Positions 1 through 64,000 of a stretch of 64,000 nt of DNA are shown in pieces; within the stretch, counting starts at the first letter, position 1, and each line of letters begins with the position of its first letter. Under the pieces are notes generated by a model, which had not been told where the DNA came from, made no database searches, and saw nothing but the letters and a program-made list of their open reading frames with translations. The translations under genes were made by a program, and so were the position numbers. This stretch comes from Mytilus trossulus (lineage: Eukaryota): contig NC_086379.1 of the NCBI RefSeq assembly GCF_036588685.1, positions 68,138,001 through 68,202,000 on the forward strand. Reading direction: 5' to 3'.

Positions 1-139
1 CTTATTGAATTGGTTTCAGGACTATCTTCACGACAGAAAACAGAGAGCAGTAATGCATAACAGAAATTTGAAACAAACACGATAAACGATTATATAAAAT
101 TGAAACGTTTCATTTGTACTGCCCAATAACGCAATTGAG

Positions 140-433
140 ATGTTCCCATTCATTTATAACAATGATCTATGTAGCGCTAATATTATAAATGATCCTTCTT
201 GTCATTGTGGGTCAGATATTGAGGATGTCTACCATTACTTCTTTGTTTGTCCAAAATACACATCATGCAGAAAAACCTTATTCAATAATCTTAACTGGCT
301 ATCTGAAAGCATTGTTTTAGATACAAAACTATTAATTTGCGAACACATTGAACTTTCGAATGAACGAAATATTCAAATTTTCAAACATGTTCAAAATTTC
401 ATACAATGGTCAAACAGCTTTTTTAAGCCTTGA
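140..433 (+). mobile_element. 3' remnant of a non-LTR retrotransposon (LINE ORF2 C-terminus)
   Basis: ORF contains CHCGSDIEDVYHYFFVCPKY, the C-x-C...E...H...C motif typical of LINE ORF2 C-termini. No RT core in the window. Confidence 0.7.
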
Positions 434-1064
434 TAGTCTATGATAGAGCGTTACTGTTACTGGCACGGAACATCATGATCGTCATCATAAGTACACACGG
501 CATTGTCACATTATCATATGACTTTTCAAACTTTCCTTTTCTCTTTTTTACGAATGAAAGCTAGTATTATTCTATAAACTGTTTGCCTTATATGTATGTC
601 CATTATATCATACTAGTATAATTGTAATTTTATATTGTCCATGTTGTATGATTTACTTGTGTCTAATCCAATTTACTTTAATTCGGCAAATAAAATAATG
701 TTTCAACTAACTCAGTCTATACTTATACATAATCTACTACTCCCAGGTCTGTATCAATTGGATGTTTTTGCATTATTTAAGTAAAAACTATGTAATACAG
801 CTGTATGTATTATGCAATATAAAGACTTGCATACATTCACTAGCCAAAATATTCGTTGCACATTCAAATCACCTTTTGCGTATAGTTTTTCACCGCAATA
901 ACCTTGCATCAATGGTCTGTCATTTTAAAAGCATCACTTGGCATCTCTTCACAATTATTTTTTATTAAGAAATAAAATGATTATTAATTAAAGAATAAAA
1001 TAATAAGGGTAAGTACTAATAACTTATTGCAATACACCTTTCATACCTGCCTTATTTCTATTAG

Positions 1065-4000
1065 AAAACTCATAGAAATTTATGTACCAACTACAGGTTA
1101 TGTATTAGTTATGGGGACTGACAGGCTTTTTTTTTAAATTTTGTTTTTACTTTAGAAGCATTACTTCTTAATTCTCTATTTATTTTGCTTATTTAATTAT
1201 TGTTATCGTACTCCATTGTTTACAAAGTAAATTCACAAACCCAATATTTTCGATCCGCCCCCTTTAAAAAGCTGCACTGTCCAGTCCTTTTTTCTCTATT
1301 CTGTAATACCCCATATCCGACAGTTAGGTATTGACTATTGTTTATTCAAACAGGTTAAACAGATATGCATTACGTAACTTATATCCGTAACAATTGCCAA
1401 CCTCACCTGTGAACCCAGTAGGTGAGCCCATGGATGTACACAGATTCGGTGCATGTTACGCAATAGCGCGTATTGCCGATGTCTTACATATCACCACCCG
1501 GGGGCATGACACCTGTAGCTTTCAACTTCAAAGGTAAATCAAGCGTTGTAGAGAACGTGTGCCGATACCTGTAACTTCTGATCAATGTTGATGACTTTTA
1601 ATTTATTATGTCCAATTTCAGTGTACACACCTGCACACGTGAACAGGTAGTAAGGTACACACAGGAGGTACAAAATACCAATTTTTAATATTGAGATATA
1701 TTTGGCTGTACAATTATACACAAATATGACTAAACTATATAAAAAAAAATTATAAAGTGAACCAAAAAATATTTGCGAAGAAAAAAAAAAAATATTCAGC
1801 CTTTCTCTGCTTTTTATAAGCTCCCTGCATATAGGTATAGGTGGACTGGGCTCAGCTGTTGTTGGTTGTTTCAATGGAATATCAGGTACTGCATTTGGAG
1901 TTTTGGTTTCATGGTAGGACATCCCTCGAGATTCTTCTTAACTTCTGGGTCACGATCGTAACAAACATTTGTAAAGTGGGCGGAACAAAGTCTATGACTA
2001 GTGCTTGGTAGGAAGTCCTATCTCTTCCTGGGTTAGATGATGATCTACTCGGAAAACGAAAAAAAATAAATTAAAACTGTCTTATGCCTTCTGTTGCATC
2101 CACTGGCAGCACACAGAACCATTTTTAATCACTGTCATGCTTTTTTTAAAGATATTCGAAAATGAAATTGCGCTAATTATGCCTATACACCCGTCAGTCA
2201 AATATGATTGATGTAACCACTGACGTCACAGCCTCGTTCTGAGTGACTTCCGGGATTGAAATATGCATAATTAGTAGGTCGACAGATCGATACATTTAGA
2301 TTCATTATTTATCCATTTAAACGATATTTATATTGCTTTCGATGTTTTTTGGGGGGTAATTATGTATAAATAAATATTTATTTACCAAAAAAAAAATATA
2401 AAAAAATCATGTCACATCTCCTTTAAAGGGGCACTAGTATAAACTAAACCATTGACAGGACATGGTCTCAACAAGATGTAGCTTCGTTTCATGTGAATTT
2501 TAGCCAAGACGCCATCTAATTAACTATCGAGTTGACCTTATATGACCATATAAGCGATGTAAACATACACATAGATATAAATAGATTAAGCAACTCGTGG
2601 AATTGGAGTTTTATAGGTCTGTTAAATTTTGTATTGTAGATTAAAAAAATGTTTGTCTTCGTTTTGATCTTTATAAGAATGATTTTGTGTGGATCGAATC
2701 AGTTATTCAAATTATTTACCTAGTTTCACTTTCAACGTTGACATTCTTTTCCTTTAAATACCTATACACGGACAATACATGCGTAATTCTATCTCTTTCT
2801 ACGATGTTAAATTGAAGTTCACATGAATATGGATTTGAAAGTGAATAATTCAGTATCAATGTTTATTAGCTTAATTTGAAAAAATTGAACCAGTTAAGCT
2901 GATAAAAGTTAATTATTATACCCCGGCTACTGCTTTAAAAAAGGGGGGGTATACTGTTTTACCTCTGTCTGTCTGTCAGTCAGTCCGTCCGTCCCATGAA
3001 TATTTTTCGTCGCATTTTTCTCAGGAACTGCAATACAAGGATTTCTGAAATTTGGTTTCAGGGTTTATCCAAGTCAGCTATACCGTGTGATGCGTTTTCA
3101 GATTGATCACTTGACAACTTCCTGTTTACCGAACACTTGTATGATTTTACACATGATAGCCAAGTTGAAAATTTTCGTCACATTTTTCTCAGGAACTACA
3201 ATACAAGCATTTCTGAAATTTGGTTTCATGATTTATATAAGTCAGCTATACCGTGTGATGCGTTTTCAAATTCATCACTGGACAACTTTCTGTTTACCGA
3301 ACACTTGCATATTTTTACACTATTAATATTATCCACTTGTGGCGGGGGTATCATCAGTGAGCAGTGTATAAAAATGCAGTTTTTGTCTTATATCTCTGAA
3401 ACTAAAGCATTAAGAGTAAATTTTTCAAACAGGTAAAATTTTTCATTAGGTTAAGCTCTATCTGTCCTGAAATTTTTAGATGAATCAAACAACACGTTGT
3501 TAGGTTTTTTAAATTGGTAATTTTTAGGGAATTTTGCAGTTTTAAGTTATCATCTTGAAAATTATTATAGATAGAGATAAACTGTACACAGCAATAATGT
3601 TCAGCAAAGTCAGATCTACAAATAAGCCAACATGACCAAAATAGTCAATTGACACCATAAGGAGTTATTATCCTTTATAGTATATTTTTAACAATTTTTT
3701 GTAATCTTATAAAAATCTTCTACACTGAAACTAATGAGACTAATTCAACTTAACTTGGTCACAATCATAATTACAGTATCTATTTCAAAAAATGTGTCTG
3801 ATGTCCCCACCTGCCAACCGACATGGCTGACATGGCTAAAAGTAAGCACATATGGGGTAAAAATGCAGTTTTTGGCTTATATCTCTAAAACTAAAGCATT
3901 TAGTGCAAATTTGACAATTGTCCTGAAATTTTAAGATGAATCAGACAAGCCGTTGTTGGGTTGCTGCCCCTGAATTATTAATTTTAAGGAAATTTTGCAG

Positions 4001-7000
4001 TTTTTTGTTATTATCTTGAATGTTATTATAGATAGAGATACACTGTAAACAGCAATGATGTTCAGCAAATAAGTTTACATGACCAAAATGATCGTAAATT
4101 TTTAGTTATCTTTTACAAAAGTCTTCCCAAACTGAGACAAATTCAACCAAAATTGGCTACAATCAGCATTAGAGTATATAGTTTATAGAATGTGTCCATT
4201 GACCCTGCTTGTCAACCAACATGGCAGACATGGCTAAAAATAGAACAAAGGGGGGAAATGCAGTTTTTGAAACTATAGCTAAAGTAAAACGGTTGCATTA
4301 TTTCATACATCAATTGTAAATAAAAATATGAGGTGAGCAACACAGGCTCCTTGGAGCCTCTAGTTTCTTACTTTTTGACGAAAACAAAATACATATTGTA
4401 AGTCTATATTTAAAACTTGTTACAAACCATAGCTAATTCACTCTATACATTACAATACTAGATCTAAAACAGCTATAATTTTACCCTTTCCGAATTGACA
4501 TTGTCCCCTTAACTTTTTCAGAGTGAAAATTATATACATTTGTATGTATATTTAATAACTTTTTAATGTTTTAAAGTGTAAAGCATTTTGCAGCACTTCA
4601 GGCATTATCATGTACATTAAAATGACAATCAGAAGGAACCTCTTTGTATTTCATAAATTACAAAGAGCCTTTGCATCACATTGTCTACACAACCTTAAAT
4701 ATCCACAGGTACTTTAGAATCTTAGAGGTAAATAAAAATAGTTTTGGTCTTTGTACTCATTGAATGTAAGGTAACAGCTTTCTTTATTTGAAGACTTAAT
4801 TTATCAAGAAAGACCTTTTAAAGGCCAAAACAACATATGAGCATTTAAATTTACTATGGTTATTCTTTGTAAGTGTAAATGTTACACATATTATTATATT
4901 TCATTACAAGTTTGTTTTTTCAGGCCCAAACCTCCAGATAAATGGGTCGAGCGTACCGGGATTATTAATGAAACAGGTATGTGTTATAAGTTGAATATTG
5001 ACACCTTAGGATATATCCAACAATTTACTTAAGCTCTCTGGTTTACAAAATGTAAAATGTCATCCTTTTTAAAAAGCAAGTCCAAAATGTGTTGATTTTG
5101 ACCCTATAAAAAGTGAAAACAACAGTTTTTAAATTGGATGTATCTGACTCCCTTTTCTGTATTTACCTCCATCAGGAACGCTCAAAGCAGAATATTTGAA
5201 AGTCTAGGATATACTCTTATTTATACCTAATAATTTGTTTTACCTAGCAGTTAATGAGCGTAGGAATGTCCTTTACCATCCAGCGGTCATTTTTGGCTAA
5301 CATAAGCATCAATTTGGTTAACATTTTATCTTGCTTCGTAGATGTCCTTATTGTGGTTCATCAGAGGTCTCAAATAATAAATGGATTCTCTTATCTTCAT
5401 AAAAATATTGTACATTTTATCATTGTGCACCTAATGCCGTTAACATCATTTAGCAAGATTTTTTACTGTTAATTCATCATGAAAATATCCTCCATTTAGA
5501 CCCTCCTCAATAGGCCTAATTTTTCAAAGATCCAAATTGTGGCAAATTCGATATTTTATGATAAAGTTGAAATTCAAGGCCTAATTAATTTTACAAAAAG
5601 TTAACCTTGTCCTTTGCTGTTGTGTAAAATTCATTGAACAAGCATAAAGTTTTGAGGCATAAAATACTTTATTTACTTGTCAAAACAACTAGTTCAATTA
5701 CTATAGATCTCTTTTTATTTGAACTTATAAGGCAAATATGTTTACATAGAAAACCAATTTATTCAATAAAACCAAAGAATGTCTTGGAGAAAATAAAGAT
5801 CTTGAAAAAGTTTCTGTATCAGGGATAAACATTGGAATAACTATAATTGGTATGCATTTTGCAGTTGATGATGGCACACTAAAATCAAGAAAGGAAATAT
5901 TAGTTTTGACTGCACTTAATGGGAGGTTGCAGCACTCAAGGGTTTTCAGTACAGTCAGGGGACAATTGTAAACAAAAATCTATATGTTAAATGTCGTGTT
6001 GTTTTCATATTTTTATGCCCCTACCCTAGCATAATGTTTTACCTTTGTCCATCTGTACATGCATTTGTTGGTCCAAAATCAGTTTTTGTTCTCTTACTTA
6101 AGTTTGCCTCAACTAAATGTTATGAAACTTAAACACAATGCTAATAACATCAAAACACAGATAAAGTTTGAGTTTTGATGGAGTCACGTTTGCCATTCTT
6201 GAGTTATGACCCTTTATAAATATAAAAAATGCTGAATCTTTTATCTCCATTCACTTACTTTAGTTTGCCTCAACTAAATATCATAAAACTTATATACTAC
6301 ATATGTATGCTTATTACCACAAAACACAGACCTAGTTCACATATTGGTGGTGTCACTTTTGCTGTTCTAAAGTTATGCCACTTTACAACTGATAAAAAGG
6401 CAGGATTTTTTATTTTTTTTGTTTCTGTTCTCCAATTTTAGTTTGCCTCAACCAAATGTTATGAAACTTATACACAATGCTTATTCCTTCAAAACATAGA
6501 TTAAATTTGAACTTTGATGGTGTCGCTTTTACTGTTCTAGAAAAATGGACAATTTTTTTTATTTTTGTTTCCGTTCTCAATCTTAAGTTTGCCTCAACTA
6601 AATGTTATGAAAAATATACATAACGTAAAGTACCACAAAACTCAATTCAAGTACAAATTTGGGTAGCGTCACATTTACAGTTCTTGAGTTATGTCCCTTC
6701 ATAACATTGTATGCAAGCAGTGGCATGTGTCCCATGGGCATTCCGTATTTACTTTATAATGATGTGGTATTAATCAGGATCATGGAAGCTTATCACAGGT
6801 ATAAACAATTCAAAATAAGAATACATTTGTTTTTAAAAAGTATCCTTCTCATAGATAAGAAAGGAATGTTTTAGCCATTTTCTCATAAAAACTAAGAACA
6901 ATATTTGTATTTTGTCTTAGTTATTGTCTGTATTTACACTCTGTGTGGACTTAATTAAATTTTACAAGTGTTGGAAATTCAACTTGTCTGCACTTTTTGT

Positions 7001-9616
7001 GTAATGCATATCAGATTTCAGATGAACGTCACAGGTATATTCAGAAAAGCACTTCAATTCCACAAAATTAATTTTCAATATATAATGTATAAAAATATAA
7101 GAATAATGTGTCCAGGAAGTGTGATATGGCTGTCAGCAGACCGTTACCTTATCAAATTATGACACAGCATATATACTAAAAATTTGAAGTCCTTTTAGTA
7201 AAGTTCTGACCTTGACACCATTTTCATGGTTCATTGGTCAATGTTAAGTCAGCTAGGTTCCTTTCTGACCTTCACCTCATTTGCATGTATCTTTTACAAT
7301 AAAAATGATTGTGATAAATCCTTTTAACTTTAATACTTTCAACATAATTACATCATAATCAGTAAAGCTGGCCTGACATTTCAGTGCTCTTAGTTTTACT
7401 GTACAATTTTTTTATTTTCCTCAGGTTCACATTGCTAAATAAGGTAACTTCTGCTTATGTGAGGTACATTTATAATTTATTTAAATTCTATTTAGATGAT
7501 GTTAGAGAAGAATTTATGAAGAAAACCTCTGTTGAAGATGATTTGGATTTTTATAATGATGGACAGGTAATGTACATGATACAAACATTTCTGTATTGTC
7601 ATTCCAGAATTACGGGACTTTTAACAGTCATATTTGTCTTACAGAGGCGCCCCCCCCCCCCCCCTTTTTGGGAAAAAAATTTGTTTGCTTATATATGGAA
7701 TCACTGAAGCGTGATTGGAGCGGGTCCCCTCTTAGTTAAGTCAGTGGGTCCCCACTTATAAAAGTTTCTGGATTCGCCACTGTCTTAATACTTATATTCT
7801 AAAAGGATATCCTCATGAATGTTTTTATACATTTTGATTTTCTTCTAATTAAAGAGAGGTGAATGATACCAAAGTTAAAAACAAACTGAATACAGCTGCA
7901 CCATGGCAAAACAAAAATCAACTAAAATACAAACGTTGACAATAGACAAAACACAATAACGAAAATCTGAGTTACAAAAACCCCACCAAAAACTGGAAGT
8001 TATCTAAGGTTCTCCGGAAGTGTAAGCTGATCCTGCTCCACAAGTAATACCCATCATATCTCTCATGCAAGTACAAACCTGTGACAAGTCCAACTCAGCA
8101 GTTCACCTTCCATGAAAAGAGGACAGGATAATGGTTACAACAACTGCCTTCTATATATTCCTTTACATTTTTACTGTTATTTCAATTTGCTCAATAAGGA
8201 TATATCATGTGTTCTTGACTCAGCTGCTTATTAGGTATTACAGTTAGCCAATGAGATATTTACCATGTCCACTCTTGTTATAAACAGGTGCACTTAAAAC
8301 TGTAATTATGAGATTGAGTGCTTATGAAATAAGACAAACACTAAATAATAATTTTACTATACAATCAAATGAAAACTTTATATTTTACCTCATAGGTACC
8401 AGTTGAACAGAATCCACCTGCAAACTTCCATAATATTCTCACCAACAAACAAAGGTCATATCATAGTGGTCCATCAAACAGTAGAAGGGATATCTGTCAT
8501 GAACATGAGGATGATGAGGAAGAGGGTGGATTTCAACATCCTCAACCTAGTGGTGTTGTCAAAATACTACTTGCATCTGATAGGGAAAAGTTACTCCAGA
8601 AGCATGGTGTGCCTCATGTGGAAACTACAGGAAACGGGGACCATCCAGCCCCTGGATCACATCAAATGATGTCCTTTACAAATGAAGCAATGGAATTAGA
8701 TCAGCTGTCCTTCCACCCAACTCGAGGATTTCTCCGTCAAAGCTCCATTAATAATCCAAGTTGGTTATCTTTTCCAGTCAAGAAAGATACCACTTCCAAA
8801 CCCAGGTTAGAAATGAAACCCTATGATGGTACATTTGATGATAGTTTGTCTGATCTAGCTAGGACTTCATTGAAAGATTTTAAGTGTACAACAGATAAAC
8901 AGGATGTAACATGTTGGTCAAGGGAATCATCAACTTTGTCACTACATGATACAGCAAAGGAAGATCTAAATGAACCCAAGAAAATGAAAAAGAAGAAAAG
9001 GAGGCATTCTAAAAAGATTAAAAAGTCACCTTTCAACAGTTCTGGTAATAGTGATGGTAATGGTAAATTGGTTAGAATGACAGAATTTGGTTGTAAAGAC
9101 AAAGATGTGATGAATTTGCATAGCCAACCAGTAGGTGATCTCCTACCTGTATTAAAACCTATCCCACAAATAACAGCTGGATCTTCTATGGCAAATCAAC
9201 ATGATAACTGGGGCTTTGAACCTGAACCAAATGACCAGGACAAAGTCAGGAAGCAATGGGAAGGAGAGTCCATGGGAAAGTCTTTTTCAGGTTTTAAGTC
9301 TATGCCAAACAGAATGAAACAAACTAGCAGTACAGAAGAGAATGTTGAATGTGAACTGATGGACCTGCCACAGACTAGCTATAATGAAGACTATGGAAAG
9401 GAACATGTGATGATCATGTCTAGAGAGTCGACCTTGGATCAGGGTATACCACCACCAGGCTGGGCTGAGTCTGATATAGAGGCCATAGACATAGATCAGA
9501 CAGAGCTATTTAGTCGCACAAGACTAAAGTCTGCAATGAGACGAAACAAAAACACAGGCAACCAATCTATAGCCCTGGATGATGTCAGTGATGAAGAGAA
9601 ATATACTGATAACTGA
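1065..9616 (+). CDS. Uncharacterised low-complexity/disordered protein, 5'-partial. Exons 1065-1096 (tentative), 4924-4976, 7496-7566, 8396-9616
   Basis: Phase-compatible AG/GT exons translate continuously: KTHRNLCTNYR|PKPPDKWVERTGIINET|DDVREEF...NDGQ|VPVEQNPP...EEKYTDN*. The last exon is 1221 nt open and in frame with the 8609 ORF. A basic KKMKKKKRRHSKKIKK stretch is a possible NLS. No start codon located. Confidence 0.7.
1860..2422 (-). mobile_element. Degenerate THAP-domain-encoding DNA transposon end (Kolobok-like)
   Basis: Minus strand reads MVLCAASGCNR from ATG 2122, then FLPSTSHRLCSAHF...KPKL and, after a frameshift, PNAVPDIP. This is the THAP C2CH zinc finger with its AVP box. The terminus AGGAGATGTGAC abuts TTAA at 2423-2426. 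Confidence 0.65.
2427..2900 (+). mobile_element. TTAA-flanked non-autonomous DNA transposon fragment (starts AGGGGCACTAG)
   Basis: TTAA|AGGGGCACTAG terminus. The matching right end was not found, so the end coordinate is approximate. Confidence 0.35.
2916..3364 (+). mobile_element. Helentron-associated (HINE/pearl-like) element, 3' hairpin truncated
   Basis: Subterminal inverted repeat TATACCCC...GGGGTAT, (GTCY)n microsatellite at 2967-2994, and two ~173-bp core repeats. Near-identical to the complete copy at 35594-36071. Confidence 0.8.
3365..4365 (+). mobile_element. HINE-like element of a second family, 5'-truncated, with ~490-bp internal tandem repeats
   Basis: AAAATGCAGTTTT blocks at ~3371, ~3861 and ~4256. 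The 3' end has AGGTGAGC, the hairpin AGGCTCCTTGGAGCCT, then CTAGTT. Confidence 0.7.
6011..6750 (+). mobile_element. HINE-like element with about four ~150-175-bp tandem core repeats
   Basis: AGTTTGCCTCAACTAAATGTTATGAAACTT-type block repeated at ~6101, 6262, 6440 and 6586. TTTTATGCCCC 5' end. Confidence 0.6.
7642..7782. mobile_element. Short GC-rich MITE (CAGTGGCGGATCCAG-type termini)
   Basis: Termini CAGAGGCG...CGCCACTG flanked by a TCTTA duplication. Related termini at 52351-52499 and 54595-54731. Confidence 0.6.
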
Positions 9617-11933
9617 ATGGCAATTTGAACTTTTGATAGAACTTATTTTTTGACTTTTTTATACTTTATACTTTATACTTTTTTATCAATTAACTTAGCT
9701 AATATTTATTTATGTATACTTTCCGTCTGTTACTTTTTTTATATATTCTGCCTTACTTCTTATTGCCATCACAATTATATTGAATTTATGTCTGATTGTA
9801 AAATGTAAAAACTTGTCTTGTTTAGTGGTCAACACTGATAGAAGATCAGTAAAAATTAGTTTGTTGACCAACTTTCACTTTACTTATCTTTATGAAATTT
9901 CTCTAAGGAATTATAAGTATTAGACAGGCCATTAGAGCATATGTTTGATCCCTGAAATTGTCAAAAATGTAAATTCATTCAAACCTTTTAAATTTATGGT
10001 AATTTTATAAATTTATGAACAGGTCAATATAATCTAGACTCTTTAATAAAGAAAGGTCTCTTGTGATGACACATCTTGATCCAATGATGTGTATAGTTCT
10101 GTATAGACCATACGGTGACCTATAGTTGTTAATGTTTGTGTCATTTTGGTCTTTTGTGGATAGTCATTGGCAATCATTCCACATCTTCTTTTTTATATAT
10201 GGCTATTGGACCGAATTTTGTAAATTGCAACTTGTAGCAAAGGTTTTGGGTATTTATTTTTTTTAAACGCACTGGAATCTTTGTTTATATTGATCAATCA
10301 AAATCTGATTTCTTTATATTGTAACAAAGCTAGTTTTCCAGAATGATACATTTTATTTTAAGAATTCATCATTTCCCATACTCTTTAAACCTTTAAGTGG
10401 AAAATCTTTTAAAAAAAATGAAACTGTGTAGGAATTAAATCATCAATTTTTATTCAAAATGGTGTAGCTTTGAAACAACCATAAAATCAGTTTATATATA
10501 ATTTTCAGTTCTGTTAGCTCTAAATTCTAAATAGTTAAGGTCTGGTCTGAATAGATAGGAAAAGAAAAACCTACGGATGAATCTCTTTATTTTTTCACTG
10601 AAAAGTATAGGTATTTAAAAATGAAAGATTGCTTTTTGTACAATTTACATACATTGTCAGAAAGACCAATGCTTTTATACTGGGAAGACAATTATTGAAT
10701 GTGGTCCTTCAATTGTTTCTTATTCTTATATAATGCTACATTAAATTAAACTTGATCGCTGTGCTTATTATTTTTTCATCAAAAATGACACAGAACACAT
10801 GCACAGAACAAAATTACTAATTTATGAATTTTTAGTATATTAATGGGGAGGATTCGAAGAGAAATTTTCAAACCTTTGTATATCATATCTTAACACACTT
10901 TCATGTAATCTTACTCATGAATAAAATTTTCTGTTTTCAAAATGTGTAATTTCTTTGACCTGATTATGTATATTTAATAGTAAGTATGTTGTCTGTCGAT
11001 ATATATCACCTCTGTATAAAAATAAGAAGATGTGGTATGAATGCCAATGTGAACTATCCACAGTAGTTAAAATAAGGTGGTTGTAAGCAATTAAAGGCAA
11101 TCAGAAAACCCATACAGTAAAGTCTGGAGTGAAAGCCCTTAGCATGACAAATATGAAACAATTCAAACAAGATAACTACGGCTTACAGTTATTTACAACA
11201 AAACAAAATATGAAACACCGATATGACAGACATGAACAAACAACAACCAATGTAGACAGTCACATAAAGAATAATGCAGAGGTAAACATGTTTGTGAGCA
11301 CTCAACCCTCTCCTTATCTATGACAGTGATGTAACAACAGCACAACATATATGAACAAACTGTAAAATTCAAATGCCATTGGTTAAATTGAGAAGATTAT
11401 TTCAAATAACAAAAATAACTTGTTGAAAAACAATAAACACAAAGTAAAGAAATAATGTTTGAAGTTAATACTGAAAGATAATTCAAAGCCAATTTCAAAT
11501 TATATGGATGCCAGGAATTTAGGCTACTTCATTTCATTATTTTTTTTAAAATAACTTTGTATCATCAAACAAAACTTTTAATAATAATAAATATATTTGT
11601 AAAATAGTGTATCCTAGTGATGATTGTGCAAGAAAACAAATTCATGTCAAAATCCTATCCTAGACTTTCGTGTATTCTGCACCAGAGGCTTCAAATTTTG
11701 CCACAGTTGTCAACACTGGAAATCTAAAAGACTCAGTACACCTCCAAATATGTCAGTACATCCACTATAGCACAATATTGTAAATATATATTCTAAGAAT
11801 TTCTGAAAACACAGACAGATACTATGTTTTCTTAACACACTTATATTTAATTGTACTTACTGTGTAAATCAACTACAACACTGTGTTGCAGCTTCATTCC
11901 TCAATGGTGACAAAGAGTGCTTTTGAAAGGTAC

Positions 11934-12826
11934 AACAAGAGGCTTTCAAGAGCCAGAGTCGCGTACCTGTTCTACTTTGATATCATGTAAAAATGAATTA
12001 AAATCATAACAGATAAACAAAATAATGATTGAGGCCAACTTATCCATATTTGATTTCATTCTATTCTGTGGTTCGTATAAGAAAACATTTGTTTGTAATT
12101 CCTATAACTAGGTCTCCCGTTGGTGGCCATTTTTTTATGACAATTCAGTAACAAAGTTACAAAACTTGGAAGGCACCTCTTAAGGAACATAATAACATGT
12201 TTGCTTAAAGTTTGAATCCATTCGCAGGTTTCTTAGAAGAAGACATTGGTCACATATTTCCCCACAGTGTTCTATGTCAATCTAAGGTCCTCCTGGTGGC
12301 CATCTTGAACAGTAAATCGGCAATAAAGTAGCAACCTATCATCAGCATCTAATTAGGAACATTTATGCCATGTTTGGTTTCATTGCATTCATTGCTCCTC
12401 TAGAAGAAACATTTGTATGTTTTCCCCTTAGGGTCTTATGTTGAACTAAGTCCCCTGCTTATGCAGCCATCTTTGATAATGGTTCAGCTACAAATTAATA
12501 GCACTTGGTCAGTACCTCATAAGGAAAATCCATGCAATGTTCGGTTTTATTCCATTCAATGATTTTCTGAAAGAAAACCTGTGTATGTGGTGTCCATAGG
12601 GTTTATTTTAAGCGAAGTCCCTCGCTGGAATCCATCTTGAATGATGGATCAGCTACAAAGTAAAAACACTTGGTAGACACCTCATAAGGAATATTCATGC
12701 AATGTTTGGTTTCATTCCATTCAGTGGTTCTCTAGAAGAAGTTCAAAATGTAAAAAGTTAACAATGATGAAGGACGCCAAGTGATGAGAAAAGCTCACTT
12801 GGCCTTACAGGCCAGGCGAGCTAAAA
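11934..12826 (-). mobile_element. HINE-like element with ~165-bp tandem core repeats
   Basis: Minus-strand 5' end TTTTAGCTCGCCTGGCC...GGCCAAGTGAGC. 3' hairpin GGCTCTTGAAAGCC then TCTTGTT. Four GCCATCTT...AAGGAACAT-type units. Confidence 0.7.
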
Positions 12827-14276
12827 AGGACTGCTTGCATTACATTTAAATGTGTGAAACAATGTTATATTAAAATCCTTCATTTGTTCAAATCATAGTC
12901 TTCAAAAAAAATTTACAATATATAAGATACTATTTATCAAAGGTACCAGGCTTATAAATTATATAATTAATATGCCAGACTTTGACAGCAAAAGAAACTG
13001 TCTGCTGCTATATAAGTCTAAATATACAGAAGGGACAAAGTTTTCTCGATTGAGATTTATTTTTCATTGCAACTCTTTTTCAAAGGTTTGACCAATTGTG
13101 GGATGTTACAAGTAAAACATGAATTCATATTCATTCATCCTTCACACTTACATTTTAAAACATTATCAAAACTGGGATCAATTTTATGTGCAGTAAACTC
13201 TGATGAAGGTTCTTGTAACTGCTGTTTTGGTATCTGTTAGTTTTATGCAATTGCCTAATGACGATGAATTTATATTTTTATTCACAGATGAAAATATGTA
13301 CTTTTATCCTGCCAAAATCTGCAATGACATTGTAATGAAAAGAAAATGTATTTTATATAGCTAATTTTAGTGTAAATGCTGTAAATACATTTTAGATAGT
13401 CTCTCATAACTCTTTTTAGAGTGACTCTTGTATGTTTTATGATGTTGTTTTGTCAACTGTTTGTATGTTTTATATAATGAAGAGGTGAGACTTAAATAAA
13501 ATATTGTCCTGTCTTCGTATAACCAATATCTATGAGTGTATCAGTTTATTGTACAGTCACATATCTGTTGGAAAAGTAATGGTAATGAATATAAATTCGT
13601 GAAACGAAATCTGTACAACATAATTACATTACAGAACAAAACCATAAGAGAAGTATAGTATGGTAATCATACAAATTGAGACAGGATAATTTTACTTTTT
13701 GAAAGAAAAAAAAAATCTAATGATAAATAAGGAATAATAAAAATGAACCCACTTATTTTATTTACTAATCAATTGTATAATTACTGGGTCACCTCACAGC
13801 ATCCAGTTGTTGCTATAGATACAAAGGGATCATAAAAGTCTGCCTTGCTTCCACATTCTCCCCTTTCCAGGATTCAAGCAAAGGTGCACAATTTATTTTA
13901 CAGTGTGTTAAGTTGTGAATCTTATTTTTAAATTTGTAATTTGCAAAACATGAACAGTTATTTCTGCTTAAGAGTTTGTTAGTCTGCACCTTATGGAAAA
14001 TGGTTCAACAGAATTCATAGAGAACAGATTCTTCTACGAGTCATGAAGTTATGCATGGCTATTATGATTTTTGATCTGTGAGATTGTGTTATGTGGTTAG
14101 GCTCGGCGTTTTGCATTTGCGTCGATTTGCATTTCATTTGACCCGACTTTTTCTTTCATTTGCGCCGATTTTTTTACAGATGAAACGATATAAGAAGATG
14201 TGGTATGAGTGCCAATGAGACAACTCTTCATTCCAGTAATGTTATTTCATTGATCATTGAAGACCTCTTCCGTTAG

Positions 14277-14929
14277 GGACGCAGGACATTTAATTAAAAC
14301 TACTAGTGGGATTTTCGGTAGCCTATTTTAGCGAATTTACCTGGTTGAATAATGCTCACCTTACTATATCGCCCAGCAATTTATGTTTTCCTCGATACTT
14401 TTATAAAATTACAAACAACAACATATATAAAGATACGAAGCATAGAGAAATGGGCACCACAATCGAGAAAAGATAAAGAGAAAGAGCAGTTCCTAATGCA
14501 ATTCTATGAACAGTATTGTACAGGGGGTATATCTAGAACCCATTACGTACGTTCTCTTAGGTTATAAATTCCAGGCTAGAACAGACTTTTAACATTTAAT
14601 TTAACCTTTTAGACTTTTAGTGCTGTATTTTAATTAAAAAGTTTAATATTGTTTTATGTTGTGCTGTCTTGAGTCTATTAGTGCTGTATTTTAATGGACA
14701 TGTTTTATAAATGTGATGTCTTGAGTCTATTAAACATTTTTTAATTTATTATATATTAACTATTTACTAAAAAGGGTTAACAAATATTTCGCTAAAATGG
14801 GCTTTGACAGTTTTAATTTTCGCTAAAATGGGTTAAAATTCTGACTCTCAAATTGGTTCAACTTTGGCGCTCAAACGTCCTCTTTTTTTTGCTCAAATGT
14901 CCTATCAATGCGCTCAGATGTCCTCCGCC
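14277..14929 (+). mobile_element. Internally deleted Mutator-like (MULE) element
   Basis: 9-bp TSD (T/G)TCCGTTAG at 14268-14276 and 14930-14938, imperfect TIR sharing AGGACAT. Internal ORF 14352-14567 (PAIYVFLDTFIKLQTTTYIKIRS...ISRTHYVRSL) resembles MULE transposase C-termini. Confidence 0.6.
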
Positions 14930-16620
14930 GTCCGTTAGCCAGCTGTACATATATTATGAATTGTCAATCATAACATGTATATAACTGTTGTCTCCTGCTT
15001 AAAATCAAGAAGTAAAAACCTAACTTGATTTATACAAAAATGACGAATTAAAAATATATGTACCGCATTCAAATCCATAAAAACGGATACATTCAAATCA
15101 TAAATCTATTCTTGCCGAGTATGTATATGCAACACATCTAATATATTCCTTTCTTATGATTTCGTCTGTTCTATATTTGGCGTAATTGTCGATAACGAAG
15201 GCCATCTTTTCCTTGTCCGGCATACGTACGTACTGGTGGGGGCATTTCTAGAGTTCGCATTTTCTCACAAGGAAGCTATTAAACCAAGATTTCATTTAGG
15301 GTTAGGAATGCATGGTAACCCGAAACATTGGGATAGCCATGTTATATCAACTGCAAATTGAAGCGTTTAACGACCTTGATTGTTTATACAGCCCTCGCAC
15401 GGTCGGCATACCAACAAAATGAAAACAATGTCGTTGTTATTTTAATTTTTAAAGAATTGAGACAGAAGGTGGCTCACATCTTACTTGGTAGATTTTTAAT
15501 TAGTGATCTTAAACAAGTAGCAATATTCTTTTATCATTGTAAGGATATATCTATCAAAAAAAAAAATTTCATTTCAGTTAAAGAAAGTGTTTTCTCAAGT
15601 AAGCTGTTTCATATTTTTCATGTCGTTTTTAATTGTTTTAATACTGTTGAAGGTGAATATCATGTCACTTTACATTAAACTATTAAAATGTTCATCAATT
15701 TTAAGAACCTCAGTAAAAACAGTCTCTGGTAAAAAGAACTTGTTTATAATAATATCATTATAAACAGGACAATGTAAAATAACATGATATTCATCTTCAA
15801 CTGCTGTTTTTTACTAATTTTTAAATTAGTTGGAATATAATGGTTTCATTATGAATAAGTATTCAAAGCATTTCTTTCATTTGGTGTAATTTTGGAGAGA
15901 ATTTTAAGACTGGACTGGAAATTTAAATGAAAATAGTACTTTTTTAGAATTTCTTTGAATAGTAATTTCATGCTGTTATATTTGTGTATTGGGATTATCA
16001 ATTGATTGTTTATAATTATATTCTTGTAGATTTACCTTTTGAACATAATTATGGCCTTATAAATTAAGTAAAACTAGCATTGCCGATATCTTTTTCATTA
16101 TAAGTGCAGATATTTATTAATTTGAGTAAATAGAGAAAAAAAAGTATAAATTTAAAAGATTACCTTTATTAAAATATAAATATGCACGAATCAAACACAA
16201 TTAGTTAAATGAAATAATATTTCACAATCTATATGACATTTTTTCATAATTTCAAATGAAACATTTGAATCTGAAAATGGTAGAGTATATAAACATAAAA
16301 TGATTTATGTATTTATTGTGTTTTTAAAAGATAATTTTATATGTCATATATTATAAGCATTATTGATCTAATTACAATTCATTAATCATATTTGCTGATT
16401 TTTTCCCCACTGATAATGATACAAAAGGATTAATCAAACTAGTTTTACTAACTTATCAACTAATCAACAAATTGTATTGAATACCTTGATGACCGCAAGC
16501 CAAAGACAAGCCAACAACTCAGTGGAACTGTAATTGGCAGAAATGTCTCCATGTCTATATTTTAATGCCATTTATGCTACTTGTCAAAAAGGAGCAATTC
16601 ATTTCATAGTATTTCATGTA

Positions 16621-16655
16621 TATAAATATAGTGATATGAAAGTTAAAATCAATTC
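16621..16655 (+). promoter_or_regulatory. TATA box and putative initiator of the BTB gene
   Basis: TATAAATA at 16621, TCAATTC ~28 nt downstream, ATG at 16701. ATTAAA at 17503-17508 is a candidate polyA signal. Confidence 0.5.
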
Positions 16656-16700
16656 AAATTATATCTCTGTTTATACACACAAATATACAACACTTACAAA

Positions 16701-17423
16701 ATGGATAGATGTGAATCAAATTTGGCTTTAGTTTACTTTGAACAAGTGGATCAGGATGACTATTCCTCTGGATATGAATCCACACCATCAGACTCCGAGT
16801 CATCCACATCAACTCAGAAACTACAGAGTAACAGACTGATACCTATCAGCTACAACAGGGATCCAGTCAAGATAAAAGAAAAGATGAGCTACAGAAATAC
16901 ACAAGCTCTGACAGAACAATTAAAGGTCATCTCATCCATACCAGAACTTTGTGATGTAACATTTGAAGTTGGTTCAGAAAAAGTAAAAGTTCATGGTGTC
17001 AAGGCCATCTTGGGAACAAGAAGCAGAGTTCTGTACAATCTTATCTTAAAGAAACAGAAAGAAGCTGAATTTCAGAGAAAAGCTGACAAAAAAGACAAGA
17101 AAAACAAAGCATCCATTCAAACAGACAAAGTGACAATTGTTGTAAAGAAGTATGAACCAGAAGACTTTAGAAAGATCATACAGTTCATACACAGTGGTTC
17201 TGTGGACATCAACAGTTCATGTGTAGCTGGACTTTTATGTGGTGCATCACAGTTTGGTCTGGATGACCTTGAAAGAGCATGCTGGGACTTTGTCAACCAC
17301 TGTGTTAAATCAGGAACCATTTCAACAATCATACCATCTGCCAAGAGATACAGTCACCATAAAACTGGACAACAACTCCTAGAGAAGATATTCAGTTTAA
17401 CACAACACAGTGTTGACCTTTGA
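16701..17423 (+). CDS. Intronless BTB/POZ-domain protein (serine-enriched-protein-like), 240 aa
   Basis: BTB signature PELCDVTFEVG...HGVKAILGTRSRVL...FRKIIQFIHSGSV...LLCGASQFGLDDLERACWDF. Ser/Asp-rich N-terminus DYSSGYES. Confidence 0.9.
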   Translation: MDRCESNLALVYFEQVDQDDYSSGYESTPSDSESSTSTQKLQSNRLIPISYNRDPVKIKEKMSYRNTQALTEQLKVISSIPELCDVTFEVGSEKVKVHGVKAILGTRSRVLYNLILKKQKEAEFQRKADKKDKKNKASIQTDKVTIVVKKYEPEDFRKIIQFIHSGSVDINSSCVAGLLCGASQFGLDDLERACWDFVNHCVKSGTISTIIPSAKRYSHHKTGQQLLEKIFSLTQHSVDL

Positions 17424-20025
17424 CTTTAAGTGCTGACTGATTGTTTAAACCTTAGTGCTATACTGTTAATTATGTACTTACAATGTGCTTATTATTTGTG
17501 ATATTAAATATCGAGTAAAATTCACCTACAGATTTGATTTTATTTTCATAGCTTGCTGTTGGTGCATGATCTTTGATATGGGTAGAACGTACACCATGTA
17601 TGAAACAAAATAACTGTAACGTATCATATAATCATATTTTCACTGGCTAGCCATCAATATCACATGATCATCACTGCATCACATGCTATATAATAATGAG
17701 TATACAGAAACAACACATTATCATACTGATTTAACTAGTCATAAAAAATAATCACTCAATTATCCCAGGCAGAAAACCCCAGCCGTATTTGGCACAAATT
17801 TTTGGAACTTTTAGTCATCGGTGCTCTTCAACTTTGTACTTGTTTAGCTTTCGGACTTTTTTCATTAGAGCGTCACTGGTTAGCCCTGTGTAGACGAAGG
17901 CGTATTAAATTTTAAACCTGGTACCTTTTGTTAGCTTTTGTTTCATGTGTATCTCTGTCCTATGTGGTCTCTCATTTATTTGTATTGTAGTCCTGTCATG
18001 TAATGTTATTTTAATGTTAAATTTAACATTGCCATAAAAGCGAGAGGTTTGGCATGCCACAAAACCAGGTTCAACCCACCATTTTATTCGTAAAATGTAC
18101 TGTACCAAGTCAGGAAAATTTCCATTGTTTTAATATTTCGTTTCTGTGTGTGTTACATTTTAATGTTGTGTTTCTGTTGTGTCGTTGTTCTCCTCTTAAA
18201 TTTGATGCGTTTCCCTCAGTTTTAGTTTGTAAGCCGGATTTGTTTTTTTTTCTCAATCGATTTATGAGTTTCGAACAGCTGTATACTACTGTTGCCTTTA
18301 TTAGATGACATAAATTAAATCAAGGATTAGTATAGTCTAAGAAATATTTTTTGTTAAGATGATATTTACCTTAGATCTCCTGATAAACTTATTTTGGTAA
18401 TCAACAAAATATTTTTCATTGCTTTAAAAAAAAAAATATTCCAAAAGTTGATAAAACTGAAATTAATCTTCTGCTTCAGGTCGCTTCAAGGTTCTTGCAT
18501 AACATTTGGATTAGAACGTAAATTTTATTTTACATATAATAGGTGAAATTTCATTTTCTACCTCACTAACATTTCTAAGTTAAGCACATTTTGTATACAT
18601 ATTTTATGTCAGTTAAGAAAGATCAATATTGTAATACAATGATGATCTATAAAGTGGCCTCTCTACCTCGTCAGCTTGTGTATGTGAATGACTGCCACCC
18701 AGATCTATATAAACAGCATCCTTGTTATAGACAATTCCCCCAACTCCTGACATGGGGGCGTATATCATCCTCTCCTTGGACAAGGGTCAGATAAGAGAGC
18801 ATATCACTGATAGAAAAGTCACCACAACCTGTAATAAACAGCTAAAAATATGCAAACAACTCTGATAGAATATAGAAAACACACTGTTCTGATGAAGAAT
18901 AGCAAAAAAAAAAAAAGGAAACGTTCATAATATTAATGGTCATTCTTTAGTATATCATGAGATTGCTTCTGAGTTTAGTGTGTTTGCCTAACTTGTACAT
19001 ATTTTTGTTTAGGGGCCAGCTGAAGCCCACAGAGTGTAGGATTTTTTGCTACGTTGGAGGTGGGTACGCCGGGCATGCAGTGTTGATATCCTTTATACCA
19101 GTATCTTGAACAATTGATTATACCCCATCTATCAAGTTTATTGCCAGGAAAATATATAATAGCAATGTAATAACCATATATTATTATTATAACAGTTATT
19201 GTGTGTCTTTTTCTTTTTTAGCCATGGCGTTGGCAGTTTATTTTTGTTATTATTTATTGACTTATGGTGTGAATGTCCCTCAGATATCTTTCGCCTTTTT
19301 AGTCATGCATGCAGCTAATCTGACAGTAGTGTTATTTTATATGTATTGGGAACTGTTAAATTGTGTCAGAACAGACGCATGATAGAAAATGTGACAGAGA
19401 AAGCTAACACAGAATCGATTAAATTAAATAATGTAGAAGAGCAGACTTACGCGAATCGTAAAACCGATGTAGAATGCATATTTTTCTCTCGTCGCATCTT
19501 TTTTATCGAGTGTATAGGTGTACGGTAAGGTAACAAGCTTCCCATTCACATATTTTATACAATGATTAGTCCTTAATCGGTCATTTCAAGAGTTTAGACT
19601 CTCTGAATTTTTCTTTAGTTCTCAAAACGCCAAATAAGAACAAAATTCCACAAAATTGATTTTTTTGAGGTATACGAAAATAACAATATATCGGTGCCAT
19701 ATGTCACGTGAACAGGACTTCTTACCCTTCCAGATCACGGTTGAGATTACCTCAGGGTGTTTTTGTTTTGTTTTGTTTTTTACAGTTCGTGTTAATCTCA
19801 TTGAATTTTTTTATGTTGTATTATGATTACTGTTGTCCGTTTATTTTCGACTTATGAGTTTGAATGTCCCTTTGGTATTTTTTTTTATACAAGGTCTTAA
19901 AATGTTGTAATTAGCGATTTTCAAATGACTATTTATTTATTTTTAAAATTTGGTTTGTATAATGATCTACAATATCTTATTCGTCAGTTGTGCAGTTTTA
20001 TTCGTCGGTTACAGTTTTTATCTGT

Positions 20026-21287
20026 TTATGGTGATACTTGAGGACTGTGTTGCCGATAATTTGTCATTTTATCATTATTACGGCTACTTAGAATAAGTTC
20101 AACGGGATTTATCTGTCTCTCGATGTCTTCTAATCTTTCTTTCACTGTCTGAAAACGGCTGGGTACTTTTTTATTTTCTTGTAATTGGTTTCTTTTTTCC
20201 TCATCTCTTTTCATTTTTCGTTCGATTCTATCAAGTATTTTTCTTCGTTGCATATCCCTTCTTTCTTGGGCTCGCAAAATACGATCTATTGTTTTGGGAA
20301 TTTTTTCTCTATTACTCTCGTTTCTGATCATTTCCGCTCTTTTCAGTTTTTCTTCGATACGCTGTCTTTTCTCTGTTTCTTTCCGTTCCCGTTTCTCTTT
20401 CAGCCTTGCATATCTTTCTTCGAATTTTCTAGCTGTTTCTCCTATAAGTAGAAGTAATATTCATACAGCATAATGAGTATAATAGTGGGTATATCAGAGA
20501 TGAGTGAAGATTAAAAGACCTTTTGTACACAATTTTATACACAACGGTGTCAATACACTGATACAGAATCACCAACAGAGATTGCTCTTGGTATCAAAGC
20601 ATTGAATTGAAATAAGATATTCTCTTATTTCAGACGAGAAATATTAAATACATTGGAAAACATTAATGCTGATTTCAGCTGTACTCAACAAGTAACCGAC
20701 AAAATCTCGTAACCCTAGTAGCTCACTCGTCCCGGTATAAGATCGTTAGTTTCATAATTAACAAAACGTTAAATTACGGACGAAGGAAAATGCCGAGAAA
20801 ATACCAGCCAGTAATAATCGTATTTGATCTAATAATTACAACAAGTTCAAAATATAATTCAAATTTCACAATTTAGTTTCAAAACTTATGAATTTAGGCC
20901 TTATCTTTATCCTGTATTTTTTTGTCTTCAGAATACAGTACCTTTAGCTTTTAATTGTTCTTTATGAAGTTTTTCTGAAGCAGTCATCTTTTTCTCCACG
21001 TCATCAATGCTGAAGTTTTGTTGCGTGTTTCTATCAAGTTTTTCTAAAAATCTTGGGGGTCTGCGGGTGCTTGCTTGGGTCGAACTATTAACACCAGAAC
21101 CGTTCATTGATAGATAGTACGAAAGTCCTTTTCTTCTGCAACGTCTGTTGTTAGGGATAACGCCCTCATTTTTCACTTCTACAATAACAGTTTTTTCAAA
21201 CTTACGATATCTTACAAGATCACTATTGTTTTCCGCGTTCTCATAAAACTCATCAACAAGTGTTTTTCTTGATAAATCCCTTTCCAT
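20026..21287 (-). CDS. Stathmin-like/charged coiled-coil protein, ~253 aa. Exons 21287-20942 and 20441-20026
   Basis: A phase-1 GT-AG intron joins two ORFs. RRPPRFLEKL...SIDDVEKKMTASEKLHK followed by an E/K/R-rich helix (RIEEKLKRAEMIR) resembles stathmin-family domains. Confidence 0.65.
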
Positions 21288-21654
21288 TATTCATCGTTTC
21301 ATTTTGTGAATCTCTAATAAAATTTACGGCTTCTGTTCCTCAATGGCCGGAATGAATGACGTCGTCCGAATGAAACGTCACAATAAACCTAGTCCTAAAA
21401 AGTCGGACACAAAAAGGTCTAAGTACCAAGGAACATAAGCCGACATACTTATCATTGATATAGTCATACTTCTAAATTAACTGTTTATAAAATTTATATA
21501 CCTTTGAAATACAAAGGCTTTGCTATACCACAGAAATAGATTACCTCAGGTGTGCTTCATCTTCGTACTCAAATTGGCCTTTTTAACCTTTTTTTTATTC
21601 GAGCGTCACTTATAAGTATTTTGTAGACGAAGTTTACCAAACTATACGATTATT

Positions 21655-24270
21655 TCAGAACTCACAGTAGACAAAACTGTACCATTATTACAGAACTTAC
21701 AGTAGACCAAAGTTTGAAACTGTTATAACAAAAAACTAACAGTAGACCAAACTGCAGTAAAAAAATATACGTACAATTACAAGTTACAATTATTACATAA
21801 CTTACAGTATACCAAACTGTAAAATTATTACAGTACTTACAGTAGACCAAACTGTACATTTATAACAAAACATTCAGTAGACCAAACTACAGTTATTACA
21901 GAACTTACAGTATATCAAACTGTACAGTTATTACAGAACTTACAGTATATCAAACTGTACAGTTATTACAGAACTTACAGTAAACCAAACTGAGACCAAT
22001 TGTACAGTTATTACAGCACTTACAGTAGATCAAACTGTACAGTTATTACAGAACTTACAGTAGACCTAACTTTACAGTATTACAGATCTTACAGTAGAGC
22101 TTACTGTACAATTATTACAGAACTTACAGTAAACCTAACTGTACAGTTATTACAAGACTTACAGTAGATCAAACTGTAAAATTATTACAGTACTTACAGT
22201 AGACCAAACTGTACATTTATAACAAAACATTCAGTAGACCAAACTGTAAAATTATTACAGAACTCACAGTAGATCAAACTGTTTAAATATAACAGAAATC
22301 ACAGTAGACCAAACTGTACAATCATTACAGAACTCACAGTAGATCAAACTGTTTAAATATAACAGGACACACAGTAGACTAAACTGTTAAACTGTACAAT
22401 TATCACAGAACTTACAGTAGATCAAAATGTTCAAATATAACAGAATCCACAGAAGAACAAACTGTACATTTATAACAAAACTTTTAGTAGACCAAACTGT
22501 AAAATTATTACAGAACCACAGTAGACCAAACTGTACAGGCGTTACAGAACTTACAGTAGACCAAGCTGTACATTTGTTACGAAACATTCAGTAGACCAAG
22601 CTGTACAGTTATTACAAAACTTACAGTAGACCTAACTGTACAATTATTTCAGAACTTACAGTAGACCTTACTGTACAGTTATTACAGAACTAACAATAGA
22701 TCAAACTGTACAGTTATTACAGAACTAACAATAGATCAAACTGTACAGTTATTACAGAACTTACAGTAGACCAAACTGTAGTTATTACAGAACTTACAGT
22801 AGACCAAACTGTACAGTTATTACAGAACTAACAATAGATCAAACTGTAGTTATTACAGAACTTACAGTAGACCAAACTGTACAGTTATTACAGAACTTAC
22901 AGTAGACCAAACTGTAAAATAATTACAGAACTAACAATAGATCAAACTGTACAGTTATTACAGAACTTACAGTAGACCAAACTGTACAATTATTACAGAA
23001 CTTACAGTAGACCAAACTGTACAGTCATTACAGAACCCACAGTAGACCAAACTGTAGTTATTACAGCACTTACAGTAGCTCAAACTGTACAGTTATTACA
23101 GTAGACCTAACTGTACAATTATTACAAAACTTACAGTAGACCTAACTTTACAGTTATTGCAGGACTTACAGTAGACCAAACTGTACATTTATTACATAAC
23201 TCACAGTAGGTCAAACTGTACAGTTATTACATAACTCACAGTAGGTCAAACTGTAAAGTTATTACAGAACTTACAGTAGACCAAACTGTACAGTTATTAC
23301 AGAACTTACAGTAGACCAAACTGTAAAATTATTACAGAACTAACAATAGATCAAACTGTACAGTTATTACAGAACTTACAGTACACCAAACTGTACAAAT
23401 ATTACAGAACTTACAGTAGACCAAACTGTACAGTTATTACAGAACCCACAGTAGACCAAACTGTAGTTATAACAGCACTTACAGTAGCTTAAACTGTACA
23501 GTTATTACAGTAGACCTAACTGTACAATTATTACAAAACTTACAGTAGACCTAACTTTACAGTTATTACAGGACTTACAGTAGACCAAACTGTACAATTA
23601 TTACAGAACTCACAGTAGATCAAACTGTTTAAATATAACAGAACCCACAGTAGACCAAACTGTACAATTATCACAGAACTTACAGTAGATCAAACTGTTT
23701 AAATATGGTCCGAGAACACAATTAATTGGTAGTGCATTTCTTTTAGAACATAAATGAAAATAAAAAAAATCCCACCTGTGCTTTCTCAAAGAAACTTTTA
23801 CAGTGTGTTGTACTACTTTTGGGACAAATTAAATCAAATTTATAGAAAACTTCATCGCCTTTAACTCAAAATATGGACAATTTTATGTTTAGGGCGTCTT
23901 GAAATCTTTTGACAGCTTCCGAAGAGCTCATTTTCAACCTTTTTCAGCTGGACCAAATCACTACATTCCTTTAAAATTCTGGACCCAAATATTTTACAGT
24001 GTAATTTCATCCCCCTACTTGCAATTTGAGGCATTGAACATGGAGAAATAAATTTGGAAGGGGTATAAAAATTAATGGCAAGTAACCCACTGTCAACACT
24101 AGGGACTATATTTGTGAACAACGAAAATCAAGGGACGACAATGGTGGTCTAGGACCATATAACAGAATCAACAGTAGACCAAACTGTACAATTATCACAG
24201 AACTTACAGTAGATCAAACTTTACAATTAATATAAAACATTCAGTAGATCAAACTGTAGTCATTACAGCT
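21655..24270. repeat. 35-bp minisatellite (ACAGAACTTACAGTAGACCAAACTGTACAGTTATT)n, about 60 units, interrupted by a MITE
   Basis: Directly visible tandem array. Each unit holds an ACAGT-n7-ACTGT inverted repeat. Confidence 0.95.
23707..24156. mobile_element. 450-bp MITE with 4-bp ATAT TSD (Sola-like target)
   Basis: TIR GGTCCGAGAACAC / GTGGTCTAGGACC. ATAT at 23703-23706 and 24157-24160. Removing the insert restores a satellite unit. Confidence 0.85.
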
Positions 24271-26206
24271 GTAATTAATTGGTATTAATCCTCTAACATA
24301 ACTTTGCGAGTTGTGCATTGATAGCCAAAATCCAATAGGCAGCAACCTCCTTCAAGGAAATAATGACTGTAAAGCAATAACATGTGTTTTACATTTTCAA
24401 GTAAATAATGTTGCACTTGAGTGGATACTTCATGTAAAGCACTAAAACAACTTTTCTCTAGATTGTGCACCCCATGCAAACAACAGGTTGTAGAAATTCT
24501 ACCTTGCGTTACCGGATGATGAATGTGTGAAGACCGAGGGGACGGTCATCTGTTATGTTTTAAATAAATACCATGTCCTTTGGAAGCATAGAAAATAGTT
24601 GGTTCGTTTTGTGATATCATATTCTTAGCCCAAACAAGGCCCCTCCAGAATCAATCTTTGATAGCAATCTCTTTTCAGGAAGTAGCTTCCATGTATTTCT
24701 GGTTGTATACACAATTTAGTGGCATGCATTTTTCACAATTACTTTAGCCTACATTTTTTTCAGTTATTACTAGTTTTTTTATTTTACCCAAAATTTTATG
24801 AAAATATTTTCCACTTCAGTTTTGATACTAAGCAAACAAAAATTAGTAATCAATTTATAATTCTTGTGTGTTGAATTGCACACAAACAGTATTTTCTAAA
24901 CAAATCAAATTTTTATGAGAGGGTTACCACTGGAACCCAGTCTAATGACCTTTTGCATGTATCTGAAGACAAAGTTATTAGTTAGATTGAGCAGTGCAAG
25001 TGTTTTAAGAAAGTACTTTTTAGAACAACGAGATAGTGTTGGTGAAAATGTGTTTTATAGAGGAAGATTTTGAACAGCTGGATCTCAATCCATTTTAGAT
25101 AACATGCAGCTTCATCTTGAGCAGGTCCACTTATTTGTGGGATACAACTGTAGATTTCAATCAAATAAAAAAGTACACATCTTTTTTAGAAGCATGTATG
25201 CTGATTTTGACACAACAAAATTAAATATCTGCAAAAACACAACTGTTTCTTAATTCACAAATATTGATACATGTAGCTACAAAAGTAATTTATTCAACAA
25301 TTATTACCCCCCCCCCCCCTAAATATTTTCAATACTTTATAACGGGTGTGTTAACCTATGTTATGTTTATGATAACCCCAAGAGTTGTTGGTCGACTGAC
25401 AAACATTTGCCTATTTTGTTTATTTTGTCTCCTATGTCTTTTAAATCACTATAAAAGTAAACTAACATGTTTAACCCCGCCACATTATTTATGTATGTGC
25501 CTGACCCAAGTCAGGAGCCTGTAAATAAGCGATTGTCATTTGTTTAAGTGTTACATATTTGTTTTTCGTTCATTTCTTTTATATAAATAAGGCTGTTAAT
25601 TTTCTCGTTTGAATTGTTTTACATTGTCATATCGTAGCCTTTTATAGCTGACTATGCGGTAAGAGCTTTGCTCATTGTTGAAGGCCGTACAGTGACCTAT
25701 AAGTGTTAATATCTGTGTCATTTTGGTCTCTTGTAAATAGTTGTCTCATTCTTCTTTATAATCAGTCTAGTTTTAATTGCAGAACAAAAACTGTTTCTCA
25801 AATCAATAATGAATCAATATCCGAAGTTTAGTGTTGTTAACAGCTCATAGCTTCATAAAATGGATAATTGGAATCAGAGGTTGGAAGTAAATATAAAGAA
25901 TCACAATCACATGTTTATTTCCTCAGAATACATAGATATACATAGAAGACATGATAGTGTTAGGCAGATGCGTTTAGTCATGATAACAATGGTTATAAAT
26001 TTGAACAAATATTTTAATCCTGATATATATAGAACCTCTCACAACAGTCTGAAGCTAATAAAACTTAAAATGTTAAATCAATTTATTACAGTCATTTATA
26101 TGATCATCATGTCTTTCTGCTTTATTTATCTTGGAATAAAGACACCTATGCATTCTGGAAATGCAAATTAAAATAAAAAACAACACAATGTCTGCATGGA
26201 TATCAC

Positions 26207-29200
26207 TTATGCCTCTACATCTAAACCAAGTCCTATTTTATGACCTCCTTGGTTGAAGTTCTTGCCTTCTATGAGAGTTGACAGAGTAAGTTTAACACCT
26301 ACAAAAACAAAGACAAAATGTAAATATTTCAGTTACAAAATTAAACTAGATTTTTTGATACACAAAAAAATCGTATATTTTGTCAAACATCATTTAATTT
26401 CATCAAATTTTCTTTATCTATTATTCAACTTTTTACTTTAAAGATTTAGTCTAACAGAGCAGCAGTCAATTACTTGCTAAAGTTATTGATATCATTTGAA
26501 TTACATTTAAAGATGTAATTGATGACATTAAAATTGTATTGATTTTTCGAAATAAAATTAACAACATTACATTTACATCGTAATGTAATTCTAAATAACA
26601 TTTCATCTTCTGTCTTTTGTGCTACAATAGTTATCAAAGGTACCAGGATTATAATTTCATGCATTTCATCTACATAAGACTCAACAGTGATGCTCATATC
26701 AAAATATTTATAAAGCCAAACAAGTACAAAGTTAAAGAGCATTGAGGATCCAAAATTCCCAAAAAGTTTCCAAATACGGATAAGGTAATCTTTGCCTGGG
26801 ATAAGAAAATCCTTAGTTATTTTTTAAATTAAAAGTTTTGTAACAGGAAATTTATAAAAATGACCATATAATTGATATTCATGTCAACACCAAAGTGCCG
26901 ACTACTGGGCCGGTGTTACGTACATACTTTGTTATTTGGGATAAAAATTTGAATCAGTTAGTATGAGGCTTCTTTACATGCAATGCTTAGCATTGAAATA
27001 TTTTGGTTACTTAATATAGAATTTCTTTAATATATTCAATCTAGTCTTTGAAAATTGACCTTGATAAACATCTTAAGTCCATTGTTTATGTCTATCATTT
27101 CTTACTGTAAAAAAACTAGTAATTTTTGGGTATTGACACACCAGTATTGTAATTTTAATAACACTAAAGTGGTCTGAATTGGTCTAGCATATGTTCTTGA
27201 TAGTTTAGTGAATTATCAGCAAAGTTCATTATAGACTCTTTTTAAAATATTACACATTTGTTTTTATTCCACATTATTTAATTTCTATAAAGGGCAGATG
27301 ATTGTTAATAACAAACATGAAAACAATTCATAAATTGTACTTTTTACATACCATCTCTTAATTTCTGGGAATATCCCATTCCAATCTGACTGCTGTTGTT
27401 TACTTTCAACTACAATAAAAAGCATGGTCTCATATAATAAAACTTTATAACCAAGCCAATGTTTATAAATGTAACAGATTTTCAAGTATTTAGATTGTGT
27501 TTGAGTGACATAATCCTGAATCTGTGTAAAATATTTGTTAATATGTTTTTGCAACAACCGTAATGAGGTAAAGACAAACTTTTTCAAAATCATATCCAAG
27601 ATTGGTTAAGATTGACCCAGTGGTTGCAGAGGAGCAAATTTGTGTGCAAATTAATGGATGAAAAACACCAAATTATTACAATAACATATACTGGAGCAGA
27701 CAGCAAGCTAAAAATCAAAAGGAGAAATTGATACTAAACTCTTATTTATTTGAAACTGACTGGAATACATTTCTAACTTTGTCATAATGAATACTTACAC
27801 TGACTGAAGAATCTCGGTCTAATACATATTTGGCCCCCAATCCAAATCTTGTAGCGTTACTTCCTGCGGCCCAGTTGAGGCTGACTCCAGCTTCTAAATC
27901 ATCACTGACTCGTTGGTAAATAGATGCACCAAATTCAGCTCCATCATTTCTACATTTTAAATCATTCATTTTTTAAACACAGGTAAAATGTTCATAGTCA
28001 TTTTTTTAAGATACAAAGATGCAAGAGTCTAAAATTAAATCATAAAATATCTACTCTAGACACCCATGCTTAATTTCACAATACCGTATATCAGTGAATC
28101 AGTATATCAGGCCACTAAATATGTTTTTAAAAGGCAATGTGATGACAAATAAAATGTGAGCACACCACTTTAAAGTGTGCTGAAAGGACAAAACTAACCT
28201 TAATTGACTAATATGTTATGGAACGTCACGTGAGGAAAATCAAATGAGATTTTTTTAAGAAAAGGAAATGTGCCTTCAAACTTGAAAGTGGTTTTGAAGA
28301 AATTTTACTCTTAATACCATACTCTATGACTTTCATTTTGTTCTATTTCTATTTCTAGGAGTTAATCCTAAAAATTCTTTTAAATTTTCCTTTCATAATA
28401 CATATTTTGTATGATTTTTATCACTTATACAATAACATCTCCATGCCTTATATATCAAGTACTGTAGTACGCCGCTAGATTAAAACTGACGAGGAAAGGT
28501 AACAGTTACACATGGCCACCGAAAGCTTTATTTTTGTAGAGTCCAAGTGGTCATGTGGTCTAGCGGGACGGCTGCAGTGCAGACTATTTGGTGTCACGAT
28601 ATCACAGTAGCATGGGTTCCAATCCCGGCGAGGGAAGAACAAAAAATTTGCGAAAGCAAATTTACAGATCTAACATTGTTGGGTTGATGTTTAGAGGTAT
28701 GTTTAGATGTACTTACACATTTGTATGGAGTGTAAAGTCACCAGTAGAGTAACCTACAGCAAAGTTGCTCTTGGAAAGTTTTGATTTGGAAGTATCAAAG
28801 CTCATCTGGTATCCACCAAGCCAGCCATTATACCTGTCATAAAGAGAGTAGATTTAACATTACAATATCAATTTCACATCAGTGTCACATATCATTAAAT
28901 ATAATTAGTCAAAAAGAAAATTTATTTTTTATTGGAAAATGCATGAATCATATATTGTGTGTGCATTTAGCAAATTTTGTTGGTTCAAACTGGAGTGTTT
29001 TAAACAGGACTCCCCTGCTGATCACCAGGCCAGGGAAGAACTGGCACTGCAGGACCAATTAAGCTTAAAATTAGCTTGCCTATTGAGCCATTTGAGTTTA
29101 AGAGGTCTATTATGTATTGGTAGAAATAAAATCTTTATGTGTCCTCTTCTGAACAGAACAGTTTGTACAAAAATTGAAGTTTTTCCTTTTGCAATTGCCA

Positions 29201-32200
29201 CAATAATTGTGTGATTTAACAGAGCTATTATCTATTTCACAGGCAAGCCCACCTTACAATTGAATGTTTTGGTGAGCTGTGTTACATATTATGACCTTAC
29301 CCTAATACTAAGGCACCATTCACAGCTGGTCCGGCAAAATCAAAGTTAACATCACATTCCATATTTACATAATCTTGTTTGTATCCAGTCTTAATTGTTC
29401 CCTGCTTCTTTCTGAAAAAAAAAGTTGGTGATATATACCTCTAAACATTTGCTAAAATGAACCATGCAAAATTTAACTCGTCGTTTTTTCTGAAATATTT
29501 TTTTCAATTCTACAGGCTTAAGACTTAGAATGTACATACAAAATGTTCAATTACAGTCAGGGTTTCCCTGGGTATATTTTATTTGTTGCCACTTCTTTTG
29601 CCAGAACAACCTTTTTTTTGCCACTTTCATTTTTTGCCAACTTACATATCTTTCATTTTTGACTTTGCTTCTTTCTATTAAAAGAAAAAATGTAAGGGGG
29701 TTTATTGGCACTCAGTGTATCTCTTTCATAATTTTAAAAGCTATTAAATGGTTTAGGAACTTTTAACTGCAGATTGTATGTAATGTTAACTGGAAGAAAA
29801 CTATGTACATAATTAAGTAGCTTAAAGAAAAACAGGAAATTTATTTTTACAAAATTTCCTTTAAGATACCATCTTTTGATCATAAGCAAGCTTCTGTCCA
29901 AATTTGATAGAAATCCAGGATAGTTTAAGAAAGTTATTGAAATTTTTAAAACTTTAACCACAAAGTGTATGCAATGTTAACTGGCTGAAAAACTAAGTCC
30001 ATTTATAAGTTAAATACGGATTTATAAACAGGTTGGTTGTTTTAACAATTTTTTTTCTGGATACTACATTTTTTTGCATCTTATGATCATAAACAAGCTT
30101 CTGTCCAAGTTCGGTAGAAATCAAGGACAGTTTTAATGTTTAAGAAATAAATAAAAATTTCAAACTCTTTTACAACAGAGTGAATATTTGTGGATTCCGC
30201 AGACTACGGAATGTAGGATGGCCATGTCAACCTTTTTGGACTGACTGAACTAAGGGAGGGGCCAGCTTCAGTCAAACATGCTTCATTGATTCCTGATATA
30301 TTTAACCATTTTGTTCCCACATAAGAGAGTTCAGTCTTTTATTCAGGATTTCAACATTCATTTAAAGACCATTTGCATCTTTGCCTGATGAAATATTGAA
30401 TATTGGTATGTACATGTTTAGTGTAAATGTATTTACCTTAAGGGGTCTGTGAAACTTTAAACAGTAAATTGCCAGGGTTTGCGGGATAGTGCAAAAACAA
30501 AAGAAATGTTTAATTTACTGAAAACAAAAAATACATATACTGCTTTCAAGATAAGCATTTTACTATTGAAATTGAATATGCTGTCAGCGATCCATGAGAG
30601 ATTTGAATGTTTTATCTTTTCATTTTCCTCTAATTCAAGGTGTATCAATTTTGTTTAGTAATTTTAATTTAAAGTGCTAAAAGAGAAAAAAAATTGAATG
30701 TCAATTGCTTAGCATTGGATGTTATTAAATAATAGATTAACAGAAAACAAACTTTTGTGATTGTATAGACCTTATGTGGATAGTCCTGTTTTTATTATCA
30801 GATTATGTATGTTATTGAAAATAATCATTCTGATCATTCAATGGTAGTTTTAGAATTTGAATTTAATTCTTTTGTTCAAGGTGAAGGTCTATGTAAATTC
30901 AATCATTCATTACTTTATGATATTGAATACATAAATAAATTATTAAAGATTATATAAGATTCAGAGGTGAAATAAAATGCTTCGCTGAGTGCAGTCTGAT
31001 ATGTCTGCAGATGTTGAACCCTCTGTTCCCAGCCTTTCATTTGTGATATGAAACTTTTTGGTACAATATAAGAGACTTACACACAAGATATTGTCCGGAA
31101 ACGAAAAGTGGTTTCGGGTTTATTGCTAGTAGTCTTTAAAAAGTTTTAAACAAATTGATTCATTTAGATCGAACTGGCTTCATCAGTGGATGTTTTATTG
31201 GGCATAACGTAAGATTGATTTACGATCTTTTACAATATTCAGAAGAACATAACATTCCAGGCGTATTGCCTTTTACTGATTTTGAAAAAGAAAACATTCT
31301 CTATCTTGGGACTTTCGGGTATTAGTATTGCAATTTTCAATTTTGGTGAATCTATTATTAGCTGGGTTTAGGCATTCTAAAATAATATCTCATCTGCATT
31401 TATTTAAGTGGAAATCTTTAATTTACATGTATGTATTAAAAGTTTCTATTAAACTTCCTGCCAAATTCTAGTCTTTGATTTGACCCTATTTTTTTACCTA
31501 CCCTGTCTGTGGAGCAAATGTTGTGTCAAATGCTAATTTTAAACCTTGAACAATTTGGTCCTCAACAGTTATTTCTGTGTTTAACACATTGTCTGTTGTC
31601 CATTTTTCTTTGAATGTTAATCCTAGAAAAAATATCAGGAATAATTTAATTCTAGATAGCAATGCCATGTACAATGTAAACTATTTTCATTCACAGATTA
31701 GTATTGTAATTTACACACACTGGTATTTATTTTTATTCATGTGATTTATTCTAAATATTTTCAGTATTTATCTTAATGACTTATCAAGATGGAGAAACAA
31801 ATTGTTTATTCATTCTTAGATATTTTCTAAAATGAGGAAATTTTATGACAAAAATACAATCAGAACATGCGCAATTGTTAGAAATGTCACACTTGACCAA
31901 CCACATCTACCCTATCACATGTAAAAAAGGCATGTGCCCTCAAGCTGATTCATGACCGATTTCCTTCACAGTTGATTATATATAACTTATGCATCTTATA
32001 CAAAATGGCCCAGGCATGAGTCATGGCCTATTACCTTACTGTTGATTATTTACAACTGATGTATTTTCATAGCAAATAGTGTACATGTCCATAGTGATGC
32101 ACATTTCACATGATTAAAATATAAATAAACAAGGGACAAGGTTGTCAAACACTTGATTACTTAGTTGAGGTCTGTGTATATAATTTGTTTAGGTCAATAA

Positions 32201-32999
32201 ATCAGAGTTCAAGGGTAATTTGAAAGTAAACTTACCGTAATCTTTCCATTTGTACTTGGTTTCTAAACTACCAGCAACTTTACCAGTATCGTGATTGTGG
32301 TCTAATTTACTTGTGAATTCTACTTTACTATCTGTTTTTGTTTTAGCCTCTAGTTTGTTGGTGCCAAAGTCTGAAAAATATCATCAATCATACACAATAA
32401 ATTACTATTGCCTGTTAAACTTACAGGAGTTCTCAAATCTATTATTTTTTATGTCACAGTCAGATATGGGCGCGACTTATGTATTTTCTTCAAAGGTCAT
32501 TTGGATGGTTAATTAGATAGCATCAATCCCATGCATTTTAGATTGTTTTACTTTTTGATAATTAGGAAAATAGTTTTAGTATATTTTAAATCAAATACGA
32601 GAATTTGAGTCAACTTTGTAAACATGAATATGACAGCTAAACTTTTGTTTAGACAAATAAAAAAAATGTTTGAATATTGGTCTTAGGACTCGTACTTTGA
32701 AAAGTTTTAGTGTAGTCTGGTGCAATATTATTCAGCAGACTAGCTATCTTACAACATAACCATCCAAAATTATGCAAGTTGGATTTGTCAACTAAATTTC
32801 CTTCCAGAATAATTTGTTATTACATTTGTTTAATAGATGTCCGCTATTTTACAACTTTGTCAGAAATGTAACATATATATATGAAGATAAAAAACATGCT
32901 GCAATTGAACAAGGTTCATATCAAAAAGTACGTACTGTAACCTTTACTGAAGAGATCCCTGGCAGATTTTCCTAAATCGGAATATGATGGAGGTGCCAT
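26207..32999 (-). CDS. VDAC: Voltage-dependent anion channel (mitochondrial porin), 282 aa. Coding exons 32999-32936, 32370-32236, 31622-31502, 29411-29301, 28833-28717, 27949-27799, 27409-27352, 26298-26207
   Basis: Exons total 849 nt, all GT-AG and phase-consistent. [21 protein letters not shown]...GSLETKYKW...GLTFKEKW...KVNNSSQIG...[13 protein letters not shown]. Confidence 0.97.
26625..26915 (-). mobile_element. Degenerate retrozyme copy (second family) in the last VDAC intron
   Basis: CATCACTGTTGAGTCTTATGTAGATGAAA (mutated hammerhead core) with family flanks. Similar decayed copies at ~17770-17940, 21450-21635, 41030-41165 and 49665-49860. Confidence 0.65.
28541..28695 (+). mobile_element. 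tRNA-headed SINE-like repeat in a VDAC intron
   Basis: A-box-like TGGTCATGTGG and B-box-like GGTTCCAATCC. A homologous copy lies at ~62675-62795. Confidence 0.6.
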
Positions 33000-34620
33000 T
33001 GTACCTAAGAAAAAAATTAATAAACTATATAAAGAAAGAGAGGCATGATCATATACTATAATAAAATGCTTTGCTGAGCACTGCCTGATACGACTGCAAA
33101 GGTCAACAATGGACAGTTGAGGCAAATTTGGTCACAATATATATTTAAGCTTGATACTGTCTAAATATGGATTGTGATCAAATTTTTTACAAAATTAGGG
33201 TTTCTGACACAAAAAATGGGGTCAAAGATCTTTAAAATCTCTTCTGACACTACTAGACTATCTGAAATCACAAAATTCACAATAATATTTAACATTACGG
33301 TAGAAAAAACATGACGCTATGATGGAAAATTTCTAGCTGTCAATGAAGATTTCATGGCAAAATTGGGTCTCAATGCAATGTCCCGCCCAAAATTCTGTAG
33401 ATGTCCAGACGTAATAAAGATATCTTTAATTTATTGGAATTAACTAAAGGAACCAATCTTGTATTACAACTCCAATTTCCCGTGCATGGGAGGGAAACAA
33501 AATAGTGCATTTTTTTCTGTTTGATTATATGTTTATGCTAAATTGAAACATGTATAGACTTTTAAAAAAATCTTGCATTTTTTGGGGATATCAATCCAGG
33601 AAAGTGGAAGGATATCATGTTTACTGGAAGTGGTGCAGCCTTGTAAAAATACACCTAATCGCTATTTATTCCATTCCGGATAAGTTCTAAAATTACACAA
33701 CTTTTTTATCCAGTCGAAGCTATCTGGGACCCTGTTTAAACAATTCACCATGCATGATACTTTTTAATGAGACCTGTTTAATCTACCGTAAATACTTCAA
33801 ACAGAATATTTGTTTACCTCAATTTTAATTTCGAAAAAAGTGGATCATACTATATCAAATTTTCTTGATGATCACTTTCTAAAGTTTTCATTCCCTCAAC
33901 TCACTGCTGATGACCTCCATTTTCGGCCCACATGACCTAAACAGGAAGTTGTATAAATGACTGTTTTTCCAGGAATGGACTAAATAGCGATAAGGTGTAT
34001 AGCAAACAGAAAGTAGAAAAAAATGTTTTGACTTCAGGATTGCGTTACTTTTTATTCTTCGTGGCAAAATCCCCTTTTTTATCGATTAAATCACAATTTC
34101 ACATTAATACATACATGATATGAACATGAATTTTTTTTTTCTATGTAACATTTTTTTATTTTTTATTTTCAAAGATCAGCTGTTTTGCATGTAAGACTAT
34201 GGAGCAGTCAATTATCAGACTGCAACCTAAATTATTCATGATGTTACCCTTTCCTTTAGGCTTTAAGGAGTTGGTTGGCCAGAGAATGCTGAGTGGGGAG
34301 ATGATGAACAAGTGAGTCGAATTGGTCAGGGACGAGTTAGCGAAAACGAAAGTCGATTTGGCATGGGCCGAGTTAGCACTGGGACGAGTTGTCACGGTCT
34401 TTCCATATATTTTTACAGATATTCCATGACGAAATATCCTTTCGAATTCGTTGAGGTCAGACACGGAGTCCGAGACAGATCTTTTTAAAGTTTTACCCTG
34501 CGTTGTTCGCATTAAATAGTTAATTTATTTGCTTGATTTTAAAAGCTGTTGTATTGATGTTTAAACAGAGACCCTTTTCATGCATAAATTTGATGCTATA
34601 AGTAAATATTTAATCCTTAC

Positions 34621-34700
34621 ACGCTTTTTCGCTTCTTTCCGTTTCTGCAGAGAGGACAAGAGAGTAATCAAGGTCACTTTTACGCAGTTTCCGGTTCCGA
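34621..34700 (-). promoter_or_regulatory. Putative non-coding first exon and core promoter of VDAC
   Basis: Minus strand: ETS-like CCGGAA, TGACC motif, polypyrimidine initiator CTCTCTTGTCCTCTC, then donor GT|GTAAGG at 34620. The acceptor at 33005-33006 lies 5 nt before the ATG, so an upstream exon is required. Confidence 0.5.
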
Positions 34701-35593
34701 ATTTTTGTCAAACAAAATTAATTACTGCATTTTATTTGTCACACGACGCGTTTAAACTTATGTTTTAAAACTTTAACCACTTAACCAAAATATCTTTTCA
34801 TTTATATAAAATCTTAATTATGGTATAACAACTAGGAGCCTGTTTGACTTGATATTATGCACGCTTAATACTTTGTTTTGGGAACCAGTATTAGAATTAA
34901 ACATACATTAAGTATACTGATCCCGTAAACATACCCCAAAGAACATGTTCACACCGATTCTCGAGTTGATATCAGTTATTTCCTTTCCTATAAAAAAAAA
35001 TTAAAATTAAAATTCCCTTACCAAACTACAAATCAAAAGTTCATACACATAAAACGAATGTCCGAATAATCGTCGTCACCACATTTTTGACTTGGTAAAT
35101 GCATTTTTTTGTGTCACGAGAAAATGGCGAATTAAACCTTGCTCAAACATGCCTTAATTCATTATTCTTACTCATTTCGTTTTTCTTTGATTTTACAGTA
35201 GGGGGCTGTTTTCTTCTTCTTTTGGTACAGCAACCATCAACGTACCGTGATGTTTATTTTCCGGCGCATGCCTGGTAAATGTTTCTAAATAAATTGATAA
35301 TGGATATTTTTTTGGTCAAAACTTTGATTAACAAATGATTTCTTGTTTAAAGTTGTTTTTGGTCATATATTTTCGTATTTTCATTTTTTTCTTTGTTTTT
35401 AATTTATTCATTTTTTTTTATTTAGTTTTAAATATTACATTTTGTATTAAATTTTTTTAGGTATAAGATATAAAAACAAGAGTATCCGTTTATTTCAAAT
35501 GAGGGTAGGTATCAAGGAGCACATCGTGAGTGAGTGCTGCATTGTAAGTTGAGGTTTTCTATAGTTGTGTTTTTAGTGATTTCAAAGGATAAT

Positions 35594-36071
35594 TATATCC
35601 CCGCTTTCAAAAAAGGGGGGTATACTGTTTTACCTCTGTCCGTCCGTCCGTCCGTCCGTCCGTCCGTCAGTCCGTCCCATGAAACTTTCGTCACATTTTT
35701 CTCAGGAACTACACATCCAACCTTTCTGTAATTTGGTATCAACATTTATATATTATGTCAGCCATACCGTGTGATGCGTTTTCAGATTCATCATTCATCG
35801 ACTTCCTGTTTACCGAACACTAGTATGATTTTACACAATATATAGCCAAGTTGAAAATTTTCGTCACATTTTTCTCAGGAACTACAATACAAGGATTTCT
35901 GAAATTTGGTTTCAGGATTTATATAAGTCAGCTATACCGTGTGATGCGTTTTCAGATTCATCACTCGACAGCTTCCTGTTTACCGAACACTTGCATATTA
36001 TTACACTATTAATATTATCCACTTGCGGCGGGGGTATCAACAGTGAGCAGTAGCTCGCAGTTTCACTTGTT
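35594..36071 (+). mobile_element. Complete HINE/pearl-like Helentron-associated element
   Basis: TATATCCCCGC...GCGGGGGTAT subterminal IR, (GTCC)n, two core repeats, 3' hairpin GTGAGCAGTAGCTCGC, ends CACTTGTT. Confidence 0.85.
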
Positions 36072-36399
36072 TGTTCCAGTCTTTCATAGCTGACTATGTG
36101 GTATGGGCTTTATTCATTGTTGACGGCCGTACAGTGACCTATATTTGTTAATGCTTGTGTCATTTTGGTCTTTTGTGGATAGTTGCCTCATTGGCAATCA
36201 TACCACATCTTCTTTTTTATATTTGATGGTTTGACAGAAAAAATAAAAATTATAGCTGTCTTTATTGCATCGAATTTGTCTGTAAGATCAGTCTACATTG
36301 GTGGATCTCGTAGTAGACTGGCTCTCTTGTACTACGTTATGCGATGGAATGGCTATATATAAATATTTTGAATTACAATTTTGTGGAAAATTATAAGCC

Positions 36400-37040
36400 T
36401 TGTTCGTAATCGTCGTTCTTGTAAGGTTTGTCATTTTATGGTGTTTAGCATCTCAGACACACTGCTTGTATTGTGATTTGTTGCACTCGTACCTTGCCGC
36501 CCGTCTCTGTACTTTTTCTAGTGATTTTATATTTTCGTTTGTAAATGGGTCCCATACAATACAATAGTATTCTAACTTTGGTCTTATAAGTGTTTGGTAC
36601 GCTCCTTCTTTAATTGTTTGCGATTGGACTTTGAGGTTTCTACTGATGAAATCTAAGGATTGATTTGCTTTTGCGGTGGTTTGTTGGATGTGGGTGTTCC
36701 ATTTTAGGTATGTTGAGATGGTGATGTCTAGGTATTTTGCATGTTTACCGATTCTAAAATGTGTCCATACATGTTATAATAAAAGTGGATGGGATTTCTT
36801 TTTGTTGTTATATTCATTATGTTACACTTGTCTCAGCGGATGAAAAGACGTAAGCCAATCTTTTCCCCATTGTATGGCAGCTGTCTAGGTCTTCCTGAAG
36901 CTTCAGGCAGTTGTTTTTGAGTTTTAATTTGTAGGTAGATTATACAGTTAGTGTCATTTGCGAAGAGTATGATTTTCTATGTTGGATGTAATGTGGGAGG
37001 TCATTTATGTATATTATAAAAAGTATTGGTCCTATACAGC
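36400..37040 (-). pseudogene. Degraded LINE reverse transcriptase fragment
   Basis: Minus strand reads GPILFIIYINDLP...LFA and further on AKYLDITIS, with stops and frameshifts. Ends approximate. Confidence 0.65.
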
Positions 37041-38622
37041 TACTTTTGCATAGGTACTTAAAAATTTGCAGTACTGGAAGTTTACTTGCAATATTTAGTA
37101 CGTTGTTTGACTTTAAAATGGTTGTAATATTGAGGTACTTGTATTTTCTAGTTTAAGTATCTTTAATAATGTACATATATTATTACATCTGTAAGTAAAT
37201 TATTTAGTTCAAAACCCTATGTATTCATTTTACTAAACCGTCGAACACAATATCGAGTTGAAACTTGGACTTGACTCTCTGTATACATACTTCGAAGACT
37301 CCGAGACAGCCAATGAGAAATGAAAGGATAACAGCAGTAATGATGCCAAATATCAAATTGGTTCCAATACATTTTCAAATCATACATTCTGCTAAAAAAA
37401 TAATTTCTTTCTATTTGAACATGAAAATAATAGAAAGCAACACCTTGGAACAGTATATCTAACAATATATATGTTCCTGGTTACACATATTCTATGCATA
37501 ATAATTACAATGATAAACAGAAGACATACAACAAACCAAATAGACACAATTGAACATAGTTTGGTAGTGTACATTGTAGCCGGAATGTGATTGCAAGACA
37601 AAGGCTGATTGGCCAGAGAAAACATGCAATGTAAGGTGTCTGTTGTTTATCTTTGTCAGTTTTATGACAATAAAGGAGTCCAGAGGTTCCCGAGCTGTTA
37701 TCTGCCATACTGAGTATTTGTTTTTTTTTATTAATCAGGTTTCTTTTAATCATAGTTTTAGTATTATCATATTGGTTTGTTCCAATGATAATTTGATTAT
37801 ATCAAAGTAAAATTGTGTTTTAACAAAACTGTTAAGTCTTTTATGTTACTTATATCTTTTTCGTTTTTTATTATCTTGAGCTTACTGCAAGGACGGCAGA
37901 AACTGCGTTTGAGTTCTGTTTTAAAGACAATACTATGATTTTGAGATAAAGCTAACAAACAATTATTCTTTTGATTCTGGTTTGTCAAGTATCAGTGAAT
38001 GGATTTTGAAGGTAGGAATGCAATATTCCCTTTATTGATTTATCCGTCAAATCATTTAAACTTTGATATTTCCAATCATGAAAAAGTGGAAACAAGAAGA
38101 CGAATTCGAGAATGCGATATAGGGCGAAAGGCATGTGTTAACCATAAATTCAATAATCACCAAAAGTGATCAGATGATTTAAAATTAGGCACTGGCTACG
38201 GTTACACGGAAATGTAACAATAATAAAAATATTATTGTTACATTGGAGACTAAATGCCGGAATGCATGGTTGGACAAGAACCTGTTTAATTACGAATGTA
38301 ACAATAATTATTGAGGCTACGGTTACATTGCGTTATTGTTACATGAAAAACAGCAATGTACGATGGGTAAAGTAATATGTACTAAATAATAAAAGTTGTA
38401 GACATTTATTTTATATTTACAATACATAAATTTATTACATACAAGAAACCAAATGACATAAAAATTAACGAGCAAAATTTCACTTAGACTTTTTCGCTTA
38501 GGATTATGAAATCTTCAGGCGACTGTGGAAGAACACAGTTTGTCATGATAACTTTATTACAAGGCACAGTAAATGTGCTTTGTCACGGTTTTTATTTGCG
38601 GGTTCTTTAATATGTATAAACC

Positions 38623-38656
38623 CAGAGACATATAATACAATTATTGTATGTCTCTG
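38623..38656. mobile_element. 34-bp palindromic transposon footprint with 7-bp TSD
   Basis: ATAAACC-CAGAGACATATAATACAATTATTGTATGTCTCTG-ATAAACC. Confidence 0.7.
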
Positions 38657-39409
38657 ATAAACCTTAGTATAGAAATTGCATAAGAAACGGCATAAAAAAA
38701 AATGCACGAAAGTCTAAAAAGTACATGACTGTGGTGGAAAACCTGCCATTCTTAATTTTTTTCTTATGGTCATCAAATTTTCAGTTATGACTACATGGAA
38801 TTTTTTAGGTAGTGTTATGTTGTTTTACAATACATATATTTCCGTTCTGATGATGTAAAATTGATAGCCGAGTTCTGTTATCAAACTCAATTTGGGTCAG
38901 AGCACGGATTTTGAAGTATTTAATTTATATTTTAAGAAAGAGAAGATAACTCCAAAAGTCCAGAAATAGGGTCCGAGGTCCATGCCTTGTTGCCAATGCT
39001 TGTTCTAAGTAAAATTGCAAAACATCAATAGTTCAAAGAAGTTTAAGATCAAGGTTAACATCTGTATAAATATAATTACAATCCCTCATCAAATGATCAG
39101 ATTCATGAGTCATGAGATACATGCATTAAAATTTCTCAAATGGGAGTTGGAGAGGACCATAAGTTGGCACAGACTTAGTCCAAAAATTATGATGTCTGGC
39201 ATATTTTTGTAGGAATGTATCCCAGAAAGAAAAAAAATTAGCCTTGCCAGACGTCATAATTATTTGGACAAGCATAGACTTGGCTGCGGAACTGTAGCTC
39301 TTAGGTCCTTATGTAATTTTTTGTCACAGGCAAGCCAAAAATAGAATGCATTAAAGTTTAGTTGAGTATTAATATACATGTATATCAAAGAGAACCAATC
39401 CGATGTAAA

Positions 39410-39760
39410 TCATGCTAATCAAAACTATTCTGTGTATAATTACTTATCAAAACTATTCTGCATATGTATTACTAATCATAACTATTCTGTATACTTATTA
39501 CTTATCATAACTATTCTGTATACTTATTACTTATCAAAACTATTCTGCATACTTATTTACTAATCAAAACTATTCTGCATACTTATTACTTATCAAAAAT
39601 ATTCTGTATACTTATTATTCATCAAAACTATTCTGCATACGTATTACTTATCAAAACTATTCTGCATACTGTATTACATATTACTTATCAAAACTATTCT
39701 GCATACTTATGACTTATCAAAACTATTCTGCATACTTATTGCTTATCAAAAATATACTTA
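39410..39760. repeat. ~29-bp minisatellite (ACTTATCAAAACTATTCTGCATACTTATT)n
   Basis: About 11-12 tandem units visible. Confidence 0.9.
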
Positions 39761-40242
39761 TACCATACACATTATCATGGTTATATTATAATTAGATTTA
39801 GAGACTCATAACCTTTTATATACTATTTAATGATGCAGCTTAGCTTCAGTAGGCCTATTTTAATTAACATTATTATAAATGAAGTTGTTTATTTTTTTTA
39901 TTTATACCAATTCAAGGGGACATACAATGTATAAGAATCAGAAGATGATTACCATTTATACATCTCTCCACATAGGATAAAATGACATAGAAATAAACCG
40001 CTATAGGTTGCAGTATGGCCTTCAACAATGACCAAAACCAATATGATCAACTTTAACATGCCCTTATGAAATGACAAAATTTGCAATGCCTTAATACTTT
40101 AAACCTGAGGATTTTATTATAAAGAAAAAATCCTATGCAAATCAAGCATGTAAAAAAAAAATTCCATGTAGGAAAGGGTTAAACTTCTATTATTACCCAC
40201 TTCTAAGAAAGTCGTTTTACCATATTTATATCTGTTGTAGTG

Positions 40243-42915
40243 ATGGTTGATCCTGTTACATGGAATTGTAAACAAGTTGGTCAGTGGTTGAAAGAAAATG
40301 GTTTTGAAAAATACAAGAAGTTACTCTGTGATGAGCATAAGATCAATGGTGAAGCATTACTGGTTCTGACAGAAAATGACTTGAAACAGCCACCATTACA
40401 GTTGACGGTTTTAGGAGATATTAAGCGGTTAATGCTTATCATTAGAAAAGTACAATTGCAGAGTAATGGTAACCAAAGCCCTCAACCAAATGGGTCCAGA
40501 ACATTCCAGAAAACACCAACACCTCTCTCAAGGTCATACCAACAGTCATCATCTTCACCAAACTATGAACGCTTGGATAGCAGTGAATCCTTGGAAGACA
40601 ATGATTATGTTGACTTAAATGAAATTTCACAACAGTTGAGACAAGGCCATTTCTCCAAAAATTTGGACCCAGAGCTATGGAAGACTGCTTTAAGTTTCGT
40701 TTATGTATTTACAGTTTTCTTAATGACTTCCTTTGTAATGGTTATAGTCCATGATAGGGTACCAGATACAGAGAAATATCCTCCATTGCCAGATATATTC
40801 TTAGATAATGTACCCTATATATCATGGGCATTTAAAGCATGTGAACTTATTGCATTAGGACTAGGATTAACATGGATTGTTTTATTATTCTTTCATAAAC
40901 ACAGGTTTGTAAAAAAAAATATGATAGATTTTGGTAAAGACAAAAGTTTATGTAGTATACATGTAGAAGTCTTTCCTAAACAAATGGCAATTAAACACAA
41001 ACCAAATTGTATTAATTTTATTCTATAGAAAAAACTCATCAAAGATACTTAGTAGACATAAAAGTTTGTACTCCAGATCAGCTTTTCATCTTAAAAAGAC
41101 TCATGAATATATAGTATGCAAATTAAAAAAGTTCTAAAGCCAAATCAAATAATATGAAGTTGAGTAAAGAACCAACTAAGTTACCTTTTTTATTGATGGT
41201 CTGAGTGTGTGTAGACATATAGAGCTTTTCATACAGTCTTTAACAATGAGAATTCCCCATTCTGTCCGACAGTCTGCAAACATTGTGATAAATTCAGCTA
41301 TCACAATCTATTATTTGAAACATACACTTCATTTTGAATAGAAGAAAGAAGAAGAGAATGATGAAATTCTTGACTTGGGACAGGTACATGTACATTAGCA
41401 TTGCTACATGTACATTTTAGTGGTGGTTAGACAAGTTGTCTTTATCAATACAGCAATAAAAAAAAAATCTTTCAATAATAATGTATCAAAGAATTTACAC
41501 AATGAGATCCAAAGTATGTTGGAAAAACTTCCTCTTTCCACTCAAGTTAAAAAAAAATCCTTTCAATGATTTAGTACATTTGTTTGTTTTTAAAGTTTAT
41601 ATTATTAAGAAAACTGTTGTTTTACAGATTTATATTAATGAGAAGAATGTTTTCCATGATAGGAACCATTTTTATACTACGTTGTATTTGTATGTTGATT
41701 ACATCATTGTCTGTACCAGGTGCACATCTGAAATGTGAAGGAAAGGTATGTTGCTATGGTAACAGAGATATATTAACCAATGATAACAAAACATTTCAAT
41801 GAAGAAAAGTCTTGAGTAAATACATTTAGAACCTCACCGAAAACCCATACCTGCCAACTGTCACTATTTGCTTGGGATTCCCCCATGAAGGCTCCTAAAT
41901 AGAAATTTTGAAAGAGCAATTTTGTAAACAATCTTAAACAAAACAGTTAATTTTATGAATGCTATAGGCTATTAATAGTATGAACATTGTTAGTCATGTT
42001 AACTGCAAGGAGATAATATGCTGGCTATGAGTGTTATTATTTATGTTCTATTCATTTAAGCTTTATGGAGATATATGGACCAAACTACGTAGAACGTTTG
42101 AAATCTGGACAGGACTAGGTATGACACTGTCAGGTGTTAGGACATGTGGAGATTATATGTTCAGTGGACATACAGTTTTTGTTACTATGCTCAATTTTCT
42201 CATAACTGAATGTAAGTTATCATTATATTGTTGGTTTATTGGTGTAATAATTTACAGGTTGAGTTTGTGTTGTTATGGATGAACTATTTTAAAAGTTGAT
42301 TATAAACTCATAAATTATGGCAATGCTTTTATTATTGGGGAAAATGCGACAGCCTTATAATCACAATAATTTAAACTCACATTTTGAAATTTTTTATATG
42401 AAAAAAACTGGCTTTTTCTCAGTATCCCAAAAATTGAAATAGCATTTAAGTCTAAAATGACAATTTCGCAATAGTAAATGCATGCAATAATTTCTGAATT
42501 GACAGTATCATTGAATGACAATACACTATTTAATATATTGCCTTTCTGTTTTTCAGACACACCAAGAAAGATGTATTATCTCCATACTTCAGCATGGGTA
42601 GCCAACATGTTTGCACTATTCTTCATTCTAGCAGCCCATGAGCATTACTCCATAGATGTTTTCGTAGCTTTCTACATCACGTCCCGTATGTTTCTATATT
42701 ACCACACTCTTGCCAATAACCGTTCACTTATGTTACGTGATAAAAAGAGAACACGTATCTGGTTTCCTTTATTCACGTTCTTTGAGTCTAGATGTGATGG
42801 TATTGTACCTAATGAGTTTGAATGGCCGCTGCCTAGTTGGGAACAAGTTAAACACATGTTTATTGGATTGAAATCAGACATTGCAGCCAGTTCTAAGAAC
42901 AAAAAGAAGCTGTGA
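40243..42915 (+). CDS. SAMD8: Sphingomyelin synthase-related protein / ceramide phosphoethanolamine synthase (SMSr), 429 aa. Exons 40243-40904, 41628-41745, 42061-42211, 42557-42915
   Basis: N-terminal SAM domain, HDRVP...PPLPD, RRMF...[13 protein letters not shown] and HEHYSIDV motifs. 1290 nt, phase-consistent GT-AG introns. Confidence 0.96.
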
Positions 42916-44202
42916 ATAAAGAAGATTTAATATAAGTGAAATGTCAATTTCATTTATATATTAAGCTAGTCTTATGCTAAGTTATACTGACATAAATATT
43001 TGTAATTTTGACATCACACTTATTTTGTTTCTCCACTAAGTTTTAGAATCAGGTTATTGTATATTTTTTTTTTCTGATTTTAGTTGTAGTTGATTTTGAA
43101 TGTTAGATGTGAGAAAAAGATAAACTTGAATTATCCTGGGTACGTCTCAGTAATAATGTTACTAGACAGTACTGTTGATATCTAAACAAATTTGGTCATT
43201 TTTGTTTTCGTAAATTTTGATATATATATTGATTTCACAACTACATACTTTCCACCATTATCAGTAGTTTATTTTTTGTTAAGATCTTTTACTGACTTAT
43301 TCTTGTATTACCTATGCCTTAAGATCAAAGGGGTATATTATTTACATAGTTCTTACAATAGGACATCTGTGCTTTACAGTGAACTTAGCACATTGGCCTG
43401 ATTACGGAGGATCTACAATATTTGAGAATTAAGGAACAGTTGAGTTTGTGTTTTTGTTGTTTTGTAAAAGTTTGCTTACAAAACTTTTAGAATATTCATA
43501 CTTCGCTAAATATTTGAATTCATGGTGAACGTTAACCCATGAAATCTACGAAAATATGTCTCCCACAACTTAATATGGAATCCAGAGAAGTCCTATGCTT
43601 TTTCCCTAAGTAATTCTTGGGTCCTGTTTAACTTCATGACAGAAATTATAGACACTGTTTAGAATGGCATATCTTAATAAATGTCTTGTTTCAAGTGATG
43701 GGTATAAAATAAAAGTCTGTTAAATTGTACATTGTGCATGACTATGTAAGTATTAGTAATGGATCTGTGATAATTTTTGTATGTGATATTAATTGTATCT
43801 TAAGGGATAATGTATGGCTTATGTCACTGGAGTATAAAAATACAGGGAAAAAAATATAATTTAGCCACAACTATATTTACCAAAGAAAGTACAAAAATTC
43901 AAGATTGTCTTTACATTGTATATATTGAAAATGCTAGTTCCTATGTTTGTATTACTGTGAATATGACTGAGGGTAACATATTAGCCCTTGTGCCTCTATT
44001 GTGTTCCTTCTGGTAATGATTCTATTGCCTTTCCTCATGAAGCAGGATGATTATACCGTAAATCCTCAACAATTTGTATAGTATACCATGACCTGTAATT
44101 ACTAATTAGATAACCTTCCATAGGAAAACCTGAATTACTTTATTAGAATTTTTAATATAGTCAAAAACGTTACCGATCAAGTATAGGTTTCATTCTTATT
44201 AA

Positions 44203-44475
44203 GGTGGTACCAAACACCTGAACTAAAATTAATTTGGCTCGTTTAATTTTCTTAAAATTTTGACAAAGTATTTACTTTGAACTTTTGACAAAAATATAAA
44301 AATTTCAAAAAAATTGAACCAACCGTTTAATCAGAAAATTTACACTGGTTATATAGCAGTTTCACAAAAAATTATTTTGATCATTGAGAAGCTTAATATT
44401 CCCTTAACAACACAACGTCATTAAAACGTTCTGCTGATTTTACAGAGTTATCTCCCTGTAGTGTTACGTACCACC
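44203..44475. mobile_element. 273-bp MITE with TTAA TSD (Kolobok/piggyBac-type target)
   Basis: TTAA|GGTGGTACCAAACAC ... GTGTTACGTACCACC|TTAA. Confidence 0.85.
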
Positions 44476-46269
44476 TTAAATGATTTTTGCTAACTTGGGT
44501 CCTTAGGTCATAGATAATAATTTTAACAAAAGATGCCTCAGGGATTAGGTTTGGCCATATCTGCATCTTTAAATCTTTAAACCTAAACTTTAACTTGAAA
44601 CATGACCCGTGATTTTGCCTTGTATAAACAGGTTGACAAGAAAACATATTACATTACACTTTATGGGGGAGCTATACCTCACATTCCTTCCGAGCACCTT
44701 CATTTATTTCGGAACTCTTTCAAATGAGTTTAAAAATCAGAAAAATATAGAATTCAGGACCATGTTTACAGGAGGAATGTAAAAAAAAATTCTAGACTCC
44801 ATGATAGTTCATTCATTTAATACCAGATCCTCCTCAAATTGTGATGAAGGTTTTTAAAAAAAATGTTTAAAAAAAAATCTAATATGAGGGACCATTACTT
44901 GCAAGGTTAATTTGTACAAATATTCAATGATATGTCTTCTTATTGGTATACTACCTGTATTTTAGATCACCTGGCCCTATAACTATCATTTGTAGTCATC
45001 AGTCATAGCCTGTCAACCAACATGGCCACTAAGGCTGAAAATAGAACATACGGGTAAAATGCAAGTACATGTATTGTCTTTTATCTTGAAAACCAAAACC
45101 ATTTTGGGTTATTTCCATATTTTTTTGTTTGTGAGTTTTCACACCAAAGGTTCTTTCATGTTATATACTGGTAATGATTTATGATATTGTAATTGTTGTT
45201 GTTCTTGACTATATATGATAAAAAATCTTTTTTCCCCTTCATTGACTGTCTAAGAAATTGTTATTGATGTTAAAAAGTGAACAAAACACTTACCTATATT
45301 CATATGCAATGTATATAAATATTATTTTAACCTATGCATTTCTAGATGCTTAACTTTTTATATCTATATTACTATATTTTTTTACTCTTGTTTTGCTACA
45401 TGTAGTTGATAAAAAAAAGTTATGATGTGCTATTGCTAATATGTTATTTTTACTTATAATTATTTCTAATTATGTGATTATGTAAAATAATATTTGTAAA
45501 GTTAATAAGATGGAATGTTTACAAGACTGTTCCAGTGGTCTATCAACTGTTAGTGTTTTACAAAATTAGGAAATTAGGTTCTTACTATTTTTCTGTTGCC
45601 ATAGAAAACTTGTATAATTTATGTAAAAATGTGATTTATAGTTTCTGTTTATACAATTATTTGTAACATGACATCAATATATAATTTTCCAGTTAATCTG
45701 TGTGCAGATTGTATATTGAATGTTTAAGGTAGAAAATGCTATTCTTTGGAACAAGGGAGATAATTATGCAAACACAAGGGAGATAATATGAATGTATATT
45801 CTGAAATGTACTCATTTTTACTGAAATTGATGATTTCTCTTTTGGCTACCATCTGATATTTATGTGAATTTTATTTCTAAATGACCTACAAAAATAGGCA
45901 TTGACTATAAAGAGATAAGAACCTTTATTGTTTGAATTCCATAGAACTATATAAGATTTGAGGTAATACCGAAGGAAAATTGGCACAAATGGAACTTAAT
46001 TCTAATCAAGAAAAACATGATTTTAACATATCAACACAAAGTATTTTCCCAACGCAATGTCATAACAAAGAAAAATTAAATCTGGCTTTTGAATGTACCT
46101 CCAAAACTTCAAATTGTCTCAATTTTGACTGAATGCTGTGGTTGGAATAGACAGGATCAAGTTGTTAATGAATTATGGACAATTGAATATAATGTATTTC
46201 CATAAATTATTACTTTTTGAATAGGAGCAATAGATTAATTAGGGTTTCTTGCTGTAAAGAGTTATCAAG

Positions 46270-46390
46270 AATACTATCATGTGATCAAGAGTACAGTCAT
46301 TTGATCATCAATACAATCATGTGACCAAACATACAATCATGTGACCAAACATACAATCATGTGACAAATAGTACAATTATATAATCATGT
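46270..46390. repeat. 20-bp tandem repeat (ATACAATCATGTGACCAAAC)n, about 6 units
   Basis: Visible tandem units. Confidence 0.8.
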
Positions 46391-47582
46391 TGGTATTAGA
46401 CCAAATAATTATATCGATTAAATTCATTCAATAGTATTTTATTACAGGATGTATTAAATATGTTTTATAAATAGTCATTAAATTAAAAAGGTAAATTGGA
46501 AATGAGCAGATCAAGAGTACTGTTCACAGTTTCACATCAGATATACATTTCTGTATTTGACAAATATCTATTTTTAACAAACACATTATTAGTGCTTGTA
46601 TAGATATACTCGTGGAATTAATTTGCAAGGTTTAGTTTGTGGACTCTTTTTCTCCTAATCAGTTTTACCATTATGTGCCATACAATTTATTGTTAAAAAA
46701 ACAGGTGTAATAGTTTACATGGATTTAAAAGCACTTTGAAATTATATTTATTTTATTATGGTATGTGTGTATGAAAGACGGCCAATCAAAGCTATAAATA
46801 AAGATATTGCTTGATACTGACTTGCTAGTTTTTATGTCATTTCCAACAGAAATTATCACAATAGTAGAAAAGGTACAAATACTTTTAGCATCAGTTGCAG
46901 CTGAGTTAGTAATATGTCTGCTGCAGTTACCGGGGTGCCTAAAATTTTAATTCTGGACACAATTGCAATAAAAGACTTCTGTTTAATCCTGTAAACCGCC
47001 AGTTGCTAATAAACCTTGAGGAAATGATATCGTTTTCACTTCCTTTTAAAAATTGACGAATTTTACCACATTGTTATATACATGTTCTAGTTGAAAGGTT
47101 GGAATACTAATACAAATTTGAATGCACACAAAATTCACAAAAATAATCTAAAAAATGTGTCAAATGTCAATGCTACATTACATGTGATAAATTGTATATT
47201 AATAATCTCTCAAAGTTATGGTTGATATCTTAAGCCACCAAAAAAATGACCTGACACCAGGGCTAGACTAATTTTCACCACATTACAATAGTAACTGTTC
47301 CAAAAACATCCACTCTTCATTGCTTTGTTGGTGCTTCTAAAGATCAATTAAAAAACACATAAAATTCGGATTGCTTTTGTGTTTATTGACTCAAAATTCA
47401 GGTCTAAAATCAAGGTCAATTGACCTTTTTTCCAAATCAAAGTCCATTCAACAATATAGAAATAGTGTAAATTCATAAATTATTGTGAAGATTTTATAAA
47501 TGAAAATAATGAGTCTAAATGAGTATCACAATAATAAAAAGGATATCTTGTGTATATATATAAGAAGAAGTGGTATGAGTTC

Positions 47583-48188
47583 AATCACAGTCACGTCTCA
47601 GTCCTTACAGCTGAACGGACGTGCTGGGTCAGCTCTCCTTTACCCGCTATCTTCGATGAGGGTTTACAGTTAGATGTTCAACGACTTACTACTTAAGATG
47701 ACAGAAACCAATCCATGCCGTACAGAGAGACGTAGTAGTTGGCGTACCCGCGTTAACATGCCTCCAAAACCATTGTCTATTATGGGGAGTGTCATGCCGA
47801 TTAACGTCCGAGGGCTGTATCCTAGGCTGTTGGGTGATACGACCTTCATTTCACTGCCTCACGGCTTTGGTCCTGATAACGCTTCCTGTCATCTTCTGAA
47901 CTACGTCCGAGATCATCTACCAGTACTCCTTCATCGAGGCTAGCGGGCTGCCAAGCTGACCAAACTGGCCCTGAAAGCAGCCGTTAGTGAAGAAAAACAT
48001 CAAAATAGTAAACAAAGAAAAATCAACTCACCAAAACCAAGATGGCGGCCTACATATTGCGACCTCCACTACTTGTTCCTGACCCATGGCAACAAATCAT
48101 TTAAAGCTCACCAAACGCCTTCGGGCACCGAGCCGACCGTGCGAGGGCTGAAAGGCCAGTCAAGGTCGTTAAACACTTCCATATATAT
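47583..48188 (+). mobile_element. Highly structured retroposed insert with (AT)n tail and AGTTC TSD, inserted into a common SINE-like repeat
   Basis: The host motif AAGAAG..TGGTATGAGT..CCAATGAGACAACTC is split. AGTTC at 47578-47582 and 48189-48193. GC-richer than flanks, with nested inverted repeats. Confidence 0.7.
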
Positions 48189-48264
48189 AGTTCCAATGAG
48201 ACAACTCTTAACTTTTCAGCCAAGTCACAGTTTGTAAAAGTAAACCATTATAGGTCAAAATGGA

Positions 48265-49470
48265 GCATGTAATGACAAAGTGTCAGCATATAATGACAAA
48301 GTATCAACATATAATGACAAAGTATCAACATTGAATTACAAAGTATCAGCATATAATGACGAAGTATCAGCATATAATGACAAAGTATCAACATTGAATT
48401 ACAAAGTATCAGCATATAATGACGAAGTATCAGCATATAATGACAAAGTATCAACTTATAATGACAAAGTATCAGTATATAATAACAAAGTATCAACATA
48501 TAATGACAAAGTATCAGCATATAATGACGAAGTATCATCATATAATGCATCTTCGCTAGCCATGGGTTACGATCCACTCCCGCTTTCTTCACCCTTGGCG
48601 GATTGGGCCAACATTTGTGAAAACAATGTTGCGCCATCTGTCGGAAGATTTAAGTCATGCCGAATTCATTATTCCTGACCAATTGTAGCACTTGAACTCT
48701 TCAATTTGGAGGTAAAAACACGGTAGTGTCTAGATTCTACACACTTGTTAAAGCCGGAAACGAAAATATATGTAAACATTCATGCATTTGTGCATGAAAC
48801 ATACACAGGAACTTCTATTAGTTGATTAAAAACATTCAAGTTGTCACTTAATATAGTCGTATGTTTAGGGATGTAAAGATTTTTTGCACAATAAGCACTT
48901 GACAATTGTTTACAAACACTTTCTTCATTTTCACGTGGTCATGTTAAGGGCGCTTTTTGATTGGATGCAGCGAGTTTCGACTGCAACCACTAAAAATTCT
49001 TACCCTGTGTCTCCGAAATTTTATCTCCATCCGCCAAGGATGAAAAGAGCGGGAGTGGGTCGTAACCCTTGGCTAGCGAAGATGCTTATAATGACAAAGT
49101 ATCAGCATATAATGGCAAAGTATCAGCATGTAATGACAAAGTATCAGCATATAATGGCAAAGTATCAGCATTAACTAACAAAGTATCAGCATTTAATAAC
49201 AAAGTATCAGCATTTAATAACAAAGTATCAGCATATAAATAATAAAGTATCAGCATGTAATGACAAAGTATCAGCATTAAATAAAAAAGTATCAGCATTT
49301 AATAACAAAATATCAGCATATAATAAAAAAGTATCAGCATATAATGACAAAGTATCAGCATTAAATAACAAAGTATCAGCATATAATGACAAAGTATCAG
49401 CATTTAATAAAAAAAGTATCAGCATATAATAACAAAATATCAGCATATAATATCAAAGTATCAGCATATT
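48265..49470. repeat. 21-bp minisatellite (GCATATAATGACAAAGTATCA)n interrupted by a MITE
   Basis: Visible tandem array on both sides of 48548-49084. Confidence 0.95.
48548..49084. mobile_element. 537-bp MITE with ~55-bp TIRs and a probable 9-bp TSD
   Basis: CATCTTCGCTAGCC...CTTGGCGGA / TCCGCCAAG...GGCTAGCGAAGATG, with flanks CATATAATG / CTTATAATG. Confidence 0.85.
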
Positions 49471-50084
49471 ATAACAGAAAACAATAATAAACTTGCGCAA
49501 AGAAAGTGTGCAAAGTTCGACAATTACTAGTAATGTCTTTTCAGTGATGTTAAGAATCGAAATGGTATAATTGGAAGTCCACACAATTTACCTCAACCTT
49601 GGATAGGCTATTGGATTTTTATATGATAAAATTTAGTTATAGTGTTCCAAATAAGACGGTATTCTACTAAGGCTTTTCTACCACAGGAATATATTACCTT
49701 AGCTGTATTTGGCAAAACTTTTAGGAATATTTGGTCCTCAATGCACTTCAACTTCGTACTTTATTTGGCTTTTAAAAAAAAATATTCGACCGTCACTGAT
49801 GAGTCTTTTGTCTGGCATATTGTAAAATTTTATTCCTGGTATCTATGATGAGTTTTTTTTTATGCATAAAGAAACTAGGTGTATGTATTTCTCATATTTT
49901 TGTGTAAATCAATTTGTTTGGATTGCGAACTAAAAAGTCAAAATTGGTATTTGACTATCTAAGGATCATTCCTAGATATTTTAAATTAATTTGCCAAAAA
50001 AGTTAAATAAACAAACCGAAGCCCGAAGAAAATTCTAAACGAAAAGTCCCATAGCAAATGGTAAGTTCAAAAGCACAAACACAC

Positions 50085-51840
50085 CAGTGACAGCAAAGGG
50101 AAGGCTGAAATACTAATTCAACAATTTAGATCCGTATTCACAATTGACAAATCAACATCAATACCTAAAACAACAAAATACATCAATGAATCAATACCAC
50201 AACTTATTATAACAACTAGGTCTCGAAAAACTACTTAAAGATGCAAACCCATCAAATGCATCTGGACCAGATGGAATACCAAACAGAATACTTAAAGAAT
50301 GTGCATCAGAAATAGCACCAGGACTAACTGACATCTTCCAAACATCAATAGACACTTGATTACTACCCGAAGACTGGCTAAACGAAAACATCTCGTGCGT
50401 CTTCAAAAATGGAGACAAACACGCCACAGAAAACTATAGACCAGTCTCATTTACATCGGTACCTTGCAAACTTCTAGAACAAATCATATGCAAGCACATT
50501 CTAAAACAACTTGATAAACACAGAGTCTTAACATCACTTAAACATGGATTTAGATCTGGCTATTCATGCGAAACCCAACTGTTAGTCACTTTGCAAGACT
50601 TCATGAAAGCATTTGACGCCGGACTACAAACTGACATTGCAATCCTGGATTTTTCCAAAGCTTTTGACACTGTGCCACATAACAAGCTATTATCAAAATT
50701 GGAAGAATATGGAATCCAAGGACCACCTAACAACTGGCTAAATATGTTTCTTACACAGAGGAAGATGAAAGTTGTAGTAGAGGGGGGGAACAATCTGAAG
50801 AGGTAAAAGTGGACTCTGGAGTTCCACAGGGAACAGTACTTGGACCATTACTCTTCTCATGTCACATCAATGACCTCCCAGACACTGTCAAGTCATCAGT
50901 ACGGCTGTTCGCCGATGACTGCCTACTGTATAGAACCATAAAAACATAAAAAGACCACAAACTGCTGCAAGAAGACCTAGCAAACCTATATGATTGGGCA
51001 AATAAATGGGGTATGCGATTTAACGCTAAAAAATGCTACATCCTGAGCATCAAAAACAAAAGCCAGAGATTTTACTCACTCAACGGCCAGATACTCCAAC
51101 AAGTTCAAAACAACCCATACCTAGGAGTGCAGATACCAGAAGACCTGAAGTGGAGCACACACACACAACAAATGTTGCAAAAAGGCAAGCTCAACCCTTG
51201 GCTTCCTCAGAAGGAATTTATGATACTGCCCACATGAATGTAAGAAAACCGCTTACATTGCGTTAGTTAGATCAACAATGGAATATGCGGTAACAGTATG
51301 GGACCCCTACAATATAATAGATGCAAACAACCTAGAGCGTATACAACGACAAGCAGCACGCTTTATAACAGGCGACGACAAAACCAGAGAAGATGGCTGC
51401 GCAACAGACATGCTCGCCAAACTGAAACACGAACGAAAAGCCAAACGCACTAGCCAAAAACTTATATTTTTGTACAAGATGGTTGAGGGATTGGTACCTG
51501 CTATCGATCCAGACGACTTTTTAAAATCAGCCAGACCAAGACGAACCATCACAACGAAGAAGTTTGAAAATTACCAGGCAACAAACATAGTGGAAAAACA
51601 AGTGAGGAACAATACTAGGTGCTTTGACATTCCCACCAGTAAAACTCAGCAATACTCAAACTCATTCTTTGTGTCCACAGTTATTAACTGGAACCATCTT
51701 GAGGACATTATTGTGCGCGAAACGAGCGTTGAGATTAAATCTGTTCTCACGAGACGTCAGTAAATCGACGGTGCCTTCACCTCGTTGTATTTAAAAAGCC
51801 AGAATTGGTAGCTACGACGTAACCATACAGATACAGAATA
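50085..51840 (+). pseudogene. 5'-truncated LINE, frameshifted reverse transcriptase ORF2
   Basis: [66 protein letters not shown] across broken frames. Short (ACAGAT)-like tail at ~51827. Confidence 0.92.
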
Positions 51841-52350
51841 CGCCTGCATTATAAAACAGTATATTTTTTAACATGAAACCAATTTTGTATTGATTTTCTT
51901 TTTACAGTGACAATAACAAATTTATCAGGGAATTGAAACAAGATTGGACATGAGTGGACAAAGATCCATTTAATTTTTTTTTTTTTAATTCCGAATAGTA
52001 TCAAAGGGCTCCATTCATAAAAATATGTTGTATGTATTGTCCATTGACTAGTGTGTATTATCCTATGTTAATTCCATTAACTGTTTTAACTTGAATCGTG
52101 TTACCGGATAATAGATTTAGTCTGACCGTATTTCGGCCCTAGGCTTATACATTTCGCAAGGAGGTGAATGTTGTTACTATTAAAAGTGCAAGACGTATTA
52201 GAATTTGAGAAATTTTAGATGCAATTGGTGAGTAATATATGCATATAAGGTGTTTTGAACGGATACAAATAGTGTTGTGTTTTTTTTTTGTGATTTTACT
52301 TCAATTCAATTCAAATCTTTATTGCCATAAAACTACATATTTATAGTATG

Positions 52351-52499
52351 CAGTAGCGGACCCAGGGGGAGGGTTCCGGGGGGTTGTAACCCCTCTTTTT
52401 TTCAGAGGATCAATGCATTTCAATGGGGACATATAGTCGGAACCCCCCTTTTGTCCTGGGTTGGGAACCCCCTTTTGAAAATGGCTGGATCCGCCCCTG
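52351..52499. mobile_element. Short GC-rich MITE
   Basis: CAGTAGCGGACCCAG...CTGGATCCGCCCCTG flanked by an AGTATG duplication. Confidence 0.75.
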
Positions 52500-54594
52500 A
52501 GTATGTGACACAACATAACTAAATGAAAATAAAAAATAACATTAATATACATTAATATTAATATACACCGTAGAAGTAAATTTATCAAGAGTCCCCTGTC
52601 CTCAGTTCAATAGACTGTTTTAAAAAGGATCATAGCTTATTTACCTGAATGATAGAAATTGGGTTGAGTATATATATATTATTTTATATATGTCATTTAA
52701 ATGTTTAAAGTGGATATTGTCATTTATCAAAAAATCAAAATAAACTTTTCTATTATTATGGTTTCCAATACAATATTAAAAAAAAAAATCATCTTCAATT
52801 TGTATTCAGTTTTTGTATAATCTTTCTTCTCTTGGAATTTTAAGGTATCTTCCCTTTTCTACTATTAAATTATGGTCACTAAATCAAAATTTTGTTATCA
52901 GTTTTCTGAATTCAAGTTTTTAGCAAGTTAAATATTTTTTTCTGTATTATTTACTTTTACATGTTTATAAATAGTGATTTTACTGATAAAGAAAGAAGAA
53001 TACTTTGGGTCAGTTCAAAAGTTTGGTTGGTTATTGGGAGGACAGTTCGTGTCAGTGTTCCTCCTGCAGATCTCAGTGAGCTGTAGGTCATTTATTTATC
53101 TATCTTGTATACTCTGGCTTATATATTTTTAGGCATAACTTTTTATTTGTGTTTTAGATACTTGAATTGCTTTTAGTGCTTTATATAATAGATATTGCAT
53201 GCATGTTATAGTTAATCTGCATTTTATGCTTGATAAGATTATTTATTCTTTGCACGATGTGCTTTGCGTTTTATCTGTTTTATGTATTGTGCGTGTCATC
53301 ATGTATGTTGGATAAAAGCTCTACAGAGCTTATGGTGTACTGTTAAATGTATAACCGACTTTAAATAAATCTTTTATGTTTATGCTTCATGCTTATGAAT
53401 ATTTCTATAAAGATGACATTAATAATCTCAGAAGTCCACTGAGGAACAAACCTAAGATAAAAGCTGTGACTTCCAAAAGATAAGTTGTACTACTTATATT
53501 TCAAGTTCGAGAGGGACTTTGAAGATATTTGCGTATTTCTCGCTAAATTGAAGACCCATTGATGGCCTTCAACTGTTGTCTGCTCTATGGTCGGGTTGTT
53601 GTCGCTTTGACACATTCCCCATTTCCATTTTAAATTTTATGTTTACCATGCCCCTGAATTCATGTTTTGCATTGAGGTGCAATAAACCCAAACAGTTCTC
53701 TGATGAATGAACGTTTTATTTAACAGATACTTATTTATGTTTGTACCTTTGAGAAATTGACATTTGCATAAAAAAATAATTTAAAATACCATTTATTTAT
53801 AGGGTTTAAAAGATTTCCGTACATAGTGAAAGTGACATGTTTCAGTCTATGGAAGGTGCGATACGATAAAAACTTTTCTTATATCAATGAGCGATATTGT
53901 CTTATATCAACGAGTTGCATTGTGGGAAATCTCAGACGAATGTTTACATTTTTATGAAGGAACGAAGATTTCTCGGTATAAAGTAATGATTCTTTTCTTA
54001 AAACAGGCTGACGTTTAACAAGACATACGTCTGCTGTATAATTTCCATGAATTATTTTAAAGTTATACCAAGCAAGATGTATTTAAACGAGAAAATTGAA
54101 TTGTTGAATAAATGAGACATAAATGCACGATTTATCATTTGTAGATGTACAAATTCAATTAATGTCATGTAGCAAATTATGTGGCATGCAATCGAGATGA
54201 ATTAAATTGTTGGATAAGCCAAAATCGTCTATAAGTCAAAAATACTGCTATATTTTAAAATATCAATGCGATGTTTGTCTTATATCATAGCGATATTTTT
54301 TTAATATCAAATATTTATGAATGCGATACTTTTCTAATATAACTGCTATAGTTTTAGAATTAATACGATGACACGTCACAATGCATGTCAAAAGAACCGC
54401 AAACATAATTCTTAAATCATTTTTAAAATGTTGATTGACCCTATTGATATTTGAAAGTGTTAACAACCTGTTCAGTCTATTGTTTTGCAATCACATGCTT
54501 TAACCGACAAATTCTATTTGAAGTGATGATGCAATGGCGGAATATGAATGCGGTTGTAAATAGTCTACCGACCTATTCGATTCTAAGAAAGGTC

Positions 54595-54731
54595 CAGTGG
54601 CGAATCCGGAGGGGGCGGGGGTTGAAACCCCCTTTTTTGGCCGATCAATGCATTTGAATGGGGATATATGGTTGATACCCTTTATCCTGGGTTTGAAACC
54701 CCCCTTTTACAAACGGCTGAATCCGCCCTTG
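54595..54731. mobile_element. Short GC-rich MITE (same family as 52351-52499)
   Basis: CAGTGGCGAATCC...GAATCCGCCCTTG with an AGGTC duplication. Shares the GATCAATGCATT core. Confidence 0.7.
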
Positions 54732-55024
54732 AGGTCACACTCCTATAGCCTATCCACATGGGTAACATCGAAATAAAAAAAAATCATTACTTAAAAGAAA
54801 AAAAAAACATTCATTCAAACAATCCAATTCAATACAGCAATGAATATTCAAATGGTAAAATAAATATTCCAAACAAATTGAAATGTACAAATGCTGTTGT
54901 CCCGATCTTTGAAGATACCAACTGAGTAGCCTCATACTATAAATTGAACAACTTCAGATCGAACGAAAATCAAAAATCTTGTGAAACAGAAACTGTATTT
55001 ATTATCACCATGTACGCTTATTTA

Positions 55025-55537
55025 CAAATTTAGCTATATATTTTGGACCTTGGATTATAGCTCTCCCTCTTTTATATAAGCTTTCGATTTCAAATATTTT
55101 GGCAACGAGCATCACTTCAAAGACACTGTATTGTCGAAATGCGCATCTAGTGCATGGAAATTAGGACCGTTAATGTTATTACTTCCACTGGGTCGATGTC
55201 TTTGTTGGTGGACGGTTAGTTCCCGGTGATATCACCAGCCTATAGTAGCCAGTACCTTGGTACTGGTACTGGCATGTAAATACGGATTTTTTTGTGCTAT
55301 TTAAATTTTCTGTAGCAAATTTTTAGAAATTATTATAAATTATGGAATGTATCTTCCTCATGCAAAGCTCTGATTCCTTTCACGGATTTGGCTATACTTT
55401 TTGAACCTTTTGGATTATAGCTCTTCATCTTTTATATAAGCTTTGGATTTCAAATATTTTGGCTACGAGCATCGCTGAAGAGACGTGTATTGTCGAAATG
55501 CGCATCTGGTGCAGGAAAATTGGTACCGTTAATGTTT
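55025..55537 (+). mobile_element. Non-LTR retrozyme: ~1.4 tandem copies of a 359-nt unit delimited by two type I hammerhead motifs
   Basis: 55025-55178 is repeated at ~55384-55537. Hammerheads at 55109-55153 (core mutated) and 55469-55512 (intact). Confidence 0.8.
55469..55512 (+). ncRNA. Minimal type I hammerhead ribozyme
   Basis: Stem I GCATCG/TGGTGC, CTGAAGA, stem II GAC..GTC, GAAA, palindromic TGCGCA, TC cleavage site after 55506. Confidence 0.8.
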
Positions 55538-55610
55538 TTACATCGCGACAACCGCGAGGACATTCGCTGTATTGTTACCAGAGATTTGACCTTAGTTTTT
55601 TACTAGTAAC

Positions 55611-55640
55611 CAGAGACATATAATATATTATATGTCTCTG
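55611..55640. mobile_element. 30-bp palindromic transposon footprint with 7-bp TSD
   Basis: TAGTAAC-CAGAGACATATAATATATTATATGTCTCTG-TAGTAAC. Confidence 0.75.
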
Positions 55641-55770
55641 TAGTAACCGATCGTATAAATACGCTTACATTTCTTAGTGCAAAATAACAATCCGTATCGC
55701 TTGTTATAAATTCATTTCTACAATGAATGCTAAAAAAAAATGTTTAGAAAACAAATAGATAAGATGTAAA

Positions 55771-55812
55771 CGCCAAACGCGCGTTTCGTCTACAAAAGAC
55801 TCATCAGTGACG
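55771..55812 (-). ncRNA. Minimal type I hammerhead ribozyme, second family
   Basis: Minus strand: CGTCA-CTGATGA-GTCTtttgtAGAC-GAAA-CGCGCG-TT-TGGCG. Confidence 0.75.
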
Positions 55813-55944
55813 CTCGAATCCAAATGTGTATACGTATTTTCTATATTTTAGAAATAATTCAGGAAAGCCATAGATTGTTGGAAATTTACACATGGATGGG
55901 GCCGTGATATTCGAATTTTATCCTATTGATTTCTCCGAGCTCTT

Positions 55945-56345
55945 ACAAGTAAAATTGAGAATGAAAATAGGGAATGTGTCAAAGAGACAACAACCCGACC
56001 ATTTAAAAAATCAACAGCAGCAGGTCACCAACAGGTCTTCAATGTACGAGAAATTCCCGCACCCGGAGGCGTCCTTCAGCTGGCCCCTAAACAAATATAT
56101 TCTAGTTCAGTGATAATGAACGCCATACTAATTTCCAAATTGTCCACAAGAAACTAAAATTAAAATAATACAAGACTAACAAAGGCCAGAGGCTCCTGAC
56201 TTGGGACAGGCGCAAAAATGCGGCGGGGTTAAACATGTTTGTGAGATCTCAACCCTCTCCCTATATATACCTCTAACCAATGTAGAAAAGTAAACGCATA
56301 ACAATACGCACATTAAAATTCAGTTCAAGAGAAGTCCGAGTCTGC
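55945..56345 (-). mobile_element. Abundant SINE-like dispersed repeat
   Basis: Shares segments (CCTGACTTGGG, GCGGGGTTAAACATG, GGGAATGTGTCAAAG, TCAGCTGGCCCCTAAAC) with copies at ~25465-25760, 53545-53640 and 19000-19030. Confidence 0.6.
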
Positions 56346-57849
56346 ATTACTTCTTTTTATTATGCATTACTTCTTTTTATTATGCATCCAAATAAGAATA
56401 ATAGTTATTTTTTTTTTAATTGCACTTTTTAAAACAATAAAATCGGCAAAGGGTCTGCAAATAGGTTCCAATGCATGCATATTTACGCGGAAAGTATATT
56501 GTACATACCAGCAATTATTATGTATACCTCTGAGTCTGCGCTAAGTTTAGATCTATCGAGAATTTTGTCACAGTGTTGTTCACAAATCGACGTCATACTA
56601 AAATTATAAATTTTGATCTTTCAGTGCTGTTTATTTGGAATTTTTATTGACGTAATCGTTCTTGTACCATCATAACTGTCGTTACCGTTAAAGATTAAGA
56701 AGTGTACTAGTTTATATTGCACTGTACAAAAGATTCAGCACCCAAATGACGATTTTTGGAGGTCTAGAGAGCAGTTATTTATAAAGGGATATTTTAAAGA
56801 TTTATAGATATAAGAAGATGGTGCATGAGTTCGAATGAGACAACTTTCCACAAAGTATAATGATTTGTTTCAAGTAAACCATTATAGATCAAAGTAGGGC
56901 CTTAAACACGGAGCCTTGGCTCACAGCAAGCACCACGCTATATAGGAACAAAAAAAATACTAGTGTTAAACCATTCAAACAGGAAAACCAACGGTCTAAT
57001 TTTAAAAAAAAAAGGAGATTCAAGAGTACAGGTCAGATTTTGTCGAATCAATCTGAACGAGAACAGTATGATTCATCTTTATCACAAGTTAGTTTCATTT
57101 TTATCAATAAAGAAAGTCTTACATGCATGCATTGCGAGCATATCAGATATATATTCTTTCGATGCGTTCATTATAAAATTGCTAAATCTTAATGATATAT
57201 AGTATGTGAACAATAATGTGATAGCTATTTTATTACGATATTGTTTATTAAACCACATCGGTACTGGCATTTTTCACATTTTGAAAATGGTGGATTGAAC
57301 TTGGTTTTATAGCGCTTAACCTCTCACGTGTATGACAGTCTCATCAAATTCTGTCATATTTACAACGTTGCGTAAACAAAACAGACATAATGGGAAAATT
57401 GTAAACATATGGGTACAGCAGTCAAATATTGATACTAATAAGTGCTAATATTGATATAACAAAAACACCGCTATGATATTTTAAAAGTATCGCATTGATA
57501 TTTTAAAAGTATCGCATTGCTTATTTATGTATATAAGAAAAACACAGCACTTCAAATTTTACACGGACATAAACGTTAGCGTTTAGCTAACTTCTGAATG
57601 TATAATTAGACTCAATTGTTGTTTATATTTGAACAATAAGTTTAAAAGTTAGTATTTACTTAATTTTTCGTTGCCAAAAACAACATTTTCCGCATGAAAT
57701 GTCTGCATGTTTACAATTGATATTAGACAATATCGCTCATTGATATAAGAAAAGTTTTTATCGATACGCTTCTTCCATAGACTGTGTTTCATCTAACTGC
57801 AATTCTGTAGTTACAGACATAACTGAAAGGCGCAATATAAACGCATGTG

Positions 57850-59020
57850 TAAACGGCAAAAGGACTGACGTTCACATTTATACTTTAATAAATTTGAATA
57901 ATTTTTTCAACAAATTGAATAGATTTTTTGTTTTGTTAAATAGTTGATCAGATTTACAGATATAAGATCTGGACCAACAGTACTTTTTTTTCTCTCTCTG
58001 CCTGACATGTTTAACTCTTTTTTTTTCAAAATCGGCATGGGCTTATCTCGCCCTTTATTTAAATAAATTCAGATACAAACTATTCTGTTCTGTTATCTTT
58101 TTGATGTCTTTCACTCAATGTTCTGAGAAGAGAAAGTTCCTCTTATCTCTGACATCTAACCAATGGTCATGGCCTCATTGTCTTGTTTCTCTATCAGTCC
58201 TTGTTCTTTTAAGGTGTCACAATTTTCTTTTAGTATTGTTGTTTCTCCTTCCAATTCAAGTAAGTAAGTCTTTTGTGGAAGATCTAGTGTGATTTTTATT
58301 TTATTTTCATCTCCTTCTATTTGTGTTTTCGGTGTTCCTTTCTTTCTCTACCAGTTGTAGATGTACCCTCGGCACCTACAGTGGAAGCGGGACCTTTTGG
58401 TGATTATGTGGCTGTTGAAAGTGAAGGAGCTTCATCTTTCTTAGAGTTTTGCTCAGCCGATGCGTCCGTTGTAGCATTCGTCTCTATTAGTTGAGCGGTA
58501 TTGCCTAGCTCATCAGATGTTGAGGAGTCATTGTCTATCATTAGAGCTGGAGTTCCAATCTCTGCAGTTGACTCGGACTTTTTGGTCAAAAATGTCCTAT
58601 CAGAACGGGACTTAGATGACTTCTTTTAAGGTGGTTATGTCGACCTCTCTCTTTCCGCTATCTTCAGTATCTTTCAGTACAGTAAGTTTGTAACGTCCAT
58701 TCCGAGCTGATAAAAGCCAGTAGGCGGTTTGGTGTTCTAACAAATGCAAAATGGTAAAGATATCACCAGATAATACGGGCTGTTGTTTATGGCAAGAAGT
58801 TCTCGTCAAAACTATGTTTAAACGTTGTTGGTGTGTTTCACTGCCATCATAAGACATTATGAGAGTTTCCTGACATATTTAACTAATAGTATTCGATAGT
58901 CTGGACCAACAGTACTGTGGTAAAAAGGTCTTTCTTTCTAAATTAAGGCATTTACAATTCATTATGTGGTGATGCTCGTCACCAATGTCACTTGAGTCAC
59001 AGAGACGGCTCTGTAAACCA
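57850..59020 (-). mobile_element. LINE ORF2 C-terminal remnant interrupted by a ~915-bp retroposed insert (57985-58899) with a 17-bp TSD
   Basis: LCDSSDIGDEHHHIMNC...LPQYCWSR continues on the far side of the insert. TCTGGACCAACAGTACT at 57968-57984 and 58900-58916. T-tract at the insert's left end. Confidence 0.65.
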
Positions 59021-61324
59021 TGTAATCTCGCAGTCTCACTTGACAGATGGTGAGTGGCAATCACATTAATATTTTATCATTTAAAATATTGTGTTTTATT
59101 TTGTTTCTTGATTAAAAATATAATTTTATGAAATTAAGTATGTATTGTCTTAATCCTGATTAAAATAACTATAAAAAATACAGGACATGACACGAATTCA
59201 ATTAAAGGCTTAAGATTTAATTACTGTCAATTGTAATCTGTGAACAACTGTAGCGTCCTGGTATTTAATTCTTTTGAAAGTAAGTTTATAGTAGTTTAAA
59301 TCTATGACATAGGAAAGTTCAAACGTAAGTTTACACTGATTTTTCATTTTTTTTTAAATTTTGATTAGAATTTGTAAAGTATAACAGAAATGTATATTTT
59401 TATAGTTTCACCAAGATAAAGTTCGAATAAAAAATAAACTTGCGATTCTTTTGTATTTAATATCCTAAATAGCCTTCGTGATTTACATTATTGGATTTTT
59501 TTTAAATATTTTGTATAAAATGATATAAAAAATACTTTAAATTACATGGACTTTCTTGTATGTTCTGACTAACCTTAGAAACTTATACACTGTAATATGA
59601 AATGCATTGCCATAGAAACCGTCGAGTCGCGTCAATGACAAGTTACAGTCCGGAATAAATAAGTAATAAAACTGACCCCTATACACATGTTTATACTGGT
59701 TTTAAATCACAGTGATCTTTTCTAGTGAAATGAACATGAAATATCCCCAAAACATTTTCCACTTTTAAATCAGTTGAAATTTATTGACGTTTTTTTTTTT
59801 CCTGCGTGAATTCTTTTTCTGCAAATTGCATAAATCTCATTTCAAAAGTAATACCGTAAAAAAGTCATATTTTCAAAGAATGAAATTTAAATATTTGTGA
59901 TCGATGAATTCATGCAGTAATTCTATTTTTATATACCTCGACATTATCTGGGATAGTTTGATTTAAAACGTGACGTAAATTGAATACTTTATATCAACCC
60001 ATATTCTAACCTTCTTTAGTTATGGTCAATAGAAAACAAATATTATAACGGTAGCCATAACAGACAGGCCCAATATAAAGTAAAGCATAACTTGATTAAA
60101 AGCTTGACAAGAACTTCAGAATTCGGTAATATATATGTTCTTTTTCTCTCTCTCCGTTTTCTCATTTTTCTGTCAAATGCTACTGTAATAGATATTCGAT
60201 AAATAATGACCGCTTGACGAGTTCGATTCTCTTTTTGAATGTTCGACGGTTATAAAAATATTGTCATTAAAAAATTTGATAACGAAAAAAACGATAACTT
60301 CATCAATCAGTGATTTTTTTTTTAGATTGATTCATCGCTTAAAAATCCAATAGTAAGAAACAATTTCAACGTTTCCTTTATATTAGCGATAGCGATTTTT
60401 CTGATTATTTGTTTTGTTACTATAGTACTGCAGACTGTTACACGAAGGTCACATTTCAGAACGGACTTTTAAATAATATAATGACTAATTATCATTAAAA
60501 GTTTAATAGTGAGAACGTTGATATCTTGGTGATATTATAGTTAAGAAGTGTTAATGTGCTAACAAGTAACAGGTAACGTAATAATATATATTTTTCATTC
60601 TTTTTTTTTAAAAGGGCAATATTTTCTTTTTTATTATTTTTCAACTTAACAAGTGATTAAGGAACGATTTGGTGTCGCATATTTATATCGTAGTTCAAAA
60701 TTTGGAACACTGCCGGTATGAATATTGTCGTACAAGCTTGAAACCCTGGAGGAAATTTGTTCCCAATTCGGCATGATTTATTTTGCCTGCATGGCATTGC
60801 TCAGAACCTCAGCTTTTAATATACCACACGGGAGAGTAAAACAACTTGAGGAATATAAAAAAAAATGACCAGTAGAATCATATACCGGTCACCAATTGAT
60901 CATTTCCGAAAGACGAAGAATGTATGCAATATATATTTATCATACATTAAAGGAAGCTAGTTTCATTTTCTGATCTTGTTTTCAAAATTGGTAAGGAAGA
61001 ATTCAAATAGAAGTAATATTTCGTGTGAATGACAATTTGTATGATGTATGTTATTACATTATAATTTTATATACAGATTCTGTTTTGACATGAAATTTTT
61101 AATTGACGAATTTATTTGATTCCATACCTTGATACGAGCATGTCATGTGTATATATGTTGTTGTTGTTTTGTTTTGTATATGTTTTTATGTGTTTACATG
61201 TTTCAGCGATGACCCTTTTGTACTGGATTTTATACTGAATAAAATTAGTTAGTTAGTTAGTTAGTTATTAAAAATCTTATCATTTCATTTATTTTGTCAT
61301 TTTATTTCAGATTTCATAGGAAAA

Positions 61325-64000
61325 ATGTCCGACCCTTTATTATGGAACTGTGAAAGAGTGAAACAATTTTTAAGTGAAAACGGATTGCAAGAATACCAGA
61401 AACTACTATGTGATGAGAACAGAATCGACGGCCGTGTTCTCCTAACATTGACAGAGAAGGATTTATATCAGCTTAAAATATCAGCTTTAGGCGATATCAA
61501 AAGACTATTGTTTGCAATCCAAGACCTTCAGAGTGGACAGAATTCACGGTTACAATTTCCAAATTACCATAATGACTGTCATTCGTCCTCTTCCTCAGAA
61601 AGTTCCTACATGATAGATATTCTAGATTCCTCTGACGATGAAAAACATAACTATAGGTCAAAACGGAAAATAAATCAAGAAGTATGGAAGACGGGTGTCA
61701 GCATTGTCTATACATTCATTGTACATTTTGTGACTAGTTTTGCTATCATAGTTGCACAAGAGCGCATGCCTGACAAAAAGCAATATCGCCCATTACCTGA
61801 CGTTATGCTAGATAGTATAACTTATGTACCATGGGCATATAAAGTGACGGAGGGAGTTATTTTAGCTGGATTTATTACATATTTTATAATATTAGTATTT
61901 CACAAATATAGGTACGTATATATAGGCCTATAGGTTCAGATGAACTAAGCAAGAAAGACATAGTAGTTTGCAGAGAATATCTTTCATTCAAAGCAGAAAA
62001 TAAAAATAAATTATTAATTTAGAAGTCAGTTTATGGCTTCGTTCGGGTTTATATCGCCAACAAGGAAAACAAAGTATAAAATAAAATTGAAAGATATGGT
62101 ATGATTATTAATGAGACAACTCTTAACCAAAGACCAGATGGCGTAGAAGGTTGGCAACTATCTAACAATTCAACTTACTAGGAATTAGTATCAAAGCTGG
62201 TTTTTTTTTTAGTAAAGTGAGTGAAGTTTTGGTATGTGTTCACGTACTTTCTTTCTAGATATGCTAAAGTCACGTTATTGAAATGTTCAAATCTGTATTA
62301 AAGTAAAAGTAAATTTAGGGATTTGGATTTAGCATGCGATCTTCAATCATACTTTTCAGAATAAAGTCAGACTGATCTCCAAAACCTAATAATAATAGAA
62401 CTAATCCTAAGCTGTTATGTAATTATTGCATGCTTTGGGATTTCATGTAATCTATATAATACTAAGGATATGTAGTCAACCACTATAATTTAATAATAAA
62501 ACGATTTGTATATTTTCAGGTTTATTTTACTCAGAAGAATGTTTGTCATTGCCGCCTCAATCTTTTTATTTCGCAGTATATGTGTGATCGTTACCTCATT
62601 ACCGATGCCTCAAGAAAATTTCAACTGTGAAAAACTGGTATGTCATCATTTTTATACAAAGGATAAATCAAATTGATCGAGTGGTCTATAGTGCGTCGGG
62701 CATAGTGCAAAGGCGATTTGGTGCCACGATATCTCAGTAGCATGAGTTCGAATCGCAGCCAAAAGAAAAACTGCGGAAAAAATACAAATCTAACATACCC
62801 TCAACTATGTCTTTACATCATTATTTTTTGTCCCAAAAATATGAAGGCCATTGTCAATTAATTATACTAGTAGTTAAAGGCCGAAACTATGAAACACTCA
62901 AAAAGCTTTTGACAATATTTAAAACGGTATACCTTTGCATTGATATGGAATGGAAGAGAACATTCAGAAAACAACTCTGTATAGTGCCAACTTAGTCTCT
63001 CATAAAAAATTTCTTGTATGGATATGTATATTGAGCTTTGACTTTAGTTTAGATTGAACGTGACTTCTCCGACAAATTACAACCATGATACTAGTACATT
63101 ACTTGTAAAACAATCTTTACATTAAAGATTGATATCAAAATTCAAAATTATCGATACGCACAATCAACAATTGAAATTGTATTAAAAAAAAGGATATAGC
63201 AGACATAATGTAGAACTTAAATAACACGAGTCAAATGATGCAACATATTGAAAAAATCTTAGCAACTGCACATGCAATTTAAATTATATTTTTAGGTATT
63301 TAAAAACGGCTGGGAACGATTTTCAAGAGCTCTAGAGATTTATTCCGGAATGGGAATGAAAGTCTCTGGATTAAAAACATGTGGAGATTACATGTTTAGT
63401 GGACATACAGTCACAATAACAACTCTTATTCTTCTCATTAATGAATGTAAGTAAATCTTATGTATATATGTTCCGTTACATCACATCTACTTCATGATAT
63501 CATATGGAACTTACTTTGAATCTATTGATTTATGATTTAGATTTTTTTAAAACCAATACCAACAACATGGAAAGAGAAAGAAACAGAAATCAACGACTTA
63601 TATTCTCAGCCATACTGAAAACATCTTCAGTATATAAATGGCCAGTTGTAATCAATTTCAAGATATAGAGTACCATTTAATAGCAGACCATTTTAACTTT
63701 TGGTGTTTGCTATCCCATATAATTGTAATTGAAAATGATCACAACTTATTGCTACACTGCTAATTTTTTTTTAAAAGAGGTACATAAAAAATTGTTTCGA
63801 TCACATATAAAGTCAGAGATGGAGTCGATTTATTCGTGAATTAATTTTTCGCCAAGTGTTTCGTTATTTACTTCAATTTTCAAAATCGGAATCAATGTGT
63901 GTACGTTGACCAACGTCATAATTTAATTATTATTTATTTCAGATACACCAAAAAGATGGATATTTCTACACATACTGGTGTGGATTGTGGGGTTGTCTGG
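61325..64000 (+). CDS. Second, diverged SAMD8/SMSr-like paralogue, 3'-partial. Exons 61325-61911, 62520-62637, 63296-63446, 63943->64000
   Basis: SAM domain, RPLPD, RRMF and [10 protein letters not shown] motifs. Internal exon sizes (118, 151) and intron phases are identical to the first copy. Confidence 0.93.

What the first reader, a model, noticed from the sequence alone, without database searches (positions are those of the whole stretch)
26207..42915. VDAC and SAMD8/SMSr are adjacent head-to-head: possible ancient ceramide-apoptosis gene pair
Seen: a complete VDAC (-) and a complete SAMD8 (+) diverge from a ~7-kb interval with no recognisable gene between them. Known (from memory, verify): human SAMD8 and VDAC2 are neighbours on 10q22, there in tandem orientation. 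SMSr controls ER ceramide and suppresses ceramide-induced mitochondrial apoptosis, and ceramide binds VDAC1/2 through a membrane-facing glutamate. Inference: linkage in a probable mollusc suggests microsynteny from the bilaterian ancestor, possibly kept by shared regulation of a ceramide sensor and a ceramide effector.
Basis: partly seen in the sequence, partly recalled or inferred. Interest (0 to 1): 0.78.

Follow-up and report, generated by a model that had tools for sequence, protein, structure and literature searches.

The report
Mussel VDAC and SAMD8 gene neighbours
A mussel's mitochondrial pore gene (VDAC) and its ceramide-handling gene (SAMD8/SMSr) sit back to back as direct neighbours, as their counterparts do in vertebrates; this is probably a relic of very old gene order, with no sign so far that the two genes are regulated together.

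Summary
The window is Mytilus trossulus (chromosome-scale contig C7). A complete VDAC lies on the minus strand: 8 coding exons, 282 codons, stop at 26207-26209, and a non-coding leader exon at about 34621-34663 seen in spliced RNA contigs. A complete SAMD8/SMSr lies on the plus strand: 4 coding exons, 40243-42915. The two diverge, with 7,243 bp between start codons and no recognisable gene between them.

Ancient linkage is likely but rests on two phyla. SAMD8 and VDAC2 are consecutive in human and sheep gene lists. The same mussel chromosome also carries an adjacent ADK-KAT6 pair and the BK channel gene, which are other human 10q22 neighbours, each about 12 Mb from the window.

Shared regulation is not supported. 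The VDAC start site is up to 5.6 kb, and probably about 3.5 kb, from SAMD8's. The spacer is full of repeats and has two separate CpG-rich patches. Orientation differs from human (recalled). SMSr-deficient mice have normal ceramide. Arthropod-like metagenome contigs show other genes flanking SAMD8.

The scan has noted other mussel-human neighbour pairs in this genome (THADA-ZFP36, RNF170-HOOK), but not this pair.

The parts
26207..32999 (-). VDAC coding region. Eight CDS exons: 32999-32936, 32370-32236, 31622-31502, 29411-29301, 28833-28717, 27949-27799, 27409-27352, 26298-26207 (stop included). 282 codons.
   Evidence: tblastn of database VDACs. Splice enumeration. Porin_3 on 3 of 3 exon ORFs tested. 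The end of the first coding exon, at 32936, matches a loose end in RNA contigs.
31502..31622 (-). VDAC exon that carries the glutamate equivalent to human VDAC2 E84 / VDAC1 E73 (in ...LTFKEKW...).
   Evidence: phmmer alignment to human VDAC2 chain 7nie_C, positions 78-119. The role of this residue is taken from PMC6478893.
33005..34620 (-). VDAC intron 1 (1,616 bp, GT..AG on the minus strand). It contains a repeat that is covered by many diverged contigs.
   Evidence: Joint 33001->34618 (cut +3) in 2 of 4 runs, X1 and X2. The AG before 33004 and the GT at 34620-34619 were read directly.
34621..34663 (-). VDAC non-coding leader exon. The transcription start is at or just beyond about 34647-34663.
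   Evidence: 43 and 30 letters lie on the far side of the joint. The X1 contig stops at 34647 and is followed by sequencing-adapter letters. Depth is 0 in all four runs at 34730-34929.
34664..40242 (.). Spacer between the VDAC start site and the SAMD8 start codon. No recognisable gene. The SAMD8 leader exon, if there is one, lies somewhere in here and has not been placed.
   Evidence: 0 of 4 ORFs had a Pfam match. No Rfam family or tRNA. CpG o/e is about 1.1-1.2 at 34001-36000 and 0.93 at 38001-39000, against 0.27-0.42 in the gene bodies. An AG acceptor stands directly before 40241.
35530..36330 (.). Abundant dispersed repeat, with a (GTCC)n run and a 170-bp unit repeated 1.9 times. A second copy lies at 2932-3365.
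   Evidence: Summed contig depth reaches 5,700-88,500. Self-BLAST. Tandem Repeats Finder.
36456..36773 (-). Fragment resembling the region after the RT domain of a LINE, by eye. It resembles window 51224-51760, which lies beside an RVT_1 ORF.
   Evidence: ORF listing. RVT_1 at 50360-50803. The fragment itself has no Pfam match.
38130..38729 (.). Weak island of RNA-contig cover. It is a candidate for the SAMD8 leader exon or promoter region, or it may be a repeat. Unresolved.
   Evidence: Depth 25-454 in all four runs at 38130-38329. The one piece shown (38214-38357) is only about 93% alike and ends just before a GT.
39418..39763 (.). Tandem array with a 29-bp unit, about 11 copies, 480 bp upstream of the SAMD8 start codon.
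   Evidence: Tandem Repeats Finder. Self-BLAST.
40243..42915 (+). SAMD8/SMSr coding region. CDS exons 40243-40904, 41628-41745, 42061-42211, 42557-42915 (stop included). 429 codons. SAM domain in exon 1; the motifs [10 protein letters not shown] and HYSIDV...Y...F..YH in exons 3 and 4.
   Evidence: Per-exon exact match to P0002. Pfam SAM_1 and PAP2_C. The motif definitions come from PMC7521967. These residues are invariant in 14 SMSr proteins.
61325..64000 (+). Context: a diverged tandem SAMD8-like paralogue that runs off the window. It is not part of the pair.
   Evidence: tblastn of P0002 gives 39%, 44% and 58% identity over three exons. SAM_1. PAP2_C at C7:68201377-68202091. CpG o/e 0.82.

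Best explanation
Two ordinary, broadly used genes lie as immediate neighbours in divergent orientation on Mytilus trossulus chromosome C7. One is the only clear VDAC gene of the genome. The other is the SMSr/SAMD8 orthologue.

The most likely reading is that the adjacency is inherited. The two genes were already neighbours in the protostome-deuterostome ancestor and have stayed together in the mollusc and vertebrate lines, while the rest of the neighbourhood was shuffled within the chromosome. That would make the pair one more conserved ancestral microsyntenic pair.

Each gene appears to have its own promoter. VDAC starts at about 34.65 kb with a short leader exon. SAMD8 probably starts near 38-39 kb. 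Repeats lie in between.

What is shown: the gene models, the adjacency, the VDAC leader exon, the conserved glutamate, the vertebrate adjacency (from papers), and the chromosome-scale homology.

What is inferred: that the adjacency is ancestral, the position of the SAMD8 promoter, and that nothing more than slow decay of gene order is needed to explain the retention.
For: - Gene models and adjacency.
- Nothing recognisable lies between the genes.
- Copy number. Porin_3 matches in the genome are three exons of this gene plus one single-exon hit on C6. No PAP2_C locus is on C6. There is therefore one VDAC-SMS pair.
- Vertebrate adjacency, from passages.
- Homology of the chromosome region, tested family by family.
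  - KAT6-type MYST gene at C7:55.996 Mb.
  - Adenosine kinase 36 kb from it, on the same strand.
  - BK/Slo1 at C7:80.69 Mb.
  - With C7 at 6.6% of the genome, 3 of 5 assignable neighbours on C7 has P = 0.0026. Counting ADK-KAT6 as one unit gives P = 0.024.
- Chance adjacency of two given genes on one chromosome is about 0.0005-0.001 for an assumed (not measured) 2,000-4,000 genes on C7.
- Nearly 600 such ancient pairs of unrelated genes are on record (595 CAMPs, PMC3514665 passages).
- Separate promoters. Depth is zero at 34730-34929 and at most 6.5 up to 35529. CpG o/e has two peaks.
Against: - Only two phyla were compared, so independent juxtaposition is not excluded by data.
- Orientation differs between mussel (5'-5') and human (co-directional, recalled). 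At least one inversion is therefore needed.
- Retention of exactly this pair, while COMTD1-like, vinculin-like and DSPc genes left the chromosome or dispersed, could also be read as a sign of constraint.
- The SAMD8 start site was not located. In principle a leader exon close to the VDAC start is still possible.
- Orthology of the ADK, KAT6 and BK counterparts rests on the best PDB match of single exons.
Confidence: 0.62

Rival explanations
1. Functional coupling. The pair is held together by selection because the ER ceramide controller (SMSr) and the mitochondrial ceramide receptor (VDAC) need coordinated transcription from a shared regulatory region.
For: - Head-to-head orientation in the mussel, with no gene between.
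- Both gene bodies are CpG-depleted and flank one CpG-rich spacer, as expected of two broadly expressed genes.
- The glutamate needed for ceramide binding is conserved.
- SMSr suppresses ceramide-induced mitochondrial apoptosis in cultured cells (abstracts; review passages).
- Conserved pairs are enriched in 5'-5' orientation and in co-expression (PMC3514665 passages).
- This pair stayed together while other 10q22 neighbours dispersed.
Against: - The VDAC start lies up to 5.6 kb from the SAMD8 start codon, and probably about 3.5 kb from its start site. Repeats lie between them and there are two separate CpG-rich patches. This is not the <1 kb bidirectional layout described for HSPE1-HSPD1.
- Orientation is not conserved with human (recalled). 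Coregulated pairs are expected to keep it.
- SMSr-null or catalytically dead mice show no phenotype and unchanged ceramide.
- Hexokinase-I also binds the same glutamate (PMC11811193 abstract), so its conservation does not point to ceramide specifically.
- SAMD8 has other neighbours in copepod-like and chelicerate-like contigs.
- Co-expression could not be measured, because contig depth cannot rank genes.
Confidence: 0.1
2. Bystander linkage. The two genes stay together because long-range enhancers of a nearby developmental regulator are interleaved with them (a genomic regulatory block), so that breaks between them are selected against.
For: - In vertebrates SAMD8 and VDAC2 are listed in one cluster of ultraconserved non-coding elements, with ZNF503, KAT6B, ADK, KCNMA1, COMTD1, DUSP13 and DUPD1 (PMC3436827 table passage).
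- Regulatory blocks are one of the two general causes proposed for ancient pairs (PMC3514665).
Against: - In the mussel no developmental regulator was seen within 100 kb on either side. ORFs of 100 or more residues were read by eye; 10 were sent to Pfam and 8 matched. The matches were VWA, PAN and EGF_CA exons of a giant extracellular protein gene, aconitase, transposase-type domains and a domain of unknown function.
- The nearest HMG-box hits on C7 are about 9-10 Mb away.
- The nlz1 and CTNNB1_binding models found nothing anywhere in the genome, which is inconclusive.
- Both genes are small (about 8.5 and at least 2.7 kb) and lack the long introns typical of bystander genes.
- Genes made of short exons would have been missed by the ORF screen.
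Confidence: 0.1
3. Coincidence. The genes were not neighbours in the bilaterian ancestor, and the mussel and vertebrate adjacencies arose independently by rearrangement within a conserved chromosome.
For: - Only two phyla are in evidence.
- Orientation differs (recalled).
- Everything else in the neighbourhood differs.
- 0 of 80 metagenome SAMD8 loci hold a VDAC exon.
Against: - The chance of two given genes becoming adjacent on one chromosome is about 0.0005-0.001. Hundreds of inherited pairs are known.
- The ADK-KAT6 pair from the same human block is also kept on the same mussel chromosome.
- Most of the 80 loci are too short to be informative, and the informative ones look arthropod-like.
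Confidence: 0.15

Closest known systems
Conserved ancestral microsyntenic pairs (CAMPs) of Irimia et al. 2012 (PMC3514665; passages read)
   Same: Two unrelated genes that are immediate neighbours in deeply diverged animal lineages. The 5'-5' layout seen in the mussel is the orientation enriched among CAMPs.
   Different: CAMP status needs conservation in at least 4 of 11 lineages. Only vertebrates and one mollusc are shown here. Orientation is not kept (recalled). Neither gene name occurs in the paper's main text (0 occurrences).
HSPE1-HSPD1 type bidirectional-promoter pairs (as described in PMC3514665)
   Same: Divergent orientation of two functionally related housekeeping genes, one of them mitochondrial.
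   Different: In those pairs the intergenic distance is under 1 kb and the orientation is conserved. Here the start codons are 7.2 kb apart, the VDAC start site is up to 5.6 kb from the SAMD8 start codon, and repeats fill the spacer.
Vertebrate 10q22 block ADK-KAT6B-DUPD1-DUSP13-SAMD8-VDAC2-COMTD1-ZNF503 and its cluster of ultraconserved elements (PMC11339866, PMC10376747, PMC3436827; passages)
   Same: SAMD8 next to VDAC(2), and ADK next to KAT6(B). Mussel counterparts of ADK, KAT6B, SAMD8, VDAC2 and KCNMA1 all lie on one chromosome.
   Different: In the mussel the block is split into pieces about 12 Mb apart. COMTD1-like, vinculin-like and DSPc genes are not on C7. No NET-family gene was found (inconclusive). 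The orientation of the pair differs (recalled).

Membership tests
VDAC (eukaryotic porin, Pfam Porin_3) | Sequence match to the Porin_3 profile along the protein | tested here: met
   3 of 3 exon ORFs tested match Porin_3 (49.2, 36.0 and 18.3 bits; the last is below the 28.4 cut-off). Eight exons align to database VDACs over their whole length. A genome search rings on three exons of this gene.
VDAC (eukaryotic porin, Pfam Porin_3) | Complete open reading frame of the usual animal length (about 282-283 residues) | tested here: met
   The best splice-consistent model has 282 codons from the ATG at 32999 to the TAA at 26207-26209. Many database insect VDACs are 282 aa long.
VDAC (eukaryotic porin, Pfam Porin_3) | 19-strand beta-barrel with an N-terminal helix | not tested
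   A fold prediction would need the joined exon model.
Ceramide-binding VDAC (VDAC1/2 type, as opposed to VDAC3) | Bilayer-facing glutamate at the position of human VDAC1 E73 / VDAC2 E84 (Gln in VDAC3) | tested here: met
   The mussel ...LTFKEKW... aligns to ...LTFTEKW... of human VDAC2 chain 7nie_C, positions 78-119, with the Glu at position 84. The requirement for this residue is from PMC6478893. Ceramide binding by the mussel protein itself cannot be tested with these tools.
SMSr / SAMD8 (sphingomyelin synthase-related protein) | N-terminal SAM domain | tested here: met
   SAM_1 at E = 1.1e-12, residues 7-70 of the exon-1 ORF.
SMSr / SAMD8 (sphingomyelin synthase-related protein) | The two LPP-like motifs, C-G-D-X3-S-G-H-T and H-Y-T/S-X-D-V-X3-Y-X6-F-X2-Y-H | tested here: met
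   [10 protein letters not shown] is in exon 3 and [21 protein letters not shown] in exon 4. The motif definition is from PMC7521967. These residues are invariant in an alignment of 14 SMSr proteins. PAP2_C matched at 30.4 and 53.4 bits.
SMSr / SAMD8 (sphingomyelin synthase-related protein) | Orthology to SMSr rather than to SMS1/SMS2 | tested here: inconclusive
   Identity is 54-56% to proteins that NCBI names SMSr in a ray and a salamander. Three further PAP2_C loci lie on C3, C10 and C13, besides the tandem copy. No tree with SMS1/SMS2 was built.
SMSr / SAMD8 (sphingomyelin synthase-related protein) | Ceramide phosphoethanolamine synthase activity and ER residence | not testable with these tools
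   This needs an enzyme assay and a localisation experiment.
Conserved ancestral microsyntenic pair (CAMP, Irimia et al. 2012) | Neighbours (four or fewer intervening genes) in at least 4 of 11 major metazoan lineages | tested here: inconclusive
   Shown in vertebrates (papers) and in one mollusc (this window). It was not seen in copepod-like or chelicerate-like contigs. Named invertebrate genomes could not be reached.
Bidirectional-promoter gene pair | 5'-5' orientation | tested here: met
   VDAC is on the minus strand and SAMD8 on the plus strand, and they diverge.
Bidirectional-promoter gene pair | Start sites less than about 1 kb apart with a shared promoter | tested here: inconclusive
   The VDAC start is at about 34647-34663. 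The SAMD8 start was not located. Against a shared promoter: depth is zero at 34730-34929 and at most 6.5 up to 35529; there are two CpG-rich patches; and there is a cover island at 38130-38729. No 5'-end data were available.

The most novel reading that the evidence does not exclude
SAMD8-VDAC is a bilaterian-wide gene pair kept together by selection. On this reading the enzyme that clears ER ceramide and the mitochondrial pore that senses ceramide are transcribed from one regulatory domain, so that their dosage stays matched. The pair would then survive inversions and the break-up of everything around it. This would give genomic support to a ceramide-to-VDAC death pathway older than vertebrates.
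Probability: 0.08. Interest if true: 0.65.

Novelty: new member of a known kind. Interest (0 to 1): 0.33.

Why it matters
If the adjacency proves to be widespread, it adds one more ancient gene pair to the roughly 600 already catalogued. This one links two proteins that one research line already connects biochemically: SMSr limits ER ceramide, and ceramide binds VDAC2 to trigger apoptosis. That would justify asking whether the two genes are co-regulated.

As it stands, the finding is a correct and tidy annotation plus a plausible case of retained gene order. I found no paper that names it: no paper in the library holds both 'SAMD8' and 'microsynten...', and none of the 3 papers with 'microsynteny' and 'VDAC' concerns it, judging by title and abstract. 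Nothing in the mussel sequence itself calls for a functional explanation.

The side result may be of more use for chromosome-evolution work than the pair itself: ADK-KAT6 is also kept, and five human 10q22 genes map to one mussel chromosome.

Tried and rejected
1. Neighbour look-up in named animal genomes. 

2. Getting mollusc VDAC proteins with locus tags, so that adjacency could be read from tag or accession order.
- The one representative search, with a 76-residue exon ORF, returned mostly fragments.
- The fragment I took for a close relative (P0139) turned out to be dipteran, and its search listed insects only.
- An exact look-up of the ten best fragments gave no names.
- This route was dropped.

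3. Metagenome scan for SAMD8 loci.
- 80 loci were kept. 0 of 80 hold a VDAC exon, either by tblastn with 5 VDAC queries at E <= 1e-3 or by a local profile of 4 VDACs. The profile found 5 exons, all of them in the window; its N-terminal third is not modelled.
- Only 13 of the 80 loci are 8.7 kb or longer.
- The lophotrochozoan-like loci (L049, L057, L069, L075, L077) have only 2.6-5.8 kb upstream of the gene. That is less than the 7.2 kb needed to see the mussel arrangement, so they say nothing.

4. Viral contig scan: one distant PAP2_C-like hit, irrelevant.

5. Regulator genes near the pair. The nlz1, CTNNB1_binding and Ala_racemase_N models found nothing in the genome. These models also rang in no control, or only in bacterial controls, so the result is inconclusive.

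6. SAMD8 start site. The one read-laying run covered 32930-38929, so the acceptor at 40241 lay outside it. The cover island at 38130-38729 may be a repeat (about 93% alike). Unresolved.

7. Co-expression could not be measured, because all four runs are contigs.

8. Rejected idea: a hidden gene in the spacer.

9. The supplements of PMC3514665, which list the 595 pairs, are closed. They may already contain this pair.

Full report
What is there.

The window is a gap-free stretch of Mytilus trossulus chromosome-scale contig C7, at 68,138,001-68,202,000. A search with the large first SAMD8 exon returned P0002, which NCBI names 'sphingomyelin synthase-related protein 1-like [Mytilus trossulus]', at 100% identity. 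Translated one at a time, all four exons (40243-40904, 41628-41745, 42061-42211, 42557-42915) are exact substrings of that protein. Pfam finds a SAM domain in exon 1 and PAP2_C in exons 3 and 4. The two catalytic motifs of the sphingomyelin synthase family, as given in PMC7521967, are present. They are invariant in an alignment of 14 SMSr proteins from molluscs, an annelid, nemerteans, a horseshoe crab, echinoderms and vertebrates.

On the minus strand, eight exons between 32999 and 26207 align in order to database VDACs. Three of three tested exon ORFs match Porin_3. Among 3456 splice-consistent combinations, the best-scoring one gives 282 codons, the usual length of animal VDACs.

The VDAC 5' end.

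Both start-codon exons are immediately preceded by an AG acceptor, so untranslated leader exons were expected. I laid contigs of four public runs on 32930-38929. The runs are labelled 'RNA?', a guess. Two of the four runs (X1, X2) hold a contig that joins 33004 to 34621 and skips 1,616 bases whose ends read GT..AG on the minus strand. The donor GT at 34620-34619 is in the sequence. The far side of the joint is 30 and 43 letters long, and one contig stops at 34647 followed by adapter letters. VDAC therefore has a short non-coding first exon, and its transcription start lies at about 34.65 kb. The spliced joint itself shows that these two runs contain RNA.

The spacer.

- Distances: 7,243 bp lie between the start codons, and 5,579 bp lie between the VDAC leader exon and the SAMD8 start codon.
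- No gene: none of four ORFs tested in this stretch matches Pfam. There is no Rfam family or tRNA.
- Repeats: a very abundant repeat lies at about 35.5-36.3 kb, with summed contig depth of thousands to tens of thousands and a second copy at 2.9-3.4 kb of the window. Further on lie a fragment that by eye resembles the region after the RT domain of a LINE, at 36456-36773 (no Pfam match), and a 29-bp tandem array at 39.4-39.8 kb.
- CpG: observed/expected is 0.42 over the VDAC unit and 0.27 over the SAMD8 coding span. It is about 1.1-1.2 at 34-36 kb and 0.93 at 38-39 kb, with a dip between the two. In an animal with gene-body methylation this pattern suggests two broadly expressed genes, each with its own unmethylated 5' region. 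That is an inference.
- RNA cover: contig depth is zero at 34730-34929 and at most 6.5 up to 35529. A weak island of cover follows at 38130-38729.
- SAMD8 start: it was not located. The island could be its leader exon or a repeat. The one piece shown is only about 93% alike, though it ends just before a GT.
- Conclusion: the two start sites are at most 5.6 kb apart and probably about 3.5 kb apart. A compact shared promoter is unlikely but not excluded.

The functional premises.

Passages of PMC6478893 confirm three points. Human VDAC1 and VDAC2 bind ceramide. Binding needs the bilayer-facing Glu (E73/E84; Gln in VDAC3). VDAC2 E84 is needed for ceramide-induced apoptosis. The mussel exon aligns to human VDAC2 with the Glu in place.

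Abstracts of PMC2711605, PMC5264588 and PMC5567093 confirm the ER-ceramide and anti-apoptotic role of SMSr in cultured cells. Two points count against a tight physiological link. SMSr-knockout and catalytically dead mice have no phenotype and unchanged ceramide (PMC7521967 section 14). Hexokinase-I also binds the same glutamate (PMC11811193 abstract).

Is the linkage old?

Vertebrates.
- A human candidate-region list reads VCL, AP3M1, ADK..., KAT6B, DUPD1, DUSP13, SAMD8, VDAC2, COMTD1, ZNF503-AS1 (PMC11339866).
- A sheep interval lists ADK, KAT6B, DUPD1, DUSP13, SAMD8, VDAC2, COMTD1, ZNF503 (PMC10376747).
- In chicken, VDAC2, COMTD1, SAMD8 and DUSP13 share one 1-Mb bin (PMC13196519).
- The same genes form one cluster of ultraconserved elements that was compared with teleosts (PMC3436827).
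No call shows it.

The mussel genome, family by family.
- MOZ_SAS has four loci, two of them on C7. The best, at 55.996 Mb, is KAT6-type by its best PDB matches.
- A multi-exon PfkB gene lies 36 kb from it on the same strand and is adenosine kinase. The human ADK-KAT6B adjacency is therefore kept as well.
- The best BK_channel_a locus is on C7 at 80.69 Mb and is a BK/Slo1 channel.
- Two of three Sec23/24-trunk loci are on C7. I did not assign them.
- Not on C7: Methyltransf_3 (COMTD1-like; C2 and C3), vinculin-family loci, and all 42 DSPc matches.
- C7 is 6.6% of the genome. Three of five assignable neighbours on C7 has a binomial tail of 0.0026, or 0.024 if ADK-KAT6 is counted as one unit.
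- The mussel chromosome therefore appears to be homologous to the human 10q22 region, but scrambled. Only the two small pairs remain adjacent, about 12 Mb apart.
- The 100 kb on either side of the window hold exons of a giant VWA/PAN/EGF protein gene, transposon-type ORFs and an aconitase gene. They hold no counterpart of a human neighbour and no evident developmental regulator. Genes with short exons would have been missed.

Other animals.
- A scan of metagenome contigs gave 80 SAMD8-like loci. None holds a VDAC exon.
- Most of these loci are cDNA-like or short.
- In L023 the SAMD8-like gene lies between liprin-alpha and Mpp10. The best named relatives of its Mpp10 are copepods.
- In L026, which is closest to spider SMSr, the 10 kb downstream hold Ala_racemase_N, ANTH and syntaxin genes.
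- L055 has patatin and SAC3/GANP genes downstream. L060 has a Sec23/24 gene downstream. L048 has an ankyrin gene downstream.
- The adjacency is thus absent in several arthropod-like genomes.
- The lophotrochozoan-like contigs have too little upstream sequence (2.6-5.8 kb) to say anything.
- No cnidarian or invertebrate deuterostome could be examined.

Weighing.
- Two given genes on one chromosome become neighbours by chance with a probability of about 0.0005-0.001. Nearly 600 inherited pairs of unrelated genes are documented across animals (PMC3514665). Inheritance is therefore the better explanation of the mussel-vertebrate agreement, but it rests on two phyla.
- The same paper lists the expectations for pairs kept by coregulation: 5'-5' orientation, conserved orientation, short intergenic distance, co-expression. 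This pair meets the first, in the mussel only. It fails the second (recalled) and fits the third poorly. The fourth could not be tested.
- For a regulatory-block explanation there is a vertebrate precedent, the ZNF503 cluster, but no regulator gene near the mussel pair.
- My reading is retained ancestral adjacency with no demonstrated constraint.
- The scan's notes show that other mussel-human neighbour pairs were flagged in this same genome: THADA-ZFP36 and RNF170-HOOK. That fits such pairs being fairly common here. I did not check those notes.

Novelty and score.

No paper in the searched library holds both 'SAMD8' and 'microsynten...'. Of the three papers with 'microsynteny' and 'VDAC', none concerns this pair, judging by title and abstract. 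The CAMP list of Irimia et al. is in closed supplements and may include it.

I class the finding as a new member of a known kind. It is of modest interest: a correct observation, a plausible ancient linkage, and an appealing but so far unsupported functional story.

Noticed in passing
G000:C7:55995921-55997135 (L081) and G000:C7:56032678-56037245 (L082): A KAT6-type MYST acetyltransferase gene and an adenosine kinase gene lie 36 kb apart on the same strand. This matches the human ADK-KAT6B neighbour order. It is a second retained pair from the same human 10q22 block, 12 Mb from the window.
   Followed up: partly
window 61325-64000 and beyond (C7:68201377-68202091): A tandem, diverged SAMD8-like paralogue (39%, 44% and 58% identity over three exons). 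It is not CpG-depleted (o/e 0.82, against 0.27 for SAMD8), which suggests a different, narrower expression.
   Followed up: partly
window 16647-17420 (+) and L083 6994-7779 (-) = C7:76.285 Mb: A 258-residue BTB-domain ORF in the window has an 88% identical copy 8 Mb away on the same chromosome. The copy lies inside or beside a MYST gene that looks Tip60-like by eye. This is a recently duplicated intronless gene or a mobile cassette.
   Followed up: partly
window 35530-36330 and 2932-3365: A dispersed repeat with a (GTCC)n run and a 170-bp unit. Summed contig depth in all four runs is thousands to tens of thousands. It is a highly abundant, apparently transcribed repeat family.
   Followed up: no
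window 33530-34330 (inside VDAC intron 1): A stretch covered by many contigs at 90-95% likeness, with internal 'joints' of 83-367 bases. It is probably another repeat family with length variants, not an exon.
   Followed up: no
window 30800-31330 (VDAC intron 3) and 50360-51760: LINE-type remains. RVT_1 matches at 50360-50803. ORFs that look like endonuclease/RT pieces, by eye, lie in the VDAC intron.
   Followed up: no
L026 (metagenome contig Ga0058701_10000334), 1786-2793: In a chelicerate-like contig the gene directly downstream of the SAMD8-like gene has an Ala_racemase_N domain (PLPBP-like). Human PLPBP lies at 8p11 near ZNF703 and VDAC3 (recalled), the region paralogous to 10q22. This may be a trace of a larger ancestral neighbourhood.
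   Followed up: no
L042 (metagenome contig Ga0126338_10010278), 1318-2062 and 3897-6534: Two tandem SAMD8 exon-1-like copies lie on one contig of an unidentified animal. Tandem duplication of this gene is therefore not confined to Mytilus.
   Followed up: no
G000:C7:68038001-68138000 (L086-L095) and window 4000-14000: A very large plus-strand gene with VWA, PAN and calcium-binding EGF exons fills the 100 kb left of the window and is CpG-depleted throughout. The 406-residue ORF at window 8396-9613 may be one of its last exons.
   Followed up: partly
L085 (IMG/VR contig IMGVR_UViG_3300025886_000040), 10001-10381: A contig filed as viral encodes a distant PAP2_C-like stretch (27% identity to SMSr residues 226-359).
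   Followed up: no

Follow-up and report, generated by a model that had tools for sequence, protein, structure and literature searches.

The heads of SINEs nearly always derive from Pol III small RNAs. Among molluscs, exceptions of Pol II type are few, and Pol II transcription of the LP-SINEs is itself a proposal of the naming paper, to go by the portion of it compared here (PMC4758252). These elements of gastropods and bivalves are short, TSD-flanked retroposons that end in a microsatellite, have no small-RNA head and are linked to a Nimb LINE; those listed are about 255 bp long, with a head of about 70 bp of Nimb-17 type (the 5' end of Nimb-17_LMi) and poly(A)-signal-like hexamers, and the same portion of the paper describes no long rod or 5' extension. 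The Nimb-mobilised tRNA-SINEs of bivalves (Meta, V and 'Unknown') have a LINE-derived tail of 35-61 bp and short satellite ends, and the 37 Mytilida rows in the part of that survey compared here measure 245-418 bp, with a tRNA head assigned or undetermined and no AT satellite (PMC11481361). Bipartite LINEs (RTE, Vingi/Ingi RIME, NARTc and R2 SIDEs) are described, in the relevant sections, as non-coding elements with a LINE 3' end and a probable 5' Pol II promoter (PMC5786205). Two further groups are alike in shape: animal non-LTR retrozymes, whose RNA is highly self-paired with a structured part of 170-400 nt in the account used here (PMC7229834), and 7SL-derived SINEs (Alu, SINE1-1_EBu), in which, by the passages compared, a 5' hairpin precedes a long branched rod and the hagfish element has a LINE-derived tail (PMC7245038).

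The family described here, as judged from its sequence, is closest to the LP-SINEs, and in mode it is apparently a tail-sharing stringent SINE. It shares with the LP-SINEs their general build, the proposed Pol II transcription and the Nimb link, but its head is unlike theirs by eye, its motifs are absent from the LP-SINE sequences given in that paper, and its LINE link lies at the tail, whereas theirs lies at the head (PMC4758252). It differs from the bivalve tRNA-SINEs in being 593 bp long and in having no tRNA head. The 37 Mytilida rows include no family of 600 bp (PMC11481361); the FASTA library of that survey, Repbase and Dfam lie outside the comparison and may hold the family. Unlike bipartite LINEs as described in PMC5786205, its 5' part matches no LINE that we found, the partner included. 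Unlike the retrozymes of PMC7229834, as far as that account goes, it is flanked by TSDs, starts at a fixed 5' end and carries a LINE tail, and it has no hammerhead or tandem ribozyme-bounded repeats, although its structured part, at 335 nt, is of similar size. Unlike 7SL-derived SINEs, it has no similarity to the 7SL RNA of its own genome or to the Rfam SRP models. Literature searches with four family motifs returned no relevant paper, and LP-SINE terms led to nothing beyond the original report (PMC4758252).

We analysed a 64,000-nt window of AT-rich DNA from Mytilus trossulus. The parts of the insert, and one related piece elsewhere in the window, are as follows.

47578..47582 (+): left TSD, AGTTC, lying within an abundant host repeat
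47583..47587 (+): 5' extension private to the window copy, an instance of the family-wide G-poor addition of CAT/CATT/CAATC type
47588..47626 (+): conserved 5' hairpin, based on fold, conservation and motif scan
47627..47961 (+): predicted rod-like domain, based on folding, covariation and pairing probabilities
47627-34/47954-61, 47643-59/47931-47, 47671-76/47914-19 and 47695-704/47886-95 (+): outer rod helices
47751..47806 (+): apical stem-loop, with the strongest covariation in the rod (pairs 47754/47803 and 47756/47801)
47962..47987 (+): conserved post-rod segment
47988..48080 (+): A-rich linker with the conserved AAGATGGCG motif (48040-48)
48081..48180 (+): LINE-related tail, with a UUCG hairpin at 48117-26; its last 49 nt are 48132-80
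48181..48188 (+): (AT)n terminal microsatellite, here (AT)4, a mark of the window copy's subfamily
48189..48193 (+): right TSD, AGTTC
15357..15407 (-): old tail-only piece of the same LINE/SINE system, about 50 nt (84% over 51 nt)

A sequence-only reading had placed the insert at 47583..48188. The insert is real, but the family core runs from 47588 to 48180, and 47583-87 are specific to this copy. The six complementary arm pairs that it proposed are all present where it placed them, as are the 5' hairpin, the (AT)n tail and the AGTTC TSD, which at 5 bp is short against the family mode of 11-12 bp. Intact copies of the host repeat, free of insert, lie at 14188-14228 and 56803-56845. In older A copies, 47965-71 is an alternative pairing partner of 47626-32. 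The AAGATGGCG motif we take to be YY1-site-like or ORF-start-like.

The insert belongs to a family that is dispersed and, to judge by its copies, recently active. The best 40 of 945 candidates in the 1.3-Gb assembly are all further full-length copies, at 93-100% identity, which begin at the equivalent of 47588 and end at the equivalent of 48180 plus a microsatellite. The head 13-mer has 196 exact occurrences, compared with 42 for a reversed control; inspection of 63 of these places found 43 full-length copies, six split by indels, nine with the head only and five without a profile match (three short head fragments and two apparent chance occurrences). The exact AT-tail 25-mer occurs 342 times, and the first 30 places comprise 21 copies with both ends, two with a truncated body and seven tail-only pieces of about 50 nt. 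These two counts, taken with the inspected fractions, suggest some 150-250 full-length copies. TSDs of at least 8 bp flank 68 of 80 distinct two-ended copies, with a mode of 11-12 bp and a range of 8-16 bp; automatic TSD calling was wrong for a few copies, the window copy among them. For comparison, TSD lengths of zebrafish Nimb-2 peak at about 12 bp, according to the section of PMC4245944 used here. Microsatellite ends across the family are AT, ATC, AGTT or TTG. Alignment of 47 copies separates three subfamilies, A (that of the window copy), C and B, with mean identities of 79% between A and C and 66% between A and B. No open reading frame is conserved: the longest ATG frame ranges from 16 to 122 aa over 42 copies, and the 89-aa frame of the window copy is not conserved across copies. 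With many copies, fixed ends, TSDs of variable length, no conserved frame and a LINE-shared tail, the family bears out the proposal that the insert is a non-autonomous retroposon. At least half of the element's words were found in 19 sequencing runs from four organisms (the kind of run being a guess), none of them listed as RNA, and a 24-nt head pattern had no match among metagenomic or viral contigs.

A LINE of 7.3 kb ends in nearly the same sequence as the SINE: 44 of the final 49 nt are identical, with a weaker likeness over a further 50 nt or so upstream. The UUCG hairpin of the SINE stands where the LINE has a GCAA hairpin; it was read from the sequence, and the SINE tail folded in isolation gave a different structure. 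The LINE was traced through a tail variant ending in TTG repeats, which occurs 537 times. Among the first 30 such places, nine have long upstream sequence in common and none has the SINE body, and the sequence upstream leads into the 7.3-kb LINE, flanked by an 11-bp TSD. In an intact copy (L210; L numbers are our locus handles), ORF1 is 490 aa long and its CCHC match is weak, under the Pfam cut-off, while ORF2 has 1275 aa with AP endonuclease, RT and RNase H. Fourteen RT-bearing places show 93-100% identity, and four keep the exact 5' start. Given the CCHC ORF1 and the endonuclease-RT-RNase H layout of ORF2, the predicted proteins identify the partner as an I-group LINE. Its clade is probably Nimb, with which TSD length and tail motif agree; in the part of PMC11481361 compared here, a similar CGTTAAAC closes the Nimb-linked tail of a bivalve SINE. 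On the strength of the LINE-shared tail and the TSDs, we class the family as SINE-type, a passenger of the I-group LINE that this genome also contains. The earlier view that the insert fits no known class thus holds for the head, which matches no known RNA, but not for the element, and its caveat that the insert might be ordinary LINE 3' UTR applies to the last 49-100 nt, which do match, but not to the rod.

Extra bases between the left TSD and the element start occur in 74 of the 79 full-length copies with a TSD of at least 9 bp (median 14). Relative to the 3' flanks, these extensions are enriched in CATT (9.5-fold), CATC (11-fold) and CAATC (41-fold), and also in CATATC; they contain 4.5% G, against 16.7% in the flanks, and do not contain the element's own CAGT. 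The same words form a 22-nt extension between TSD and start in one LINE copy (L123); the intact copy L210 has no extension, and two other LINE copies are without a 3' end in the DNA examined. Tail-only pieces mostly have 0-2 extra 5' bases. Extra 5' nucleotides have been reported at six of 30 Nimb-2 inserts, with no such word pattern described in the section consulted (PMC4245944), and a literature search on patterned 5' additions found no paper title pointing to one. The words resemble the ATC, AATC and ATCC tails of mytilid SINEs, as tabulated in part of PMC11481361, which makes repeated jumping to the ends of other RNAs a possible source; such jumps or untemplated synthesis would account for the extensions. 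At L164, a 49-nt extension holds about 22 nt matching the flank just upstream of the LINE copy L210, possibly a template jump onto another transcript. The patterned extension gives a lead, open to test, on the way in which I-group reverse transcriptases complete the 5' junction.

The rod was assessed by folding. Positions 47620-47970 reach -121.4 kcal/mol (z -4.37), a value that none of 100 shuffles equalled, and the whole insert gives z -3.23, with none of 20 shuffles as good. Pairing probabilities are about 0.8-1.0 in five of the six helices; that of the apical helix (47751-56/47801-06) is 0.01 in the ensemble of the window copy. Compared with 30 shuffles, the plus strand gives z -5.25 and the minus strand z -4.75; since both strands fold well, energy alone gives no strand choice. 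The LINE-shared tail and the changes that keep G-U pairs indicate, at the level of sequence, that the plus strand is the RNA strand, so that the proposal of a structured plus-strand RNA agrees with these two signs but draws no strand preference from folding energy. Folded singly, older C and B copies have a plus-strand z above -1 in 10 of 11 cases, and in copy L116 the minus strand folds better than the plus; the outer rod is still formed by the older copies L116, L132 and L133.

Covariation was examined in the six helices of the sequence-only reading (52 pairs), which had been chosen before any other copy was known, using 19 A, nine C and 14 B copies, with five intermediates excluded. Between A and C, two-sided changes leave the bases paired in four of four cases, with two one-sided breaks and four of the 52 pairs undefined. 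Between A and B, six of six two-sided changes are paired and two one-sided changes give G-U, against six one-sided breaks; 14 of the 52 pairs are unalignable and thus undefined. Controls with slid partners gave 0-1 paired changes, so the compensatory changes that had been anticipated among copies are present. They amount to six distinct pairs, two of them in the apical helix that is absent from the MFE structure of the window copy, and represent two subfamily splits, not many independent events. On the MFE structure, a 31-row alignment has 96 compensated cells, against 49 +/- 7 when shuffled; the count of compensated pairs, 29, is equalled by 35 of 500 shuffles and is not beyond chance, and one-sided changes on the full MFE structure keep pairing in six of 19 cases, no better than the background of 0.33. 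In B, the changes to G-U (two one-sided, one at a former mismatch) preserve a pair in the plus strand but not in the minus. RNAalifold returned hardly any structure for the 31 mixed and truncated rows and an implausible one for B alone; MAFFT misaligns the middle region between A and B. Taken together, the predicted pairing of the rod has likely been maintained by selection.

The head was searched for a known origin. Rfam gave no match at E <= 1 over 44000-52000, and in ten loci of older copies it gave five weak matches, all outside the element; ARAGORN found no tRNA in the element. By Rfam, ARAGORN and 7SL alignment, the head has no tRNA, 5S or 7SL homology. Several specific candidates were rejected. 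Local alignment to the genome's own SRP RNA gave p 0.61 on the plus and 0.067 on the minus strand, with no profile match. A head taken from the 5' UTR of the partner LINE gave no match to the family profile, and the first 100 nt compared with the partner start gave p 0.18. An HDV-like reading of 47626-47982, made by eye, has no P3 pairing and no space for P4. As for a MITE or other DNA transposon, the complementary arms are internal, not terminal, and the TSD varies in length, in line with the original claim that the arms are not DNA TIRs.

We consider it probable that the insert is a non-coding SINE-type retroposon with a rod, as predicted, likely under selection, and that it is likely copied by the RT of the co-resident I-group (probably Nimb) LINE, because the SINE 3' end matches the LINE 3' end. 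Transcription would start from an internal promoter, most likely for Pol II, with an initiator at +1 as in the LINE start. ORF2p would bind the terminal stem-loop of the SINE RNA and nick the target at positions about 11-12 bp apart, and target-primed reverse transcription would start from the (AT)n end. It might stop just past the terminal stem, giving a tail-only insert of about 50 nt, or traverse the rod, and short G-poor words would be added at the template 5' end by untemplated synthesis or repeated jumps to RNA ends. The rod would most likely compact and protect the RNA or aid capture of the LINE protein, a part for which the structured domain of Alu offers an analogue. One genome thus brings together a young SINE, its partner LINE in intact form and older compensated subfamilies, a system that allows a direct test of RNA structure letting a passenger capture LINE machinery. 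That the family represents a new class of SINE head, driven by a Pol II initiator and carrying a selected rod of about 335 nt, to which the partner RT adds telomerase-like, initiator-like words that rebuild the upstream promoter bases at each insertion, seems to us unlikely.

The element starts CAGTC, and CATTC is the start of three LINE families, the partner among them; both we take to be initiator-like; GGACG at 47617-21 is presumably DPE-like, one base off the expected spacing. Two 11-mers, which we label A-box-like (47608-18, +21) and B-box-like (47675-85, +88), have one and two mismatches in the window copy. On such motifs, Pol II appears a somewhat better than even candidate and Pol III a little less than even. 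Element-covering contigs from four sequencing runs revealed no transcript start, strand or level. A doubtful, though serious, alternative is a Pol III SINE with a strongly diverged small-RNA head, unusual and SINE2/SINE1-like, using these boxes. Over ten copies scanned, each box has 1-3 mismatches; the A box has one in six of the ten, and the B box one in the B copy L132 and 2-3 in the young subfamilies, and the window copy contains no TTTT. Wherever the B-box-like motif was picked, however, the normally invariant C is replaced by one and the same base, an internal TTTT is present in 19 of the 38 long copies, and the head has none of the small-RNA matches described above. A similarly doubtful reading is that of a bipartite non-autonomous LINE, in which the 450-nt head would represent the complete 5' UTR, as far as the start of ORF1, of an extinct or unsampled I-group LINE. 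An internal deletion would then have joined the head to the LINE 3' end, the rod being a 5' UTR structure and mobilisation proceeding as for the SINE, and we hold this version of events possible to the same limited degree. The element has its initiator-like start in common with LINE families, the conserved A-rich stretch with AAGATGGCG resembles the ORF1 start context of LINE family L214, and bipartite LINEs are a known type considered in PMC5786205, as far as the sections used show, to be Pol II transcribed. In those sections, however, short derivatives of this kind are attributed to RTE, Ingi/Vingi and R2, and Nimb is not mentioned. The family profile has no match in the 5' regions of 20 LINE stretches (about eight families, the partner included), and none of the 63 examined head matches of the 196 runs into LINE protein sequence.

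Two further readings concern the rod itself. It might be a decayed inverted duplication that has no function as RNA and whose arms are kept similar by template switching or by conversion at the DNA level, which we regard as improbable: the two strands fold about equally, the 65-nt arm pair of the rod is 74% complementary and B has many one-sided breaks, but the pairing is split into short helices with conserved asymmetric loops, the arms are internal, and the G-U changes in B favour the plus strand. Scarcely credible, in our estimate, is an origin as a viroid- or retrozyme-like rod, formerly propagated as a circle cut by ribozymes and afterwards taken over by a LINE tail. The length of about 335 nt and one junction that resembles a broken hammerhead recall such elements. 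The junction combines GAAA at 47704, a 5-bp stem at 47707-11/47867-71 (probability about 0.3), a UC site and CUGAUAA at 47873, but it (47704-11, 47867-79) lacks stem I, has a core mismatch and is missing from B; it is likely a chance resemblance. The CUGANGA core is absent from the plus strand of 47 copies and from both strands of the window copy, and Rfam finds no ribozyme in the element, in keeping with the sequence-only reading, which had recognised no hammerhead. The copies are TSD-flanked monomers with no terminal or tandem direct repeats, whereas animal retrozymes are described as tandem hammerhead repeats in the part of PMC7229834 compared, and no back-joint over the rod was seen in element-covering contigs of four runs, whose RNA status was guessed and whose contigs show presence, not absence. 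The viroid-like analogy of that reading is thus a likeness of shape only: the element is very probably not a catalytic replicon, and the finding does not indicate a new viroid-like one.

Several observations concern the tail and its insertion sites. Many tail-only inserts of about 50 nt with their own TSDs (L061-L090, L180-L209 and window 15357-15407) begin at a near-identical position immediately 5' of the terminal stem. Among 41 TSD-bearing tail fragments, a good number of them array units, 10 have their first base one position ahead of that stem. Such a common start points to an RT stop, a cut in the RNA or a mini-family. Two tandem arrays (G000:C1:80.147 Mb and C1:91.69 Mb; L031, L039) have a 68-bp unit made of a tail fragment plus target sequence and constitute a satellite born from a LINE tail. 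The SINE adjoins tail-only or LINE pieces at L007, L025, L105/L203, L251, L269 and L270, with identical TSDs at L007, L025 and L105; these side-by-side pieces are repeated insertions at one target. Independent insertions also coincide at one position some 25-30 bp behind a TATA-like motif of a repeat, and at another upstream of histone H1 genes (L007, L012, L068, L262; L091, L092, L062/L124; L210), a possible preference for core promoters.

Elsewhere in the genome, another I-group LINE family (L213; G000:C1:4.77-5.07 Mb) has several ORF2 frames of 1193-1283 aa, clustered in a histone-gene region, and the 7SL RNA genes form a tandem array of units of about 920 bp at G000:C3:53.49-53.62 Mb (L230-L239; 25 scored). 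At L132:1990-2055, in the flank of an older copy and outside the element, twister-P1 gives a weak match (25.7 bits, E 0.18) whose core looks intact. Within the window, frameshifted pieces of another LINE ORF2 with RT-like motifs lie at 50065-51763 (+). Directly to the right of the insert, 48264-49476 holds two 21-bp tandem arrays, between which an inverted pair of segments lies at about 48548-48597 and 49031-49083.
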